Assembly: GCA_965230935.1 (NCBI GenBank)
Contig: OZ246400.1
Location: 758,359 to 822,358, forward strand
From: an uncultured Gammaproteobacteria bacterium
GTDB taxonomy: Bacteria > Patescibacteriota > Patescibacteriia > Magasanikbacterales > JBBTQS01
Length of the DNA stretch: 64,000 nt
Reading direction: 5' to 3'
Positions 1-64,000 of the stretch are shown piece after piece (positions within the stretch are counted from its first letter, which is position 1; each line of letters starts with the position of its first letter). Below the pieces are notes generated by a model, which saw nothing but the letters and a program-made list of their open reading frames with translations, was not told where the DNA came from and made no database searches. Both the position numbers and the translations under genes were made by a program.

Positions 1-3
1 ATT

Positions 4-3000
4 ATGTCAGAGGCAATTGATGAGTCTACCGTTACCACAAGTAACGTAACACTGATTAAACAAGGTGGGGGTTCTAACTTATGTGATTCAGCAACACTCA
101 CCGCTACCACAACCATTAATTGTGGGTTGACTGCCGAACTTGAGACAAGCTCGACATATACCTTTACGCTTACCACTGGGATTACTGATGTTGTAGGAAA
201 CGCACTCGCATCTAATCAAACCTATACCTTTACTACAGGAGAGTTTGATCAAAATTCACAACAAACAATCAAACCATCTATTGTTGCTACTTCACCAGTC
301 GCAGGTGCAACAAATATTGGTACCAACCAAATTATTATTATTGAATTTGATAGTAATGCAAGTATGACAACATCCGGTGCCAATGGTTTGTTTGGCATGG
401 GAAACGTGACGCTCAAAGCGCTAGATGGGGGTGGTGCGCCAACAGGAAGTAATTTGTTGACTTGTACTGATGTAAGTACTAGTTGTAACTTTATGTACTC
501 ACCAGGAGCAAGTGGGAGTGAGGGTGATGAAGAAACGGCAGGTGAGAACCGACTGTACTTGCGACCAGGAAAAAATATTGCCCAGGATATTACTGCTGAT
601 CTTGGTACCGCGCTCTCAGCGAACACATCATATCAGCTCCGTATTGAAAGTGCGGTGCAATCAACCAACGGAGTTGGGCTTGGAGAAGATTTCATTCTGA
701 AGTTCAGCACAGGATCTGGTGCAGATAGCACTGGGCCAAGTGTACTTTCAAGTTTTCCTGCAAACAATGCGACCAATGTTTCTCCTACGGTAGCAGTGGA
801 GGGAATTCAAGTAACTATGAACGAACCATTATATGGGTCAAGTGTGGCTACCACTAGTGTAGCATTGCACGTTGACACCAATGATAGTGGATCTTTTGAT
901 GTTGGTACTGATGCATTAGTACAAACAAATGTTGCGTATGATTCCGGATCAAATACTATCCAGATCGCAGGTGAGGCATTGCTGGCAACAAACAAAAAGC
1001 ACTTCATTGTAATGAAGCCAGATGCCGTCAAAGATGCATCCTTGAATGCAATTGATTCTGAGACAAGCACCATGACTTCTTATCTTGCATTTACGACCGT
1101 ATCAAGTTATTCAGACAGTACCAAGCCAACAATTTTGTATGCGGAGGCCGGCAACTTCCAAGTGGTACTCAAAATGAGTGAGCCAATGGATTCAAATACC
1201 ATTAGCTCATCAACCGTAACACTCGAGAGCCCGGTAGGAACAACCTATACGTTCCAAGGAAATGACCCTACGCAGATTGATAGTCAAACCTTTGCCGTCG
1301 AAGGAAATAACATTGTCTTGAGTAACTTACTATTAAGCTCAGGATCGATTGTAAAAGTTACGGTAACTTCGACTGCAGCTGATCTTTCTGGAAATGTAAT
1401 GGATCCTGCAGTTGCAAATCATGTTGCACAAGCAACTGTTGTTAATATGCAAACTGCTGGTGCAGACTTTTTGGCCGAAGGTATGGCTGGAACAGTTGAT
1501 TATGCTGCCATGTGGGAATCCCCGGTTGAGATAATGCCGGAACGTGGAATTGCAGGTCAGACGAGTCGGTACCGAGTTACGTTTGAGCCAACACAAGCAA
1601 TTCCATCAGGTGGGCAGATTATGCTTGATATGCCAAAAGCAGCTGGTATGGATTTGAGCAATGCTGCTGCGGTGGGGGTCGGTCAATCATTTGCGAATAC
1701 GGATTTAAACGGATTGTATGATGCCAATCAAACAACCCCAACGATTGCATCAGTAAGTGCAAGTGGTAACTTGATTATTGTAACGACAGGTGGTGCTGCA
1801 ATTGCCGCAAATGACCTAGTCAGTTTCGAACTTGAAGGAATTGTAAACCCTACTATTCCTCGTGATTACACTACCACTGGGTATGTGGCGAAGATTAAAA
1901 CAAAAAATGATTCCGGAGTGCTTTTGGAAAGTTTAAGTGCAATGCCGTTCTTTATCAATGCTGCCGGAAGCCGATCAGTTTCTGGAACTGTATTTAATGA
2001 TAACGGTGCTGGCGCTGGTACCGCAGGGAACAATGTCCAAGATGGGAGTGAATCAGGAATTGAAGGTGTGGAGGTGTGGCTTGATGGTCCGTCGGGATTT
2101 TATAGTGCCTATACTGATGGAAGTGGTGATTATACTTTTAGCAGCTTGCTCGATGGAAGCTATGGTGTTTCTTTGGCCATGGTTTCAAGTACCATTGGTG
2201 GATCAAGTTATGTACCAACTTGTGGTTGGGAGCATGCTAATGTAAATGGCGGTAATGCCACCAATAAAGATCTAGCAATGCGCGGTACCACACAAGAGCT
2301 AACCGTTAATATTAGCGGCGGGCCAGCAAGTGCCAAAGTTGATGTGCGTGCGTTTAATTCATCATCCAGTTGTGGTGGAGGAGATAATGTTCGCGAAGTA
2401 ACCCTTAATGGAAGTGGTGCAGGGAGTGCAACCATGCCAGTATATGAAGGTGAATGGGAAGTTATCATTGAGCCATGGATGCCAAAGTTTGGGAACGCAG
2501 AATTTATGATGCCAGACTATGACTTTAGTATTCCAAAACCACAAGCAGTAACTGTGGCAAGTGCAGGAAATCCAGATGCGATCGCGTTTGCACTCAAGAC
2601 CTCAAACCAAACGATTAATGGTCAAGTACAAGACGGCTCAGATAATGGTATTGCCAATGTGTTTATTGTGGCACGTCCGGCAAAAGCATTTGACACCAGT
2701 GGAAATGACCTTGACGTTTCAAGTTCATATTCACAAACTCAAGCCGACGGAAGTTTTAACTTGAACGTAAACCCGGGTATGTGGCTTATTGAAGCACATG
2801 GGAAAGGTATTCCAAGTGCAGCACCAATGCAAGTAGAGGTGTATGCTGATACTGGCAACTCTGGTACTGATAATAATGCTAATGCTGATGTCTATGTTGA
2901 TGGAGCTTTGGTAACCGCAATGGGAGGAATTACCATTAAACTCGCAAAAGCAGGGCAGGTTATTCAAGGAAAGATTTTGGACGAAAATGGTAATGCGATT

Positions 3001-5622
3001 GATGGATTTGTGTGGGCAGACATGGTAGACGAGAGTGGTAATGTAACCGCCCCAGGACCAGGGACACCAACCGATGATGGCACCTACGCGTTGTATGTTG
3101 AATCAGGAGGATATGAAGTTAAGGCGCATGCTCCTGGATATGGTGAATTTGCAGCAGTTGCAGTGAATGTAGTTGATGGTGAGGACTCAACTGGTGTGAA
3201 CTTTCAAGCAGATACTGCAGATTTTGGAACCGTCACTGGTCAAGTGACCAAAAATGGAACTGCAGTTTCTGGTGCCCATGTATTTATCTTTGGACAAAAT
3301 GGTGGGAACATGGGAGTCACTGACGATAGTGGAAATTTCAGCCTAAATGTTAATGCTGGAGCAGGGTATACGATTGAAGGTTTTGTGCCAGGTTCTGGTC
3401 CATTATCTCCACTCACCAGTGTGACGGTGACTGCCGGCCAGACCAATAGTGGAAATAATCTTTCGATGGGTGCAACCGGTACGATTGAAGTGACCCTTGG
3501 TGCCGATTACTTTGTGAGTGCCTTTGATAGTAGTGGGCTTGGTGATGGTACGAACAAACGCGTAAGTGGTAAGTACACACTCACTTTGCCAGCAGGCACC
3601 TATACATTGCGTGCATTCCATCCGGCACAAGGAGAAGTACTCAACAAATCAGTGACCGTTACTGCAGGAGAGACTACTGCTGAGTCTCCAACTGAAGCAA
3701 CTACATATGCAGTGACCGGACGTATTTTGGTAAGCGGATCAAATGCCTCTGGTGCAACTGTACTCTTTATTGATGAGGACAACGGTCGTGTGGTCACCGC
3801 AGTGAGTGATACCACCAGTGGTGCCAGTGATAACACATCAGCATCATTACCTGACGGAACGTACAAAGTACTGAGTACCAAAGCAGGATATGTTGATGAT
3901 GCTGATGCAGAAACCGTTACGGTTTCTGGTGGAGCAACCACCTTTACCAGTCGCACCCTTGAGCTTGCAGCCGCAGCGGTTGCTGGGAGTGTGACGTTAA
4001 ATAGTGCTAACACTACTGTTGAGACGCGTGTGGTGGCAACAAATGGTGACAAGATTGTAGTGGCAGATGTCGATACCACCGAAAACAGTGGTGATAACTA
4101 TAGCTTAAAACTCACCAACGGTACCTGGACACTCAAAGCACGTGGTGATGGATATGAATCCGCAGAAACCGTAGTAGTCGTAAGTGGTGGTAGTCCTGAC
4201 CAATCAGACGTTGACTTCACGCTTAGCGCAATCTCCGGCTATACTGCAGTCGAAGCAAAAGTAGCCAGTGTTACCCCATCAGTTGGTGGTGTGGTTAAGA
4301 ATGACGATCTTGGCGATGATTTTGCCCTGAACCTTAATGCAAATAACTTAGGAAGTGATTCAAGTGCTGGGTCAGTAAAAACAAAGAAGAATGCGGCGTT
4401 GATTGATACTGCTAGTGGAAGTGTGCTGGGCGGATTTGGATACTCCATTACTCCACTTGATGCCAATGGAAATAAGATTACCGATGTTTCTGGTACTGAG
4501 CAGCCAACCATCACTCTTCCGATTGACACCTCTGCAGTTTCATCAGCAAGCGCAGACAAAGATAAGCTGCAAATTGGTGTGTGGGATACGTCACTTAATG
4601 ATTGGACATTGCTTGCGACTACTGTAGATTCTACAAACAACACTATGACCGCAAGTGTTCCTCACTTCTCAGATTTCGCGCCAATTATTCCTCCAGGAGG
4701 CACGGTGGCTGCGACAGCAAACACCAACGGTGGTAGTGGTGGGAGTATCAAGGCGCGACCAAGTTCACCAACCGAATTCTACATCGTTGATGTAGGAGAT
4801 GGGAAGAATGCGACTTTGCATTGGGACGCTCATACACATTGGAGTATTGCTAACTATGTAGTATATCGTTCAACAGATGGACAGGATTTTGGAGAGATTG
4901 CATTGGTGCCGGTGCCAGATACTGAATATGCCATTGATGATTTGGTAGAGGGTGAAACGTATTATTATGCAGTAGCTGCCCGTCGAGAGAATGGTGTTGA
5001 GTCTCTAGTCACCGTTCCAATTAAATTGCTCGCAGAAGTACGATACGAAGAAAAGATTCTAAGTGAAGGCGACAGCGAAATTAATGTTGAAGAAATTTCA
5101 GCACCAGCACCAGAAGTAACCGAAGAAGATCTTGTTGCTGATGAGGAAACAGATCAAGATCAAGTTCCGGAAGTAACCGAAGAAGTTGATGGTGATGAAC
5201 CAGCAGATGAACCAACTCTAGAAGAGCTTGCAGAAGAAAAGCAAGAAAAAGCGAAAAAGATTGTGACGCGAGCAGCTCAAGAGTTTAAGCGCATCTTTGG
5301 GCGCGACGCAACTTCTGAGGCTGACAAATCAGATTTGGCACTGATCGAACAAGGTCAGCGACCAGAACAGCGTAATGAAGCAGCAGAAAAACTCGCACGT
5401 AAGGTTTTTGACATGGTATTGCACATTGTTCCAACGAATGAGTTCCATGACGAGATGATTGACATGATTGCCTACGGTGGTCCGGTTGATCAGCGCAACT
5501 TAAATCGTGAGCGACAAGGTATTGGTGTATTCGGTGGTGTATTCCGACGATTGCCTGATTCAACCTACGATTGGAACATCGTCCGATTTATCAGCTACTT
5601 TACGGAGATTGGAAAAGAATAA
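4..5622 (+). CDS. Giant secreted or cell-surface protein, probably truncated at its 5' end by the window edge. It has repetitive Thr/Ser/Gly/Asn-rich Ig-like/CarboxypepD_reg-like beta-sandwich repeats, an FN3-like module near residue 1600 and an acidic Glu/Asp-rich C-terminal region.
   Basis: 1872-aa ORF with low-complexity T/S/G/N composition and repeated VxGxVxDxxGNxIxxA-type motifs. The segment YIVDVGDGKNATLHWDAHTHWSIANYVVYRSTDGQDFGEIALVPVPDTEYAIDDLVEGETYYYAVAA matches the fibronectin type III pattern. No obvious N-terminal signal peptide is visible at the first Met, consistent with truncation. Confidence 0.7.
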   Translation: MSEAIDESTVTTSNVTLIKQGGGSNLCDSATLTATTTINCGLTAELETSSTYTFTLTTGITDVVGNALASNQTYTFTTGEFDQNSQQTIKPSIVATSPVAGATNIGTNQIIIIEFDSNASMTTSGANGLFGMGNVTLKALDGGGAPTGSNLLTCTDVSTSCNFMYSPGASGSEGDEETAGENRLYLRPGKNIAQDITADLGTALSANTSYQLRIESAVQSTNGVGLGEDFILKFSTGSGADSTGPSVLSSFPANNATNVSPTVAVEGIQVTMNEPLYGSSVATTSVALHVDTNDSGSFDVGTDALVQTNVAYDSGSNTIQIAGEALLATNKKHFIVMKPDAVKDASLNAIDSETSTMTSYLAFTTVSSYSDSTKPTILYAEAGNFQVVLKMSEPMDSNTISSSTVTLESPVGTTYTFQGNDPTQIDSQTFAVEGNNIVLSNLLLSSGSIVKVTVTSTAADLSGNVMDPAVANHVAQATVVNMQTAGADFLAEGMAGTVDYAAMWESPVEIMPERGIAGQTSRYRVTFEPTQAIPSGGQIMLDMPKAAGMDLSNAAAVGVGQSFANTDLNGLYDANQTTPTIASVSASGNLIIVTTGGAAIAANDLVSFELEGIVNPTIPRDYTTTGYVAKIKTKNDSGVLLESLSAMPFFINAAGSRSVSGTVFNDNGAGAGTAGNNVQDGSESGIEGVEVWLDGPSGFYSAYTDGSGDYTFSSLLDGSYGVSLAMVSSTIGGSSYVPTCGWEHANVNGGNATNKDLAMRGTTQELTVNISGGPASAKVDVRAFNSSSSCGGGDNVREVTLNGSGAGSATMPVYEGEWEVIIEPWMPKFGNAEFMMPDYDFSIPKPQAVTVASAGNPDAIAFALKTSNQTINGQVQDGSDNGIANVFIVARPAKAFDTSGNDLDVSSSYSQTQADGSFNLNVNPGMWLIEAHGKGIPSAAPMQVEVYADTGNSGTDNNANADVYVDGALVTAMGGITIKLAKAGQVIQGKILDENGNAIDGFVWADMVDESGNVTAPGPGTPTDDGTYALYVESGGYEVKAHAPGYGEFAAVAVNVVDGEDSTGVNFQADTADFGTVTGQVTKNGTAVSGAHVFIFGQNGGNMGVTDDSGNFSLNVNAGAGYTIEGFVPGSGPLSPLTSVTVTAGQTNSGNNLSMGATGTIEVTLGADYFVSAFDSSGLGDGTNKRVSGKYTLTLPAGTYTLRAFHPAQGEVLNKSVTVTAGETTAESPTEATTYAVTGRILVSGSNASGATVLFIDEDNGRVVTAVSDTTSGASDNTSASLPDGTYKVLSTKAGYVDDADAETVTVSGGATTFTSRTLELAAAAVAGSVTLNSANTTVETRVVATNGDKIVVADVDTTENSGDNYSLKLTNGTWTLKARGDGYESAETVVVVSGGSPDQSDVDFTLSAISGYTAVEAKVASVTPSVGGVVKNDDLGDDFALNLNANNLGSDSSAGSVKTKKNAALIDTASGSVLGGFGYSITPLDANGNKITDVSGTEQPTITLPIDTSAVSSASADKDKLQIGVWDTSLNDWTLLATTVDSTNNTMTASVPHFSDFAPIIPPGGTVAATANTNGGSGGSIKARPSSPTEFYIVDVGDGKNATLHWDAHTHWSIANYVVYRSTDGQDFGEIALVPVPDTEYAIDDLVEGETYYYAVAARRENGVESLVTVPIKLLAEVRYEEKILSEGDSEINVEEISAPAPEVTEEDLVADEETDQDQVPEVTEEVDGDEPADEPTLEELAEEKQEKAKKIVTRAAQEFKRIFGRDATSEADKSDLALIEQGQRPEQRNEAAEKLARKVFDMVLHIVPTNEFHDEMIDMIAYGGPVDQRNLNRERQGIGVFGGVFRRLPDSTYDWNIVRFISYFTEIGKE

Positions 5623-5675
5623 GATAAGATTGGTACAGTAGTACCCGACGACAGATAAACAATAGAGATGGTTTT

Positions 5676-5704
5676 CGCAGCGCCTGCTTCCAGCAGGCGC
5701 TGTT
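5676..5704 (+). terminator. Intrinsic terminator after the giant surface-protein gene
   Basis: Hairpin CAGCGCCTGC-TTCC-AGCAGGCGCTG followed by TTT. Confidence 0.5.
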
Positions 5705-5718
5705 TAGGTATTGGATTC

Positions 5719-5747
5719 TTGACAGATGCGAAGACATGCGGTATGGT
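5719..5747 (+). promoter_or_regulatory. Sigma70-like promoter driving tRNA-fMet
   Basis: TTGACA (5719-5724), a 17-nt spacer, then TATGGT (5742-5747); the tRNA starts about 15 nt downstream. Confidence 0.55.
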
Positions 5748-5762
5748 GATCACGCATTCAAT

Positions 5763-5836
5763 CGCGGGATAGAGCAATTGGCAGCTCGCCAGGCCCATAA
5801 CCTGGAGGTTGGGGGTTCGAGTCCCTCTCCCGCAAC
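5763..5836 (+). tRNA. tRNA-Met, anticodon CAT, with initiator (fMet) features
   Basis: Manual cloverleaf: acceptor stem CGCGGGA/TCCCGCA with a C1:A72 mismatch, D-stem GAGC/GCTC with A11:U24, anticodon stem CCAGG/CCTGG with loop CCCATAA (anticodon CAT), T-arm GGGGG-TTCGAGT-CCCTC and discriminator A. CCA is not encoded. Confidence 0.8.
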
Positions 5837-5854
5837 ATATATACATATATCAGA

Positions 5855-5886
5855 AGACCACAGCGTCAATGCTGTGGTCTTTTGGT
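5855..5886 (+). terminator. Intrinsic terminator after tRNA-fMet
   Basis: Perfect 10-bp stem AGACCACAGC / GCTGTGGTCT with loop GTCAAT, followed by TTTT. Confidence 0.7.
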
Positions 5887-5900
5887 TGTGTGTTGATTTG

Positions 5901-6596
5901 TCAGCGAGCGAGCGGGATCACGGCGCCACGTTCGATCTCCTCACGCGTCGGCGGCCAGGTGATGGCACCGGGGCAGCTCATGTCCTCGAATCCGCTGAGG
6001 CTGTTGTACAGATCGTGGGCGAACTGGTAGTTCGCGACCGAGACGTCGGTCGCGGTCCGTTCCTCAACAGTGCACGTCTGGTCGGTGGGCGGCGGATTGT
6101 CCGAGTCTGCGCACTCTTGATCGAACACACAGCCAGACCCAAACCTGTAGGCCCACTCCTTGATCGCGCACCGTTGCATGGCCCGCGACCAGTTGCACCA
6201 CTGGGGTGAGGGGTCTTGCGGGTGATACTCCTGGATCGAGAAGTAGAAGGTCGCCCAGACCAGCTCGTAGAGGAGCTCCCGGAGCTTCGGGTTCTTGGTC
6301 TTGAGGATCTTGCCCGGCGGATGTTTTTTGCCGGTCTCCTCGTCCACCTTGTGGCCCATGGTGAAAGCCACCATGCTGGTGTAGGATCGACGCACTACGG
6401 CGCCGACCACGTGGTTGAGGATGTTGCGATCGGCCTTGCTCAGCGACGTGTACTCGATGCCGGCATGCTGCAGAATCCGCTCCTGCAGCGCGGACTTGGC
6501 CTGTCGGTACTCGGCGCTACCGCGCTTGGGGGGTTTGGCCAGCGCGCCGTTGCTGAGCAGCGCGCATACAATGAACAAAAGAATAGTGCGGGGCAC
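5901..6596 (-). CDS. GC-rich secreted Cys-rich hypothetical protein with an N-terminal signal peptide; probably starts at GTG
   Basis: The ORF is about 62% GC against a backbone of about 45% GC. An in-frame GTG at 6596 is preceded by AAGGAG with a 5-nt spacer, which gives a classic signal peptide (PRTILLFIVCALLSNGALA). The longer ATG-initiated ORF (to 6647) adds 17 residues that do not look like a signal. The mature part is Cys-rich. No family was recognised. Confidence 0.65.
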   Translation of the reverse strand: MPRTILLFIVCALLSNGALAKPPKRGSAEYRQAKSALQERILQHAGIEYTSLSKADRNILNHVVGAVVRRSYTSMVAFTMGHKVDEETGKKHPPGKILKTKNPKLRELLYELVWATFYFSIQEYHPQDPSPQWCNWSRAMQRCAIKEWAYRFGSGCVFDQECADSDNPPPTDQTCTVEERTATDVSVANYQFAHDLYNSLSGFEDMSCPGAITWPPTREEIERGAVIPLAR

Positions 6597-6714
6597 GAGA
6601 TCTCCTTGGTCGGGGTGCGAATGAGTCGTGCACCAGGTGGAATGCACTCTGGTGCTCGACTGTCCTGACGCTATACTATTGTAACGGTTTTGTCAAGGAG
6701 ACAGGCACCTTTGC

Positions 6715-7143
6715 ATGTTTAGAAACGCTAGGGTACAATCTATGTGTTCACACCCTATGACAAATGGTTTGAGAAAATTTACTGTTGGCACGCTATTGGT
6801 GATATATGCGGCTTTTAGTTTTCCGATTTTTGGTCATGCCGCTACCATGACTACGCATAGCATGCCAATGCCTATGCATGAGCAGATGAATGGATGTGAT
6901 GATATGGGACAGTGTATGGGTACAGTTGGACAGGTAGCTGAGCAGGCGTGTATTGATCATTGTATTAGCGCAATACAACAATTCTCAGAACAAACAGCAC
7001 CAACTCTTTTTGCACTGATGATCGTGTTGTGCATGGTGGCAATGGCCTTTGCTCTTGTTCGAGCGATTCAGGTATTTGTCTCGTCCACCTATTGGCGCGG
7101 AAATTCATTACATCTTTTTACTACGATTCAATTATTAGAGTAG
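6715..7143 (+). CDS. Small Met/His/Cys-rich membrane protein, a putative copper-binding protein
   Basis: Met-rich motif HSMPMPMHEQM, a Cys cluster (GCDDMGQCMG, ACIDHCI) and a C-terminal TM helix. It lies immediately upstream of the copper ATPase/chaperone genes. Confidence 0.5.
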   Translation: MFRNARVQSMCSHPMTNGLRKFTVGTLLVIYAAFSFPIFGHAATMTTHSMPMPMHEQMNGCDDMGQCMGTVGQVAEQACIDHCISAIQQFSEQTAPTLFALMIVLCMVAMAFALVRAIQVFVSSTYWRGNSLHLFTTIQLLE

Positions 7144-7147
7144 CGCG

Positions 7148-7164
7148 TACTACATTGTGTAGTA
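7148..7164 (+). promoter_or_regulatory. Perfect inverted repeat TACTACA-TTG-TGTAGTA; candidate metalloregulator operator (cop-box-like TACAnnnTGTA) upstream of the copper cluster
   Basis: A 7-bp perfect arms palindrome sits 19 nt upstream of the 7183 start codon. The core TACA...TGTA resembles CopY-type operators. Confidence 0.4.
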
Positions 7165-7182
7165 ATTCATAACGCATACTCT

Positions 7183-8586
7183 ATGGCAAAGAAAACGCAA
7201 TCGTTTCAGATTGCAGGAATGACTTGCACGAGTTGTGAAGTCATTATTGAGCGAAAGCTCAAAAAAGTTGAAGGAGTGATTGATGCGCAGGTAACCCATT
7301 CCACTGGGCGATGTATTGTCACCACGGCATCAGGAAGTTACGTCAAGCGAGATCATATTATCGACGCTTTGGCAGATACCGAATACGCCTTTACCAATTC
7401 AGGACGCGACATTGATCGCCCAACCAGTTGGCGTAATCTCTTGAAAATCGGGGTCACGTTTATTGTGGTGTATATTGTTGCGACGCGTCTGGGGCTTCTT
7501 GCCTTTGATACGGCAATTGGGGACTCGATCAGTTATGCTGGTGCATTTGGCATTGGGCTAATTGCCTCAGTCTCCTCATGTATTGCAGTGGTTGGCGGGT
7601 TAGTACTCACGTTTACTGCTACCACAAAACGGTTGAATGAAGATGTCTCAAAGTGGCAGCTCTTTCGTGCCCACTTGTTCTTTAACAGTGGAAGGTTGCT
7701 TGGGTATTTTTTCCTAGGTGGTCTTGTAGCAATACTTGGTGCAGCAATAACGCCGTCATTACGAACCATGGGTTTGATCTCACTGGTTGCGGCGTTGGTA
7801 ATGGTGCTGCTTGCACTTGATCTTCTGGGATTAGGGGGCTCGAAAAAATGGATTCCGAGGATGCCAAAGAAATGGAGTCATTGGATTCATGATATAGCTG
7901 AACGAGGTGAGTGGTGGATTCCATTCTTACTTGGGGCATTAACGTTTTTTCTCCCATGTGGATTTACGCAATCCATGCAGTTGTATGCACTCACCACCGG
8001 AAGCTTTACTGAAGGTGCATTAACATTATTGTTTTTTGCACTTGGAACACTCCCTGCACTTTTGGGAATTGCCGCATTGGCAAGTGTGGCGTCTTCAAGA
8101 GGAAAAGCGTATCGGTGGTTTATGGTAGTTTCCGGTTGTATTGTATTACTCCTTGGGGTATATAATGTAAAAAACAGCATGAACTTACTTGGGATTAATG
8201 TACAAAGCTGGTTTTCCTCAGATGATGGTGTAGTGAATGTTCCGATTGCAGTAGCCCAGGGAGTACAGGTGGTAGACATGGCAGTATCAGGAATTGATTA
8301 TGTGCCAAGTAGAATCACGATTCAAAAAGGAGTTCCCGTACGGTGGGAAGTGGATGGTTCTGGTGCGGTAGGGTGTACTTCAGTGTTGGCGATTCCATCA
8401 CTTGGAATCTCTCGGCCACTTACGCGGACAGGAAAAACCGTTATCGAGTTTACGCCAACCAAGACCGGGAGACTGCCTTTTACTTGTGGGATGGGCATGG
8501 CCTATGGGGAGTTCACTGTGGTTGAAGCTGCGCCGAGTGCGCCAGTTGGATCAACCTGTAATTCACAAATACAAAGTTGTACATAA
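7183..8586 (+). CDS. HMA-domain (MTCxxC) polytopic membrane protein with a C-terminal cupredoxin-like domain; putative copper handling or transport protein
   Basis: N-terminal GMTCTSCEVIIE heavy-metal-associated motif, about 8 predicted TM helices including LPCGFTQSM, and a C-terminal beta-rich domain with GCTSVL...FTCGMGMAYGEF resembling a cupredoxin fold. Located in the cop cluster. Confidence 0.6.
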   Translation: MAKKTQSFQIAGMTCTSCEVIIERKLKKVEGVIDAQVTHSTGRCIVTTASGSYVKRDHIIDALADTEYAFTNSGRDIDRPTSWRNLLKIGVTFIVVYIVATRLGLLAFDTAIGDSISYAGAFGIGLIASVSSCIAVVGGLVLTFTATTKRLNEDVSKWQLFRAHLFFNSGRLLGYFFLGGLVAILGAAITPSLRTMGLISLVAALVMVLLALDLLGLGGSKKWIPRMPKKWSHWIHDIAERGEWWIPFLLGALTFFLPCGFTQSMQLYALTTGSFTEGALTLLFFALGTLPALLGIAALASVASSRGKAYRWFMVVSGCIVLLLGVYNVKNSMNLLGINVQSWFSSDDGVVNVPIAVAQGVQVVDMAVSGIDYVPSRITIQKGVPVRWEVDGSGAVGCTSVLAIPSLGISRPLTRTGKTVIEFTPTKTGRLPFTCGMGMAYGEFTVVEAAPSAPVGSTCNSQIQSCT

Positions 8587-8592
8587 CATACT

Positions 8593-8805
8593 ATGAAAAT
8601 CTATACGTATCGTATCGACGGTATGACCTGTCATGCGTGTGAATCCTTGATCACTATGGATTTGGAGGATGCAGGGTTACCAAAACCTGAATCGATTTCT
8701 GCTACAGCAGGAGAGGTCAAAATTGGTCTTGAAGAATCTCAAGTTGAATCAGTACGAGCGGCAATTGAATCAAGTGGGAAATACACGGTAACCAGCATCG
8801 TATGA
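8593..8805 (+). CDS. copZ: Copper chaperone CopZ-like HMA domain protein
   Basis: 70 aa with a GMTCHACE metal-binding motif; directly upstream of the P-type ATPase and overlapping it in ATGA fashion. Confidence 0.8.
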   Translation: MKIYTYRIDGMTCHACESLITMDLEDAGLPKPESISATAGEVKIGLEESQVESVRAAIESSGKYTVTSIV

Positions 8806-11060
8806 GTAACACAACGAAACAGTTTGATGTAACTGGCATGACCTGTGCGTCATGCGTTGCGATTATTGAGCGTGCGATTGGTAAGGTAGATGGGGTTGAT
8901 TCAGTGGCGGTTAATATTGCCACTGAAAAAGCTACCGTTGGTTTTGATTCAGCAAAAGTAAATCTTGAAACGCTCAATACCGCGCTTGGCGCACATGGCT
9001 ACACGTTTGTACAAAAGGACGTCGATACAAAACAAGAAGCAGATAGTACTGCGGTAGCAGAAGTACGCGCCTTGCGAAAAGTGGCACTCCCTGCGTTTGT
9101 GGCAGCAGCATTGTTGTTTGTCGCCATGATTATTGAGTTGAGCATGCAGGCGGTTGGATTAGAATTTTTTGTACCGATGCGACAATGGCATGTGTTGCAA
9201 TTTATCATCGCAACGCCGGTGTTGTTTTTGGCCGGAGGAAGATTTTTTGCCGGAGTGTGGCGATTTATCCGTTATGGAAGAGCTGACATGAACTCGCTTG
9301 TTGGGATTGGAACCATTGTGGCGTATGTCTATAGCACGGCAATCTTGTTCTTACCCCAACTACAAACGCAACTGGGATTGCCATCAGTAGTGTACTTTGA
9401 TGCCACAATTGTAGTAATCGGTTTTGTGCTGTTTGGAAAGTATCTTGAAGGACGATCGAAGATGAAGACCGGGCAAGCGATTCAGTCGTTGCTCAAACTT
9501 CAAGCGCGTATTGCCCATGTGCAGCGTGACGGAAAGATAGTTGATCTTCCGATTGAAGAGGTGCAAGTAGGTGATTTGTGTGTAGTGAAAGTTGGTGAGA
9601 AAATCCCAATCGATGGGATTATCACAGAAGGTTCATCCCACCTTGATGAAGCTATGATTACCGGGGAAAGTATGCCGGTGAAGCGTGAGGTTGGTGATGC
9701 CGTCATTGGTGCCACGATTAATACCGAAGCAGTGCTTACTATTGAGGCTACCGCAATCGGGGGAAATACCGTGTTAGCGCAGATTGTTAAGATGGTACAA
9801 GAGGCTCAAGGGTCTAAAGCCCCTATTCAACAATTTGCTGATACGATCTCTGCATACTTTGTCCCAGCGGTTGTGGTGATTGCCGTGGTGTCAGTTGTGC
9901 TCTGGCTTACGGTTGGGAGTAATCTCCTTGGGTTTGAAGCAGTGATTCCGATTGCGATCTCTGCACTGGTTGGGGTATTGGTTATTGCTTGTCCGTGTGC
10001 GCTTGGGTTGGCGACACCGACCGCAATTATTGTTTCAACCGGGACAGCAGCACGCAATGGACTTCTCATTAAGAACGCCGAAAGTTTAGAACGTGCGCAC
10101 GCAGTAGACACCATTGTCTTTGACAAGACCGGAACACTTACCCAAGGCTCTCCAACAGTCACTGACGTGGTCGCTGTAGATGGAAGTGATAAGCAGGAGA
10201 TTGCACGATATGCTGCTTCAGTGGAGAACATGTCCTCGCATCCCCTTGGTGCTGCTATTGTTGCATATGCACATGATGCCGATATGGATTTGGTTGATGT
10301 GCGTGATGCGACCGAGGTTGCTGGAATGGGGATTTATGCAACGATACAGAAAAAACAATGGATTGTGGGAACGACCACACTACTTACCCAATCCGGGGTA
10401 ACGATCAACGATGCACTGGTTTCTCAGACGACTGCTTTGCAAGAGCAAGGAAAGACGGTGGTGCATGTAGCACAAGGAAAGAAACACGTTGGTATTATCG
10501 CGATTACTGATGTGATTAAGGACAATGCAATTGCTGGCGTGTCGCAACTTCATAAACTCGGTGTCCGTGTCGTTATGCTTACCGGTGATAATACCAAGAC
10601 CGCAGAAGCGATTGCACAACAAGCGAGTATTGATGAAGTGCATGCTGAGTTGAGGCCAGAAGATAAAGCAAACATTATCAAAGAGCTGCAAAAGAAAGGA
10701 CGAGTAGTTGCTATGGTTGGTGATGGAATTAATGATGCACCTGCTCTTGCGCAATCAGACGTAGGAATTGCAATGAGTACCGGTACTGATGTGGCAATCG
10801 AGTCTGCTGATATTACGGTGCTGCATGGAGACATTACCAAAGTGGTGGATGCATTGCGATTATCCCGACGGACATTGCGGGTGATTAAGCAGAATTTGTT
10901 CTGGGCGTTCTTTTATAATGTCATTGGTATCCCGCTTGCCGCAGGATTGTTCTATCCAGTATTTGGGTGGCTACTCAATCCCGCATTTGCCGGAATGGCC
11001 ATGGCGTTTAGTTCGGTATCAGTGATTACCAATTCATTGCGACTGCGGCGATTCAAGTGA
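8802..11060 (+). CDS. copA: Copper-translocating P1B-type ATPase
   Basis: N-terminal HMA GMTCASCVAIIE, the CPCALGLATP transmembrane metal site, the DKTGTLT phosphorylation motif and the GDGINDAP hinge. Confidence 0.95.
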   Translation: MSNTTKQFDVTGMTCASCVAIIERAIGKVDGVDSVAVNIATEKATVGFDSAKVNLETLNTALGAHGYTFVQKDVDTKQEADSTAVAEVRALRKVALPAFVAAALLFVAMIIELSMQAVGLEFFVPMRQWHVLQFIIATPVLFLAGGRFFAGVWRFIRYGRADMNSLVGIGTIVAYVYSTAILFLPQLQTQLGLPSVVYFDATIVVIGFVLFGKYLEGRSKMKTGQAIQSLLKLQARIAHVQRDGKIVDLPIEEVQVGDLCVVKVGEKIPIDGIITEGSSHLDEAMITGESMPVKREVGDAVIGATINTEAVLTIEATAIGGNTVLAQIVKMVQEAQGSKAPIQQFADTISAYFVPAVVVIAVVSVVLWLTVGSNLLGFEAVIPIAISALVGVLVIACPCALGLATPTAIIVSTGTAARNGLLIKNAESLERAHAVDTIVFDKTGTLTQGSPTVTDVVAVDGSDKQEIARYAASVENMSSHPLGAAIVAYAHDADMDLVDVRDATEVAGMGIYATIQKKQWIVGTTTLLTQSGVTINDALVSQTTALQEQGKTVVHVAQGKKHVGIIAITDVIKDNAIAGVSQLHKLGVRVVMLTGDNTKTAEAIAQQASIDEVHAELRPEDKANIIKELQKKGRVVAMVGDGINDAPALAQSDVGIAMSTGTDVAIESADITVLHGDITKVVDALRLSRRTLRVIKQNLFWAFFYNVIGIPLAAGLFYPVFGWLLNPAFAGMAMAFSSVSVITNSLRLRRFK

Positions 11061-11074
11061 GACCAGGCATACAT

Positions 11075-11106
11075 ACACCCAGGCACATTGCCTGGGTGTA
11101 TTTTTT
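11075..11106. terminator. Bidirectional intrinsic terminator between convergent copA and the 11105-11710 gene
   Basis: Stem ACACCCAGGC / GCCTGGGTGT with loop ACATT, followed by TTTTTT (A-run on the other strand). Confidence 0.7.
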
Positions 11107-11710
11107 AGTCGTGAGGGATTATATCGACATGGGTATCTTTTTCTTCTGTCGGTATTTCAGGTGTGTCGCGATTCGTATCTTGTATAGATACATCATCACC
11201 TATTGGCTTTCCATGGTGGTCGGTTATCTCTATGGTAGAGAATATAGTTTTCGCTGCAATAATACTCCCACCATATAAGAGTAATCCGACTACAATTGAA
11301 ATACCAATTGCCGATGCGAATTTACGAAAAAATTTTGTAAGAGTGTGTGTAGGGTTGTGCCAAAGAATCAAAGCAACAATAGCAATAAGTTCTATAGTCA
11401 CCAGAATGATTCCCAGAGGATCAACATGTTCCGGAGCGTTTAAAAATGGTGCGGGAAAAATTCGAGTAAAGATCCACATACTCAGGAGTGCACCGTTAAG
11501 CACAATACCAATATGGTGAAATAGTTCTTTTTGGTTTTTATAAAACCAAAACGCCCAAACAAGTTGGGCAACGCCAATGACAATAAAAAAGAACCATTCA
11601 GGAGCAACACCTTTGTGTACTTGGGCAACAAGTGTTATGTGGAGTATCCCAGCGGTAATTGCACTCATTCCGGCAAGAGAGCCATATACTTTTTTAGGGA
11701 CAGTGTGCAT
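11105..11710 (-). CDS. Hypothetical polytopic membrane protein with an acidic, His-containing C-terminal tail
   Basis: 201-aa ORF with 5 or 6 hydrophobic helices; tail ...DHHGKPIGDD...THVDIIPHD. Confidence 0.5.
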   Translation of the reverse strand: MHTVPKKVYGSLAGMSAITAGILHITLVAQVHKGVAPEWFFFIVIGVAQLVWAFWFYKNQKELFHHIGIVLNGALLSMWIFTRIFPAPFLNAPEHVDPLGIILVTIELIAIVALILWHNPTHTLTKFFRKFASAIGISIVVGLLLYGGSIIAAKTIFSTIEITDHHGKPIGDDVSIQDTNRDTPEIPTEEKDTHVDIIPHD

Positions 11711-11765
11711 AGATAAGAAATATTGTTATTTCGGGCAGCAGACTGTGTCTGCTGCCCGAAGTGAT

Positions 11766-12278
11766 TTATTTGTGTCGTAATGATGCGAAGATCATAAAGA
11801 TACCAAAGATGATGACCAAAAGGAATATCATCGGTACCCAACTGGCATGCCAGCCAAATCCCCAAGAACCCATCATCGTCGGTCCTGGCAAGGGAATTTG
11901 CTGCGTATTTGGTGGCTGTACTTGTTCGTTTCTGCGTACGCCCATAAGGGTAAGTACGTTGTCAGCTTGCTTTTCGCAGTACATCTTTTGTGCAATCCGA
12001 ACATGGGCATTATGCAGCATCGGTGTACCTTCACCACCCATCATGTCATCCATCATATTGTGAACTTCTTCATCCGGATACATGAGGTTCATGAAGTATT
12101 CGCCAATCATTTCATATTCATCTTCAGAAAGTTCATCACAGGACACTTCTTGTTCAATAAGCGTCTTTGCTTCTTCAAGATTTGCATCGCCGTGTGCATA
12201 TACACTAGTGACCAGTAGAGGAGTTAGTAAGATTGCGGTCAGTATAATGCCAAGCGGGCGATATTGTGTGGTAGTCAT
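11766..12278 (-). CDS. Met/His-rich secreted protein with a C-terminal TM anchor; putative periplasmic copper-binding protein
   Basis: Signal peptide (LLTPLLVTSVYAHG), Met-rich stretches (MNLMYPDEEVHNMMDDMMGG, MLHNAH) and a C-terminal hydrophobic helix. Lies in the cop cluster. Confidence 0.5.
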   Translation of the reverse strand: MTTTQYRPLGIILTAILLTPLLVTSVYAHGDANLEEAKTLIEQEVSCDELSEDEYEMIGEYFMNLMYPDEEVHNMMDDMMGGEGTPMLHNAHVRIAQKMYCEKQADNVLTLMGVRRNEQVQPPNTQQIPLPGPTMMGSWGFGWHASWVPMIFLLVIIFGIFMIFASLRHK

Positions 12279-12760
12279 ATTCTGGTGAATTCGGTAATTA
12301 CTCCTTCAGCATCAAATGCATAGATAATGAAGGGTTCTTGTTGTGGTCCAGGCATCCCTGGAGATCCTTGGGGCATCCCGGGTAGTGCGATGCCAACGAT
12401 ATCGGGCTTCTCTTGCATGAGACGTTCGACTACTGTTTCAGGAACATGGCCTTCTACCACATAGTTTCCAATGATGCTGGTATGACAACTTTCCAAGGAT
12501 TTAGGTACCCCAAGTCTGTTTTTCACATCAGTGATATCGTCTTGTTGTACCACTTCTATTGTATATCCTTTTCGACGCATGTGTGAAACGTATCCACCGC
12601 AACATCCGCAGGTTGGCGACTTGTATACTGTCATTTCTGTAGTATCAATTCGCTGTGCCAGTTGCGTTTGGGTGGTCGTTCGTTGATAGAAGATCATGCC
12701 GGCTAATATCAACAGCACTCCGGTTGCGCCAAGAAGTAATTGTTTCTTGGTTTTCTTCAT
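12275..12760 (-). CDS. DUF411 (CopG-like) periplasmic metal-binding protein with a CxCCG motif
   Basis: N-terminal TM/signal followed by the YKSPTCGCCGGY motif characteristic of DUF411/CopG copper-resistance proteins. Confidence 0.7.
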   Translation of the reverse strand: MKKTKKQLLLGATGVLLILAGMIFYQRTTTQTQLAQRIDTTEMTVYKSPTCGCCGGYVSHMRRKGYTIEVVQQDDITDVKNRLGVPKSLESCHTSIIGNYVVEGHVPETVVERLMQEKPDIVGIALPGMPQGSPGMPGPQQEPFIIYAFDAEGVITEFTRI

Positions 12761-12762
12761 AG

Positions 12763-13527
12763 TTAGAGAAGAGAATCAATCAAGTCTTGGATTTGCGAAA
12801 TTGGAAGCGCGCCAGAGAGTGGTATGGTTTCTCCACTTGGTGAGATCACTACCGAATAGGGAGTACCTTGTCCGCCCGCAGCAACCGCCTCTTTGCTGTG
12901 TTGGGTTACTACTGGGGACATTTCTCCGGAATCAAGACAGTTAGTGAATGCGCTTCGATCAAGTCCTATTGCTTGTGCAATATCCGGCAACTCACTTTCG
13001 GCAAGCCCATCATTTGATGGTGTGCGTTCGAAGATTTCATCCAGATATGCCCAGAAGCCATCATTGCCACCAAGCTTTGCGGCACATTCAGTTGCTTCGG
13101 CTTCTTTACGCGCATTTCGATGGAGACTTTCAAGTGGGAAGTGTTTGTACACCCACTTTACTTTTCCGGGGTATGTAGCGAGAATTTGCTGCATAGTGGG
13201 ATGGAAACGTTTACAGAATGGGCATTCGATATCTGAGAATTCAACGATGGTAATCGGCGCATCGTTGTCTCCACGGATGTGATCTTGGTTGGTTATCGCA
13301 GCCAGTTGTATCGGTGCGCTTGGTGCGGGGTTTGGATTTGGTGCTGCTGCAGGTATAGGCACCTCAGCTACTGTAGGAGTTGGTACAATTGCAGCAGTGG
13401 TTGTGTCATCACGAAGTACAATTCCAAGGAGGATAAAAAATCCAATTGTGCAGAGGATAAGGATGCCACCGGCAAATCCCACGAGTGCACTTCGTTTATC
13501 AATTAAGGTTGGTTGTTGTTCGTTCAT
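12763..13527 (-). CDS. DsbA-like thioredoxin-fold thiol:disulfide oxidoreductase, membrane anchored
   Basis: N-terminal TM helix and the CPFC active-site motif (FSDIECPFCKRFH) typical of DsbA/BdbD. Confidence 0.8.
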   Translation of the reverse strand: MNEQQPTLIDKRSALVGFAGGILILCTIGFFILLGIVLRDDTTTAAIVPTPTVAEVPIPAAAPNPNPAPSAPIQLAAITNQDHIRGDNDAPITIVEFSDIECPFCKRFHPTMQQILATYPGKVKWVYKHFPLESLHRNARKEAEATECAAKLGGNDGFWAYLDEIFERTPSNDGLAESELPDIAQAIGLDRSAFTNCLDSGEMSPVVTQHSKEAVAAGGQGTPYSVVISPSGETIPLSGALPISQIQDLIDSLL

Positions 13528-13597
13528 AGGGTTATGAGATAATACAATTCAATACAAAAACACAACAGCAAAGATAGTTGTGTTGTGGGAAAGGTAT

Positions 13598-13999
13598 TTA
13601 AAACAATTTAGGGTGGAGAATTCCTTTGCGGAGGATTTGCAGTAATTGAGAGAATATTTTGGTATTGCCGAAATTCGTTTTGAGGTGGTGGAGTAAAATA
13701 CGCCATCGGTTGCTCAGTACATCAGAGGTGGTCCGTCCGAACCAAGTCATTACGAGAATGATGATACTCAGTGCGATGAATTGTGGTGCGGTCACTGACC
13801 ACTCACTATTCATATCAATTACACTATGACCTAAGATCGCGCAGCAGATACTTGAGTGATGAGCTTCTGATGTTGAAGTGGTGGCCACGTGATTTGTCGG
13901 TTGGTTTACCACCATGGAAAGTCCGATTCCTTGGCAAAACATAAATAACCCGGCCAGTATGAGGGTAATCAGAATTGGGCTTTTTGCAATCTGCTGCAT
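13598..13999 (-). CDS. Hypothetical membrane protein
   Basis: 133-aa ORF with hydrophobic segments; no recognised motif. An inverted repeat followed by a T-run lies downstream (13562-13600) on the minus strand. Confidence 0.4.
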   Translation of the reverse strand: MQQIAKSPILITLILAGLFMFCQGIGLSMVVNQPTNHVATTSTSEAHHSSICCAILGHSVIDMNSEWSVTAPQFIALSIIILVMTWFGRTTSDVLSNRWRILLHHLKTNFGNTKIFSQLLQILRKGILHPKLF

Positions 14000-14102
14000 A
14001 GGGATTATGATACCATCATGGTATCAAAGATTATGGTATCTGAGTAGGGAGTGATAGAGAAGAAAAAATCCCAGTTCTGGGATTTTTTCTACCCTCCTCT
14101 TT

Positions 14103-14148
14103 TAGAGCGGCAAACCGGGTTCGAACCGGCGACCTCATCCTTGGCAAG
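14103..14148 (-). repeat. Distal 46-nt direct repeat of the tRNA-Gly 3' half (att site), with the probable ancestral tRNA terminator hairpin next to it
   Basis: TAGAGCGGCAAACCGGGTTCGAACCGGCGACCTCATCCTTGGCAAG matches 45 of 46 positions of tRNA-Gly from the anticodon loop to the CCA end (19751-19796). The flanking hairpin AAAATCCCAG-TTC-TGGGATTTT is at 14070-14092. Confidence 0.85.
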
Positions 14149-14307
14149 TATTCCTAAAAGACAGGAGGCACCCGGCAGGCAACGGAGCGACCGTTGTGCG
14201 GGGTTGATTAGTACAAGAAGATTAGCATTAAGAAATTTACGCTGTCAAATTAATGGAATTCAAAACACCCAGCCGGTTGGCCGAGTGTCTCGGTTGTTGT
14301 TGAATTG

Positions 14308-16557
14308 TTAGTCCCTCTGCGATTTGCCAAGGAACGTGTCCCAGTTTAACCAATCATCCTTGTAAGTTCTACGCGGCGTGCTTGGTAGCTGTTTCACGTT
14401 GCTTGCCAACTCTTCGTACTCCGATTTACTACCCACTTTCTTGGACTGGACGAACGCCGAAGCTATTTCGTAGTCCCAGAAACGAGCAGAGCGTCCTCGG
14501 AGTTTGCTCTTGTGAGTTCCCAGAAAAGTTGACCAGTCCACCCAATCGTCCTCGTAGACAACGTCTGGATGTCGAGGTAGGCATTTCGGTTTGGGAAGAC
14601 CTCTGCGCAGCTCCCTGTATGAAGGTTCCGTGGTGACCCCGTTATCTCTTACGAACTTAACGGCATCAGCATACGGAAGGAGGTGGGATCGACGTCCTGC
14701 TTCTTCCCTCCGCCTTTCCTTCCCCAGGAACATGCCCCAATCCACCCAATCCTCACTGTAAGTTCGGTTTGGATTACTCGGGAGGCTTGCAGTTCGCGAA
14801 GCCAGCTCCTGGTATAAAGACTTGGATGTCACCCCTTCAGCACGAGCCAGAGCGGAAGCCGCTCGATAGTCGTAGAATTCTTGACCACCCCACACCTTTC
14901 CTGTGCCACAGAAGTGGGGCCAGCCACGCCACTCGTCGCTGTAGAATTTCTTGGGGTTTTGAGGTAGACGACGGTCTTTGCGGTAGTGCTGTTGGTACTG
15001 CGTAGAGTTCAAGACTCTCGGTCGCAGTCGCCTAAGAGCAGTCATCGCTTCCCCCATCGTGGAGTAAAGTTCGACCACGACCTTATCAGCAGCGGCCAGG
15101 ATGTCGACCATCTCTTCGGAGAACAGAATCTTGAAGCCGGCAGCGATGATCACGCTCTTGCGATTACCTCCACCACCTCCACCTGGTTCGTCCTCCTCTT
15201 CGTCCTCGTCGGAATCAGCCTCAGCCTCGCTGTCGCCGTCCTCCTCTTCGTCCTCGTCGGAATCAGCCTCAGCCTCGCTGTCGCCGTCGTCAAGTCCAGG
15301 TTTCGGCTTCAAGTGGCCACCCCAATCCTCGACACTCACGCCGTCCTCCGAGTAGGATTTCGGATCGAAGTCGGGAGTAGCACCGTAGTCCTCGAGGAAA
15401 CCAGCAATCATCTGCAGACGTCGAACGTTTCCGACGAAGTCCAGGACAATCACGGTTTTTTCTGCGTTGCGCAGACCCCGACCCAACTGCTGAGTCCAGA
15501 TTCGAACAGAGTCCGTGACCCGGAGAAACACGACAAGCTCAGCGTCAGGGATGTCCATCCCTTCGTTGAACATGTTGATTACCAGGATGGTTTGCAGATC
15601 CCCCTCTCGGAAGTCGTGCAGAATCGCATCCAAGCCTCCTTCCGCCTTGGAGTGAAACGGAACGGCGTCAGGCATAAACTCGTTCACAACCTCGATGTGC
15701 TTCACGTCCCGACAGAAGATGATGGTCTTCTTACTGGCTCCCTGCTCTTTCCTGATGATTCGGCATTGCTCCTCGAGAGACTCCTCGAGGAACACACTGC
15801 GGTTGATGTCCGCAATACTGACGAGTCGATCTCCTTCGTCGAGGCGCCGTAGAAGCTCTCTGAGCTTGGCCTCGTCGAGGTTGTCCGACATGAGCCGGTA
15901 GTCCAGATAGGCCAGATACCCAGGTGGCTGGGTTTCGGCCATCCGGAGCGCTTGCATCAGGGTGAGTTGGAACACTGGTCGGCCAAAGACTTCGTCGGTG
16001 TCCCAGGTTGTCGTGTCCGCACGCTCTGGTGTGGCGGTAAGACCGACCGTGAAGGTCGCACCCGAGAAGTACTCCAATACTCCCAGGTAAGTCTCGGCCG
16101 GCGCGTGATGACACTCGTCCACGATGATGAGGGTGAACTCATCCTTCGTGTATCGGGAGAGCCGATTCCCCATCCCTTGGAATGTGGTGAACAGTACGTC
16201 GGCGTCCGGATTCTCGGTTTCCTTGCTGCAGATGATTCCGGTCGTGAAACCAGTCCCCGCAAGCGTGGAAGCGAAGTCACCTTTTCTTGCCTGACGCATC
16301 GGACCGGTTTGGTCCACCATGAAAAGAACACGCCCACCATGATACTGGAGCCAGTTACGTACGAACTCCGCAATGGTGAACGTCTTGCCAAGGCCGGTGG
16401 CCATGACAACGAGCGCTCGCTTCTGTCCCTGCACGTATGCTGCCGTGAGTGCCACGTTACAGCACAGCTGGTAGGGACGGAGCACCTTCTTTGCCTTTGC
16501 AGGCTTACTTGCTGTCATGATCACCCTCCTACGAGTGCCCAGTTGTTGATGGTCCAA
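14308..16557 (-). CDS. SF2 (DEAD/DEAH, type III restriction Res-like) helicase with a poly-acidic linker and four C-terminal ~55-aa Trp-rich repeats carrying the motif Y-x-[DE]-[DE]-W-x-x-W-x-x-F-[LC]-G
   Basis: Helicase motifs LRPYQ, MATGLGKTF (Walker A), IIVDECHH (DExH) and TATP, plus helicase-C motifs QxxGRGxR. The linker contains DGDSEAEADSDEDEEED twice. The repeats are FYSDEWRGWPHFCG, YSEDWVDWGMFLG, YEDDWVDWSTFLG and YKDDWLNWDTFLG. Confidence 0.8.
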   Translation of the reverse strand: MDHQQLGTRRRVIMTASKPAKAKKVLRPYQLCCNVALTAAYVQGQKRALVVMATGLGKTFTIAEFVRNWLQYHGGRVLFMVDQTGPMRQARKGDFASTLAGTGFTTGIICSKETENPDADVLFTTFQGMGNRLSRYTKDEFTLIIVDECHHAPAETYLGVLEYFSGATFTVGLTATPERADTTTWDTDEVFGRPVFQLTLMQALRMAETQPPGYLAYLDYRLMSDNLDEAKLRELLRRLDEGDRLVSIADINRSVFLEESLEEQCRIIRKEQGASKKTIIFCRDVKHIEVVNEFMPDAVPFHSKAEGGLDAILHDFREGDLQTILVINMFNEGMDIPDAELVVFLRVTDSVRIWTQQLGRGLRNAEKTVIVLDFVGNVRRLQMIAGFLEDYGATPDFDPKSYSEDGVSVEDWGGHLKPKPGLDDGDSEAEADSDEDEEEDGDSEAEADSDEDEEEDEPGGGGGGNRKSVIIAAGFKILFSEEMVDILAAADKVVVELYSTMGEAMTALRRLRPRVLNSTQYQQHYRKDRRLPQNPKKFYSDEWRGWPHFCGTGKVWGGQEFYDYRAASALARAEGVTSKSLYQELASRTASLPSNPNRTYSEDWVDWGMFLGKERRREEAGRRSHLLPYADAVKFVRDNGVTTEPSYRELRRGLPKPKCLPRHPDVVYEDDWVDWSTFLGTHKSKLRGRSARFWDYEIASAFVQSKKVGSKSEYEELASNVKQLPSTPRRTYKDDWLNWDTFLGKSQRD
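15193..15288. repeat. Exact 48-bp tandem duplication (two copies) inside the helicase gene, encoding the 16-aa acidic unit DGDSEAEADSDEDEEE
   Basis: CTCCTCTTCGTCCTCGTCGGAATCAGCCTCAGCCTCGCTGTCGCCGTC occurs at 15193-15240 and again at 15241-15288 with no mismatch. Confidence 0.9.
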
Positions 16558-16634
16558 ATCTCAGGCGAATGTCTGAGCAAGACCGGAAGCCCCAAGTGGG
16601 CACGGAGTAGGAGGTGATTGACGTCCTAAAGATA

Positions 16635-16691
16635 CCTATGGCGACATAGGTAAGGACACAAAATCATAGCATAATTTAGCCAATATGTCAA
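16635..16691 (-). promoter_or_regulatory. Minus-strand promoter TTGACA-N17-TATGAT for the helicase gene, with the palindrome ACCTATG-GCGA-CATAGGT at the predicted start region (candidate operator)
   Basis: Read on the minus strand: TTGACA (16691-16686), a 17-nt spacer, then TATGAT (16668-16663). The 7-bp arm palindrome at 16635-16652 lies 10-27 nt downstream of the -10 element. The motif TTTAGCCAA occurs twice upstream. Confidence 0.55.
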
Positions 16692-16921
16692 GTATAAATG
16701 ATCATTAGGGATGTGTACATTGGCATGGTCTAACCAATTTAGCCAAATAATGGGTAGCCAGCGACCTCACCCCTGGAAAAGATGTGTGGTAAAAAAGTGA
16801 AAGATGATGTGCCAAATCACAAGATCGTTGATTGAACACGATTTTCGTTAAATTTTTTTTGCCTAAAACAAAAGAAAAAACCCCTGTTCAGGGATTCCTT
16901 CTTCCTCCTCCTCTGGAGCGG

Positions 16922-16967
16922 CAAACCGGGTTCGAACCGGCGACCTCATCCTTGGCAAGCGTCCCGA
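16922..16967 (-). repeat. Second 46-nt direct repeat of the tRNA-Gly 3' half (internal att site between elements A and B)
   Basis: TGGAGCGGCAAACCGGGTTCGAACCGGCGACCTCATCCTTGGCAAG matches tRNA-Gly positions 32-76 exactly. The adjacent roughly 70 nt (16968-17035) resemble the 14149-14215 sequence and include a CAACGG-N5-CCGTTG hairpin. Confidence 0.9.
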
Positions 16968-17314
16968 AAAGAGAGGAGGGAACTTTGCAAGCAACGGCAG
17001 AGCCGTTGTGCAGGGTTGATTAGTTTCTCCATTCTACCAAGACGAGGCTGTTTCCGTCAACTCACCGGAATGATTATATAAAATCTGCTGTCGAACTACA
17101 AGACGACCCCAAAGGGTCGTCTTGTTTGTGTTCAACTGCCACCGCAGGGCTGTGGATAAGCCATGCATCTCGCGGTACGTCTCAAAACCAACGAGTTGCT
17201 CTATGCTAATGGCAGGCCGATGGTCCTGCCACCCCCTGGCTGCGACGACTGGCTTTGCGGAACCCATCATCTACACGAAAGGAGGTGACCCACGACTGTA
17301 CAGCATTCGGCTGA

Positions 17315-17638
17315 ATGCTGTCAAATAACCCTATGAAATCACAAATGAATCCGGTCGGTCGGCCGCTTGTGTTGCGCGTGCGCGGGCTGCGTACCTGTCG
17401 TCTTGGCGATGCCATGACTCAGCGTCAGCTCGCCGACCTTGCAGGCATCACGCTTAAGCGCCTTCAGCGTCTTGAGACCATGCGCGTAATGCCACATGAG
17501 TTGCAGGAGCTTCACGCGCTTGCCCTCGCGTTGCAGGTGCCGATGGAGCAGCTGTTCCACCCGCAGTGGGGCGAAGACCACCGAACCATCATCGAGGACA
17601 GGCGGTCGGTCTTGGCTGCAGGTCGTCAGGCCGCGTGA
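17315..17638 (+). CDS. XRE-family helix-turn-helix transcriptional regulator (Cro/CI-like); the true start may be an internal Met
   Basis: HTH segment MTQRQLADLAGITLKRLQRLE; small size; located within integrated element B. Confidence 0.55.
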   Translation: MLSNNPMKSQMNPVGRPLVLRVRGLRTCRLGDAMTQRQLADLAGITLKRLQRLETMRVMPHELQELHALALALQVPMEQLFHPQWGEDHRTIIEDRRSVLAAGRQAA

Positions 17639-17815
17639 CGCTGGTGGCGCCGGTTGGGCGAGAACGCCCTTGAGGGTTCAGTTTCTTTGTATCGTCGTCT
17701 CATGCTGTACTTTCCAGTTGGCGAGACCCTGCTGGCCCTATCCGCCATAGATTCGTTAGAAGAAATCAGCGAGACCCGCGGCGAACGCCGATACAAGGCG
17801 TAGGCTTGACAAAGT

Positions 17816-17844
17816 ACATAAAATGTGTTATGCTGCTCCAAACA
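17816..17844 (+). promoter_or_regulatory. Near-consensus sigma70 promoter TTGACA-N17-TATGCT inside element B, driving an apparently noncoding stretch
   Basis: TTGACA 17816-17821, a 17-nt spacer, TATGCT 17839-17844. It forms an AT-rich patch inside GC-rich DNA. Confidence 0.55.
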
Positions 17845-18298
17845 CACTCCTCCATCCACGGCAAAAGTGGCCGAGAATCCGCCAAACTGCGCGCCAACCG
17901 AGCGGTCAGAACGCTGGAAACTGTGCTCTCGACATGAGATGAACGAGGACGTCACCGGGGTGACCCATGTGCGCAGCATCGCTGCTCACGCGGGTCGTCC
18001 TGGACGAGGGGTGAGACTCGGCTGAGTCCCTGACGGTGTCCTCGGCTTATGTCCGCTCCGAACGTTCCTGTCCTACCAGGACGCGCCCAGGGCGACCTCC
18101 ACTCAACGGCTCTGACTGTCCAACCAGTCGGAGTCGTCTTTTGTTTTGGTCAAAACCGGGGCAGAGCATGGACTGCCAGCCCATGTCATTGTGATTCTTG
18201 TGTTGTGGGGTCGCGCAAGAAGAAACCGCGCCCCCGCCCAGTCCCAAGGGTAATGACCACCCATGAGAAGGACGGGGACGCGGTCCGCGAGTCTCAGC

Positions 18299-18718
18299 CT
18301 ACTTGTGTGGGAGCACTCCCTTGAGAGCCTCCACCGGGAGCAGGTTCTCGACTTCTCGTCGTGCGAGTAGGTAGAACCGGTTGCCGAGTTCCTTTTGCAG
18401 TCGTTTCTTGCGTTCGGCCTTCGCCTCTTCCTCGTCGCGGTCCATCACGACGAATGCGCGCGCACAAAGCCGCTTCACGGCAATACGCGCGGCATCACTA
18501 ACGTGGGCGTCGTCGAAGGACCAGTGCTCGACGTTCGCGCCGGCGTATTCCACGAAGGAGTAGTGCACGTCCTCGACCAAGCGTGGGGCGTCAGCGTGCG
18601 CCTGCTCGTACATGCGCAAGTACTGCCGTAGGTACTGTCGGTCCGTGACACCTTCGACCCAAATGGTGGCGCTGGAAAGGTAGACGGACGTGTTGCTGCC
18701 GACGTCAATTAATTTCAA
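18299..18718 (-). CDS. Standalone TOPRIM-like domain protein (OLD-family / DUF4435-like C-terminal nuclease module), probably a remnant
   Basis: Motifs IWVEGVTDRQYL and VVMDRDEE (DxD) with the C-terminal ENLLPVEAL match the Toprim core of OLD/AriB-like nucleases. At 139 aa it is too short for a complete protein of this family, and no ATPase partner ORF is adjacent. Confidence 0.45.
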   Translation of the reverse strand: MKLIDVGSNTSVYLSSATIWVEGVTDRQYLRQYLRMYEQAHADAPRLVEDVHYSFVEYAGANVEHWSFDDAHVSDAARIAVKRLCARAFVVMDRDEEEAKAERKKRLQKELGNRFYLLARREVENLLPVEALKGVLPHK

Positions 18719-18953
18719 GTAGCGCGCCTATGCCCTACGCAAAACCACAACTCAGCGAAGCACTCCTGCGCTTCTTCTACGGCGACATGCGCTTCGACAA
18801 ACTCACCATCGTGAAGATGACCGGCTGGGACCTCAAGGAGCTCGATGCTCTGCGCAGGCAAGCTGACATTCGCAAAGGGGAGCCAACGGCAGGGCCTCTT
18901 GAGTACGAACACCTGGACCAGCTCGCCACGCGAATCAGCGCCGCGCCACATTA

Positions 18954-19565
18954 CTACGGCAATCGTCGTGCTCCTTGGGTGCGCAGGAAATGGCACGAGA
19001 AGCTGCGCGCCATGGCGCTGGGCACCAGCCGGTCTTTGTCACCCTTCCCGTGACGAACCAGGATGGTGCGCTCCTCCAGGTTGACGTCGGCGCAGTCCAG
19101 CGCCAGCAGCTCACTACGTCGCAGGCCGGCGAAGATGAACAAGGAGAGCACGGCATGCGCGCGGTGCCCGGCGTAGTGGTACTTGTAGAGCTTGCGTACC
19201 ACTGAGAGCACCTGTCGTGCCTGCTGCGCTGTGAGGCTCTTGGGCAGGCTCTTGGGCAAACGCGGCTTCTCCAGGGCGCGCGCATAGTTCTTCCGCAGGA
19301 GCTTCTGCTTGATGCACCAGTCGAAAAAGGCAATCAGGCTCCTGCGGTACGTGAGGTAGGTGCGCACCTTCCAGGCGCCGGAGCTGCGGCCAAGCAGGAA
19401 GAAGGAGCGGACGTTCTTGTCCGTAATCTCGTGCAGGTACGTAGTGCCAGCGCACTTGGCATACAGGCGCACGCCTTGGCGGTAGCGCGTGATGGTGGCG
19501 CCTGAGAGCGCACGGAAGTTGATGGCCTCGTCGCAGAACGTACGAAGCGCCTGGTCAATGGTCAT
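18954..19565 (-). CDS. Tyrosine recombinase/integrase, C-terminally truncated and probably inactive
   Basis: The N-terminal SAM-like core-binding region and catalytic box I (FAGLRRSELLAL) are present, as is the beta-hairpin with catalytic Lys (RHGKGDKDRLVPS). The ORF then ends after about 30 residues in a double stop (TAG TAA), with no HxxR-H/W-Y catalytic region in any frame downstream. It lies adjacent to the tRNA-Gly 3' end. Confidence 0.7.
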   Translation of the reverse strand: MTIDQALRTFCDEAINFRALSGATITRYRQGVRLYAKCAGTTYLHEITDKNVRSFFLLGRSSGAWKVRTYLTYRRSLIAFFDWCIKQKLLRKNYARALEKPRLPKSLPKSLTAQQARQVLSVVRKLYKYHYAGHRAHAVLSLFIFAGLRRSELLALDCADVNLEERTILVRHGKGDKDRLVPSAMARSFSCHFLRTQGARRLP

Positions 19566-19750
19566 AGGGGTTGGAGTTAGTCCTGCGCAAAGCTCTTAGC
19601 TTGCGTCAGCTCCTCCATGCTAGCGGCATCATCTGCGTACCGGAAGTGCCGAGAGTGCCTTTGGGTGTCCACAGCGAGAACACAAAAGGCAGGGTTCCTT
19701 TGGGAATCCTGCCTAGATTTAGCGCAAAAATGGGCGCATGAATCTGTGTT

Positions 19751-19826
19751 TGGAGCGGCAAACCGGGTTCGAACCGGCGACCTCATCCTTGGCAAGGATG
19801 CGCTCTACCAACTGAGCTATTGCCGC
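19751..19826 (-). tRNA. tRNA-Gly, anticodon GCC, with encoded CCA
   Basis: The reverse complement reads GCGGCAATAGCTCAGTTGGTAGAGCGCATCCTTGCCAAGGATGAGGTCGCCGGTTCGAACCCGGTTTGCCGCTCCA, a canonical 76-nt cloverleaf with anticodon loop TTGCCAA. Confidence 0.95.
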
Positions 19827-19876
19827 GGACCGCTAGGCGCCCCTATCATAGCAAAGGCGCCCAATCGTATCAAGCG

Positions 19877-20734
19877 TTATTCAATTACAATCTCTTTTGT
19901 TTCGACCAGTGGTTTTCCAGAGAGTTCGTCCTCAAGCTCACCTTCTTGTTCGTATACTTCTGCGGTAATGGTCTGCGCGTCTTCCCATGTAATCGTTACT
20001 CGGCTTTGTGGATACCCAACACCGGCATTAAACGTCTGGCTTGTTGGGAGTGAAAGGACAGTTGCGATACTGTTTTCAATCGCATCAAACACCCATAGTG
20101 TGGTTGCGCTTCCTGCACCATCACCTTCCTGGTCAGTATTTACAAATACACTGTGGCGTTTGTCTGGTGCATGAGAAACTTCTAGATTGATTGCTCCGTC
20201 AGTGGTAATGATCTCAGTCAAATCTTCCACTTGGCTCATCGTATTGGTCGTTGCATCAAACACCCAGAGATCGAGTGGTGAAGTTTTTTCATCTGCGCCA
20301 CTTCCAGTAAAAACACGCCAAAATGCAATTTTGCCTTCAGTAGAAAATACAGCGTGTTCAAGATATGCCACATCGTCTTCTTCCTCTTGTGCTAACTCAC
20401 GCACACTCTCCACAAGCACTTCTTCAACACCGGCTTGGGTGTCAGTACGCAATACTTGTGTATCGTCGTCGGTGCGTTCTACTTTATAGATAAACTTAGA
20501 GAATTGTGACAGTGCTTCTTTTTGCTCGGCACTTTCTTCTTTAAGATTGGTCAGCTCACTTTCCAATTGGCTAACTTTGTTTTGCAACAGTTGTGATGAT
20601 TCTTCAAGATCATCTTGATTGCGCTCGAGTCCGCTTTTGGTATAAAAGCTTGCGCCAAATACCACGATTAACACCAAAACAATAAATCCAATAATCATTC
20701 CTGATGAATTGGATGGTTCCTTTTTGCTTGCCAT
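19877..20734 (-). CDS. Hypothetical membrane-anchored protein with an N-terminal TM helix, a coiled-coil segment and an acidic C-terminal half
   Basis: 285-aa ORF starting MASKKEPSNSSGMIIGFIVLVLIVVFGA, followed by the heptad-like segment LEESSQLLQNKVSQLESELTNLKEES. Confidence 0.5.
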   Translation of the reverse strand: MASKKEPSNSSGMIIGFIVLVLIVVFGASFYTKSGLERNQDDLEESSQLLQNKVSQLESELTNLKEESAEQKEALSQFSKFIYKVERTDDDTQVLRTDTQAGVEEVLVESVRELAQEEEDDVAYLEHAVFSTEGKIAFWRVFTGSGADEKTSPLDLWVFDATTNTMSQVEDLTEIITTDGAINLEVSHAPDKRHSVFVNTDQEGDGAGSATTLWVFDAIENSIATVLSLPTSQTFNAGVGYPQSRVTITWEDAQTITAEVYEQEGELEDELSGKPLVETKEIVIE

Positions 20735-20737
20735 AGA

Positions 20738-21418
20738 TTATACAAGATGATTAATGATGACTCCTGGGCCCATGGTGCTGCTCAAGGTGACTTTTTTGAT
20801 AAATGTTCCTTTTGCCTTGGCTGGTTTTGATTTGCTAATCGCTTCGATGATCGTGGTGATGTTTTCGCCCAGTTTATCTTTACCAAAAGAAATTTTACCA
20901 ACACCCAGATGAATGTTTGCCGTATCGTCATTTTTAAACGCCACTTTTCCTTTTTTCAACTCTTCAATTGCTTTGGCAAAGTCGGGTGTAACGGTATCGT
21001 TTTTTGGGTTTGGCATCAGCCCACGGGTGCCAAGGGTTTTTGCAATCGGTGCGAGCTTTGGCATCATCTCCGGAACTGCTACCGCCACATCAAAGTCAGT
21101 TTTTTGAGATTTTTTAATATCTTCGATAAGCTCCTCAGCTCCGGCGATGTCAGCTCCGGCAGCTTGCGCGTCTTTTATTTTATTTTCCGGAACAAAACAA
21201 ACCACGCGTGTGGTTTTTCCGGTTCCGTGTGGCAACGTTGCGGTTCCGCGAACCTGTTGCTCAGTTTTTTTCGGGTCAATGCCCAGGCGAAAATGAATCT
21301 CAACTGATTCATCAAATTTGGCATTACTCATGCTCATCAACAGATCGATTCCCTCGGCAATACTGTAGGTACGATCTTTTTTTACTTGTGCTTGGAGGGC
21401 ACGATGGCGTTTTCCCAT
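20738..21418 (-). CDS. rplA: 50S ribosomal protein L1
   Basis: Conserved L1 core (QVRGTATLPHGTGKTTRVVCF, RGLMPNPK). The start is assigned to the ATG at 21418 (MGKRHRAL...), because the longer ORF begins with TTG at 21454. Confidence 0.9.
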   Translation of the reverse strand: MGKRHRALQAQVKKDRTYSIAEGIDLLMSMSNAKFDESVEIHFRLGIDPKKTEQQVRGTATLPHGTGKTTRVVCFVPENKIKDAQAAGADIAGAEELIEDIKKSQKTDFDVAVAVPEMMPKLAPIAKTLGTRGLMPNPKNDTVTPDFAKAIEELKKGKVAFKNDDTANIHLGVGKISFGKDKLGENITTIIEAISKSKPAKAKGTFIKKVTLSSTMGPGVIINHLV

Positions 21419-21584
21419 ATATGTGTGATTACGTGGTGCAAATGTCTGCGTCAACAGACTCCCACATGATTAATGTGGTTGTATGGTAGGGGAAAATGGC
21501 AAAATTGTCAAGGGAAGTAATATCGGGAAAAAGCATACAACAGACCTGGTGGCCTGCTGCGCGTTGTATGTTGGTTGTTGGTGA

Positions 21585-21971
21585 TCAGCCGCCACCGGTG
21601 CCGGCGCCAGTCCGTGGGACGGACCGCATCACCGAGGCGCCCTCGCGAGCCGTTTCCTCGCCGTCTGGCGAATCTTGTTCAGCTGCGTCAGCGCGCTGCA
21701 ATGCCTCGCGAAGGAGGGTAACGGCGCTTTTGGCAAGGCCAGAGGTTTGGCACAGCCTCTGCAGACGCGTGTCCAGTCGCAGAATCGCCCAGACCAGCTC
21801 CCGCTGCTCACGATCGAGCGGAGCTCGGCTCAAGATGATCGCCGCGACTTCGCACGCGCGATCACTGTGCCCATGGCCTGCGAGCGCTTGGGCAAGCCCG
21901 CGGTCGTGCTCGTGGTCTCCGCTAAGTGCGGCGAGCATGAGCTCGAAGAGTGGTTTTTTCGGTGGTGGCAC
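21585..21971 (-). CDS. Hypothetical protein encoded on a GC-rich ~0.5-kb insertion between rplA and rplK
   Basis: The 21.5-22.0 kb segment is about 65% GC, and this 128-aa helical ORF is in the same orientation as the operon. The overlapping plus-strand ORF looks spurious. Coding status is uncertain. Confidence 0.3.
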   Translation of the reverse strand: MPPPKKPLFELMLAALSGDHEHDRGLAQALAGHGHSDRACEVAAIILSRAPLDREQRELVWAILRLDTRLQRLCQTSGLAKSAVTLLREALQRADAAEQDSPDGEETAREGASVMRSVPRTGAGTGGG

Positions 21972-22057
21972 CTATCATTACCCCCGTTGTTTTGGTTGCC
22001 GCATGAAAGTAACGTGGCTTGAAGGTAGCACGGTATGCGGCATTCGTCAATATCAAA

Positions 22058-22082
22058 AACACCCCGGGAGCTCCGGGGTGTT
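22058..22082 (-). terminator. Near-perfect palindromic hairpin immediately downstream of rplK, with a T-run on the minus strand
   Basis: ACACCCCGGGAGCTCCGGGGTGT followed by GTTTTTGATATTG on the minus strand. Confidence 0.55.
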
Positions 22083-22094
22083 GCGTGAGTGAAA

Positions 22095-22517
22095 TTATTT
22101 TACTTCAAGTCCCATCTGTCGTGCGGTGCCTTCGACGATCTTCATTGCCGCCTCGATATCATTGGCATTAAGGTCCGGCATTTTAATCTCAGCAATTTCT
22201 TTTACCTGTGCTTTGGTCACCGAACCACACTTTTCAGTAAGTGGTTTACCAGATCCTTTTTTCAGCCCGGCCGCTTTGAGCAACAATTTAGCTGCTGGAG
22301 GAGTTTTAAGAATAAAGTCGAATGAGCGGTCGTCGTACACACTAATTTCAACCGGAACAACATTTCCCATTTGATCTTTGGTCGCGTTGTTGAATTGGGT
22401 ACAAAAGTCTTGAATCGGAAGACCGTGTTGTCCCAATGCTGGACCAACTGGAGGTGCTGGATTTGCTTTTCCAGCCTGGATTTGGAGTTTGATTTTAGTC
22501 AATAATTCTTTTGCCAT
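22095..22517 (-). CDS. rplK: 50S ribosomal protein L11
   Basis: Starts [32 protein letters not shown]; a typical L11. Confidence 0.95.
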
Positions 22518-22550
22518 AGAGGTTTTGGTATCAGTGGGCAGTAGTGTAGC

Positions 22551-23102
22551 CTAAATCTTCTTAATTTGCAAGAAGTCGAGCTCAACCGGAGTTTCGCGGC
22601 CAAACATAGAGACCAGCACCTTGATTTTCCCGCGCGCTTCGTCAACTGCAGAAACTTTGCCTTCCATACTCTTGAATGGTCCATCGATAATAGTAACCGG
22701 AGCGCCAATCGTGACATCAACCGCATGGGTTGGTTCTTCAACACTCATGCGTTTCATGAGAACATCGATTTCTTTTTTATCCACTGGTGTTGGAGTGGTT
22801 CCAGAACCAACGAATCCGGTTACATTTGGTGTGTTGCGAACCACATACCATGAATCATCAGTCACAATCATCTCCACCATGACGTATCCGGGGAAAATCT
22901 TTTCTTCAACTTTGATACGCTTTCCGTTTCGGATTTTGATTTTTTTCTCTTTAGGAACCAGGACAGCAAAAATTTTGTCCTCCATAGAGTACGACTCGAT
23001 GCGTTGCTCCAGGTTGCGTTTAACATTTTCTTCATACCCAGAGTAGGTGTGGAGTACATACCATCGACGACCAAGTTTTTGCGTTAAGGCTTGCTTTGCC
23101 AT
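22551..23102 (-). CDS. nusG: Transcription termination/antitermination factor NusG
   Basis: NGN domain (WYVLHTYSGYEENV) and KOW motif; gene order secE-nusG-rplK. Confidence 0.9.
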   Translation of the reverse strand: MAKQALTQKLGRRWYVLHTYSGYEENVKRNLEQRIESYSMEDKIFAVLVPKEKKIKIRNGKRIKVEEKIFPGYVMVEMIVTDDSWYVVRNTPNVTGFVGSGTTPTPVDKKEIDVLMKRMSVEEPTHAVDVTIGAPVTIIDGPFKSMEGKVSAVDEARGKIKVLVSMFGRETPVELDFLQIKKI

Positions 23103-23122
23103 AGAAGTAAAATAACGAACGA

Positions 23123-23305
23123 TTAAATGAGAATGCGGATAGCATTACTAAAGACGTAATCCAAAATTGCAAAAAATACAGCGATTGCAGCGGTCATAAC
23201 CACCACCACAATGGTGTGGTTGATGAGCTGATTCTTGGTTGGCCAGGTAACCTTTTTAGATTCCTCAGTAGCCTCTTTAAGATACTTGATAAGTGCATTT
23301 GCCAT
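23123..23305 (-). CDS. secE: Preprotein translocase subunit SecE
   Basis: 60 aa with a single C-terminal TM helix; conserved position upstream of nusG. Confidence 0.8.
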   Translation of the reverse strand: MANALIKYLKEATEESKKVTWPTKNQLINHTIVVVVMTAAIAVFFAILDYVFSNAIRILI

Positions 23306-23429
23306 ACTGTGGCGAAAATTAAGTTTTCAAAAAAGGCCTTTTGGCCTCGATTGACTAGAGTATAGCATAAGGGAAGTGGTTGTCAAGTGGCTTGCATTCT
23401 CCTTACAGCCCTGAGACAATATCTCTATT

Positions 23430-24560
23430 ATGGGAATATGGACGAAAAAATCATATCGAAGTTATAACACGCTTCGGATCTCAAAAAGTCAATTACAGGC
23501 AAATTATACTGCACTGCAAGCACTGGCTCCGGATAAACAGCTCGGCGTGATTTTGAAAAGTAATGCCTATGGACACGGTATTCCTCAAGTGCTCGAGGTC
23601 TGTAATGGGCTCCAAGTTCCGTACGTGATTGTTGACAGCACTTACGAGGCGCTGGTGTGCCAAGATGCCGGAGCAACAGTGCCAATACTCGTAATGGGGT
23701 TTACGGCGCAAGAGAACTTGGCAACAAAAAAGTACCCATTCTCATTTGTAGCAAACGATGAGCGAACACTCAACGACTTGGTTGAGTATCAATCACACGC
23801 TCCTTTGCATATCTTTATTAATACCGGAATGAATCGGGAAGGGTTTGGGGTAACACAAGTTCCGTGGTTGATTGAATTTTTTAAAAGGCACCAACATATT
23901 AATTGGGAAGGGGTAATGTCTCATTTTGCGCAAGCAGATGTTGAACCTGAATCGGAATCATGTCGTGCGCAAAAACAAGCGTTTGCAAATGTGATTGAAC
24001 AATTTGCCGCAGCGGGGATTAATTTTCGCTATGCCCACATCGATGCTGCGCCAAGCGTGATTCATCAGCGCCAGGCCCCTGGAAATTTTGCTCGAATCGG
24101 AAAAGCGTTTTATGGTGTTGCCGATTCAGCGCAAGAATACCAGAAGTTTTATCATATGGTTTCTCCTGCGCTTGAATTTGTTTCTACCATCGTTAGTGTG
24201 TATGACGTAAAACAAGGAGATGAGATTGGCTATGGTGGTGCATATCATGCGCAGCGTAACATGAAAGTCGCACTGATCCCTGCTGGATATCAAGAAGGAG
24301 TTTCGCGAGAGCTTAGCAATCGTGGCGTGATGCTTGTGCGTGGAAAACAATGTCCAATTGTTGGGCGTGTGAGCATGAATTACACCTCAATTGATGTAAG
24401 TGGTGTTGAAGGAGTCGCAGTAGATGATGAAGTAATTGTATATAGTAAGAATCCAGAGGATCCCAACTCAATGATGAATGTGAGTACTATGTGCGATACC
24501 ATCCCCCATGAGATGATGGTACGCATGGATAGCAGTGTGCGAAGAGTAATAATTGACTAA
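23430..24560 (+). CDS. alr: Alanine racemase
   Basis: PLP-binding motif VLKSNAYGHG and an overall alanine racemase N- and C-domain pattern. Confidence 0.85.
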   Translation: MGIWTKKSYRSYNTLRISKSQLQANYTALQALAPDKQLGVILKSNAYGHGIPQVLEVCNGLQVPYVIVDSTYEALVCQDAGATVPILVMGFTAQENLATKKYPFSFVANDERTLNDLVEYQSHAPLHIFINTGMNREGFGVTQVPWLIEFFKRHQHINWEGVMSHFAQADVEPESESCRAQKQAFANVIEQFAAAGINFRYAHIDAAPSVIHQRQAPGNFARIGKAFYGVADSAQEYQKFYHMVSPALEFVSTIVSVYDVKQGDEIGYGGAYHAQRNMKVALIPAGYQEGVSRELSNRGVMLVRGKQCPIVGRVSMNYTSIDVSGVEGVAVDDEVIVYSKNPEDPNSMMNVSTMCDTIPHEMMVRMDSSVRRVIID

Positions 24561-24615
24561 AACAAAACATCACACAAATATGATTGGTGATGTCTTGTTT
24601 GATCTTGTTTTTCGT

Positions 24616-25029
24616 TTAAAGAAAATCTTCGATTGCCTTCGCCTCTTCGTATGTTTGTGTTTTTGAATACATTTGCGCCAAGCTTTCTGCGCGTGCAGCA
24701 GCTTCCTCAATCGAATCCATAAGGGGGAGATCTTCAAAACCCCCAATGTCGCCCAGTGAGTTGTATTGATCACTTGCGACTGCTGGCTTAAATTTGCCAT
24801 CTACTTCTTTAACCAAGGGCACCACTTCGCTCTTATCATCGCTGTTGATCCAACTTGGCTTGCTGAATTTGGTGTCACTAACAAAAAGTCCAGCAGTGTC
24901 GCCATGATGCCAGCCCATTTCCTGGAGCTTAGCCGTTTGTGCGTCTACCGGTTGCTCTGCTGCTTGCTCAGCTTGATGCGCTTGGTAAGCGGCATCATTT
25001 CCTCCCTCTGTTTTTGATGTTCCTTCCAT
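24616..25029 (-). CDS. Hypothetical acidic protein
   Basis: 137-aa ORF with no recognised motif. Confidence 0.4.
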   Translation of the reverse strand: MEGTSKTEGGNDAAYQAHQAEQAAEQPVDAQTAKLQEMGWHHGDTAGLFVSDTKFSKPSWINSDDKSEVVPLVKEVDGKFKPAVASDQYNSLGDIGGFEDLPLMDSIEEAAARAESLAQMYSKTQTYEEAKAIEDFL

Positions 25030-25040
25030 AGATTGTGTAA

Positions 25041-27128
<2,088 letters not shown>

Positions 27129-27233
27129 TCAGAAAAATACTACGCACCTAGTTTAGCATTTTGAGCTGTGTTTGGCAACCGGTTTTGCCTGGGTTTTTTT
27201 GCACAAATAGCGTATAATTGACATACATTTTCT

Positions 27234-28136
27234 ATGGCAAAAGAGCGTGAAACATTTGAACAGTATCGACCAGTGAACGAACATAGTTTGAGTACTCGCC
27301 AACTCAAGTGGGGTGAGTGGTGGTTGCGTCGCAAAGCGGGATTTCGCTACACGTTTGTAGGGATATTACTTTTGATTGGTGTTGGTGGAATTGGCTATGG
27401 TCTTTTTTCGATTGGGTATTATTTTGCTGTGGGACAAGACCAAGAGGCAGTAGAGACCAAGCATTTTTTGCGCTCCAAAGTTCCGTTTAGTTTGTATCAT
27501 GAAAAACTTGCGCCAAGTAATCCCACCTTTCAAAAAGTGAATGTGTTGCGTGGCACTGATGATTTGTATGATTTTGTGACCATTGCAGTTAATGACAATA
27601 CCGATTGGTATGTGGAGATCGAATACAGTTTTGTCTTTGATTCGCGGGAGACGCCAAGTGAGACGATTATGCTTTTACCTGGGCAAGAAAGCATTGTGGC
27701 GCATCTTGGGTATGAGACGGTTCAGCGGCCGGGCAATGCCATCATCGATGTTAAGCATGTACGGTGGTATCATGTCTCAGCACACTTGGCTCCTGACCCG
27801 GTTGATTATGTTCAAGAGCACAGTAATGTTGAAGTGCGTAATGTGCAGTTGATTACCGCGAGTACTGATCAAGAATCGGATTCGGTTCAAGCACATCGGG
27901 CCTTATTTACGCTCCAAAACAACACCGCGTACAATTTTTGGAGTGTGCCGATGTATGTATTGTTTAAAAATGGTTCGGTGTTGAAAGCGATTGAGCGCAC
28001 AGAGGTGACACAGCTTAAAAGTGGCGAGATCCGGGATATTGATGTACGCTTGTTGCAACCAGGACTCAAGGTAAATAATCTGGAAATCTATAGTTATATT
28101 CCGGTCTTTGACGATACTATTTATATGGATCAATAG
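27234..28136 (+). CDS. Hypothetical membrane-anchored protein
   Basis: 300-aa ORF with one N-terminal TM helix; no recognised family. Confidence 0.45.
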   Translation: MAKERETFEQYRPVNEHSLSTRQLKWGEWWLRRKAGFRYTFVGILLLIGVGGIGYGLFSIGYYFAVGQDQEAVETKHFLRSKVPFSLYHEKLAPSNPTFQKVNVLRGTDDLYDFVTIAVNDNTDWYVEIEYSFVFDSRETPSETIMLLPGQESIVAHLGYETVQRPGNAIIDVKHVRWYHVSAHLAPDPVDYVQEHSNVEVRNVQLITASTDQESDSVQAHRALFTLQNNTAYNFWSVPMYVLFKNGSVLKAIERTEVTQLKSGEIRDIDVRLLQPGLKVNNLEIYSYIPVFDDTIYMDQ

Positions 28137-28157
28137 TTGTATGCAGGATAGACCACT

Positions 28158-29294
28158 ATGCGAGTAAGATCGTATAGCGCAATTCGAAGTTTTTTGCTGG
28201 GCACTGATTGGGTGCTTGTTTTGTCTGTGCTAACTCTTGCGGCGTTTGGGTTGGCGGCAATTTATAGTATCGATCTTGGTCGAGGTTTGGGGTTTGGGCA
28301 GACCAAGACGCAAGTGTTTGCTTTGGTGCTTGGACTGGTGTTGATGTTTGCATTATCGCGTGTGCCTAAAAGTGCGTGGCGATCCTATAGTTTGCTCGCC
28401 TATGTGTTGGGGGTGTTGGTGTTGTTGTATGTGGTGCTGTTTGGGGTGGAGATTCGAGGGACGCGTGGGTGGATTATTTTTGCTGGGTTTTCGTTTCAGC
28501 CGGTTGAATTTATGAAAGTTGGTATGGTGCTTTTTATGGCGTACTTGATCGAACGCTCTGGCCGCGCCTTTGCCACGTTTACCTTTTTTAGTAAAACCGC
28601 GTTGTATGCAGTGGTGCCGGTGCTGTTGGTATTGCTCCAGCCAGACTTGGGTTCGGCGATTACGTTGTTTGTCGTGTGGCTCGGACTGGTATTAATGGTG
28701 GGGATTAAGCGGCGATATGTATTGTTACTTGCAGTTGGTTTGGTGGTTGTTGCGGTATTGGGGTGGTTATTTGTGCTGCAGGGGTATCAAAAAGATCGTA
28801 TCATGACCTTTATTGATCCAAATCGTGACCCACTTGGTGCCGGGTATAATGTTCAACAATCAATTATTGCAGTGGGATCTGGTCGGGTATTTGGTCGAGG
28901 ATTAGGACAAGGTTCGCAAACACAACTTCGATTTTTGCCAGAGGCACAAACCGACTTTATTTTTTCGGTGATTGCTGAAGAACTTGGCTTTATTGGGGTG
29001 TCGGTCGTCTTTATTGCGTTTATCGCACTCTGGTATCGATTGATTCGTATTGCGCTGGCGGCCAAAGATGATTTTGGATTGTTTGTGGTGCTTGGCGCCA
29101 CAATGTTAATTTTTGGTGAGGTGGGTATTAATGTTGGCGCCACCCTTGGTAGTATGCCGGTAACCGGGATTGCCTTGCCGTTTGTGAGCGCTGGTGGAAG
29201 CTCGTTGCTGCTTCATTTGATACTTATTGGTATACTATTAAGTGTCCATCGAAGTGCTGGTGTACAAGAGCATCAATATGTTGAACCGGTATAG
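28158..29294 (+). CDS. ftsW: SEDS family peptidoglycan glycosyltransferase (FtsW/RodA)
   Basis: 10-TM profile with conserved SEDS motifs (GAGYNVQQS, FIFSVIAEELGFIG, ALPFVSAGGSSL). Confidence 0.85.
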   Translation: MRVRSYSAIRSFLLGTDWVLVLSVLTLAAFGLAAIYSIDLGRGLGFGQTKTQVFALVLGLVLMFALSRVPKSAWRSYSLLAYVLGVLVLLYVVLFGVEIRGTRGWIIFAGFSFQPVEFMKVGMVLFMAYLIERSGRAFATFTFFSKTALYAVVPVLLVLLQPDLGSAITLFVVWLGLVLMVGIKRRYVLLLAVGLVVVAVLGWLFVLQGYQKDRIMTFIDPNRDPLGAGYNVQQSIIAVGSGRVFGRGLGQGSQTQLRFLPEAQTDFIFSVIAEELGFIGVSVVFIAFIALWYRLIRIALAAKDDFGLFVVLGATMLIFGEVGINVGATLGSMPVTGIALPFVSAGGSSLLLHLILIGILLSVHRSAGVQEHQYVEPV

Positions 29295-29309
29295 CATATC
29301 AGTCACTTC

Positions 29310-29702
29310 TTGACATATTTCCGTTACTTATCTATACTTTTGCCCACTATGGAACATGACTCGTTTCCGTCAGAATTCGATGCGGTCCCTGGCCGTATGG
29401 TCAACTTTTGTCCGATGTGCGACGCAGAGTTTAATCCGCTTATGGCGCGGGTGATTCAAGAACATAGCAATGGAACGGTCGTTCATGTTCGGTGTAGTAA
29501 TTGTCGTAACGCATTAATCGCGCTTATGCATCATGGGAGTCATGGAGTGAACTCGTTTGGCTTTATCAGTGATATGAGTGCAGAAGATTATTTGCGCGTT
29601 CGACACGCGAAGCCGTTGAGCGCTGATGATGTGATTGATATGCATGTGCGACTCAGAAGCGGCGCAACATTTACCAAAGCAATTACCCAATACCAAAAGT
29701 AA
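29310..29702 (+). CDS. Hypothetical zinc-ribbon-like protein
   Basis: Cys pairs CPMC and CSNC; the probable true start is MEHDSF. Confidence 0.35.
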   Translation: MTYFRYLSILLPTMEHDSFPSEFDAVPGRMVNFCPMCDAEFNPLMARVIQEHSNGTVVHVRCSNCRNALIALMHHGSHGVNSFGFISDMSAEDYLRVRHAKPLSADDVIDMHVRLRSGATFTKAITQYQK

Positions 29703-29708
29703 AATAGT

Positions 29709-30410
29709 ATGACGCATACCATTACGCTCTTGAAGCGAGAAACTACCACTAAACAACTTGAAGCATTGCGCAAAAGCGGAGTGATTCCTGGCGTGCTGTA
29801 TGGCCCTGATCGCGAAGTGGTTTCCGTTCAGATGAAAGCATACGACTTTCAAAAAATGTATGAAGAGGCTGGACGTTCCAGTTTGATTGACTGTACCTAT
29901 AATGGAGAAGATGCTGTAAAAGTGTTGGTACAAGATATCCAACGTGATCCAGTGTTTGGCAATATTACGCATGTGGATTTTCGCCAGATTAAGATGGGAG
30001 AGAAGATGCGTGTGAAAGTTCCTCTTGAGTTTACCGGCGAGGCAGCAGCAGTTACGATGTTGGCCGGAACATTGATCACCAATGTGTCCGAAGTTGAGGT
30101 TGAATGTTTACCAAAAGATTTGATCTCGAGTATTGAAGTCCCACTGGCATCACTGGCAACATTCGAAGATTCAATCGCGGTGAAAGATTTGAGCGTACCG
30201 GACACGATTACCATTTTGTCTGATGAGACCAACACCGTCGTATTTGTTGAAGCGCCACGTACGGTCGAGGAAATGGAGAAACTCGACGAGGCCGTTGAAG
30301 AAGATGTGGCTGGTGTTGCGGTTGAAGGCGAGAAGCCAGAAGATGCGCCAGAAGGTGAAGCAGATGCGAAGGCAGAAGCGCCAAAAGAAGAAGCACAGAA
30401 AAAAGAATAA
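29709..30410 (+). CDS. rplY: 50S ribosomal protein L25 / general stress protein Ctc
   Basis: L25 N-terminal domain (RKSGVIPGVLYG, ITHVDFRQI) plus the Ctc-type C-terminal extension and an acidic tail. Confidence 0.8.
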   Translation: MTHTITLLKRETTTKQLEALRKSGVIPGVLYGPDREVVSVQMKAYDFQKMYEEAGRSSLIDCTYNGEDAVKVLVQDIQRDPVFGNITHVDFRQIKMGEKMRVKVPLEFTGEAAAVTMLAGTLITNVSEVEVECLPKDLISSIEVPLASLATFEDSIAVKDLSVPDTITILSDETNTVVFVEAPRTVEEMEKLDEAVEEDVAGVAVEGEKPEDAPEGEADAKAEAPKEEAQKKE

Positions 30411-30416
30411 ATCCCC

Positions 30417-31562
30417 ATGGGGCAAGGAGAAGGAAAAAAGCCAAAATCAAAACGCCGTCTTGCGATTTCGCGCAAGGCGGTGTTTGGCGTTTCCTTGCTG
30501 GTGATCGTGTTAGCTGCCGGAGCGTATGCTGCGTATACACTGTATTATCGCGTGTGCTGTGCTGAGCCGCCGCTTGATATTGTTGTTGTTGAAAATCCCG
30601 ATGGACAATTGGTTGGTTTTCCGCGAGGGTTAGATGGAGAGTTGGTTCCAGAACTGACTGAGCAATTTCCAATTGTTACCGCAGTTGTACTTGATAACCA
30701 TCCTGACTCACGTCCACAATCTGGTTTGGCAGATGCTTCAGTGGTGTATGAGATTCCGGTTGAAGGAATATTTACTCGCTTCCTTGCCTTATATCCTATG
30801 TATCCGAGTGCTGGGTTGGCGTCAGTAACCAGCACCTATGATGGCGATATTGGTCCGGTACGCAGTGCGCGTCCGTATATGCTTGATGTCGCTGCTGAGT
30901 ATGATGCGATTTTTGCTCATGTTGGTGGATCGCCAACAGCATTAACCCAGTTGAAGTCTGGCACCATTGCAGATATTAATGAATTTTCTCGAGGTCACCT
31001 CTTTTGGCGTAGTACTCAAAATGTCGCACCGCACAACGTCATGACGTCGCTTGAAGATTTAGAAGACGGTCATGCTCAGTATTTTTCAACACAACTCGAG
31101 AGCGAGTTTGTGCCATGGGAGTGGAATTACGATTTGGATGATGTGCAAGAGTCAGATGAATCACAAGTTGCAATCGTAAGTATTGCCTGGAAAGATACCA
31201 GTAACTTTGTTGAGTGGGAATGGGATCAAGATGCCGGGCAGTTTAATCGTTATCAAAACAATACTCGTCATCGTGATGCTGCTTCTTCAGCAATTGTGGC
31301 TGATACCGTGATTGTGCAACGAGTTGATACTGCGGTGATTGACGATGTGGGACGACTTGCCATTGATATGGTCGGTAGTGGCGATGTTACGGTGTATCGT
31401 GATGGAATCAAAATTGAAGGGACATGGAATAAAGATCGTCGCTTGGGACGGACAACATTTGTTGATAAAGATAATCTTCCGATTGCGTTGGCACCGGGAA
31501 AGATTTGGGTAGAGGTGGTTCCGCAGACTATTGCGGTTGATGAGATTTTTGAAATTGAGTAA
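30417..31562 (+). CDS. DUF3048-like membrane-anchored or lipoprotein-like protein
   Basis: N-terminal TM helix; the motif SVVYEIPVEGIFTRFLALY matches the DUF3048 signature. Confidence 0.5.
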   Translation: MGQGEGKKPKSKRRLAISRKAVFGVSLLVIVLAAGAYAAYTLYYRVCCAEPPLDIVVVENPDGQLVGFPRGLDGELVPELTEQFPIVTAVVLDNHPDSRPQSGLADASVVYEIPVEGIFTRFLALYPMYPSAGLASVTSTYDGDIGPVRSARPYMLDVAAEYDAIFAHVGGSPTALTQLKSGTIADINEFSRGHLFWRSTQNVAPHNVMTSLEDLEDGHAQYFSTQLESEFVPWEWNYDLDDVQESDESQVAIVSIAWKDTSNFVEWEWDQDAGQFNRYQNNTRHRDAASSAIVADTVIVQRVDTAVIDDVGRLAIDMVGSGDVTVYRDGIKIEGTWNKDRRLGRTTFVDKDNLPIALAPGKIWVEVVPQTIAVDEIFEIE

Positions 31563-32409
31563 GTGCTATCTCTACCATTCGATCATGACCAGCGAGGTCT
31601 TGATGGATCGCAATATCGCGATACGGCAGCAAGTCATGTATCGTTTTTTTTATGTGTTGCGTTTGTGAAGGATCGATTTCACAGAGGAGTCTTATACTTT
31701 TTTCAGGACGCTTTTTTTGAAGCGTAGCAATTTGTGCAAATATTTTGCGATAGAGATCAAGGCCATCATCACCTGATTCAAGGGCAAGCTTTGGTTCAAA
31801 GTTTTTCACATTTGGCTGTAAAGTCTTGTATTGCGCGGTTGAGATGTACGGGAGATTCATCGTGAACAGGAGTGGGAGATCTGACAAAGATTCATGGTTA
31901 AGATTATTAAGCAAATCATTTTGCACAAACGTAATTTGCGTGTCGACCTTATGTTGTTGTGCATTGTGTTTGGCAATTGCCAATGCGTCATTTGAAACAT
32001 CAGTCGCCGTAATAGTTGTTTTTGGCGAGCGTACAGCAATACTGATTGCAATACATCCAGAACCAGTACCAACATCAATGACATGATGGGGCGTACTGGT
32101 AAGAATCTCGAGTGCGCGTTCGACCATGAGCTCGGTTTCCGGGCGAGGAATAAGCACGCGCGAATCCACCGCAAAATCAAGCCCAAAGAATGCTTTATGG
32201 CCGGTAATGTATGCAATTGGTTCGTGCAATTGCGCACGGCGAACGTTGCGTAAAAAACGCCACAGCTCACTGATGCTGAGTTTGTGCTCCGGATGCGCAG
32301 CTAAAAAAGCGCGGTCTTTACTCGTGGCGTGTGCAAGTAACAATTCAGCATCGAGCCGGTCAATATCAGCACTGGCGCGCGCAATGAGTTTGCCAACCAG
32401 TCGAGACAT
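31528..32409 (-). CDS. prmC: Release factor glutamine N5-methyltransferase PrmC/HemK
   Basis: SAM-binding motif VIDVGTGSGCIAI, an NLPY variant of the NPPY motif, and a position directly downstream of prfA. Confidence 0.8.
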   Translation of the reverse strand: MSRLVGKLIARASADIDRLDAELLLAHATSKDRAFLAAHPEHKLSISELWRFLRNVRRAQLHEPIAYITGHKAFFGLDFAVDSRVLIPRPETELMVERALEILTSTPHHVIDVGTGSGCIAISIAVRSPKTTITATDVSNDALAIAKHNAQQHKVDTQITFVQNDLLNNLNHESLSDLPLLFTMNLPYISTAQYKTLQPNVKNFEPKLALESGDDGLDLYRKIFAQIATLQKKRPEKSIRLLCEIDPSQTQHIKKTIHDLLPYRDIAIHQDLAGHDRMVEIALTQFQKSHQPQ

Positions 32410-32411
32410 AC

Positions 32412-33470
32412 TTACGCTTGGGCTGATTGATAATCAGCTGTTCGGAGTTTTGCAATAATATCGGTGATATCGCCATTGAGAATTCCGGGGATGTTATTCC
32501 AGCTTTCTTTAATGCGATGATCAGTCACGCGATCTTGTGGAAAGTTGTAGGTGCGGATTTTTTCACTGCGATCACCAGTACCAATTTGGCTTTTGCGTTT
32601 AGCGTCCAGTTCTGCTTTTTGTTTGGCTTGCTCAAGTTCGTATAGACGCGCGCGCAAAATATTCATGGCTTTAATCTTGTTTTGTGTCTGTGATCGCTCA
32701 TCCTGACACGAGACAACGGTGTTGGTTGGCAGATGCGTGATTCGCACCGCACTATATGCCGTATTCACACTTTGCCCACCCGCACCACTGGAACAAAACG
32801 TATCAATGCGTAAATCATTCGGATTGATCTCAAATTCTTTCTCTTCGATTTCTGGAAGCACGGCCACGCTGACTGTTGAGGTATGAATGCGTCCGGATTT
32901 TTCTGTCTCGGGAATGCGTTGTACGCGATGAACCCCCATTTCATACTTCATGTCTTTGTACACATTGGTTCCGGTGATCTCAAAAATGACTTCTTTGTAT
33001 CCCCCAATCCCAATATGACTTTCACTCATGAGCGAGGTTTTCCATCCTTGGGATTCAGCATACTTTAAGTACATCCGCATGAGCTCACCGGCAAACAGTG
33101 CGGATTCGTCGCCACCAGCCCCAGCGCGGATTTCAACAATTACATTCTTTTTGTCGAGTGGATCTTTGGGGCGAGTAAATTCTTGGAGTTGTTCTTGCGC
33201 TTGCGCCAAAGCACGTTCAAGCTCGGGAAGTTCTACACGGGCAAGTTCGGCAAGTTCGGCATCGTCACCTTTAGTAATCTCTTGGGTATCGGCAATTTGC
33301 TGGGTAAAATCGTTGACCTTATCAGTAGCAGCGACGATTTCTTTAAGCTCATTATATTCTTGACCAAGCGTTTTCATTTGTTTGGCATCAGAAACAATTG
33401 CAGGGTCTTGCATCTGCTGTTCAATCGTTTTGAGTTTTGCATGATAATCAGTCATAGAGGGTGTTGGCAA
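32412..33470 (-). CDS. prfA: Peptide chain release factor 1
   Basis: GGQ motif ([11 protein letters not shown]) and an RF1-type PxT tripeptide region ([14 protein letters not shown]). Confidence 0.9.
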
Positions 33471-33517
33471 AATAAAAACACGTGTTCAGCATAGCATGAA
33501 ACACGTGTTCCCAATAT

Positions 33518-33802
33518 TTATTTTGAATCGTCTGCTGATTTTTTGGCAGCACGAGCAGCGCGCTTTGCCTTCTTTCCTTTGCGGGTTGCAGAAGCTGCTG
33601 CTTGCTTTGCGGCTTTTTCCTGAAATTTTTCTACGCGACGAGCAGTATCCACAAACTTTTGTTTACCAGTGTAAAACGGGTGGCACTTGTTGCATAGCTC
33701 GATACGAACCGCTTCTTTGGTTGAACCAACCTCAAATTCCTCACCACAGGCGCAGGTGATTTTGATCGCAGTATTATAGGTTGGATGAATCGCTGTTTTC
33801 AT
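33518..33802 (-). CDS. rpmE: 50S ribosomal protein L31 with a Lys-rich C-terminal extension
   Basis: Starts [10 protein letters not shown]...CACGEEF...[10 protein letters not shown], with a Zn-ribbon CxxC pair. Confidence 0.85.
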
Positions 33803-33809
33803 AGATTTT

Positions 33810-35231
33810 TTGAATGCGGGGGTATTGTATAGGAGTCATATGATGTTGTCAATACTGCTTGCGAGTCTTTCTTTTGGGGAGGAATATGGGTATGATGGAG
33901 CACATATGATTACTCATCTTGAAGACAATATCTATACTAATGGTACGCATTATTTTTTTACGTTGCTTGGACCGCGTTTTGATGCGGTGGTTGAGTTGTA
34001 TCGACAAGAATTATCCAGGCGTCTGGGTGTACTGGTAAAGCCTATTTTTGTACTTAATGCAATCCCATGTACCCATTTTGAAAAAGAGAATTACATTATT
34101 TTGAATGCAAAGGGTGAGCAGGAAAGTCGTGATCGAAATCGACCGGTGATTGATTTACCAGAATACGAAGATTTGAATGCTGAGTTTTTGCAATCTAAAA
34201 AGGTTCAGGCGATTGCTGACCAACTTTTGCAAAAACAAGATACCGTATATGTGCATAGCACGACCTCATCATTTTTTGCACACGATGCGCGCTATACATT
34301 GCTTGGTCCAGATCCTCAGGTTTCTAAAAAATATGACGCCAAAACTACTCAGCATGATCTGTTTGTTAGGCTTGGGTTGTCCTATGTTCCGGCTGAAACG
34401 GTAAGTAATAGAGCTGATCTGTCTGCGCGTCCGTATCCCTACTATCTCAGCGCTGCGTATACTTCTGGTGGAAATGAAAGTGGGCCAGTAGAGAATGAAT
34501 CATCTCGTGAGGCACTATTGTCTGCCATGCGAGACGTGAATGTGCAAGGGCCGTTTTTGGTGAGCGAGATCATTACCGATATTATTGCTGAGCCTAACAC
34601 TACGGCAATGGTTATTGACCATGACAAGACGGTTGTTACGACAATTAGTGATCAGATTATGCGGGGTAAGCGCTATTTGGGGAATGCATATCCCACTGCA
34701 ATCGATCAGATGCAGCAACAAGAGGTTATTGCCATGACGGAAGCGATTGGAAATGCACTTTCGGGTGAGGGATTCCGTGGCATGTTTGGTTGCGATTTTT
34801 TAATTACCAAGGATGGTAGAGTCATGGTTGTTGACCTTAATCCTCGTCGTCAGGGTGGGTATGCGTGTGTGGTACTTTTTGCTCAAGAAGTAGGAGTAGA
34901 TTTGGTGAAAACTGAAATTGAATGTGCGCTTGATGGGGCAGCTACACTACCGACTAACTATGCTGATATGCAATATGATCATGCATGGGTACACAGTAAG
35001 ATTAAGCCGAATCAACAAGGTGATCAGAAACACGATGTCATGCACGGCGATATTGTAGACGCGTTTACCCAAGGATCAGGGGAATATTTTGCAACGTTTT
35101 ATGATACCTCTGCGATGTTTTTGGATGGATATACCGGATACGCCGTATGTGTAGGAGAGGATCGTGAGGTATTGCTCAAACGGTTAACTCAAATCACAAA
35201 GAAGTATTCAGCCGTCACTCTTGACGAATAA
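33810..35231 (+). CDS. Uncharacterised ATP-grasp-like protein
   Basis: The C-terminal region [29 protein letters not shown] resembles the ATP-grasp Mg/ATP-binding segment. Confidence 0.4.
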
Positions 35232-35359
35232 TCGATATCCAGGTAGACTATCGCCAGTTATTCATCATTCATCTTGGCACTTTCCTTGGGTGATCCTCCC
35301 AACCCGCGCAAGCGGCGGGCCGCTCAAGCGCCAAGAGAAGCTAAAAGGAGATATATACT

Positions 35360-36136
35360 ATGGCAAAAATGCCCACTCTACTGGAGATGCTCCAGTCCGG
35401 GATGCACTTTGGTCACCAACAAAATCGTTGGCACCCAAAGATGGAACCCTACATCTTCGCCGTTCGTTCTGGCGTACACGTTATTAACTTAGAGAAAACC
35501 CAACGACTCTTGGCCGAGGCTGCAGAGTTTGTCAAAGGTGTTGCTGCCAAGGGTGGTACAGTTTTGTTTTTGGGAACCAAGCGTCAGGCGCAAGCACCGA
35601 TTAAAGAAGCAGCGCAAAAGTGTAGCATGCCGTACATTACCGAACGGTGGCTTGGTGGATTTATTACCAACTTTGAAGAGATCAAAAAGTTGCTCAAGCG
35701 TTTTCGTGAAATGAAAGCATCACGCGAAGCAGGTGAGCTTGAAAAGTACACTAAAAAAGAGCGCGTGATGTTTGATAAAGAAATCGCTAAGCTTGAGTCG
35801 TACTTGGAAGGTGTAGAGCAAATGGATAAAATGCCAGACGCGGTGTTTATCATGGATATTCGTCATGAGAAGACCGCACGCGAGGAAGCAAAAGTCAAAG
35901 GCGTGCCAATTGTAGCGGTATGTGATACTAATGTGAATCCAAAAGTAGTAGATTATGTGATTCCGGCAAATGATGACGCGGTGCGTTCGATCGCGATGGT
36001 ATCCAATGTGTTGGCTGATGCAATTAATGAAGGTCGCGAGTTGGCTAAAAAGGCAGCGCCAGCAACAGTGGTCCCAGCGAAAGGAATGGCAGCGCCAAAG
36101 AAGTCTGCACCAATCAAAATTTCTAATCCAGTGTAA
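35360..36136 (+). CDS. rpsB: 30S ribosomal protein S2
   Basis: Starts MLQSGMHFGHQQNRWHPKM with a conserved S2 core; followed by tsf. Confidence 0.95.
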   Translation: MAKMPTLLEMLQSGMHFGHQQNRWHPKMEPYIFAVRSGVHVINLEKTQRLLAEAAEFVKGVAAKGGTVLFLGTKRQAQAPIKEAAQKCSMPYITERWLGGFITNFEEIKKLLKRFREMKASREAGELEKYTKKERVMFDKEIAKLESYLEGVEQMDKMPDAVFIMDIRHEKTAREEAKVKGVPIVAVCDTNVNPKVVDYVIPANDDAVRSIAMVSNVLADAINEGRELAKKAAPATVVPAKGMAAPKKSAPIKISNPV

Positions 36137-36154
36137 TTGTAAGGAGGAAAATCT

Positions 36155-36805
36155 ATGGCAATTGATTTGAAAACCATTTCAAAAATCCGCGAATTAACTG
36201 GCGCGGGCATGATGAACGTGAAAAACGCACTTGAAGAAGCAAATGGCAATGAACAGCAAGCAATTGATTTGTTGCGCAAAAAAGGAGCTGCTAAGGCAGC
36301 CAAGCGATCTGGAAAAGTGGCAGCTGAGGGACGTGTTGCAAGTTATATTCATGGTGAGGGGCGTGTTGGGGTATTGGTTGAGGTAAACTCAGAGACCGAC
36401 TTTGTGGCAAAGAACGACGCATTTGTTGAGTTGACTCGTGACATTGCAATGCATATTGCAGCAGCAGCGCCGCACTATGTGTCTCGTGAAGAGGTGCCTG
36501 CTGATGTGTTGGCGCGTGAGAAAGATGTCTATGCCGAGCAACTTAAAGCTGAGGGTAAGCCGGCTGAGATGATTGAGAAGATTGTGGAAGGTAAGATGAA
36601 CAAGTTTTACGCCGAGGTGTGTTTGCTCGAGCAATCCTTTATTAAGGATGAGGACAAGAGTGTGCAGCAGTTGCTTGAAGAGAAGACTGCCGAGATTGGT
36701 GAGAAAATGATTGTGCGTCGTTTTGCACGATATGAGTTGGGTGAAGGGATTGAAAAAGAGGAGACTGATTATTTGGCAGAAGTTGAGGAAGCGATGCAAG
36801 CTTAA
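36155..36805 (+). CDS. tsf: Elongation factor Ts (short form)
   Basis: UBA-like N-terminus IRELTGAGMMNVKNALEEANGN; preceded by the RBS AAGGAGGA. Confidence 0.9.
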   Translation: MAIDLKTISKIRELTGAGMMNVKNALEEANGNEQQAIDLLRKKGAAKAAKRSGKVAAEGRVASYIHGEGRVGVLVEVNSETDFVAKNDAFVELTRDIAMHIAAAAPHYVSREEVPADVLAREKDVYAEQLKAEGKPAEMIEKIVEGKMNKFYAEVCLLEQSFIKDEDKSVQQLLEEKTAEIGEKMIVRRFARYELGEGIEKEETDYLAEVEEAMQA

Positions 36806-36820
36806 GAAATATGATTTGGA

Positions 36821-36848
36821 AAAGCCCCGCGCAGCGGGGCTTTTTGAT
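36821..36848 (+). terminator. Intrinsic terminator after tsf
   Basis: AAAGCCCCGC-GCAG-CGGGGCTTTTTG. Confidence 0.75.
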
Positions 36849-36883
36849 TTTAGCGCACTTTTCGGTATAGTACCTGCAAGTTT

Positions 36884-39070
36884 ATGCAACGTATATTAGC
36901 CATAATCCCAACCTATAACGAACGCGAGAATATCGCGGAACTTATTGCACGCTTGCATGCCCTCTATGGCGAACGAGTTGAGATTCTTGTAGTAGATGAT
37001 AGCTCACCAGATGGTACTGCTGAAGTAGTACGGCAGATGCAAGAGCAGTTTCCACACGTCCATCTACTCACTCGCCCGCATAAGTCCGGAATCGCTGGTG
37101 CTTACCTTGAAGCATTTACCCATGCACAAGAAAACGGCTACGATATCGTGGTGCAGATGGATGCCGACTTTTCGCATGATCCGGCTCACATCCAAGACAT
37201 GATTGACCAGCTTGAGGCACATGATGTGGTGATTGGTTCTCGCTATGTTGATGGTGGTGGTGTGCAGGATTGGCCATGGCATCGTCGCATGATCAGTCGG
37301 TTAGGGAGTTGGTATGCACGGATGGTATTGCAAAAACCAATTCGTGATTTTACCGGTGGGTTTACTGCCTGGCGAACCCATGTATTTACCACGATTGGTC
37401 TTAATCGGATTCGATCACGCGGATATAGTTTTCAAATTGAAATGAAATACCGCGCAGCCTCGCACGGACATCGCATTACCGAAGTGCCGATTACGTTTGC
37501 TGATCGCACCCAAGGTAAATCTAAGATGTCAAAGCGCATTGTGTTTGAAGCAATATGGCGGTTATGGATGATCCGTGGTCGACGAGTGGCAGAGCAAATC
37601 AGTCGATGTGTTCGTGAACGGCCGATCCGATGTTGGTATCTGTTGGTGCTGATTCTCCTTGCCGGGTTTGTTTCGTTCTGGAATTTGGGAGCAGGAGCAA
37701 TTGAAAATTGGGACGAAGGAATTTACGCGATTGTATCGCACGAGATGCTTGAGCAGCCAAGTCTTACGCTCCAGTTGCATGGACAGCCGTGGTTTGAAAA
37801 GCCACCACTTGGATTTTGGATCGAGGCCGGATCAATGGCACTCTTTGGAGTAACTGAGTTTGCTGTTCGCCTCCCTTCAGCAATATACTTTTTTATTTCA
37901 ATCCTATTGATCTATTTTTTGGGCAAAGCATTGTTTGACGAACATATCGCGTTTGTCAGCGCCATACTCACTGCTATCACTCCCGCAATGCTGCATGAGC
38001 ATATGGCACGCACCGGTGATCTGGATACCGGTCTGTTGTTACTCACTGTTGCGGCGCTTTACTTTTTAGTAAAAGCAGTTGGCCAACATCGTCCGGGAAT
38101 GTTAATCGCATCAGGAGCAATGGTTGGTTTGTTGGTGATGTTACGTGGCACACCAGCAGTGTTTGTGCTGCTGATTGGTTTGGTGTATTTCATTGTTACT
38201 GGTGCGTGGCGCGCGTTTGCTTTCAAAGTGTACGGGTACACTATTTTGGTGCTGCTTGGTATTGCATTGCCTTGGCATATCCATCAACTATGGGTGCACG
38301 GCCAGCAATTTTGGAATGTATATGTAATGGAACACTTTTTATCTCGCATTAGTATGCCGATTCAAACGCATGGCGGGCCTTGGTATTTTTACGTAGAGTA
38401 TTTTTGGGATCGACAAGGAATCATATTCAGTGTGTTGGTAATTGTGGCGTTGCTTTATGCTTTGTATCGATTATGGACTGCAAAGCGTCACACGTTGTGG
38501 TTGCCGCTTATCTGGATGATAGTGATTATCGTTCCACTGATGATCATGCAGACCAAACTTCATTGGTATGCCATTACTCTTATTCCGCCGATGATGTATG
38601 TGGTTGCGTATACGGTTGTTGATTTTGTCCGTCGTGGTTGGAATGAGCGGCATTGGTGGCAGCGATCTGCAGCAACGTTGAGCTTGGCTGCAGTGCTGTA
38701 TTCTGGTGGCATGTTTGTGGCACATACCTATCAATATGTATTGCAGTCAAACACTTCTTCAATACAACAGCTTGCGTTATCGCTTCCATCAGACGCACAA
38801 CAAGTGGTGGTACACGGAGTACAGCAGTGGTATCGTGGATACATCTTGCCGGAGTCTACGTGGTATTTTCAGTATCAACATGACGTCGAACCAATTCTGG
38901 TTGGTCCAACCAACTTGAATCATTATGTGGTGCGGTCGCAATACCAGTATTTCGTAACTGATCAAGATCATCTTCAAGATCTAGAAGGCGCTGCTAATGG
39001 CCGGTATCGATTTGTTGAGTTTACACGTCATGAAGATATGGCAATTTACAAAAAAGAATCTCATAACTAA
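36884..39070 (+). CDS. Fusion of a GT2 polyprenol-phosphate mannose synthase-like domain with a GT-C (PMT/ArnT-like) membrane glycosyltransferase domain
   Basis: The N-terminal ~240 aa carry the IIPTYNERENI and VDDSSPDGT DPM-synthase motifs. The C-terminal ~480 aa are polytopic, with the GT-C-like first-loop motif WDEGIY and YFL/HPPL-type segments. Confidence 0.65.
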   Translation: MQRILAIIPTYNERENIAELIARLHALYGERVEILVVDDSSPDGTAEVVRQMQEQFPHVHLLTRPHKSGIAGAYLEAFTHAQENGYDIVVQMDADFSHDPAHIQDMIDQLEAHDVVIGSRYVDGGGVQDWPWHRRMISRLGSWYARMVLQKPIRDFTGGFTAWRTHVFTTIGLNRIRSRGYSFQIEMKYRAASHGHRITEVPITFADRTQGKSKMSKRIVFEAIWRLWMIRGRRVAEQISRCVRERPIRCWYLLVLILLAGFVSFWNLGAGAIENWDEGIYAIVSHEMLEQPSLTLQLHGQPWFEKPPLGFWIEAGSMALFGVTEFAVRLPSAIYFFISILLIYFLGKALFDEHIAFVSAILTAITPAMLHEHMARTGDLDTGLLLLTVAALYFLVKAVGQHRPGMLIASGAMVGLLVMLRGTPAVFVLLIGLVYFIVTGAWRAFAFKVYGYTILVLLGIALPWHIHQLWVHGQQFWNVYVMEHFLSRISMPIQTHGGPWYFYVEYFWDRQGIIFSVLVIVALLYALYRLWTAKRHTLWLPLIWMIVIIVPLMIMQTKLHWYAITLIPPMMYVVAYTVVDFVRRGWNERHWWQRSAATLSLAAVLYSGGMFVAHTYQYVLQSNTSSIQQLALSLPSDAQQVVVHGVQQWYRGYILPESTWYFQYQHDVEPILVGPTNLNHYVVRSQYQYFVTDQDHLQDLEGAANGRYRFVEFTRHEDMAIYKKESHN

Positions 39071-39076
39071 TCGTGT

Positions 39077-39391
39077 ATGGATTTTGCTGAAATTTCAAAA
39101 CTTGTGCTACAAAACGCAGATCGCTATGCCAAAAAGCATGGGGTGAACTTTGATCAAGATTTTTCTGTGCTCAAACTCACTGAAGAGGTGGGTGAGTTGG
39201 CACAAGCGGTAATTGTGCATCAGCGTCGATCGCGGCCAGAAAAATATTTACCAGAAGAGGAGTCGCGTAAAAATGTTGGTGACGAGTTGGCTGATGTATT
39301 GTGTTTTATCATTGTGATCGCTGATCAATTTGGTGTAGATCTGGAAGAAGCGATTGATCGTAAATGGCTCTCACAGGTGCGTAAGAGGTAG
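39077..39391 (+). CDS. MazG-like nucleotide pyrophosphohydrolase domain protein
   Basis: EEVGELAQAV...DELADVLCFIIVIADQFGVDLEEAI matches the MazG helical EExxE...E pattern. Confidence 0.5.
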   Translation: MDFAEISKLVLQNADRYAKKHGVNFDQDFSVLKLTEEVGELAQAVIVHQRRSRPEKYLPEEESRKNVGDELADVLCFIIVIADQFGVDLEEAIDRKWLSQVRKR

Positions 39392-39432
39392 CCTCATGGT
39401 ACAATACGGATACAACGTAAGTATACAATTGT

Positions 39433-40443
39433 ATGGCAAAAAAAATTCGTCTCGCAATCAATGGCTTTGGCCGTATTGGTCGGCATGCAGCAAAGATCGC
39501 ACTCCAGAACAAAAACGTGCAGGTGGTTGCAATCAATGATTTAACTGACAATGAGACATTGGCACATCTGTTAAAGTTCGATTCCGTATATGGGCCATAT
39601 GATCAGCAGGTGAGCTTTACTAACGACTCCATTACCATTGGCAAAACCAAAATTGCGGCGTTTTCTGACAGAAATCCTGAGGTACTTCCTTGGACTAAGC
39701 TGAATATTGATGTAGTGATCGAATCGACCGGTGTGTTTCGAACTGAAGAAGGAGCGAGTAAGCACTTTGCAGCAGGGGCAAAGAAAGTAATTGTGAGCGC
39801 GCCGGGAAAAGGCGGTAATGTGCCGACCTATGTGCGTGGGGTGAATGATCATTCACTTAAGAAAAAAGATCGCTTAATCAATAACGCGTCTTGCACTACC
39901 AATTGCATCTCACCAGTGATGGCAATTATGGATGCGCGATTTGGAATTGCCAAAGCATTCATGAGTACCGTACATGGCTATACAGCAGATCAACGTTTGC
40001 AAGATGCACCACATAAGGATCTGCGGCGCGCACGCGCAGCTGCAGTTAATATTATTCCAACCACAACCGGCGCTGCTATCGCCACCACTGAGGCAATCCC
40101 AAAGCTGGCAGGCAAGTTTGATGGTATGGCGATTCGGGTTCCGGTTCCTACTGGCTCGTGTGCTGATTTTACGATTGTGACCAAGAAAAAAACCACCGTT
40201 GCCAAGGTGAATGCCGCGTTTGAGGCAGCAGCAAAAAATATATTGTATCGTGATATTTTGCGTGTAGAGAAAGAGCCAATTGTGAGTAGTGATATTATTG
40301 GTGACCCGCACAGCGCAATCGTAGATTTAGCATTTACTAAAGTGGTGGATGGTGATTTGGTAAAAGTGTTGGCGTGGTATGACAATGAGTACGGCTATTC
40401 GCATCGGTTGGTCGAGATGGTGGTGGAGCTTGGACGGCGGTAA
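39433..40443 (+). CDS. gap: Glyceraldehyde-3-phosphate dehydrogenase
   Basis: INGFGRIGR NAD-binding motif and active site ASCTTNC. Confidence 0.95.
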   Translation: MAKKIRLAINGFGRIGRHAAKIALQNKNVQVVAINDLTDNETLAHLLKFDSVYGPYDQQVSFTNDSITIGKTKIAAFSDRNPEVLPWTKLNIDVVIESTGVFRTEEGASKHFAAGAKKVIVSAPGKGGNVPTYVRGVNDHSLKKKDRLINNASCTTNCISPVMAIMDARFGIAKAFMSTVHGYTADQRLQDAPHKDLRRARAAAVNIIPTTTGAAIATTEAIPKLAGKFDGMAIRVPVPTGSCADFTIVTKKKTTVAKVNAAFEAAAKNILYRDILRVEKEPIVSSDIIGDPHSAIVDLAFTKVVDGDLVKVLAWYDNEYGYSHRLVEMVVELGRR

Positions 40444-40477
40444 GGCACAACAACGATAGGGCAAAAATAATAGATAG

Positions 40478-40504
40478 AACACCTCGCACGGCGAGGTGTT
40501 TTTA
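40478..40504 (+). terminator. Intrinsic terminator after gap
   Basis: AACACCTCG-CACGG-CGAGGTGTT followed by TTT. Confidence 0.7.
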
Positions 40505-40510
40505 GTATTC

Positions 40511-40539
40511 TTGACAAGATTGAGAAAATATAGTATGAT
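40511..40539 (+). promoter_or_regulatory. Consensus-like sigma70 promoter TTGACA-N17-TATGAT driving the GC-rich inserted ORF
   Basis: TTGACA 40511-40516, a 17-nt spacer, TATGAT 40534-40539. Confidence 0.6.
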
Positions 40540-40680
40540 AATTTGCCGTTTGGCATCTGTTCTCTGACATCAAAATTTGGACTTGCGAGGTGTTGTTTGC
40601 AAGTAGTATACGGCGATGGGCTTCAGCAACCACGCGTCTCGATCTTGCTCGAGTGGCACGATCTGAGCGCGGACTGGGTG

Positions 40681-41028
40681 ATGACCAAAGCCATGGAAGT
40701 CGGCGCGTTCGAGACCGAGACCATGTACCACGACGACGGTTCAATCACGGACACGTCTGAGTGGGCATACGTCTGTCACTACACCAACCCGACCCAGGTG
40801 TTCAAGGTCGAGTACCACGCCCTGGCGCTGATGATGGAGGTGTGGCTGCGCATCAGCAACGACGACCGCAGTACTTCCAAAGTCAAGCGCGAACAACGCA
40901 AGTGGTCTGACTTGACCGCCCGCATTGAGGGACGGCCAACAAGTCGACAGCGCGCGAAAGCACGCGCCATTGCTGCTGGCAAGAAGACGCCAAGGCAAAG
41001 AAAGCGGGGGAATCGACGTCGCGATTAG
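40681..41028 (+). CDS. Hypothetical protein with a basic C-terminal tail, encoded on a GC-rich ~0.5-kb insertion
   Basis: About 62% GC. The longest ORF (from 40543) starts upstream of the predicted transcription start, so the start is assigned to the ATG at 40681 (MTKAMEVGAF...). The C-terminus is RQRAKARAIAAGKKTPRQRKRGNRRRD. Confidence 0.35.
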   Translation: MTKAMEVGAFETETMYHDDGSITDTSEWAYVCHYTNPTQVFKVEYHALALMMEVWLRISNDDRSTSKVKREQRKWSDLTARIEGRPTSRQRAKARAIAAGKKTPRQRKRGNRRRD

Positions 41029-41099
41029 CAGGCGCACCACCGCACCGGCGACACAACTCAACACAACCACACACCGACGTTTCTCGTCGGTGTTCGTGA

Positions 41100-42134
41100 T
41101 TATGAGGATTTTTTTCTTGAGGATTTTCGTTTTCGCGATTTGGCTGTTGTCTTGGTCTTGCGTGCTTTCTTTTGCAGATTAACCACATGGTCAGTTTCAT
41201 CAACAATCTCTTGGCGTAAAATTTCCTCAACCACATCTTCGAGTGTCACAATCCCTTCAAGCCCTTGGTATTCGTTTTCAACGAATGCGATGTGCGTTTT
41301 GGCTTTAATAAACTCATTGAGTAGCACGTCAAGTTTAGTATCACGTGAGATCGTGAGTGCCTTACCTTTTTTGTAGACTTTGTCGATCTTCTTGCCCGGG
41401 GTGAGTGTGATAAGATCCTTGGCGTAGAGCACCCCGACTGCATTATCAATAACGTCTTTATAGACTGGAATCCTGGTGAATCCTTCTTTTTTGATTTTGG
41501 TCAATGTCTTAGCATCTAGTTTTATTCCAAGAGGTAGGGCAAATACCACAGTTCGGGGAGTCATAACATACTCTGCTGTTTTGCTTGAATAGGAAAGTGC
41601 TCCTTTAATAATGCGCTCTTCGTCAGCATCAACATCACTTGCCAGCGATCCCTCATGCTGTTCAACAATTTTCATGAGTTCACCTTTGGAATATACCGTT
41701 GGAATTTCTTCACCAAGCGTTTTATTGAGTATTGCCGCAATCGGCCAACACACTGGATAAAGGATAATCATGAAAAATCGTACCATCCAGACCGTTCGTG
41801 CGCCTACTTGGAGTGCATAACGAGAAAACGTGGCTTGTGGAATGATTTCACCGAAAATCACAATCAAACCTGTTGCCACCAACCCACCAATCATTCCACT
41901 AGTGAGGTCACCCAAGAAGATTGCAATTGCAGAGTTCACGCCCACGTTACCAAGCAAAAGCGTGCAGAGTAGCAAATTACCCCGTTTGCGCACGGAGTAT
42001 ACTTTTTTTGCATCTTTATTTCCAAGAGATATTTTACGCTCGAGATCGCTTTTATCGAGGCTCAGCAGACCAAGGGTTAAGCCTGAGAACATTCCAGAAA
42101 GGAGAACCAGTAAGGCAACGATGATGTAGTCCAT
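41100..42134 (-). CDS. CNNM/CorC-TlyC family membrane protein (DUF21 + CBS pair + CorC_HlyC domain)
   Basis: N-terminal DUF21 TM region, a central CBS pair and a C-terminal transporter-associated domain with a Lys/Arg tail. Confidence 0.8.
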   Translation of the reverse strand: MDYIIVALLVLLSGMFSGLTLGLLSLDKSDLERKISLGNKDAKKVYSVRKRGNLLLCTLLLGNVGVNSAIAIFLGDLTSGMIGGLVATGLIVIFGEIIPQATFSRYALQVGARTVWMVRFFMIILYPVCWPIAAILNKTLGEEIPTVYSKGELMKIVEQHEGSLASDVDADEERIIKGALSYSSKTAEYVMTPRTVVFALPLGIKLDAKTLTKIKKEGFTRIPVYKDVIDNAVGVLYAKDLITLTPGKKIDKVYKKGKALTISRDTKLDVLLNEFIKAKTHIAFVENEYQGLEGIVTLEDVVEEILRQEIVDETDHVVNLQKKARKTKTTAKSRKRKSSRKKSS

Positions 42135-42267
42135 AGTGGAGAGATAGTATGTGTGTAGTATACCGGAGATTCCTTTCGTTGGGATGTTGATAACCAGCGC
42201 TTGTTGACAAGGGATCTTTTTTGTGATACGTTATTTTCTGTTTCCACTGGATAAGGAGGGCTAAGAC

Positions 42268-42816
42268 GTGGGGCAAAACATTCTCCTGATTGCCGGGTAT
42301 CCACCGGCGCAGGGAGATCGTGTCATGGGAAGCATGATGCACGACAACCTGCATCACGCGCTCCGGTTGTGGCGATCGGGCGCTTATGACATGATCGCGG
42401 TTGTCGGAGGGAGAACCCGACCCATCGAAGTGCAAAGCCAGCCCGAAGCAAACATCATGTTCGGTTGGCTTGTCGAAAATGGCGTGCCTCGTGAGGTGAT
42501 CCGTCGGGAGTGGACCAGCGTTGACACGTACGAGAACGTTCATCATGTCGTTGATCTCGTGGTCAGCGACTCAAGCGCTGCTGACACACAGATCACCATT
42601 GTTGCCTACCTCGTGCATAGTCTGCGGTTTTACATCACGTTTCGGCGTGTGTACCGCGGTCTGGACGTGCGCTTGGCACCGTTGCGGAAGACCGGTGGTT
42701 TGTCGCGACTCCTAACAGACGTGCTGGGAGTCCTGTTGCACCTGGTTAATCCAAACGGCGGTAACTGGTACTCCAAGTGGATTCGCGAGCGCCGCCGCCG
42801 TCAGGCTCGACGATAA
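42268..42816 (+). CDS. DUF218 (YdcF/ElyC/SanA-like) domain protein; GC-rich; GTG start
   Basis: ILLIAGYPP ... VVGG ... the SVDTYENV signature of DUF218. GTG at 42268 is preceded by AAGGAGG with a 7-nt spacer. GC is about 60%. Confidence 0.55.
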   Translation: MGQNILLIAGYPPAQGDRVMGSMMHDNLHHALRLWRSGAYDMIAVVGGRTRPIEVQSQPEANIMFGWLVENGVPREVIRREWTSVDTYENVHHVVDLVVSDSSAADTQITIVAYLVHSLRFYITFRRVYRGLDVRLAPLRKTGGLSRLLTDVLGVLLHLVNPNGGNWYSKWIRERRRRQARR

Positions 42817-42927
42817 CAATTCAACACAACCATTCACCGATGCCACTGGCGTCGGTTTGTGATTTATGTTGCCACAGGCGGGCGGAGACAGTGGTTTGCT
42901 TGAAATTCTAAATGGGTGGTAAGCTGA

Positions 42928-43776
42928 GTGAAACATGCAAAACCTATGGCCCAATTTGACCAACAATACAAAGATGCGATTTTGCGCATTATGAATGAGG
43001 GAGTGGAGGAGCTCAATGAGCGCACCGGCCATTCCACTAAAATTATTCCTGGCTTAACGTTTGAGCTCGATACCGGATTTCCGCTGTTGACGTTGCGGCG
43101 CATTCCAGTACAGCTTTTTGTGGCAGAACAAGTGTGGTTTATCATGGGATCGCAACGGCCGGATGAGTTTTTGAACCACTTTACCAAAATCTGGGATGAC
43201 TTTACTGAGGAAGACGGCAAAGTGTTGGCAGCCTATGGGTACCGATGGCGACACCATTTTGGTCGGGATCAATTAGATGATTTGGTTCACCTTTTGGATA
43301 AAGAGCCAGGTTCGCGTCATGGCGTGGTGGTAACCTGGGATCCAGCTGATGATGGTCTTGGAACCGGGACGCGCAAAAAAAATGTACCATGCCCGTACAC
43401 GTTTACCGTCAATATTATCGGGAACAAATTGCACATGCATAATGTCGTTCGGAGTAATGACATGATGCTCGGGTGCCCGCATGATGTTGGCGGGTTTGCC
43501 TTGCTGATGTATATTTTGGCGGCCAAGATTGGGGTGAAGCCGGGTAAGTACACACACACCATTAGCAATGCCCACATTTATGATATTCATTATAAACATG
43601 CGTGGGAATTAGTAGAGCGAGAAGACACGCATCCGGCGATTCAGTTTGAGGCACAAGCAGATTATTATGATCGCGCGGAGAAAGGGGATATTGAATTGGT
43701 GAAAGAGATTGTCGCCAAGCTTAAGTCGCAGTATCATCCGCAAAAATCAATCAAAGGAATGAACATTGTGCTGTAG
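42928..43776 (+). CDS. thyA: Thymidylate synthase (ThyA-type, divergent)
   Basis: DRTGTG-like NERTGHST, the RR loop and WFIMG, and the overall ThyA pattern. The start may instead be the ATG at 42946. Confidence 0.75.
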   Translation: MKHAKPMAQFDQQYKDAILRIMNEGVEELNERTGHSTKIIPGLTFELDTGFPLLTLRRIPVQLFVAEQVWFIMGSQRPDEFLNHFTKIWDDFTEEDGKVLAAYGYRWRHHFGRDQLDDLVHLLDKEPGSRHGVVVTWDPADDGLGTGTRKKNVPCPYTFTVNIIGNKLHMHNVVRSNDMMLGCPHDVGGFALLMYILAAKIGVKPGKYTHTISNAHIYDIHYKHAWELVEREDTHPAIQFEAQADYYDRAEKGDIELVKEIVAKLKSQYHPQKSIKGMNIVL

Positions 43777-43777
43777 T

Positions 43778-44290
43778 ATGAAGATGATTCTCCTCATGGC
43801 AATAACACTCGATGGGATGATTGGTCGCGATAGCGAGCATTTGTCTTTAGATTGGACGTGTAAAGAAGACAAAAAACTTTTTGTCTCTATGACCAAAGAG
43901 GCTGGGGTAATGATCATGGGACGCAAGACGTATGCGACCATTGGTCGGCCATTGCCTGGGCGATTGATAAAAGTAATGACTCATGACACCAGCAAATTTG
44001 AGTCAATTCCAGATCAAGTGGAATTCACAGACCGTTCGCCCGAAGAGATCGCAAAAGAGCTAGAGTCGCGAGGTTTTGAAAAGTGTATCTTGGCTGGTGG
44101 AGCAACCATCAATGGATTATTTTTGAACACCGGATTGATTGATGAAGTCGTGGTGACGGTTGAACCAAAAATTTTTGGCCAAGGTGTGCCATTATTTAAT
44201 GGTGTTGTTCAAGACGCCGACTTGGAATTACTCGATTCCCAAATGCTTAATGCAAACACGATCAAACTGCATTATCAGGTTGTGCGGTAG
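43778..44290 (+). CDS. folA: Dihydrofolate reductase family protein (DHFR / RibD C-terminal-like)
   Basis: MKMILLMAITLDGMIGRDS ... IMGRKTY matches the DHFR-like fold. It lies immediately downstream of thyA. The first ATG is at 43778; the longer ORF starts with TTG. Confidence 0.65.
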   Translation: MKMILLMAITLDGMIGRDSEHLSLDWTCKEDKKLFVSMTKEAGVMIMGRKTYATIGRPLPGRLIKVMTHDTSKFESIPDQVEFTDRSPEEIAKELESRGFEKCILAGGATINGLFLNTGLIDEVVVTVEPKIFGQGVPLFNGVVQDADLELLDSQMLNANTIKLHYQVVR

Positions 44291-44306
44291 GAGATTTTTT
44301 CAGTAA

Positions 44307-44948
44307 TCAAAACTCAACAAAAAAGGTTTGCTCTGGCGCAATTATATTGTGGCCGTGATAGCCAATGGTACGTTCGTCTTCAAACCAAAAGGCATCAGTG
44401 CCACAGGTTGAACCACAAACAAAATCAATAGTCTCGCCTGGTGCTTGGGCAAAGTCGTGTTTGTCTATCAGCGCTCCGTCTTCATCAATTTCAAGTACAA
44501 ATAGTTTTGTGAGTCCAGAATACTCATATTGATTTACTGCTGCACAAGCAATTGTTTGGCTATCGTTATACCAAACACAGCTGAGGCCTTCGAGTGTTGG
44601 GTGAAACGATACCATCTGCGTGGTGTTGCTGTCTCCCACATCATAGAGCTTAAGTGAAACGTCGTGTTCATAAACTACAAAGCGTTCGTTGGGGGAAAGT
44701 TTTATACTTGCGTTTGCACAAGAAAATACTTCTTGAAGTTCTGCAGGGACGTCTTGTTGAGTCCCATTTTTGTCTTGGAGTGCGAGCTGAATACAAGATG
44801 CTTCGTGACCGATTTCAACTAATTGTGTTTTGGTTTCTTGCTGTGGTGGGGATGTGGTGTCACTGATCGGTTCCACGTATTCACAGCCCGCTCCTAAAAA
44901 GACAATTACGGCGGTAAGGATGGTAACGGTAAAGATGTGTTTTTTCAT
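44307..44948 (-). CDS. Hypothetical lipoprotein
   Basis: Signal peptide with a lipobox-like LGAGC. Confidence 0.5.
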   Translation of the reverse strand: MKKHIFTVTILTAVIVFLGAGCEYVEPISDTTSPPQQETKTQLVEIGHEASCIQLALQDKNGTQQDVPAELQEVFSCANASIKLSPNERFVVYEHDVSLKLYDVGDSNTTQMVSFHPTLEGLSCVWYNDSQTIACAAVNQYEYSGLTKLFVLEIDEDGALIDKHDFAQAPGETIDFVCGSTCGTDAFWFEDERTIGYHGHNIIAPEQTFFVEF

Positions 44949-44966
44949 ATGTATTGCAGAGAAAGA

Positions 44967-45269
44967 TTATACTTGAATTTGAATAGAAAAATGGATGGTT
45001 TTACCTACAACGATATTTTTTTGTTTACGAATTTGGGCTTTAAGCGGCAATAGATACGAGCCCGATTTTTTATCTGGGAAAATCGAAGTCTTCCATTTTG
45101 TAGTATCCATAGTCACGTGTACCGGCAGCGATCCCCAACCACGCCGTAATTTGGAGTATTGTTTTTTGATTTTTTGTGCATGTGTTTTAGGGAGTGTCAC
45201 AAAATGCCACCCGGCCATGCCGGGGTAGAGCCAGACTTTTGCACGTATGGAATATTGTTGTTGTGACAT
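44967..45269 (-). CDS. DUF1905 domain protein
   Basis: WHFVTLP ... GSLPVHVT ... WKTSIFPDKKSGSYLLPLK pattern. Confidence 0.5.
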   Translation of the reverse strand: MSQQQYSIRAKVWLYPGMAGWHFVTLPKTHAQKIKKQYSKLRRGWGSLPVHVTMDTTKWKTSIFPDKKSGSYLLPLKAQIRKQKNIVVGKTIHFSIQIQV

Positions 45270-45315
45270 AACTTTTCAAAAAGTATACATCCACTGTATC
45301 AGGATTGTGTACTAA

Positions 45316-45344
45316 TTGACAAAAGAGGCCATACGCGATATACT
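45316..45344 (+). promoter_or_regulatory. Sigma70 promoter TTGACA-N17-TATACT for typA; the TTG of the -35 box is the first codon of the longest ORF in the track
   Basis: TTGACA 45316-45321, a 17-nt spacer, TATACT 45339-45344. The conserved BipA N-terminus begins at the ATG at 45388. Confidence 0.6.
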
Positions 45345-45387
45345 CGCTCGGTTGCGCCCTATTGCAGGGCGTTTTTCACTCGAAACT

Positions 45388-47175
45388 ATGGATATTAGAA
45401 ACATTGCAATTATTGCACACGTTGATCATGGCAAGACCAGTTTAACCGATGCACTGATGCGGCAAACCGGGATGATGAGCGACGAGGATGCTGGCATGGA
45501 TTCAAACGATCTTGAGAAAGAGCGTGGGATTACGATTTACTCAAAAAATACTTCGGTAATCTACAACAATACCAAGATTAACATTGTGGACACTCCAGGC
45601 CATGCTGATTTTGGTTCTGAAGTCGAACGCGTGTTGCGGTCGATTGATTCAGTGTTGTTGGTGGTAGATGCCCAAGAAGGCCCAATGCCGCAAACCAAGT
45701 TTGTACTGAAAAAGTCTTTGCAGCTCGGTCTTAAGCCAATTGTCGTGCTCAACAAAATCGATAAACCAGCTGCGCGACCGGATTGGGCACACGATCAGGT
45801 GTTGGAATTGTTTATGGATCTTGGTGCTAATGACGAACAACTTGATTTTGTGACGGTATATGCGATTGCGAAGAATGGAACCGCAGTGTTGCATCTTGAT
45901 GATGAGCATACTGATCTTAGTCCACTGCTCGAGACTATCCTCGATCATGTGGCGCCAGCGCCAAGTGATACAACAACACCATTTGCGTTTCAGCCGTTTA
46001 ATCTTGCCTATGACAACTATTTAGGAAGAATGGGTATTGGACGTGTGTATCAAGGGGTGGTTAGTATTGGGAAACCCGTGGTAGTAAAAAAACCAGACGG
46101 CACAAGTACAAAAGGAACGATTTCAAAATTATTTACATTCGAGGGAGTACGCCGCGTTGAGGTATCACAGATCAGCGCAGGAGACATCGCAATGATTGCC
46201 GGTATTCCAGAAATTTATATTGGAGACACGGTGTGTGTCGATGCGAAACAAGACCCACTTCCCGCGATTACGGTTGATGAACCAACCATCTCGTTACAGT
46301 TTATGGTAAACAGTTCACCGTTTGCCGGACGTGATGGAAAGTATGTTACTAGTCGTCAGATCAAAGAACGACTTGAAAAAGAGTTGGAGGTGAATGTCGG
46401 GATTCATGTTGATTTTTCTATGCCAGATCGGTTTGCTGTTTTAGGGCGAGGTGAGTTGCATGTTGCGGTCTTGCTCGAGAACATGCGCCGCGAAGGATAT
46501 GAGGTACAAGTGTCCCAACCACAGGTCATTGTTAAAGAAGTTGATGGAGTTAAGCACGAACCCTTTGAGCTCCTCACTATTGATGCGCCTGAGGAATGTG
46601 TCGGAACCGTGATCGAAAAGTTGGCCAAACGAAAAGGACAGATGATTAGTATGAATCCAGAGCAATCGCATATCCGTTTGCAATTTGAAATTCCTACCCG
46701 TGGGTTACTTGGGTATCGGAACGAGTTTGTGGTGGATACGCGCGGTGAGGGAATTTTAAGCAGCGAGCAGCTCGGCTTTCGGCCATATGCTGGAGAGATT
46801 CAAAAGCGTGCAGTGGGTTCGATGATCTCTGGTGAGACCGGAAAAGTGTTGGGTTACTCTTTGGCGAATTTGCAAGAGCGGGGAGCGCTCTATATCGGAC
46901 CTAATATTGATGTGTATGAAGGCATGGTGATTGGGAATACTGCAAAAGGAATGGATATGACTGTGAATCCAATCAAAGGAAAGCATCTTACTAACATGCG
47001 TGCCTCTGGTGCTGATGCCGCACTTAATTTAACGCCGCCAGTACCGGTGACGCTAGAGCGCGGTTTGGAGTTAATGACTGATGATGAATATTTAGAAGTT
47101 ACGCCAACGCATGTTCGATTGCGAAAACACCATCTGACAGAATCGGATCGGGTGCGAGCGGGAAGGAAGAAATAA
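45388..47175 (+). CDS. typA: Translational GTPase TypA/BipA
   Basis: Starts [17 protein letters not shown] (G1), has DTPGHADF (G3) and NKID (G4), and an EF-G-like domain arrangement. Confidence 0.9.
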
Positions 47176-47183
47176 TTTCACTT

Positions 47184-47495
47184 TTACTCAACATCAATTT
47201 TTATCCCGCCAAACCATTTTGCAAATAGATTATAAAAGGGAGCGCCAACAAGTCCTACTACACATCCAAAAACAGCAAAAATAATTGGCATCCCGATAAG
47301 TGCTCCAAATGCGAGTACGGTACCGGAGCTTAGCCCAGGAGTTTCTTGAGATGTTATCCAGCCAATAGTTACCAGTGTGTCAATTACCAATCCTCCAAAT
47401 GAATACAATATTCCAAGAACCAAGCCGATAAGCGCTCCAAATGCTGTGTGCATTTTTACAAAGGGGAGAATTCCTATTTTTTTAATGGTTTTCAT
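47184..47495 (-). CDS. Small hypothetical membrane protein (cassette-like)
   Basis: 103 aa with 3 TM helices; no recognised family. Confidence 0.45.
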   Translation of the reverse strand: MKTIKKIGILPFVKMHTAFGALIGLVLGILYSFGGLVIDTLVTIGWITSQETPGLSSGTVLAFGALIGMPIIFAVFGCVVGLVGAPFYNLFAKWFGGIKIDVE

Positions 47496-47502
47496 TTAGG
47501 GT

Positions 47503-47787
47503 TTATTTATTTTTGCGTTTCATGTAGATGAAACTGGAAATGACATACACAACGATTGCCATAATGAGATATACCCATGTATCAATATAATTTCCTGGGC
47601 ACTCAGTTATTGGTGGCTTTACGTTATTGAGATACCCTTCATAGCTTAATCCAGTACAGGAAAAAGTGGTTTTGAGTATCATGAGTCCAAAAAGAGAAAG
47701 AGCAGTGATGCTTACATTTATCCAATTTGGTTTTAGCCCATAATTTTTTGCCGGGCTACTTTGCTTATGATTCCTTTGGTTTTTCAT
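47503..47787 (-). CDS. Small hypothetical membrane protein (cassette-like)
   Basis: 94 aa with 2 TM helices. Confidence 0.45.
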   Translation of the reverse strand: MKNQRNHKQSSPAKNYGLKPNWINVSITALSLFGLMILKTTFSCTGLSYEGYLNNVKPPITECPGNYIDTWVYLIMAIVVYVISSFIYMKRKNK

Positions 47788-48220
47788 AGATGTATTTCAC
47801 TTTGCCAAAATCACGCTCGTATTGTTCATCACTAACTTTTTGAACACCAGGTAATTTTTCTGTTGCTCTGATTGATGCGGTATTATCAAGGCTGATTGTC
47901 ATGGTAATAAACGGAAGATCAAGTTCATCCATCAACTGTTGTTTGAACTTGGCGGCAAGTCCTTGTCCTCGATATTTATTATCTACTACCGTGTGAGTTA
48001 CATTTTTTTCATCAGCGGTGTCATACACACCGACGATTCCTAGTTTTTCTCCTTTACTGCCGTAGAGAGTAAAGTATCGTTGGTTCGCGCAGTTTTCTTG
48101 ACCAAGAGCAATCCAGCCACCTTCTCCTTCAAGTTCTTGAAAATATTGCATATCAAAATCACCGAGACGTTGAATCTCAGCAGGCTCTTGTTCGTGGCGC
48201 CTTGTTTCTGGTGTGGTCAT
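47765..48220 (-). CDS. GNAT-family N-acetyltransferase-like protein
   Basis: Motif-A-like RGQGLAAKF and a beta/alpha pattern of about 150 aa. Confidence 0.45.
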   Translation of the reverse strand: MTTPETRRHEQEPAEIQRLGDFDMQYFQELEGEGGWIALGQENCANQRYFTLYGSKGEKLGIVGVYDTADEKNVTHTVVDNKYRGQGLAAKFKQQLMDELDLPFITMTISLDNTASIRATEKLPGVQKVSDEQYERDFGKVKYIYEKPKES

Positions 48221-48235
48221 AACTATTTACATTTT

Positions 48236-48589
48236 TTACTCTACTTCGTCTTTCATCTGAGTTAATAGATCGGCAATTTTTTCAGAAATTTGTTCTAGTT
48301 CTTCAAATTTTTTTATAGCTTCTTCCTTGTTATCAGAATTGTGTAAAGAAATGATTTCATTTGTCAGCTCATGTAATTGTTGATGATTGTTTTTTAGATC
48401 ACCTAATTCTTTGAGGTCTTTACATTCATTTTCTGCCTCTCCTTCAATCCATTGTCCTAAATTACACGCATGATGAGATTTAAATTTTTCTTCCGGTATG
48501 TTGGACGTTCCACTTTTTATATAAGGCCTAAGTTGGATCATCCAATTTCTGTGGTTTACGATGGCAAGATTAAAGTTGAGAGTACTCAT
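48236..48589 (-). CDS. CZB (chemoreceptor zinc-binding) domain protein
   Basis: The HxxCxLGxW signature (HHACNLGQWIEG), preceded by a conserved His (HRNWM). Confidence 0.6.
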   Translation of the reverse strand: MSTLNFNLAIVNHRNWMIQLRPYIKSGTSNIPEEKFKSHHACNLGQWIEGEAENECKDLKELGDLKNNHQQLHELTNEIISLHNSDNKEEAIKKFEELEQISEKIADLLTQMKDEVE

Positions 48590-48670
48590 AGTAGATAATT
48601 AAATTGTTAATACCATGGTTTTTTTATTCTATTATTAACTCAATGGATTGGCAAGAGTTAAGCGAAAAAT

Positions 48671-48773
48671 GTATTTCAGCTAACGTTTGCGTGTATGCGA
48701 TGTTGCGACCGAAGGGAGCAATATGGGTGAGCTCTCTCGAAAGAGAGCGAACCTCATACACGCTGTTAGCTGA
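48671..48773 (+). repeat. attC-like imperfect palindrome / structured element, copy 1
   Basis: R box TCAGCTAAC (48676-48684) pairs with GTTAGCTGA (48765-48773). L stems TGCGTGTATG / CATACACGC. The internal hairpin is GCTCTC-TCGAAA-GAGAGC. Shared motifs with copy 2 are GTATTTCAGCTAACGTT, TGGGTGA, GAACC and GTTA. It is followed by a terminator at 48792-48818. Confidence 0.55.
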
Positions 48774-48791
48774 TGTACACTTTTTCTTTTA

Positions 48792-48818
48792 ATCCCGACC
48801 CAGTCGGGATCGTTTTTC
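48792..48818 (+). terminator. Intrinsic terminator downstream of element copy 1
   Basis: ATCCCGAC-CCAG-TCGGGAT then CG and TTTTT. Confidence 0.6.
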
Positions 48819-48904
48819 TATTATAGATCAAATTGATTTTTCATTTGGCGGGGGCGCAAGAGGGAAAATCAAAAAGGGTGAATTGCGCCCCCGCCAACAC
48901 TCAA

Positions 48905-49855
48905 TTATTTCACTTTCCTTTTTCTGTCACGTCTTTTCATGTAACGATCCACAGCTTCTTTGGTTGTAACCCAATCACGACCTTCTTTGTGTGCCTCTAG
49001 TTTGCCTTGTCGTGCCAAAAGATTGAGGTATTTTGCGGAATACGGAGTTTTTTCTGCCACATCAGCAAGTTTCATGAATTTTTCTCGTTTTTTATCTGTC
49101 GGAGTAAGTGTTTTAAGATACAAGTCTAGTGAACGCTCAACAGATTGAGCAATAAAGCGAGCAAATGGTTCAAGATTTTTCTTGTCGGCTTGATCAAGCG
49201 CTCGGTAATATTTTTTTCTGTCATTTTTCAAGACAATGGACAAAGGAAAACCAGCCTGCATTAAAATGAGGTTCATCAAAAGTCGAGAGGTGCGTCCATT
49301 ACCGTCAAAAAATGGATGAATGAAAACAAGTTTGTGGTGTGTGAGCGTTGCAAGCTCAACAACATGTAGTTTTTTTCGTTTGGCAGAAAACCACTTAACA
49401 AGGTCATGCATGTGTTGCGACACTTCAAGTGCGTCAGGTGGTGTATGATCAGCGCCGCCAATGATCACGTTTGAGTTTCTATATCTTCCGGCCCACTCTT
49501 TGTCGGTTTCCTGCACAATGAGCATATGGAGTTGTTTGATCAAATTTTCGGAGAGCGTATGGTGTTTGCCTTTTTCAATCAAATCATACAAATACTCAAG
49601 AGCCTGGTAATGATCTTTTGCTTCCAAATGATCTTTGAGTGGCTTTCCTTTCACGGTTAACCCCTCGTTAATAACAAGAAACGTCTCTTTGAGTGTTAAA
49701 GAGTTACCTTCAATGGCATTGGAGTTGTACGTCATTTCAATACGAAGCTGGTCTCTGAGTTTTTCAACCGCTGATTTCGGAAGTGGGCGGAGTGAATTGA
49801 GACGTTTTAGTTTGTCGTTGAGACGATTTTGTAGGGATTGATTTAAGTGAGACAT
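48905..49855 (-). CDS. Fic/Doc (Fido) family protein with an intramolecular inhibitory motif
   Basis: Fic motif HPFFDGNGRTSR and an upstream S-x-x-x-E-G inhibitory motif (SNAIEGN). 316 aa. Confidence 0.85.
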   Translation of the reverse strand: MSHLNQSLQNRLNDKLKRLNSLRPLPKSAVEKLRDQLRIEMTYNSNAIEGNSLTLKETFLVINEGLTVKGKPLKDHLEAKDHYQALEYLYDLIEKGKHHTLSENLIKQLHMLIVQETDKEWAGRYRNSNVIIGGADHTPPDALEVSQHMHDLVKWFSAKRKKLHVVELATLTHHKLVFIHPFFDGNGRTSRLLMNLILMQAGFPLSIVLKNDRKKYYRALDQADKKNLEPFARFIAQSVERSLDLYLKTLTPTDKKREKFMKLADVAEKTPYSAKYLNLLARQGKLEAHKEGRDWVTTKEAVDRYMKRRDRKRKVK

Positions 49856-50114
49856 ATTTAATATGGTTTAGATAATTTATTACACTATACCATATTAAGG
49901 ATTTTATCTAAAATGTAGGATGTGTATAAAAATGAATGAAGGCCGACGGTACTTTTCGATTGCTCGAATTTCCCGCCGACCTTGTATTGACCTCCTTTTC
50001 GGTCATCTCACTCCTTCTTTTTGCTTTTGAGGTTGCTTCGAATGGTCCACACCTTCTCGACGATAGTGAAGACCAATAGGATGCATACGACTGTGAGCAT
50101 GATGTCGATTTTGC

Positions 50115-50471
50115 TCATAATCTGCTCCCCTTATTATTCTCGATCTTTGCAAGCATCAGCAGGTGTGGTCCGACGAAGACACCGAGACCCATACAGATGA
50201 CGCTCACAATGACCAACATGGCGCGCGACTGGGTTAGTGGTTGCCTTGTCACGACAAGCACAACAACTAATCCCGCTAGACCCAGGATTATACACGCCCA
50301 GCCTGCCACCTTGTTTTTCTTTACCTTCTGGCTAATGCTGACCAGCATGCTTGCACTTATGATGGCGAGACCCAGCATAATCAAGGTAAAGCTCCACATG
50401 TCCGCGAACGGGGATACGGCAAAGCCGATGATGGAAAGGATAAGTCCACCAGTTGTGGCAGTGCGTAGCAT
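50115..50471 (-). CDS. Small hypothetical membrane protein
   Basis: 118 aa with 4 TM helices. Confidence 0.45.
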   Translation of the reverse strand: MLRTATTGGLILSIIGFAVSPFADMWSFTLIMLGLAIISASMLVSISQKVKKNKVAGWACIILGLAGLVVVLVVTRQPLTQSRAMLVIVSVICMGLGVFVGPHLLMLAKIENNKGSRL

Positions 50472-50764
50472 GTCATTTCCTCCTACTTCCCGCGATCACC
50501 CCAACCATTGCCGGACTTCCCAAGCATCCAAACGAGCAGGAGGCAAATGGGAAGACACAACACGAGGGTGAGAATGATGATAAAGATCCCTATTTTGTTC
50601 TCCTTTGTTTCCGTCTTTACTGAATTGTAAAGAACAATGAAATATAACGTGGCAATCAAATACTGTCAATGATATTTACTAAATAAAGTATATTATTTAG
50701 CTAAATTGACAATAAAATAAATGTATGCTACAATACCTGTAAATAATTTCTACAACAAAATACT

Positions 50765-51493
50765 ATGCTTAACGAACTCATCAACAATTTTTATTTCAAT
50801 GAAAAAGAGGCCAAGGTCTATTTGGCTGCGTTGGAATTGGGACGCAGTCGAGTAAGCAGAATTGCGAAAAAAGCAGGGCTTAACAGAGTTACAGCTTATG
50901 AGGTGTTAAAACGACTATCTCAAATGGGCATTGCACAAAGTGCTATTTACGGCGGTGTGCAGACATTTATTGTCGTACCACCAGAGACGTTGGTGGAAAA
51001 ACAGGAGAGTCGGTTATCGGTTGCTAAAAAGATATTACCGGAACTTTCTTTGCTTACTGCTTCCAAAAAAAATAAGCCTTCTATTTTATTTTACGAGGGT
51101 ACGGAAGGCATACGGAGTATTTATGAAGATACCCTTGCTTGCAAAGATAAACTGATTTTGAATATTACTCACCCACAAAATCTATTGCAGACTATTGGAG
51201 AGGATTTTTTTTATCAATATGTGAAGAAGCGAACACGTAAGCACATTGCCGTGCAAGTGCTTTTGCCTGATACAAAAGAAAACAAAAAATACAAAAAAGA
51301 AGTCACAACTGCTAAACGACAAATAAAATTCTTTGACTCCACTAAATATCCTTTACCAAACGAAATTTTGATCTATGACAATAAGGTGGCTCTGCTTTCT
51401 TTCTCGTCGCTAGTTGGCGTGGTCGTGGAAGATAGGGATATTGCTCAGTCGGTAAAATCTCTTTGGCAAATGGTTTGGGACAGTATAGATTAA
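50765..51493 (+). CDS. TrmB-like winged-HTH transcriptional regulator
   Basis: The N-terminal region EKEAKVYLAALELGRSRVSRIAKKAGLNRVTAYEVLKRL matches the TrmB HTH; it also has a C-terminal effector-like domain. Confidence 0.6.
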   Translation: MLNELINNFYFNEKEAKVYLAALELGRSRVSRIAKKAGLNRVTAYEVLKRLSQMGIAQSAIYGGVQTFIVVPPETLVEKQESRLSVAKKILPELSLLTASKKNKPSILFYEGTEGIRSIYEDTLACKDKLILNITHPQNLLQTIGEDFFYQYVKKRTRKHIAVQVLLPDTKENKKYKKEVTTAKRQIKFFDSTKYPLPNEILIYDNKVALLSFSSLVGVVVEDRDIAQSVKSLWQMVWDSID

Positions 51494-51654
51494 AAATAAA
51501 AATTGTCACACCTGAGCATACTGGTGTGACTCCATGTTTTTTCCCTCATCAAAAAAACGTCCCGCCGAATATACGGCGGGACACCTATTTTAAATGAAAA
51601 ATCAATTTGGTCATTATAGAAAAATGGGCGACGTCAGGAGCCAAAAGAAAAAGC

Positions 51655-51762
51655 GTATTTCAGCTAACGTTAGGGATATACGAAGTTTTTCTGTAGCGTA
51701 GCGGAAGAAAAATTTGGGTGAAGCCCGAGCCGAGGGCTGAACCGTATATCCCTTGTTATGTG
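51655..51762 (+). repeat. attC-like imperfect palindrome / structured element, copy 2
   Basis: Same 17-nt leader GTATTTCAGCTAACGTT. L stems AGGGATATACG / CGTATATCCCT (compensatory relative to copy 1). The internal hairpin AGCCC-GAGCCGA-GGGCT is flanked by TGGGTGA and GAACC, with a closing GTTA. Confidence 0.55.
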
Positions 51763-51835
51763 CCCCGACGACTGAAAGGAGGAGAGCGCAGCGTGGCGCG
51801 AACGATAGTGAGCAAGTCCGTCGTAGCCCGCCGCC

Positions 51836-52483
51836 CTATTCGCAATTATTATGCAATTTCCACATTTCTGGGTCATGTCCTTCAGGGATATTCTCGCATG
51901 GATCTCCAGAAGTGTATCCTCTCAACTCATTATACTTCTCTACTTGCTGGGGCGTAAGAATTTCAACCATAGACAAGTGATATTTCAAATGAACAACTCT
52001 CAACTGACCGTATAAATCAGCACTTTCTTTAACTTTCTCTTGAAGAAATGCGTTTGTGATTGTTTTACCTGTAAATGCGTCATCAATTCCTTTTTCAATA
52101 TCTATAATTTTTTCGCCAAGCTCAATGGCTTCAGAACGCATTTCTTCATAAAGTGCTTCAATTTGTTTATGTTGTTCATTTGTCAGTTGAAATTCGCCTG
52201 CATCATACGCATCCAAAACATGACGAGGACCAGGATAGCCATTTAGTTCGGCAGGTTTTGCCATGCCTCCAAACGGAGTTCCAGCCCCAGCAAGTAGTCC
52301 CTCAATATCATCTTGAGAAAGTGCTTTTATACCTCTTGCTTCTTGTCCTGCATAAGGAGAATGTATGGCACTTTCGTCAGAAGTTTGAGAGGTGGTTTTA
52401 TCTTGTTGCGAGAATATCCCTATAACGATAGCTACTAGGATAACTCCAATAATAATTGCGAATTTTTTATCAAACTTTTTCAT
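51836..52483 (-). CDS. LTXXQ-motif (Spy/CpxP/ZraP-like) periplasmic protein
   Basis: Signal/TM N-terminus and two LTxxQ motifs (LTNEQHKQIEALYEEM, LTPQQVEKYNEL). Confidence 0.55.
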   Translation of the reverse strand: MKKFDKKFAIIIGVILVAIVIGIFSQQDKTTSQTSDESAIHSPYAGQEARGIKALSQDDIEGLLAGAGTPFGGMAKPAELNGYPGPRHVLDAYDAGEFQLTNEQHKQIEALYEEMRSEAIELGEKIIDIEKGIDDAFTGKTITNAFLQEKVKESADLYGQLRVVHLKYHLSMVEILTPQQVEKYNELRGYTSGDPCENIPEGHDPEMWKLHNNCE

Positions 52484-52631
52484 AATACTTAGTTAAATTA
52501 TAAATGATTTAAAAGTTTTCCGCTAAAGGCAGGCGAAGGCGGATTGCACATAACTGGTTTCAATCCGCACTTTCTTGCTGATAATACTCGAATCTTGCGT
52601 AGTATGCGAACTATCTGTACAATACCATAAT

Positions 52632-53444
52632 ATGCAAAATTATCTACAACAGGCACAAACAGAACTTAGGCTTCGAAATTATAGTCCAAAAACAATCAAA
52701 AGCTATCTCCGTTGCCTTACGCAGTATTTGGACACTATCAAAATTGATCCAACAAAAGCCACACGAGATGACATCGCCCGATTTCTTCTTGCCAAACAGC
52801 ACATCGGTCTTGCGCCATCAAGCATCAATCAATATCTTGGCGCAATTAAATTTTTTTATACGGAGATTTTACATCAGCCGCTCCATCTTACAATCAAGTT
52901 TGCAAAAAGACCACACCGACTCCCGGTAGTACTTTCTTCCACAGAAATCAAACGACTCATCAACGCTATCGCTAACAGTAAGCACCGTCTACTTATCTCA
53001 CTTGCCTATGGTGCAGGCTTGCGAGTGAGCGAGGTTGTGCGTTTGCGCGTGCAAGACATCTCCCTTGACGAGCTCACTATTCATATTAAACAGGCGAAAG
53101 GGCGTAAAGATCGTATTACGCTTTTCCCGGAAAAGTTACACAACGATTTTTTGATTCTTCTCAAAGAGAGAGAACCAAAAACATATGTATTTCTCTCTCA
53201 AAGAGGAGGGAGACTTACCACGCGCACTGCACAAAAGATTTTTACCAAGGCACTTATCAAAGCAAGCATTACTAAACCAGCCACATTCCATTCCCTTCGT
53301 CACAGTTTTGCAACACATCTTATTGAAAACGGAGTTGATATTCGCTATGTTCAAGAGCTGCTCGGGCATAGTAATATTCGAACCACACAACAGTATACTC
53401 AGGTCACTCGTCCTGCACTTAAAAATATCAAAAGCCCCCTATAA
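52632..53444 (+). CDS. Short tyrosine site-specific recombinase (XerC/D-like integrase, 271 aa)
   Basis: Catalytic residues in the expected spacing: AGLRVSEV (box I Arg), KGRKDRIT (Lys) and HSLRHSFATHLIENGVDIRYVQELLGHSNIRTTQQYTQV (HxxR, H, Y). The start is assigned to the ATG at 52632 (MQNYLQQAQ). Confidence 0.85.
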   Translation: MQNYLQQAQTELRLRNYSPKTIKSYLRCLTQYLDTIKIDPTKATRDDIARFLLAKQHIGLAPSSINQYLGAIKFFYTEILHQPLHLTIKFAKRPHRLPVVLSSTEIKRLINAIANSKHRLLISLAYGAGLRVSEVVRLRVQDISLDELTIHIKQAKGRKDRITLFPEKLHNDFLILLKEREPKTYVFLSQRGGRLTTRTAQKIFTKALIKASITKPATFHSLRHSFATHLIENGVDIRYVQELLGHSNIRTTQQYTQVTRPALKNIKSPL

Positions 53445-53507
53445 TCCCCAGTTGCCACACACCCTCTCCAATGCTAAACTCAATTTAGCAAAATAGTCCA
53501 AAAATAT

Positions 53508-54173
53508 ATGGTGCTCAACAAAACAGAACTTCTCTCCTATATAAAGGAAGGAAAACTCACGTTTTCACCCTCTCTCGATGCGTTTCAAATGCAGCCAAAC
53601 TCCGTTGATCTGCGTCTGGGCTGGAGCTTTTATGTTCCCAAAGGCGAAGAGATGACCGCACAAGGTCGTGTAGGTGTTTCAGCAGATTATCTGGATTATG
53701 AATCTCCAAAAGAATATTACAAATTGATCAAACTCAAACCAGGGCAAGTGTTTGAGATTCAACCAAAAGAGTTTGTGATTATCTCCACACTCGAGAAGGT
53801 TACCTTTGCTGATGGTTCTATTGCCGCCACACTCTACCCACGTAGCTCAGTGATGCGCCGTGGATTGATTATGGAAGGGGGAGTGGTTGATGCATTTTAC
53901 TCCGGGCACCTCACCATTCCGCTCTTTAACAGTACCACCCATGCGATTAAGCTATTCCCAGGTGAGCGGGTGTGTCAGTTGATGGTTCAGCAACTAAGTT
54001 CGGCATTGGAGAAAGACGGCGCAAACACCCATGGTGTTGCCCAAGCCAAATACATGGATGCAACTCCCTATGGTCTTGAAGCACGTACTGACAGCAAAGA
54101 AGAGATTGACTTTATCAAGGCTGGAAACCTCGACGGACTTAAAGATCAATTCACCATCACCGCTAAAGAGTAA
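53508..54173 (+). CDS. dcd: dCTP deaminase / dUTPase-fold protein
   Basis: N-terminal pattern ...SVDLRLG... typical of Dcd; about 220 aa with the trimeric dUTPase fold. Confidence 0.6.
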   Translation: MVLNKTELLSYIKEGKLTFSPSLDAFQMQPNSVDLRLGWSFYVPKGEEMTAQGRVGVSADYLDYESPKEYYKLIKLKPGQVFEIQPKEFVIISTLEKVTFADGSIAATLYPRSSVMRRGLIMEGGVVDAFYSGHLTIPLFNSTTHAIKLFPGERVCQLMVQQLSSALEKDGANTHGVAQAKYMDATPYGLEARTDSKEEIDFIKAGNLDGLKDQFTITAKE

Positions 54174-54174
54174 T

Positions 54175-55116
54175 ATGGCCTATCAGAGCCCAAAGCCATT
54201 CCCGTTTATCCCACCAGGCCACACCATAGGATATGTGGCAGCAGATCACGATCACATTGTTGCAGCTCGCAATGCAGCACAAGCATCCAAAGGGTGTCGC
54301 TGGCGCGTAGGGACGGTCTTGGTAAAAGACGATCAAATTATTGGCCAAGGTGCCAATGCCACTGACGCACCGCAAGATCGCACATTATTTTGTCCGCGCC
54401 AAGTCCTTGAGTGTCCCAGTGGCCAAGGGTACGAGCATTGCCCGGCGTGTGTCGGCATTCATTCCGAAGTCGCTGCGGTCAAAAACGCAAAAGCAAACGG
54501 TAATCACACTGATGGTACTGACGCGTACCTGTACGGTCATTGGTGGTGCTGCGAGCCGTGTTGGAAAGTCATGATCGACGCTGGAGTACGCAACGTATAT
54601 CTAGTAGAGCAAGCAACTGAGCAATTTGAAAAAGTAGATTGGCAGCCACCGGCATGGTCACAACCGATTCAAACCTATGTTTCCGGTTCACTCACGCACA
54701 GTGCGATGGAACGTCGCGCACTGTATGAACAAGTCGGGCGTGCATTAGAGCTCGCCAATCTTGGACCATATGTTCCACACCAAACCACAGAGCCCAACAT
54801 GGGTCCAGATGGAGAAAACCACAAACCGCGAACACCGGAAGAAATTTGGCGCATTAACCACGATGTGATTAAAGACTCTCAGCTTATGGTGGCATTTGTT
54901 GATGAGCCATCACTTGGCGTTGGGATGGAGTTACAAATCGCAGAGCAATACGAAATTCCGGTAATCGTGTTGGCGCATATTGATGCGCGCGTTTCTCGAA
55001 TGGCACTCGGTTTTCCGCAATTGCAACATACCATCCGGTATCATGAACTCCCTGATTTACTCACGCAGTTGCATAGCGCACTCGACGAAGTGGTGGTACC
55101 ACGGTTTGGTATTTAA
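54175..55116 (+). CDS. Fusion of dCMP/cytidylate deaminase with a nucleoside 2-deoxyribosyltransferase / DNPH1-like domain
   Basis: Zinc motifs HSEVAAV and CEPCWKVM of the CDA superfamily. The C-terminal ~170 aa (QLMVAFVDEPSLGVGMELQIAEQYEIPVIVL) match the NDT/Rcl-fold catalytic Glu context. Confidence 0.6.
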   Translation: MAYQSPKPFPFIPPGHTIGYVAADHDHIVAARNAAQASKGCRWRVGTVLVKDDQIIGQGANATDAPQDRTLFCPRQVLECPSGQGYEHCPACVGIHSEVAAVKNAKANGNHTDGTDAYLYGHWWCCEPCWKVMIDAGVRNVYLVEQATEQFEKVDWQPPAWSQPIQTYVSGSLTHSAMERRALYEQVGRALELANLGPYVPHQTTEPNMGPDGENHKPRTPEEIWRINHDVIKDSQLMVAFVDEPSLGVGMELQIAEQYEIPVIVLAHIDARVSRMALGFPQLQHTIRYHELPDLLTQLHSALDEVVVPRFGI

Positions 55117-55119
55117 TAT

Positions 55120-55680
55120 ATGAATTCTACAGAGAAGAAAATTATTCTGGGCTTTGTTGGTCCTATGGCCAGTGGCAAAGGCGCAGCGTCTGATTATCTG
55201 ATCGAGAAATATGATGTTGGGCATGTGCGGTATTCAACCATGTTGCGTGATATGGCGGATCGATTATTTTTGCCGCACACTCGTGACGTGTTGATTACTA
55301 TGTCCGAGGCGATCCGCGAGAAATTTGGTGATGATATTATGGCCAAAGTGGTGCGCGAGGAAGCCATGCGTAGCCCTAAACGTATCGTGTGTATTGATGG
55401 CATTCGTCGCCCAATGGATATTGAGGTGCTCAAAGACGCGCCCGGGTTTACCTTGGTGCACATTACTGCTGACATGCGCACACGCTATGAACGTCTTATT
55501 GCACGGACAGAAAATTCAGATGATCAAACCAAAACGTTTGAGCAGTTTGAACAAGAGCATCAACGCAGCACTGAGGTAACAATTGCACAAGTGGCTGCTG
55601 GGGCTGATGTGACCATTGATAATAATGGAACATTTGAGCAGCTCTATGCGCAGCTCGATAAATTGATTACCACATTATGA
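55120..55680 (+). CDS. P-loop (d)NMP kinase-like protein
   Basis: Walker A GPMASGKG; small kinase size; located between the deaminase and tmk. Confidence 0.5.
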   Translation: MNSTEKKIILGFVGPMASGKGAASDYLIEKYDVGHVRYSTMLRDMADRLFLPHTRDVLITMSEAIREKFGDDIMAKVVREEAMRSPKRIVCIDGIRRPMDIEVLKDAPGFTLVHITADMRTRYERLIARTENSDDQTKTFEQFEQEHQRSTEVTIAQVAAGADVTIDNNGTFEQLYAQLDKLITTL

Positions 55681-56414
55681 ACAACGGAACATTTATCATG
55701 ATTGATGGGATTGATGGCTCTGGAAAGAGTACGATCATGACTACCTGGAAAGAGGTGCTCGAAGCTGCTGGCAAATCAGTGTTTGTGTTGAAAGATTTTT
55801 GGGCGCAGCATAATCGTCATCCCGAACCTAAAGAGATTCCCGAGGATACCTTTGCAATTATCTCAGCCGAGCCAACGAATATCTGGATTGGAGCAGCCAT
55901 TCGACAAGAGATGATTCAAAAACATGATCGTGAATATAGTGCACACGCGATTGCTTCTGCATTTGCTATGGATCGTTTGGTGCTGTATAAGCGGGTGCAT
56001 ATGCCTGCTCGCGTACGTGGCATTCACATTATTCAGGATCGCGGAGTTTCCACGTCGTTGTGTTATCAAGCGCTCACGTTACAAGATCAAGGAATTACGC
56101 GCGAACATATTGCCGAACTTGAAGGCAATGCGTTTGCTCTGCAAAACGCACCTGATATTTTACTGTTGCTTGATGTGGCGCCCGAGACGTGTGTTGCGCG
56201 ATTGGCCGGTCGGGTAGAGAAGGACGATAATGCGATCTTTGAGCAAATCGCATTTCAAAAACAAGCAGATGCCTGTTTTCGCTCCCCAGAATTTCAAGAG
56301 TTTTTTACCAAAAATGGCAGCAAGGTGCACACCTTTAATGCTGATCAAGAACTTGATATACTACAACCACAACTGCGCGATTTGCTCAGTGAATATTTAG
56401 CAACTAAATTATGA
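55677..56414 (+). CDS. tmk: Thymidylate kinase-like protein
   Basis: IMIDGIDGSGKST P-loop characteristic of dTMP kinase; the DRG/ lid region is present. Confidence 0.65.
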   Translation: MNNGTFIMIDGIDGSGKSTIMTTWKEVLEAAGKSVFVLKDFWAQHNRHPEPKEIPEDTFAIISAEPTNIWIGAAIRQEMIQKHDREYSAHAIASAFAMDRLVLYKRVHMPARVRGIHIIQDRGVSTSLCYQALTLQDQGITREHIAELEGNAFALQNAPDILLLLDVAPETCVARLAGRVEKDDNAIFEQIAFQKQADACFRSPEFQEFFTKNGSKVHTFNADQELDILQPQLRDLLSEYLATKL

Positions 56415-57289
56415 AACATCAACTCATGAGTGCGTTTGCGCTGTTGTCCGCCGGTTTTGGATTATGGAAAACGCGCTGGGGGGCTATGCTTGGGTTTGGT
56501 CTGCTCCTGTATGTGACACAACTGGTTGCACAATTTGCCAGTTTTGTGGCAAGTGCATCCTTTTTAAATCTTTTTGGCACGCATCCAGAACAGCTTACCT
56601 CACTTGAGAAGTCTTTCCCGATCCTGCTCGAGCACAAGGAGCTTCTAGGCTCATGGGGCGTGTTTCTTTTGAGTACCCTGATTGTCATTATGACCACCGT
56701 AGTATCGTTGTGGATTTTTATTGCAACCACGCGCATGCTGGCTGATGTATTTTCTAAGAAGAAAGGCAAAGGCGTTGGTGCGTATTTGAGCAGTGCGGTT
56801 TCATTGGTAGTGCCACTTGCCGTAGTCGCGTTTATGATTTTGATTTTGATCAAGGTTGCGCAGTATTTGTTGGTTGCGCTCCCACTCTCACTGGTGCCAA
56901 AGTTGAGTCTGGTTGTGTTAGCAAGTATCGCCATTATTACCTTCTTCATGTTTGCGTTCTATATTGTGGTGTTTGAAAAACCACGAGGCATAGCAGCACT
57001 TCGGGAGAGTATTGCACTCGTGCGCGGGCGTGTGTGGTTTATGATGCTCAATGTATTTATCATTACCATTGGACTTTGGATTTTGGGAGCAGTACTTGGT
57101 CGGGTAATTCAGTATCTCTTCTTAATGTTCTTTAGTAGTTTGCCGGTTGGGTTATCACAAAGCACGGCCGCATGGCTCGACTTTTTCATCCAAAGCTTGC
57201 CGGTGATCATTATTTTGCCATATCTGTTTAGTGTGCAATATCGTTTTTATCGTAATGCCGAAGAAACACTTGGGAAGACGTCCAAGTAA
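56411..57289 (+). CDS. Hypothetical polytopic membrane protein
   Basis: 292 aa with about 6 TM helices. Confidence 0.45.
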   Translation: MKHQLMSAFALLSAGFGLWKTRWGAMLGFGLLLYVTQLVAQFASFVASASFLNLFGTHPEQLTSLEKSFPILLEHKELLGSWGVFLLSTLIVIMTTVVSLWIFIATTRMLADVFSKKKGKGVGAYLSSAVSLVVPLAVVAFMILILIKVAQYLLVALPLSLVPKLSLVVLASIAIITFFMFAFYIVVFEKPRGIAALRESIALVRGRVWFMMLNVFIITIGLWILGAVLGRVIQYLFLMFFSSLPVGLSQSTAAWLDFFIQSLPVIIILPYLFSVQYRFYRNAEETLGKTSK

Positions 57290-57294
57290 CTCCT

Positions 57295-58803
57295 ATGCAA
57301 TATCGACCAGTCATTGGACTTGAAATTCATGTACAGCTTAAAACGCGCAGCAAAATGTTCTGCGCGTGTGCTAACCGTACCGAGGATGCGCCAATCAATA
57401 CCGATATCTGTCCAATCTGTACTGGTCAGCCAGGATCGCTTCCCACACCAAACGCTCAAGCGATTGCCTATGGGATTACGGCCGCCAAGGCGCTCAATTG
57501 TCGGATTAATGATCAGTCAAAGTTTGATCGCAAAAACTATTTTTATCCTGATCTGCCAAAGGGATATCAGATTTCTCAGTTTGATCAGCCAGTAGGAGAA
57601 GATGGTGTGTTTTCAATTACCGTACCACTTGAGGATGGGCGTACAATTGATAAGCAAGTGGGGATTACTCGACTCCATCTTGAAGAGGACGCGGCAAAGT
57701 TACTCCATCGCGGTGAAAAAACCTTGGTAGATTTTAACCGTGCAAGTGCGCCACTAGCCGAGATTGTTACTGAACCTGACATGCAAAGCGCGAGCGAGGC
57801 CAAGGTGTTCCTGCAAGAGCTACGTTTGCTCATGCGCTACCTTGGTGTATCTCATGCTGATATGGAAAAGGGGCAGATGCGCTGTGATGTGAATGTAAGT
57901 TTGTTGCCACTACAAGATAAAGACGATGTTGAGTTGTCTGATGTTGAACTCCATCCCAAGACTGAAGTCAAAAACGTAAATTCATTTCGTGCAGTCGAAC
58001 GCGCAATCAACCATGAGATCGCGCGGCAAACTGAACTGTGGGAAAAGGGTACCCCACCGGCGCACACCACCACCCGTGGTTGGGATGATGATAAGCAAAT
58101 CACTACCAAGCAACGTACCAAAGAGGCTGCACATGACTATCGGTATTTCCCCGAGCCGGATATTCCACCGATGAACCTGGCGGCACAAGCACAGCACATT
58201 AATTTACCTGAGTTGCCTGCTGATCGTCGTGCTCGTATGGATAAAGAGTATGGTTTTGCCGAGGAGGATATTGAGATTTTTGTACAAAATAAAGCGCTCG
58301 GGGATTATGCCGAGCAGGTTTATTCCGAATTTGGTGCCTGGATGAACAGTAAAGGAGTATCACTTGAGCAAGAGCGAGTGCGTATTGCCAAGCTTGTCGG
58401 TGGGTGGATCACCAATAAATTGGTGCCACGGTTACTTGAGCATAATCAAACAATTGAGGACGTCAAAATTACCCATGAGAATTTCGCTGAGTTTTTGACC
58501 ATCATCTATGAAGAAAAAATTAACAGCACCAATGCGCAAAAGTTGCTCGGTATGATGGTGGCACGAGGGGGTGATCCAAGTCATTTGATGGAAGATCATG
58601 GATTGGGACAGATGCGCGACGGTGACGCGATTGCGCGTGTGGTTGCTGAGGTGATTGAATCACATCCAAAACAAGTGACAGAGTTTCGCGCTGGCAAAGA
58701 AGTGGTGCTTAAGTTTTTAGTTGGCATGTGTATGAAAGCCACTGAAGGAAGTGCTGATCCTGCACTCGTTGCAGACGAGCTTACCAAACAACTTCATCAG
58801 TAA
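57295..58803 (+). CDS. gatB: Aspartyl/glutamyl-tRNA(Asn/Gln) amidotransferase subunit B
   Basis: Starts MQYRPVIGLEIHVQL; has a cysteine cluster CxxC and a C-terminal YqeY-like domain. Confidence 0.9.
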   Translation: MQYRPVIGLEIHVQLKTRSKMFCACANRTEDAPINTDICPICTGQPGSLPTPNAQAIAYGITAAKALNCRINDQSKFDRKNYFYPDLPKGYQISQFDQPVGEDGVFSITVPLEDGRTIDKQVGITRLHLEEDAAKLLHRGEKTLVDFNRASAPLAEIVTEPDMQSASEAKVFLQELRLLMRYLGVSHADMEKGQMRCDVNVSLLPLQDKDDVELSDVELHPKTEVKNVNSFRAVERAINHEIARQTELWEKGTPPAHTTTRGWDDDKQITTKQRTKEAAHDYRYFPEPDIPPMNLAAQAQHINLPELPADRRARMDKEYGFAEEDIEIFVQNKALGDYAEQVYSEFGAWMNSKGVSLEQERVRIAKLVGGWITNKLVPRLLEHNQTIEDVKITHENFAEFLTIIYEEKINSTNAQKLLGMMVARGGDPSHLMEDHGLGQMRDGDAIARVVAEVIESHPKQVTEFRAGKEVVLKFLVGMCMKATEGSADPALVADELTKQLHQ

Positions 58804-58807
58804 TTGC

Positions 58808-59989
58808 ATGCGATTACCAACAATACAATCTCGCCGAACATATCGCAATCAGCGTGTTCTGGTACGGCTTGATCTTAATGTGCCGCTTCGAGGAAGAAAG
58901 GTAATTGATGATGCGCGATTGCGCGCTTCATTACCAACACTTCGATTGTTGCGTGATCGAGGCGCAACCGTGATTATTATTGCGCACCTTGGACGTCCGG
59001 GCGGCACGCCAGACAAAGCGTTGAGTCTTGCGCCCATCGCACGCCAGCTCGGAACACTGTTGCGTACCAAAGTATCGCTGTTGCGTGAGCCAATAGGAAG
59101 TGAGAAGTTGACTCACCAGGTTGAACAACTCACCCCCGGATCAATCGCTATGCTTGAGAACATTCGGTTTTACAAAGCAGAGCTGAGCAATGATACCGCT
59201 TTTGCCAAACAACTCGCGGCACTTGGAGATGCGTATGTAAATGATGCGTTTGCCGTGAACCATCGAAAACACACCAGTTTAGTTGCGCTTGCTAAACAAC
59301 TCCCAGCATTTGCTGGGTTGTTAGTTCAAGATGAGTTGGGTGCAATGAATCATGCGCTTACACCTAAATCGCCAGCAGTGTTGGTGATCGGTGGAATGAA
59401 AATCGAGACAAAGTTGCCGGTGATTCGCCACCTTCTTCCTCGGTTTGATGCGGTATTAGTTTCCGGCGGGGTATTTAATACCATTCTGGCGAGCCAAGGA
59501 CATCGTATTGGTGATTCAGCAAAAGATAGTTCGTTTTACCAAGAAGCACGCTGGTTAGCAAAGCAGAAAAAAGTATGGCTGCCGTTTGATGTCACGATTG
59601 GTACGCCGGACGGGACGCATATCCGTCATGTGCCAATACCCAAAACCAGATCAGTACTGGCAAAAAAAGGATTAGCAATTATGGACATTGGTCCTGCGAC
59701 CATGAAGCTCTACTGCGAGATTATCCGCAGTGCCAAGACGATTGTGTGGAACGGGCCGTTAGGTTTTTTCGAGCAATCTCGGTATCGCCTGGGGACAGAT
59801 GCAATGGCGGCAGCGGTTGGGGAACGTGCCAAAGCAGGAGCCTATGTGCTTGTGGGTGGCGGAGAAACCACTGAGGCGCTTCATACACATCGCATGGTAC
59901 AATATATTACACATGTGAGCACTGGCGGAGGCGCTATGCTTGCGTATTTATCAGGTAAGCAGCTTCCAGCACTTGGAGCGCTTCGATAA
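58808..59989 (+). CDS. pgk: Phosphoglycerate kinase
   Basis: RVLVRLDLNVP N-terminus and hinge GGGASL-type motifs. The ATG at 58808 was chosen because the longer ORF would overlap gatB. Confidence 0.9.
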   Translation: MRLPTIQSRRTYRNQRVLVRLDLNVPLRGRKVIDDARLRASLPTLRLLRDRGATVIIIAHLGRPGGTPDKALSLAPIARQLGTLLRTKVSLLREPIGSEKLTHQVEQLTPGSIAMLENIRFYKAELSNDTAFAKQLAALGDAYVNDAFAVNHRKHTSLVALAKQLPAFAGLLVQDELGAMNHALTPKSPAVLVIGGMKIETKLPVIRHLLPRFDAVLVSGGVFNTILASQGHRIGDSAKDSSFYQEARWLAKQKKVWLPFDVTIGTPDGTHIRHVPIPKTRSVLAKKGLAIMDIGPATMKLYCEIIRSAKTIVWNGPLGFFEQSRYRLGTDAMAAAVGERAKAGAYVLVGGGETTEALHTHRMVQYITHVSTGGGAMLAYLSGKQLPALGALR

Positions 59990-59996
59990 TAAGTAT

Positions 59997-61259
59997 ATGG
60001 CTACACAACGCGCAATCAAATCAATTCATGCACGCGAGATTTTGGACTCGCGTGGAAACCCAACTGTTGCCGTTCGGGTGACGCTTCGCAATGGGATTGT
60101 TGGTGAGGCAAGTGTGCCATCTGGCGCATCGACCGGTGTGCACGAAGCGCATGAGTTGCGTGACAACGATCCAAAGCGCTATGGCGGCAAAGGCGTACGC
60201 AAGGCAGTACGCAATGTGAATACGAAAATCGCAAGCGAGCTTAACGGCGTTGATCCAACCGCGCAACGTGCAGTGGATGAGATTATGTTGACGCTCGATG
60301 GCACGGAAAACAAAACCAAGCTCGGTGCCAATGCTATTCTTGGCGTTTCCTTAGCAGTGGCGCATGCAGCTGCTCGAGCAAAAGGTATTCCGTTGTATCG
60401 CCATATCCGCAATCTTTTTGATCGCAAGAATAAAACGTGGCGCATGCCACAACCAACTATGAATGTGATCAACGGTGGTAAACATGCAAAAAGCGGTTTG
60501 CAAGTACAAGAGTTTATGATCGTGCCATTTGCTCCGTCATTTGCCAAGCGTGTGCAAATGGGCGCCGAAGTATTTCAGATGCTCAAAAAACTTTTGGACA
60601 AGGCAGGGTATGCAACTGGTGTAGGAGATGAGGGTGGATTTGCTCCGGGGTTTACTTCAGAAGAGCAGGCATTTTCTTTCTTGATGAGGGCGATCACCAA
60701 AGCAGGATACAAACCAGGAAAACAAATCGCGCTTGCGACTGACATTGCTGCTTCAGAGTTTTATGTTAACGGCAAGTATGAACTGAAAAAAGGGACACTA
60801 TGGCCAGCAAAAAAAATGATTGCCAAAGTGGTTTCCTGGCAAAAAAAGTATCCATTGGTATCTATTGAAGATCCATTGCATGAAGATGATTGGGACAGCT
60901 GGGCGCAGATTACCAAAGCACTTGGGCGCAAAGCTGCGATTGTAGGTGATGATTTGTTTGTAACAAATGTCACTCGTTTGCAAAACGGTATTGATAATGG
61001 AGTGGCAAATGCTATTTTGATTAAAGTAAACCAAATCGGTTCATTGTCAGAGACGCTTGATTGTATTACACTCGCAAAGCAGCATGGGTATAAGGTATCG
61101 GTGTCGCATCGTTCAGGAGAGACTGGAGACACGACTATTGCTGACCTTGCGGTTGCGGTAAACGCTGATTATTTAAAATCCGGTTCGCTTTCTCGGTCTG
61201 AGCGGGTAGAAAAATACAATCGCGTGATGGAGATTGAAACAGAACTCAAAAATACATAA
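59997..61259 (+). CDS. eno: Enolase
   Basis: Starts EILDSRGNPTV; has SHRSGETGD and IKVNQIGSLSET motifs. Confidence 0.95.
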   Translation: MATQRAIKSIHAREILDSRGNPTVAVRVTLRNGIVGEASVPSGASTGVHEAHELRDNDPKRYGGKGVRKAVRNVNTKIASELNGVDPTAQRAVDEIMLTLDGTENKTKLGANAILGVSLAVAHAAARAKGIPLYRHIRNLFDRKNKTWRMPQPTMNVINGGKHAKSGLQVQEFMIVPFAPSFAKRVQMGAEVFQMLKKLLDKAGYATGVGDEGGFAPGFTSEEQAFSFLMRAITKAGYKPGKQIALATDIAASEFYVNGKYELKKGTLWPAKKMIAKVVSWQKKYPLVSIEDPLHEDDWDSWAQITKALGRKAAIVGDDLFVTNVTRLQNGIDNGVANAILIKVNQIGSLSETLDCITLAKQHGYKVSVSHRSGETGDTTIADLAVAVNADYLKSGSLSRSERVEKYNRVMEIETELKNT

Positions 61260-61269
61260 TTGATACGGT

Positions 61270-62853
61270 ATGGCAAAACAACGACCAAAACCAGTAGTCC
61301 TTATTGTCTGTGATGGGTTTGGTGTTGCCCCTCCAGGAGAGGGCAATGCAATCATTAATGCAAGTACGCCGGTATTTGATCGACTGGTCAAAACCTATCC
61401 TGCTATGACGGTGATTTCCTCAGGTGTAGAGGTTGGACTTTCGCGAGGAGAAATGGGGAATTCAGAAGTTGGGCATCTCAACATTGGTGCTGGTCGTGTG
61501 TATTATCAGATGTTCCCACGGATTAACAAAGCAATTGCTGATGGAAGTTTTTTGGAACTCCCCGCGCTCACCGGCGCTATTGATCATGCAAAAAAGAACA
61601 ACAGTCGGTTGCATGTCATGGGGATTATTAGTCCAGGAAATGTGCATGGGAGTGAAGAGCATGTGTGGGAATTGCTTAAGTTAGCCAAAGCGCAAGAGAT
61701 ACGTGAAGTATATATCCACGCATTTCTTGATGGACGTGATGTTGCGTTTGATACGGGAAAAGAGTTTATTGCTCGTTTGCAAGAGAAGAGTAAAGAGATT
61801 GGTGTTGGGAAAATCGCTACATTGTCTGGGCGGTATTATGCCATGGATCGCGACAATCGTTGGGAGAGAATTGAGTCGGTGTACAATGCCATGGTCAAAG
61901 GGGAGGCAAAGAATACAGGCGAGGATCCGTTGCAATTGATTCAACAGTCTTATGACGCCAAAGTGTATGACGAAGAATTTGTTCCGGCAGTGATTACTAG
62001 TGGTGGCAAGCCGGTTGCAACCGTGCAAAAAGGTGATGCCATTATCTTTAGTAATTTTCGTCCGGATCGTGCACGTCAGCTCACCAAAGCATTTGTGATT
62101 CCGGCATTTGAAAAGTTTAGCCGGGAGTATATTGATGATGTGTATTTTGGTGCCATGGCCGAGTATGAAAAAGGACTTCCGGTCGAAGTAGCGTTTCCAC
62201 CAGAAGTGGTAACCAATTGTTTGGCGCAGACGATCAGCAAGGCCGGGCTCACACAATTTCATATTGCTGAGACAGAAAAGTACGCGCACATTACGTTTTT
62301 CTTAAATGGAACCATTGAAGAGCCGTTTGCTGGAGAAGATCGCAAGATTATCCCATCTCCTAAAGTCGATAGCTATGCCCAAGCGCCAGAGATGTCTGCT
62401 GCAGCCATTGCCAAAGAAACTGTTAAGGTGGTTGAGGCCGGGACCCATGATGTTATTGTCCTTAACTTTGCCAATGCTGACATGGTTGGACATACTGGTG
62501 ATTTGCAAGCGGTGCTAAAAGGAGTTGAGGCGATAGACGCGAGTATTGGAAAAATCGTTGATGCTACATTGGCTAAAGACGGTGTGGTGGTGATTACCGC
62601 TGATCACGGCAATGGTGAGGAGCTACTCAATGTCCAAACTGGCGATATGATTAAAGAACACACCACGAATCCGGTACCGTTTGTTGTTATCGGCAAACAA
62701 TGGGAGGGAGTTTCCGGACCGGGCGGTGATGTGATTGATGGTGATTTAAGTTTAATGCCTCCGGTTGGTATTTTGGCTGATGTGGCACCTACACTTTTGC
62801 ATATCCTCGGTATTGATCAGCCGGCAGAGATGACCGGTCGTTCATTATTGTAA
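61270..62853 (+). CDS. gpmI: 2,3-bisphosphoglycerate-independent phosphoglycerate mutase
   Basis: iPGM N-terminal VVLIVCDGFG and a metal-binding ADHGN region. Confidence 0.9.
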   Translation: MAKQRPKPVVLIVCDGFGVAPPGEGNAIINASTPVFDRLVKTYPAMTVISSGVEVGLSRGEMGNSEVGHLNIGAGRVYYQMFPRINKAIADGSFLELPALTGAIDHAKKNNSRLHVMGIISPGNVHGSEEHVWELLKLAKAQEIREVYIHAFLDGRDVAFDTGKEFIARLQEKSKEIGVGKIATLSGRYYAMDRDNRWERIESVYNAMVKGEAKNTGEDPLQLIQQSYDAKVYDEEFVPAVITSGGKPVATVQKGDAIIFSNFRPDRARQLTKAFVIPAFEKFSREYIDDVYFGAMAEYEKGLPVEVAFPPEVVTNCLAQTISKAGLTQFHIAETEKYAHITFFLNGTIEEPFAGEDRKIIPSPKVDSYAQAPEMSAAAIAKETVKVVEAGTHDVIVLNFANADMVGHTGDLQAVLKGVEAIDASIGKIVDATLAKDGVVVITADHGNGEELLNVQTGDMIKEHTTNPVPFVVIGKQWEGVSGPGGDVIDGDLSLMPPVGILADVAPTLLHILGIDQPAEMTGRSLL

Positions 62854-62868
62854 GATCGTGTCGGTGCA

Positions 62869-63387
62869 TTGAAAGTAGTCTTCATGAAACGTCAACCACA
62901 ACTATTATTTTCGTTAAATCATTGGGCAAACCAAACCCGGGCGCATCTTCGTGTAGTTACGTTTTTTGCCAAATGGTTGCTGTTTATTCTGATCGCGATT
63001 GGATTGGGAGTGCATTGGTATGAAGCAGGACTTTCCCAGGCTTGGCTCGTGGTGGGCGCTGCAGCAGTTGCATGGGTCGCGAATGTTCTTATTGGTAATG
63101 TGGTGAAGCGTCCACGCCCATCAAAGACTCATGCTCGAATCAAAGAAGTATTTGCCCCAATGTCCCATTGGAAAAGTTTTCCATCAGATCACACTGCGCT
63201 TGCGAGCGTCGTTGCCTTTAGTGTATTCTCAATATACCCATTGTTGGGTTGGGGTCTCCTTGCCCTTGCATTAAGCATTGGTCTTTCGCGAGTAGCTGCT
63301 GGATTGCACTATGGGAGTGATATTGTTGGCGGGGCATTTGTTGGCCTTGCTATTACCTTAATTTTTGGCCTTCTTCCTTTGGTATGA
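62869..63387 (+). CDS. PAP2-family membrane phosphatase
   Basis: PAP2 motifs KxxxxxxRP (VKRPRP), PSDHT (PSGH) and SRxxxxxHxxxD (SRVAAGLHYGSD). Confidence 0.75.
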   Translation: MKVVFMKRQPQLLFSLNHWANQTRAHLRVVTFFAKWLLFILIAIGLGVHWYEAGLSQAWLVVGAAAVAWVANVLIGNVVKRPRPSKTHARIKEVFAPMSHWKSFPSDHTALASVVAFSVFSIYPLLGWGLLALALSIGLSRVAAGLHYGSDIVGGAFVGLAITLIFGLLPLV

Positions 63388-64000
63388 AAATTGTTATCCG
63401 CGCTGGTGGACATGGTACGCGATTGTGGCCATTGTCTCGACGCCACAAACCAAAACAGTTTCATTCGATTTTGAATGAAAAAACATTGTTGCGTAACACG
63501 TTTGAACGTGTCTATCCGTTGGTCGAATCAACGGATGATATTTATGTTTCGTGTAATGAAGAATATGCACAGCGGTTGCAAGAGATGATTCCAGAGGTAC
63601 CAAGCAAAAATTTTATTCTCGAACCCGAAGCACGCAATACTGGCCCAGCCGTTGCACTCGAGTCCGCATACTTGCATGCACATGATGTTGCTGATGACGA
63701 GATGATTGTCACTATCCCCGCAGATGATCATGTGGGCAATGAGGATGCCTTTCGGCAAATGGTTCAGGACATTGATGTGTTTTTAAAAAGTCATAGCGAG
63801 TATGTGGTTGCGCCTGCGGTAGTGCCAATGATTCCGAGTGATGGGTATAGTTATTTAAGTCCCGGAGTGCAGATTGATACGGTGCACACCTACGCGTTTA
63901 CCTTAATTGGAGAGTGGCTCGAAAAACCAGATCAGACCAAGAGTCGAGAGTTGTTGCGCAGCGGTAAGCATTTTGCCCATGTTGGGATGTACATGTGGCA
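63384..64000 (+). CDS. Sugar-1-phosphate nucleotidyltransferase (mannose-1-phosphate guanylyltransferase-like), truncated at its 3' end by the window edge
   Basis: Starts MKIVIRAGGHGTRLWPLS (the GxGTRLxPLS signature); the ATG overlaps the PAP2 stop (ATGA). Confidence 0.7.
   Translation, partial: MKIVIRAGGHGTRLWPLSRRHKPKQFHSILNEKTLLRNTFERVYPLVESTDDIYVSCNEEYAQRLQEMIPEVPSKNFILEPEARNTGPAVALESAYLHAHDVADDEMIVTIPADDHVGNEDAFRQMVQDIDVFLKSHSEYVVAPAVVPMIPSDGYSYLSPGVQIDTVHTYAFTLIGEWLEKPDQTKSRELLRSGKHFAHVGMYMW

Follow-up and report, generated by a model that had tools for sequence, protein, structure and literature searches.

In the 64-kb stretch of DNA analysed here (henceforth the window), the chromosomal region flanked by dcd on one side and typA on the other is probably, at odds of about two in three, an Xer-linked, integron-like gene-cassette array of a CPR (Patescibacteria) bacterium, with folded sites that resemble CTX-phage attP and attC. 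The best reading of the system is an Xer/dif-based analogue of the integron that is not built from integron parts and, if this is true, integron-like gene capture operates in these little-known bacteria. We found no published description of this element or cassette system in the literature. An integron-like array had been predicted from the sequence of the window, and this original prediction is supported by co-oriented arrays in other genomes, by linkage to xer and by a rule of complementarity between the arms of neighbouring elements.

A widespread family of structured elements

Within the window, the 17-mer GTATTTCAGCTAACGTT has exactly two copies (48671 and 51655, both +), each at the start of a candidate recombination site: the distal el1 (48671–48776, +) and the xer-proximal el2 (51655–51765, +). 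As originally claimed, both also contain TGGGTGA, GAACC and a terminal GTTA, and their main helices differ in sequence while keeping their pairing. Both fold into the same three-way junction (helices P1, P2, P3 and P4). The folding energies as RNA were -52.1 kcal/mol for el1 (z -6.7) and -40.6 kcal/mol for el2 (z -4.8); as single-stranded DNA they were -31.0 and -18.4 kcal/mol. A full covariance-model search of the window recovered el1 (91.8 bits, E 1e-21, model R1) and el2 (98.7 bits, E 2e-23) as its sole copies, in agreement with the two sites originally reported.

The search for further copies that had been proposed as a check, carried out as a metagenome scan and a genome scan, gave about 30 additional loci with true copies. 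The covariance model yielded 55 matches of around 100 nt each, 50 of them distinct, and in the alignment of these 50 copies 94.6% of the paired cells could pair, versus 73.4% in shuffles and 30–49% in slid controls, with 304 double-change cells versus 94 in shuffles. None of 500 shuffles reached the observed pairing and covariation values. Compensatory changes are found in 19 of the 30 base pairs of the structure. Even at E<=10 no Rfam family matched the elements, and el1 and el2 are hereby confirmed as members of a widespread structured element family absent from Rfam. Stem sequences diverge widely among copies of one genome with the structure kept; the right arms differ freely between elements, yet always match inside one element, and P3 and P4 are local stems whose covariation is independent of any partner site. 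Two G.T wobbles are near-invariant (48/50 and 45/50 copies) and both turn into C.A mismatches on the gene-sense strand; because of these wobbles and the lower folding energies, we take the xer strand as the folded one. Truncated and chimeric copies (L047, L031, L036) show that the family is also modular. The MAG of origin is labelled Ignavibacteriaceae, Marinimicrobia or Gammaproteobacteria (labels as given) for some matches, which have a different arrangement (L048).

The recombinase, its adjacent site and the arrays

A tyrosine recombinase is encoded at 52632–53444 (+) as predicted, with a length of 270 aa rather than 271 (Pfam Phage_int_SAM_4 and Phage_integrase), and is the candidate cassette recombinase. 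Judged by its sequence, it is an Xer-type enzyme of the 'Cand'/XerA-like subgroup, 'Cand' Xer having been described before (bioRxiv 10.1101/542381): it scored 223 bits against the XerA-like profile NF040815 (cut-off 220), versus 215 against the integron integrase profile TIGR02249 (cut-off 265) and a value under the cut-off of PRK15417. Alignment with IntI1 showed 37% identity with the catalytic residues kept, and the IntI-specific insertion was absent from the alignment to IntI. Patescibacteria hold thousands of 270-aa homologues of about 60% identity.

The original prediction had counted a firm clustering of the recombinase with chromosomal XerC/D, combined with a dif site elsewhere, as evidence against itself; the dif-like site that was found lies directly beside xer. 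This candidate primary (dif-like or attI-like) site, at 52541–52561 (+), consists of a left arm GGATTGCACATAA (52541–52553), a likely crossover at 52553|52554 and then CTGGTTTC. The site can be aligned to the 5' half of the elements, and its left arm is similar to published dif arms of the classical kind, for example ATTTCGTATAA and GATTCGTATAA. Some form of the motif is conserved just upstream of xer in 10/10 Cand-Xer loci, and in 467 kb of loci the pattern [TC][AT]TAAC[TG][CG]GTT[TA][TC] occurs only there, bar one stray match. In the window and in L060, the right arm directly beside the primary site departs from the consensus TATRCGAA. No switch of GC skew coincides with the site, and a role as the terminus dif of dimer resolution is therefore not supported here. 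Between the site and the gene lies a predicted xer promoter, TTGCGT-17-TACAAT (52595–52623, +), read from the sequence, whose spacer holds an Xer-arm-like half-site, TATGCGAA (52603–52610, +), possibly an autoregulatory operator; L059, L060, L064, L065, L066, L068, L140 and L141 have a half-site TAT[A/G]CGAA conserved at the equivalent position.

The elements are linked to xer in position and orientation. In all 7 Cand-Xer genomes with readable upstream DNA (the window, L060, L064, L065, L066, L068 and L069), every significant match lies 0.3–6 kb upstream of xer on its strand and none lies downstream; three more contigs break off 100–240 nt upstream of xer, which is what a repeat would lead one to expect. 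Arrays in other genomes are co-oriented: each element accompanies one to five genes and lies antisense to them, with up to 5 copies per locus at a spacing of 0.5–3.5 kb. The flanking ORF is antisense to the element in 43/50 cases on the 5' side and 40/43 on the 3' side, and in tight arrays is only 14–34 nt away. In one exceptional locus (L058) the genes are on the same strand as the element. Array genes are accessory (restriction-modification systems, GmrSD, HEPN, HepT/MNT, Fic, GNAT, glyoxalase, MazG, DUF4145, DUF4268 and efflux genes), and homologous genes adjoin elements in differing neighbourhoods; a homologue of the Fic gene of the window, 68% identical in nucleotide sequence, stands beside an element in another context in a Magasanikbacteria MAG (L050). 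No presence/absence polymorphism of cassettes was seen between samples of four organisms, so the arrays may be sedentary or fossil.

Arms taken by hand from the printed sequences showed that in 18/31 pairs the 3' arm of an element pairs perfectly over 9 nt with the 5' arm of its neighbour on the xer side (or with the xer-proximal site), versus 2 of 31 for its own 5' arm. Shuffles gave a mean of 3.7 perfect matches and a maximum of 12 in 100,000 (p<=1e-5), and the next arm beat the own arm 24 to 2; the other 13 of the 31 pairs are imperfect, and L064 departs from the rule. El1 comprises a left arm GTATTTCAGCTAA (48671–48683, likely crossover 48683|48684), a core three-way junction (48684–48764) and a 3' arm GTTAGCTGA (48765–48773) that complements two 5' arms at 9/9 positions, that of el2 and that of el1 itself. 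The outer stem AGCTAAC/GTTAGCT of the original prediction is thus complete in el1; it does not hold for el2 (left arm 51655–51667, likely crossover 51667|51668, core 51668–51754), whose 3' arm GTTATGTGC (51755–51763) matches its own 5' arm over merely 4 contiguous nt (TAAC). The partner of this arm, matching 9/9, is GCACATAAC at 52546–52554, some 800 bp off and adjoining xer, and el2 follows the rule with the xer-proximal site. Such pairing places the crossover between TAA and C-GTT (TAA|C), and a circularised cassette regains a closed P1 of 9–10 bp. Complementarity to the next arm is a cassette signature, the same rule that defines integron cassettes.

By this rule two cassettes can tentatively be delimited in the window, both in minus orientation. 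Cassette 1 (51668–52553, 886 bp) would hold the el2 core, a purine-rich tail (51764–51835) and an LTXXQ-family gene (Pfam; 51836–52483, minus strand), with its 5' arm now presumably joined to the xer-proximal site. Its reconstituted circular junction folds at -27.1 kcal/mol, 8.7 better than the array form (-18.4). Cassette 2 (48684–51667, 2984 bp) would hold, by Pfam, Fic+HTH (48905–49855, -), a small membrane ORF (50115–50471, -) and a TrmB-type regulator (50765–51493, +), together with the el1 core, hairpin modules, a bidirectional terminator (51559–51582), a leader and the left arm of el2. Beyond el1 (47184–48589, minus strand) lie CZB (48236–48589), GNAT (47765–48220), a 94-aa ORF and a 103-aa membrane ORF (Pfam), the last ORF being 8 nt from the typA stop. 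The covariance-model search of the window found no second site bounding these genes on the left, and they are either old backbone beside the original site or a decayed cassette. The gene calls of the original prediction (the 103-aa and 94-aa membrane proteins, GNAT, CZB, Fic+HTH, TrmB-type regulator, LTXXQ, recombinase, dcd and typA) were all upheld.

Conserved modules accompany both elements. On the 3' side of el1 (48792–48897, +; inverted repeats I2, I4 and I24 and a terminator scan) there are a small hairpin with a T-run (48792–48815), an AT-rich block (48818–48846) that is an inverted copy of 51592–51619, and a long hairpin with loop GAGGGAAAATCAAAAAGGGTGAAT (48845–48897). This block is 75% identical to L041 over its whole length, and the modules recur in L020, L037, L044, L051 and L060. 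The leader module 5' of el2 (51559–51654, +) includes the terminator hairpin, the AT-rich block (51592–51619), a small hairpin (51626–51642) and an A-rich leader AAAAGAAAAAGC (51643–51654); in other genomes, too, the architecture ...GGGCGATAGCCC AAAAAAGAAAAGG AATATTT is found ahead of elements and of the xer-proximal site.

A possible reaction and the alternatives

Each element consists of two inverted dif-like sites about 60 nt apart and, on the xer-bearing strand, folds into a forked hairpin. In this hairpin P1 supplies the left-arm duplex (...ATTTCAnnTAA), a small, asymmetric internal loop (C-GTT opposite T) stands in for the central region, P2 stacked on P3 gives the right-arm duplex (TATRCGAAGTT), and P4 is the fork. 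A double-stranded dif-like site that shares all three parts (left arm, central region and right arm) lies directly upstream of xer and would serve as the primary (attI-like) site. Synteny and site similarity point to the adjacent 'Cand' Xer as the probable enzyme; it would bind both arms and cut the strand in its folded form at TAA|C, the cleavage position of Xer enzymes on dif. Exchange of one strand with the xer-proximal site would lead to insertion and with another folded site to excision, the junction being resolved by replication as in attC x attI and CTX-phage attP x dif; an excision circle would carry the junction GGATTGCACATAA|CGTTAGGGATATACG. Activity of the recombinase, use of single-stranded DNA and current mobility are presumed.

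Very strong covariation, conserved G.U pairs and GA/GA internal loops (tandem G.A) would also suit a structured RNA, either an antisense small RNA gene or a read-through module acting as insulator, stabiliser or processing site, with every horizontally acquired gene bringing its own copy. The intrinsic-terminator-like hairpin and T-run after el1 on the same strand, and the conserved hairpin modules around the elements, fit this too. We nevertheless consider it unlikely: Rfam gave no match, the short gaps to flanking ORFs in tight arrays leave no space for a promoter or terminator, the wobbles are mismatches on the gene-sense strand, and the next-arm rule, the fixed position and orientation relative to xer and the dif-like 5' half are left unexplained. 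The elements could instead be modules like the Acinetobacter plasmid pdif, with inverse dif-like sites recombined as ordinary duplex and the hairpin a by-product of their closeness. Each element does hold two inverted dif-like sites, so each gene block is flanked by inverted sites, and modular gene units bounded by Xer sites have been described (PMC9771954). This too is improbable, given that the central regions of the half-sites are unequal in length (C-GTT-N versus C-A-N), so that the two could not recombine together as duplexes, that P3 and P4 covary without a partner site, that right arms vary between elements and always match within one, and that the 3' arm matches the arm facing it only after circularisation.

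A selfish repeat of REP/BIME or MITE type, spread by a hairpin transposase (IS200/IS605-type Y1 (HUH) or RAYT) and lying near xer only by virtue of an insertion-tolerant region, strikes us as very improbable. It would account for the truncated and chimeric copies and for a Y1_Tnp gene within the L068 array, and the conserved TAAC is reminiscent of the short target or cleavage motifs of Y1/RAYT-type enzymes. Apart from that gene, however, no such transposase is present in the window or the other nine xer loci; copies of the same genome differ widely in their stems with structure kept, unlike recent transposition products, orientation and position relative to xer are constant, and matches to the xer-proximal site and to dif arms lie in the 5' half. 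There is hardly any likelihood of a classical integron with IntI and attC sites, in spite of the inverse AAC...GTT core boxes one position off RYYYAAC/GTTRRRY, the co-oriented array and a divergent tyrosine recombinase whose N-terminal domain is of SAM_4 type and which has the noted identity to IntI1. The suggested check with an attC model, made with a covariance model of 9 canonical sites, matched none of these elements, while the control attC-aadA7 scored 54.8 bits; the extrahelical bases sought as typical of attC are absent from the folded sites, as is a symmetric unpaired central spacer, and the three-way junction is conserved in sequence, in contrast to the variable terminal structure of attC. 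With no IntI insertion and with TIGR02249 and PRK15417 scores below cut-offs, the classical integron was rejected at the level tested, in line with the original reservations about one.

Relationship to known recombination systems

The array shares with integrons (IntI, attI and attC, including sedentary chromosomal and archaeal ones; Ghaly et al. 2022, PMC9668308) a recombinase gene that diverges from a co-oriented array composed mostly of small accessory genes, a single structured site of about 60–140 nt at each cassette 3' end with the folded strand antisense to the genes, AAC/GTT boxes at the stem base, a simpler primary site beside the recombinase gene, and a crossover at AA|C, through which the start of a cassette has its complement at the distal end of that cassette's site. 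It differs in its Xer-type enzyme without the insertion that in IntI reads extrahelical bases, in sites that lack such bases and the symmetric spacer, escape the canonical attC model and have a long perfect second stem with a sequence-conserved junction, and in cassettes that come with leader, terminator and promoter-like modules and in which several genes may be present.

The pdif modules are likewise discrete accessory-gene units with Xer-type sites in alternating orientation, presumed to move by host Xer, but their sites are plain 28-bp XerC/XerD duplexes on plasmids, unlinked to xer genes, and folding or covariation is not in evidence for them. XerS/difSL, XerH/difH and archaeal xerA/dif each pair one Xer recombinase with an inverted-arm core site immediately beside its own gene, and differ in that no arrays of folded secondary sites and cassettes follow those sites. 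To our knowledge, these sites are known for chromosome dimer resolution only. The genetic linkage of XerS to difSL and the xerA/dif module of some archaea have been reviewed together with CTX-phage-type IMEX, in which XerCD recombines a folded single-stranded attP of about 150 nt, containing two inverted dif-like sites 90 nt apart, with dif (PMC5357621). Compared with CTX-phage, the units here are small gene cassettes and not phage genomes (none of the elements was found in IMG/VR), a single recombinase has its target directly beside its gene, the fork is a conserved three-way junction and the hosts are CPR bacteria. In both, inverted dif-like sites tens of nucleotides apart give a forked hairpin that would mimic an Xer site in duplex form whose central region is imperfect, and the partner is a duplex dif-type site at which successive insertions would build arrays. 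The sites described here are double sites of dif-like type that resemble CTX-phage attP more than attC.

A family of covarying folded elements

The two attC-like elements of the window, el1 (48671-48776) and el2 (51655-51765), both on the + strand, share the 17-mer GTATTTCAGCTAACGTT, whose only two occurrences in the window (48671 and 51655, both + strand) are these, as well as the motifs TGGGTGA, GAACC and GTTA, just as originally noted. Their common fold is a three-way junction: P1 is the outer stem, then come a bulge of 3 nt, P2 (10-11 bp) and the hairpin P3, and P4 combines GGGU/ACC with a GA/GA internal loop and a hairpin. The folding energies as RNA were -52.1 kcal/mol (z -6.7) for el1 and -40.6 kcal/mol (z -4.8) for el2, and the + strand folded better than the - strand; with DNA parameters the + and - strands gave -31.0 vs -25.5 for el1 and -18.4 vs -15.9 for el2.

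Further copies in other genomes showed that the elements form a large family whose structure covaries. Metagenome contigs, scanned once with a gapped pattern, yielded 33 loci (about 22 true copies), and the same pattern in species-representative genomes returned 10 loci with 8 true copies, one from a Candidatus Magasanikbacteria MAG. MAFFT misaligned the window copies when used alone, the structural alignment being reliable once more copies were included. The RNAalifold consensus from 20 sequences contained 30 pairs with compensatory changes at 16, and a covariance model built on the elements (R1) gave 55 matches, 50 of them distinct, across the DNA of the loci searched. The compensatory pairing claimed for the two window copies was borne out in the 50-copy R1 alignment, where 94.6% of cells were paired vs 73.4% in shuffles and 30-49% in slid controls, and double-change cells numbered 304 vs 94, values that were reached by none of 500 shuffles. 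Likewise, the boxes at the stem base that had been compared to RYYYAAC...GTTRRRY proved to be near-invariant as TAAC...GTTA (46-49 of 50 copies). Two G.U(T) wobbles are also near-invariant among the distinct copies (48/50 and 45/50), and the P3 wobble, where altered, becomes A-U or G-C; these features mark the window + strand as the folded one.

A full-model R1 search of the window matched only el1 and el2. Neither element had an Rfam match, whether the whole window was searched at gathering scores or 47000-53600 at E<=10; the matches obtained were two tRNAs elsewhere and chance terminator-like ones. In IMG/VR the exact 17-mer had 10 matches, all by chance inside coding sequence, and none of the 65 candidate loci from a relaxed gapped pattern was confirmed by the model, i.e. 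elements were not seen to be phage-borne in that collection.

True copies were found also in MAGs titled Ignavibacteriaceae, Marinimicrobia, Saccharibacteria and 'Gammaproteobacteria' (L048/L049, L051, L055-L058). The copies with labels other than CPR (Patescibacteria) reflect either spread across phyla or else mislabelled or misbinned contigs. One element, L036 1366-1466, is a chimera of an L027-type 5' half and an L044-type 3' half with P2 unpaired; these two types have 29 nt in common within P4, and the chimera arose either in assembly or by homologous recombination between elements. Second copies that are truncated, with the leader joined straight to TTGGGTGA...GAACC and the 3' stem, lie 3' of the elements at L047 5935-6034 and L031 1533-1635, so that decayed or partial sites also belong to the family.

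Several smaller modules accompany the elements. A separate conserved hairpin with the loop GAGGGGAAnnAAAGGGGTGAAT (GAGGGAAAATCAAAAAGGGTGAAT in the window, 48845-48897) recurs 3' of elements and genes (L041, L020, L044, L037, L019, L051 and, in two copies, L060 4960-5070), and Rfam gave only chance miRNA-like matches to it. The P3 loop of el2 (51696-51708) is GTAGCGTAGCGGA, and many module hairpin loops, among them those in L016, L023, L035, L043 and L060 9720-9800, are variants of GNAGCGNAGCGGA with GCGAAGC or GCGNAGC. The oligonucleotide d(GCGAAGC) forms an exceptionally stable DNA mini-hairpin, and by analogy such loops, if relevant, would favour folding as DNA. A purine-rich, SD-like motif, GAC[C/T]GAA[A/G]GGAG, is found in the P3 loop of el1 (48703-48715), in the tail of el2 (51768-51790) and in the tails of L016, L029, L035 and L044; in tails it is placed in a stretch of about 40 nt 3' of GTTATACG (CCCCGACGACTGAAAGGAGGAGAGCG), and on the gene-sense strand it resembles an anti-SD. 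A small ORF starting from the SD-like GAAAGGAGG...GTG in the el2 tail was rejected, being unconserved in other loci, and a conserved mini-ORF in a GTTTTC...GAAAAC hairpin module, absent from the window, was accounted for by the hairpin. We also rejected an invertible segment between 85-nt inverted flanks (48765-48848 vs 51592-51668), because these flanks are the standard leader and module sequences accompanying every element. On the gene-sense strand at 51587-51614 (-) there is a perfect TATAAT (complement of 51611-51616), with a strong terminator (51555-51586) about 30 nt beyond it; if the TATAAT is used, a transcript of about 60 nt would result, and this stretch explains weak Spot42-like and VrrA-like Rfam matches.

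Putative cassette arrays and the adjacent Xer-type recombinase

The prediction of an integron-like array was upheld well beyond the window, with co-oriented sites whose folded strand is opposite to the coding strand. Co-oriented arrays of 5 (L029), 4 (L044) or 3 copies (L037, L034, L027, L057 and L066) were found elsewhere, spaced at one element per 1-5 genes, and the flanking ORFs are antisense to the element on both the 5' side (43/50) and the 3' side (40/43). Genes on the element strand (L058) are an exception, and arrangements differ in L048 and L056 (labelled Ignavibacteriaceae and Marinimicrobia). The genes between elements are of accessory type: restriction-modification enzymes, GmrSD, HEPN, HepT/MNT, Fic, GNAT, glyoxalase, MazG, CutA1, RmuC, DUF4145, DUF4268, efflux proteins and many unknowns. 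One gene is common to L029 and L034; an element comes after it in each of the two loci, and its neighbours differ between them.

In the window, the earlier gene calls were correct: two small membrane ORFs, GNAT, CZB, Fic with HTH, a TrmB-type regulator, an LTXXQ protein, a tyrosine recombinase of 270 aa and dcd; typA bounds the region at its far end. The setting of the sites, between typA and dcd, is chromosomal. Putative cassette 1 (51668-52553) holds the LTXXQ gene and putative cassette 2 (48684-51667) the Fic gene, a small membrane ORF and the TrmB regulator; a Fic homologue, 68% identical, adjoins an element in a different neighbourhood in a Magasanikbacteria MAG. The CZB-GNAT-membrane genes to the left of el1 have no second boundary and perhaps represent the flank that the site had originally. 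A role of el1 as riboswitch or 5'-UTR of the CZB operon was rejected, since a good promoter (TTGCCA-17-TAGAAT) lies between the two and the folded strand is antisense. The gene orders of samples with the same recombinase (P0052, P0038, P0004 and the window's organism) were identical, with no cassette gain or loss. Outside this region, a segment at about 14000-22000 has a G+C of 0.54-0.57 (elsewhere about 0.45) and a GC skew near zero.

The recombinase (xer, 52632-53444, +) is an arm-less tyrosine recombinase that scores as Xer and not as IntI. It reached 223.3 bits against the XerA-like NCBIfam model NF040815 (cut-off 220), while it obtained 215 bits vs a cut-off of 265 for the integron integrase TIGR02249, in two stretches, and 140 vs 435 for PRK15417. 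Aligned to IntI1 (37% identity) it keeps the R-K-H-R-H-Y catalytic residues, and the IntI-specific insertion, an additional domain around patch III, is indeed absent, as two gaps of about 30 and 11 aa. Patescibacteria have thousands of 270-aa homologues, about 60% identical, several in an operon with ruvC. A 'Cand' subgroup of simple tyrosine recombinases near Xer has been described (bioRxiv 10.1101/542381), and the window recombinase corresponds to it.

We compared the surroundings of nine xer homologues, with DNA for all but one. Significant R1 matches lie upstream of xer, on the xer strand and at 0.3-6 kb, in the window, L060, L064, L065, L066, L068 and L069, which covers every genome with upstream DNA available. 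Divergently oriented accessory genes separate them from xer; downstream of it, R1 had no match in those loci, and the genes are housekeeping ones (ruvC, prfA, tsaE or dcd). Three other contigs (L059, L140 and L141) end 100-240 nt upstream of xer, as expected of a repeat in assembly. Of about 50 short element loci, L048/L049 and L051 alone had a recombinase homologue nearby, most of the contigs being too short to reach one. The xer-proximal accessory region of L068 carries an IS200-type Y1 transposase gene and several TTTTTAGGGGACAGTCCCCTTTT hairpin repeats (6192-6794 and 8100-8480), and dnaA is only about 6 kb from xer in that locus.

The primary site, arm complementarity and predicted crossover

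At 80-160 nt upstream of the xer start, all ten xer loci share a conserved sequence (52541-52561, + strand, in the window), henceforth the primary site. Its motif, [T/C]ATAAC T[C/G]GTTT[C/T] (window 52549-52561), usually with TAT[A/G]CGAA directly after, is essentially confined to this spot in 467 kb of loci. It splits into a left arm, a central region and a right arm (in L064 ATGTCGTATAA, CTCGTTTC and TATACGAATTG). Judged by its sequence, the primary site has the architecture of dif, with two alike inverted arms, and the left arms are near the published dif arms ATTTCGTATAA, GATTCGTATAA and GGTGCGCATAA (PMC2731167). In the window and L060 the consensus right arm is absent directly beside the site. 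The A-rich leader and small hairpin found before ordinary elements also precede the site in L060 and L066. GC skew, used as evidence of a terminus, showed no switch at the primary site. The predicted xer promoter (52595-52623, TTGCGT-17-TACAAT) has in its spacer a second, Xer-arm-like TAT[A/G]CGAA half-site (TATGCGAA, 52603-52610, in the window) that is conserved in other xer loci, which suggests an operator through which xer could be autoregulated.

The 5' half of every element aligns with the primary site, in the segments ATTTCA-GCTAA, C-GTT-N5-6 and TATRCGAAGTT. In the fold, P1 is thus the left-arm duplex, the bulge stands in for the central region and P2 stacked on P3 forms the right-arm duplex, which explains why the initial P3 base pairs are conserved in sequence.

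A cassette signature appears when the arms, taken by hand from the printed sequences (9-nt 3' arm GTTAnnnnn and 5' arm nnnnnTAAC, read on the element strand), are compared between neighbours: the 3' arm of an element is complementary not to its own 5' arm but to that of the next element toward xer, or to the xer-proximal site. The el2 3' arm GTTATGTGC (51755-51763) matches its own 5' arm only over TAAC, whereas it matches GCACATAAC beside xer (52546-52554) at 9/9 positions; in L060, L065, L066 and L068, too, the first element has a 3' arm that pairs with the left arm of the primary site. Of 31 consecutive pairs from 18 arrays, 18 matched the next arm perfectly and 2 their own; shuffled partners averaged 3.7 such matches and never exceeded 12 in 100,000 trials (permutation p<=1e-5). 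Where own and next arms differ, the next arm was better by 24 to 2. L064 does not obey the rule.

This rule puts the putative crossover inside TAAC-GTT, with the variable stretch of the left arm on one side and P2 on the other; as Xer enzymes cleave where arm and central region meet, its exact position would by analogy be between TAA and C. Elements with identical cores and the same 3' tail have different 5' leaders (L019/L044/L055 and L043/L045/L057), in agreement with crossover solely at the 5' edge. Circularisation of a cassette would regain a closed P1; for cassette 1, the junction so reconstituted had an ssDNA folding energy of -27.1 kcal/mol (z -6.2), vs -18.4 for el2 in the array. The predicted circular junction of cassette 1 is ...GGATTGCACATAA joined to CGTTAGGGATATACG..., and that of the empty site ...GTATTTCAGCTAA joined to CTGGTTTCAATCC....

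Proposed mechanism and relation to known systems

Two other explanations of such hairpins have to be weighed. The elements may act as RNA, yet the gap between element and ORF end is often only 10-60 nt, which as a small-RNA gene leaves no space for a dedicated promoter and terminator. They may also be hairpins of the REP/BIME-RAYT or IS200/IS605 type; a Y1 (HUH) gene is present in L068 and absent from the window and from nine of the ten xer loci. Our best reading is a cassette platform that would operate in the manner of an integron, but whose parts are an Xer-type recombinase, a primary site resembling dif and folded secondary sites of a new family. The structure, the arrays, their orientation, the xer linkage and the dif-like sequence are shown by the data, as is, through the arm rule, the crossover position; in the mechanism proposed, the adjacent Xer would bind both arms of the folded strand, cleave after TAA and exchange one strand with the duplex site by xer, and replication would resolve the intermediate, as it does for attC x attI (PMC4792948) and for CTX-phage attP, a fold of about 150 nt with two inverted dif-like sites 90 nt apart (PMC5357621).

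A wider reading is tentative, and we give it roughly three chances in ten: the CPR 'Cand' Xer would be dual-purpose, its own dif-like site doubling as an integron-style capture platform, and the arrays would be an Xer-based 'proto-integron', whether invented independently or preserving the Xer-to-IntI transition in living form. Folded single-stranded cassettes, perhaps acquired by natural transformation, would then be inserted with no need of the IntI-specific domain and would pass from one phylum to another. Integrons are the textbook machine for gene capture, and to our knowledge the mobile elements of CPR bacteria are poorly known. A full-text literature search, of incomplete coverage, returned nothing on such integrons, Xer/dif or cassette arrays in CPR/Patescibacteria, and as far as we found, an Xer-type cassette platform with folded sites has no earlier description. 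IntI is thought to derive from Xer-like recombinases (PMC4792948). If the proposed Xer-based cassette platform is borne out, it would supply a mechanism for the turnover of accessory and defence genes in reduced CPR genomes, assign a function to the 'Cand' subgroup, explain the assembly breaks just upstream of xer and offer a new covariance model for cassettes probably missed by IntegronFinder-type searches. It would also provide a natural intermediate linking dif/Xer, CTX-type folded attP and attC/IntI, the transition being testable in vitro.

Among known systems, pdif modules are plain 28-bp XerC/XerD duplex sites of plasmids, whereas the sites described here are chromosomal, covarying hairpins of about 100 nt. 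CTX-type IMEX share with the elements the two inverted dif-like sites that form a forked hairpin; they integrate into the functional dif of the host by means of host Xer, and the putative partner here has dif architecture and lies by xer, where GC skew does not switch. No match to an attC model was obtained: a proxy model (R2) of 9 canonical sites with loops trimmed, aadA7 and 8/9 archaeal ones (Data S9/S10, PMC9668308), matched no element at E<=10 with filters off, while it recovered the full attC-aadA7 of a class 1 integron, a control whose loop-trimmed form is in the training set, at 54.8 bits. Validated archaeal attCs do share arms like GTATAAC and ACATAAC with the elements, and the arm rule is the defining rule of integron cassettes, each of which begins with a sequence that can pair with the distal box of the cassette's own site (crossover at G|TT / AA|C). 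A counterpart of the attI of integrons, a primary site between the recombinase gene and the first putative cassette, is also present here.
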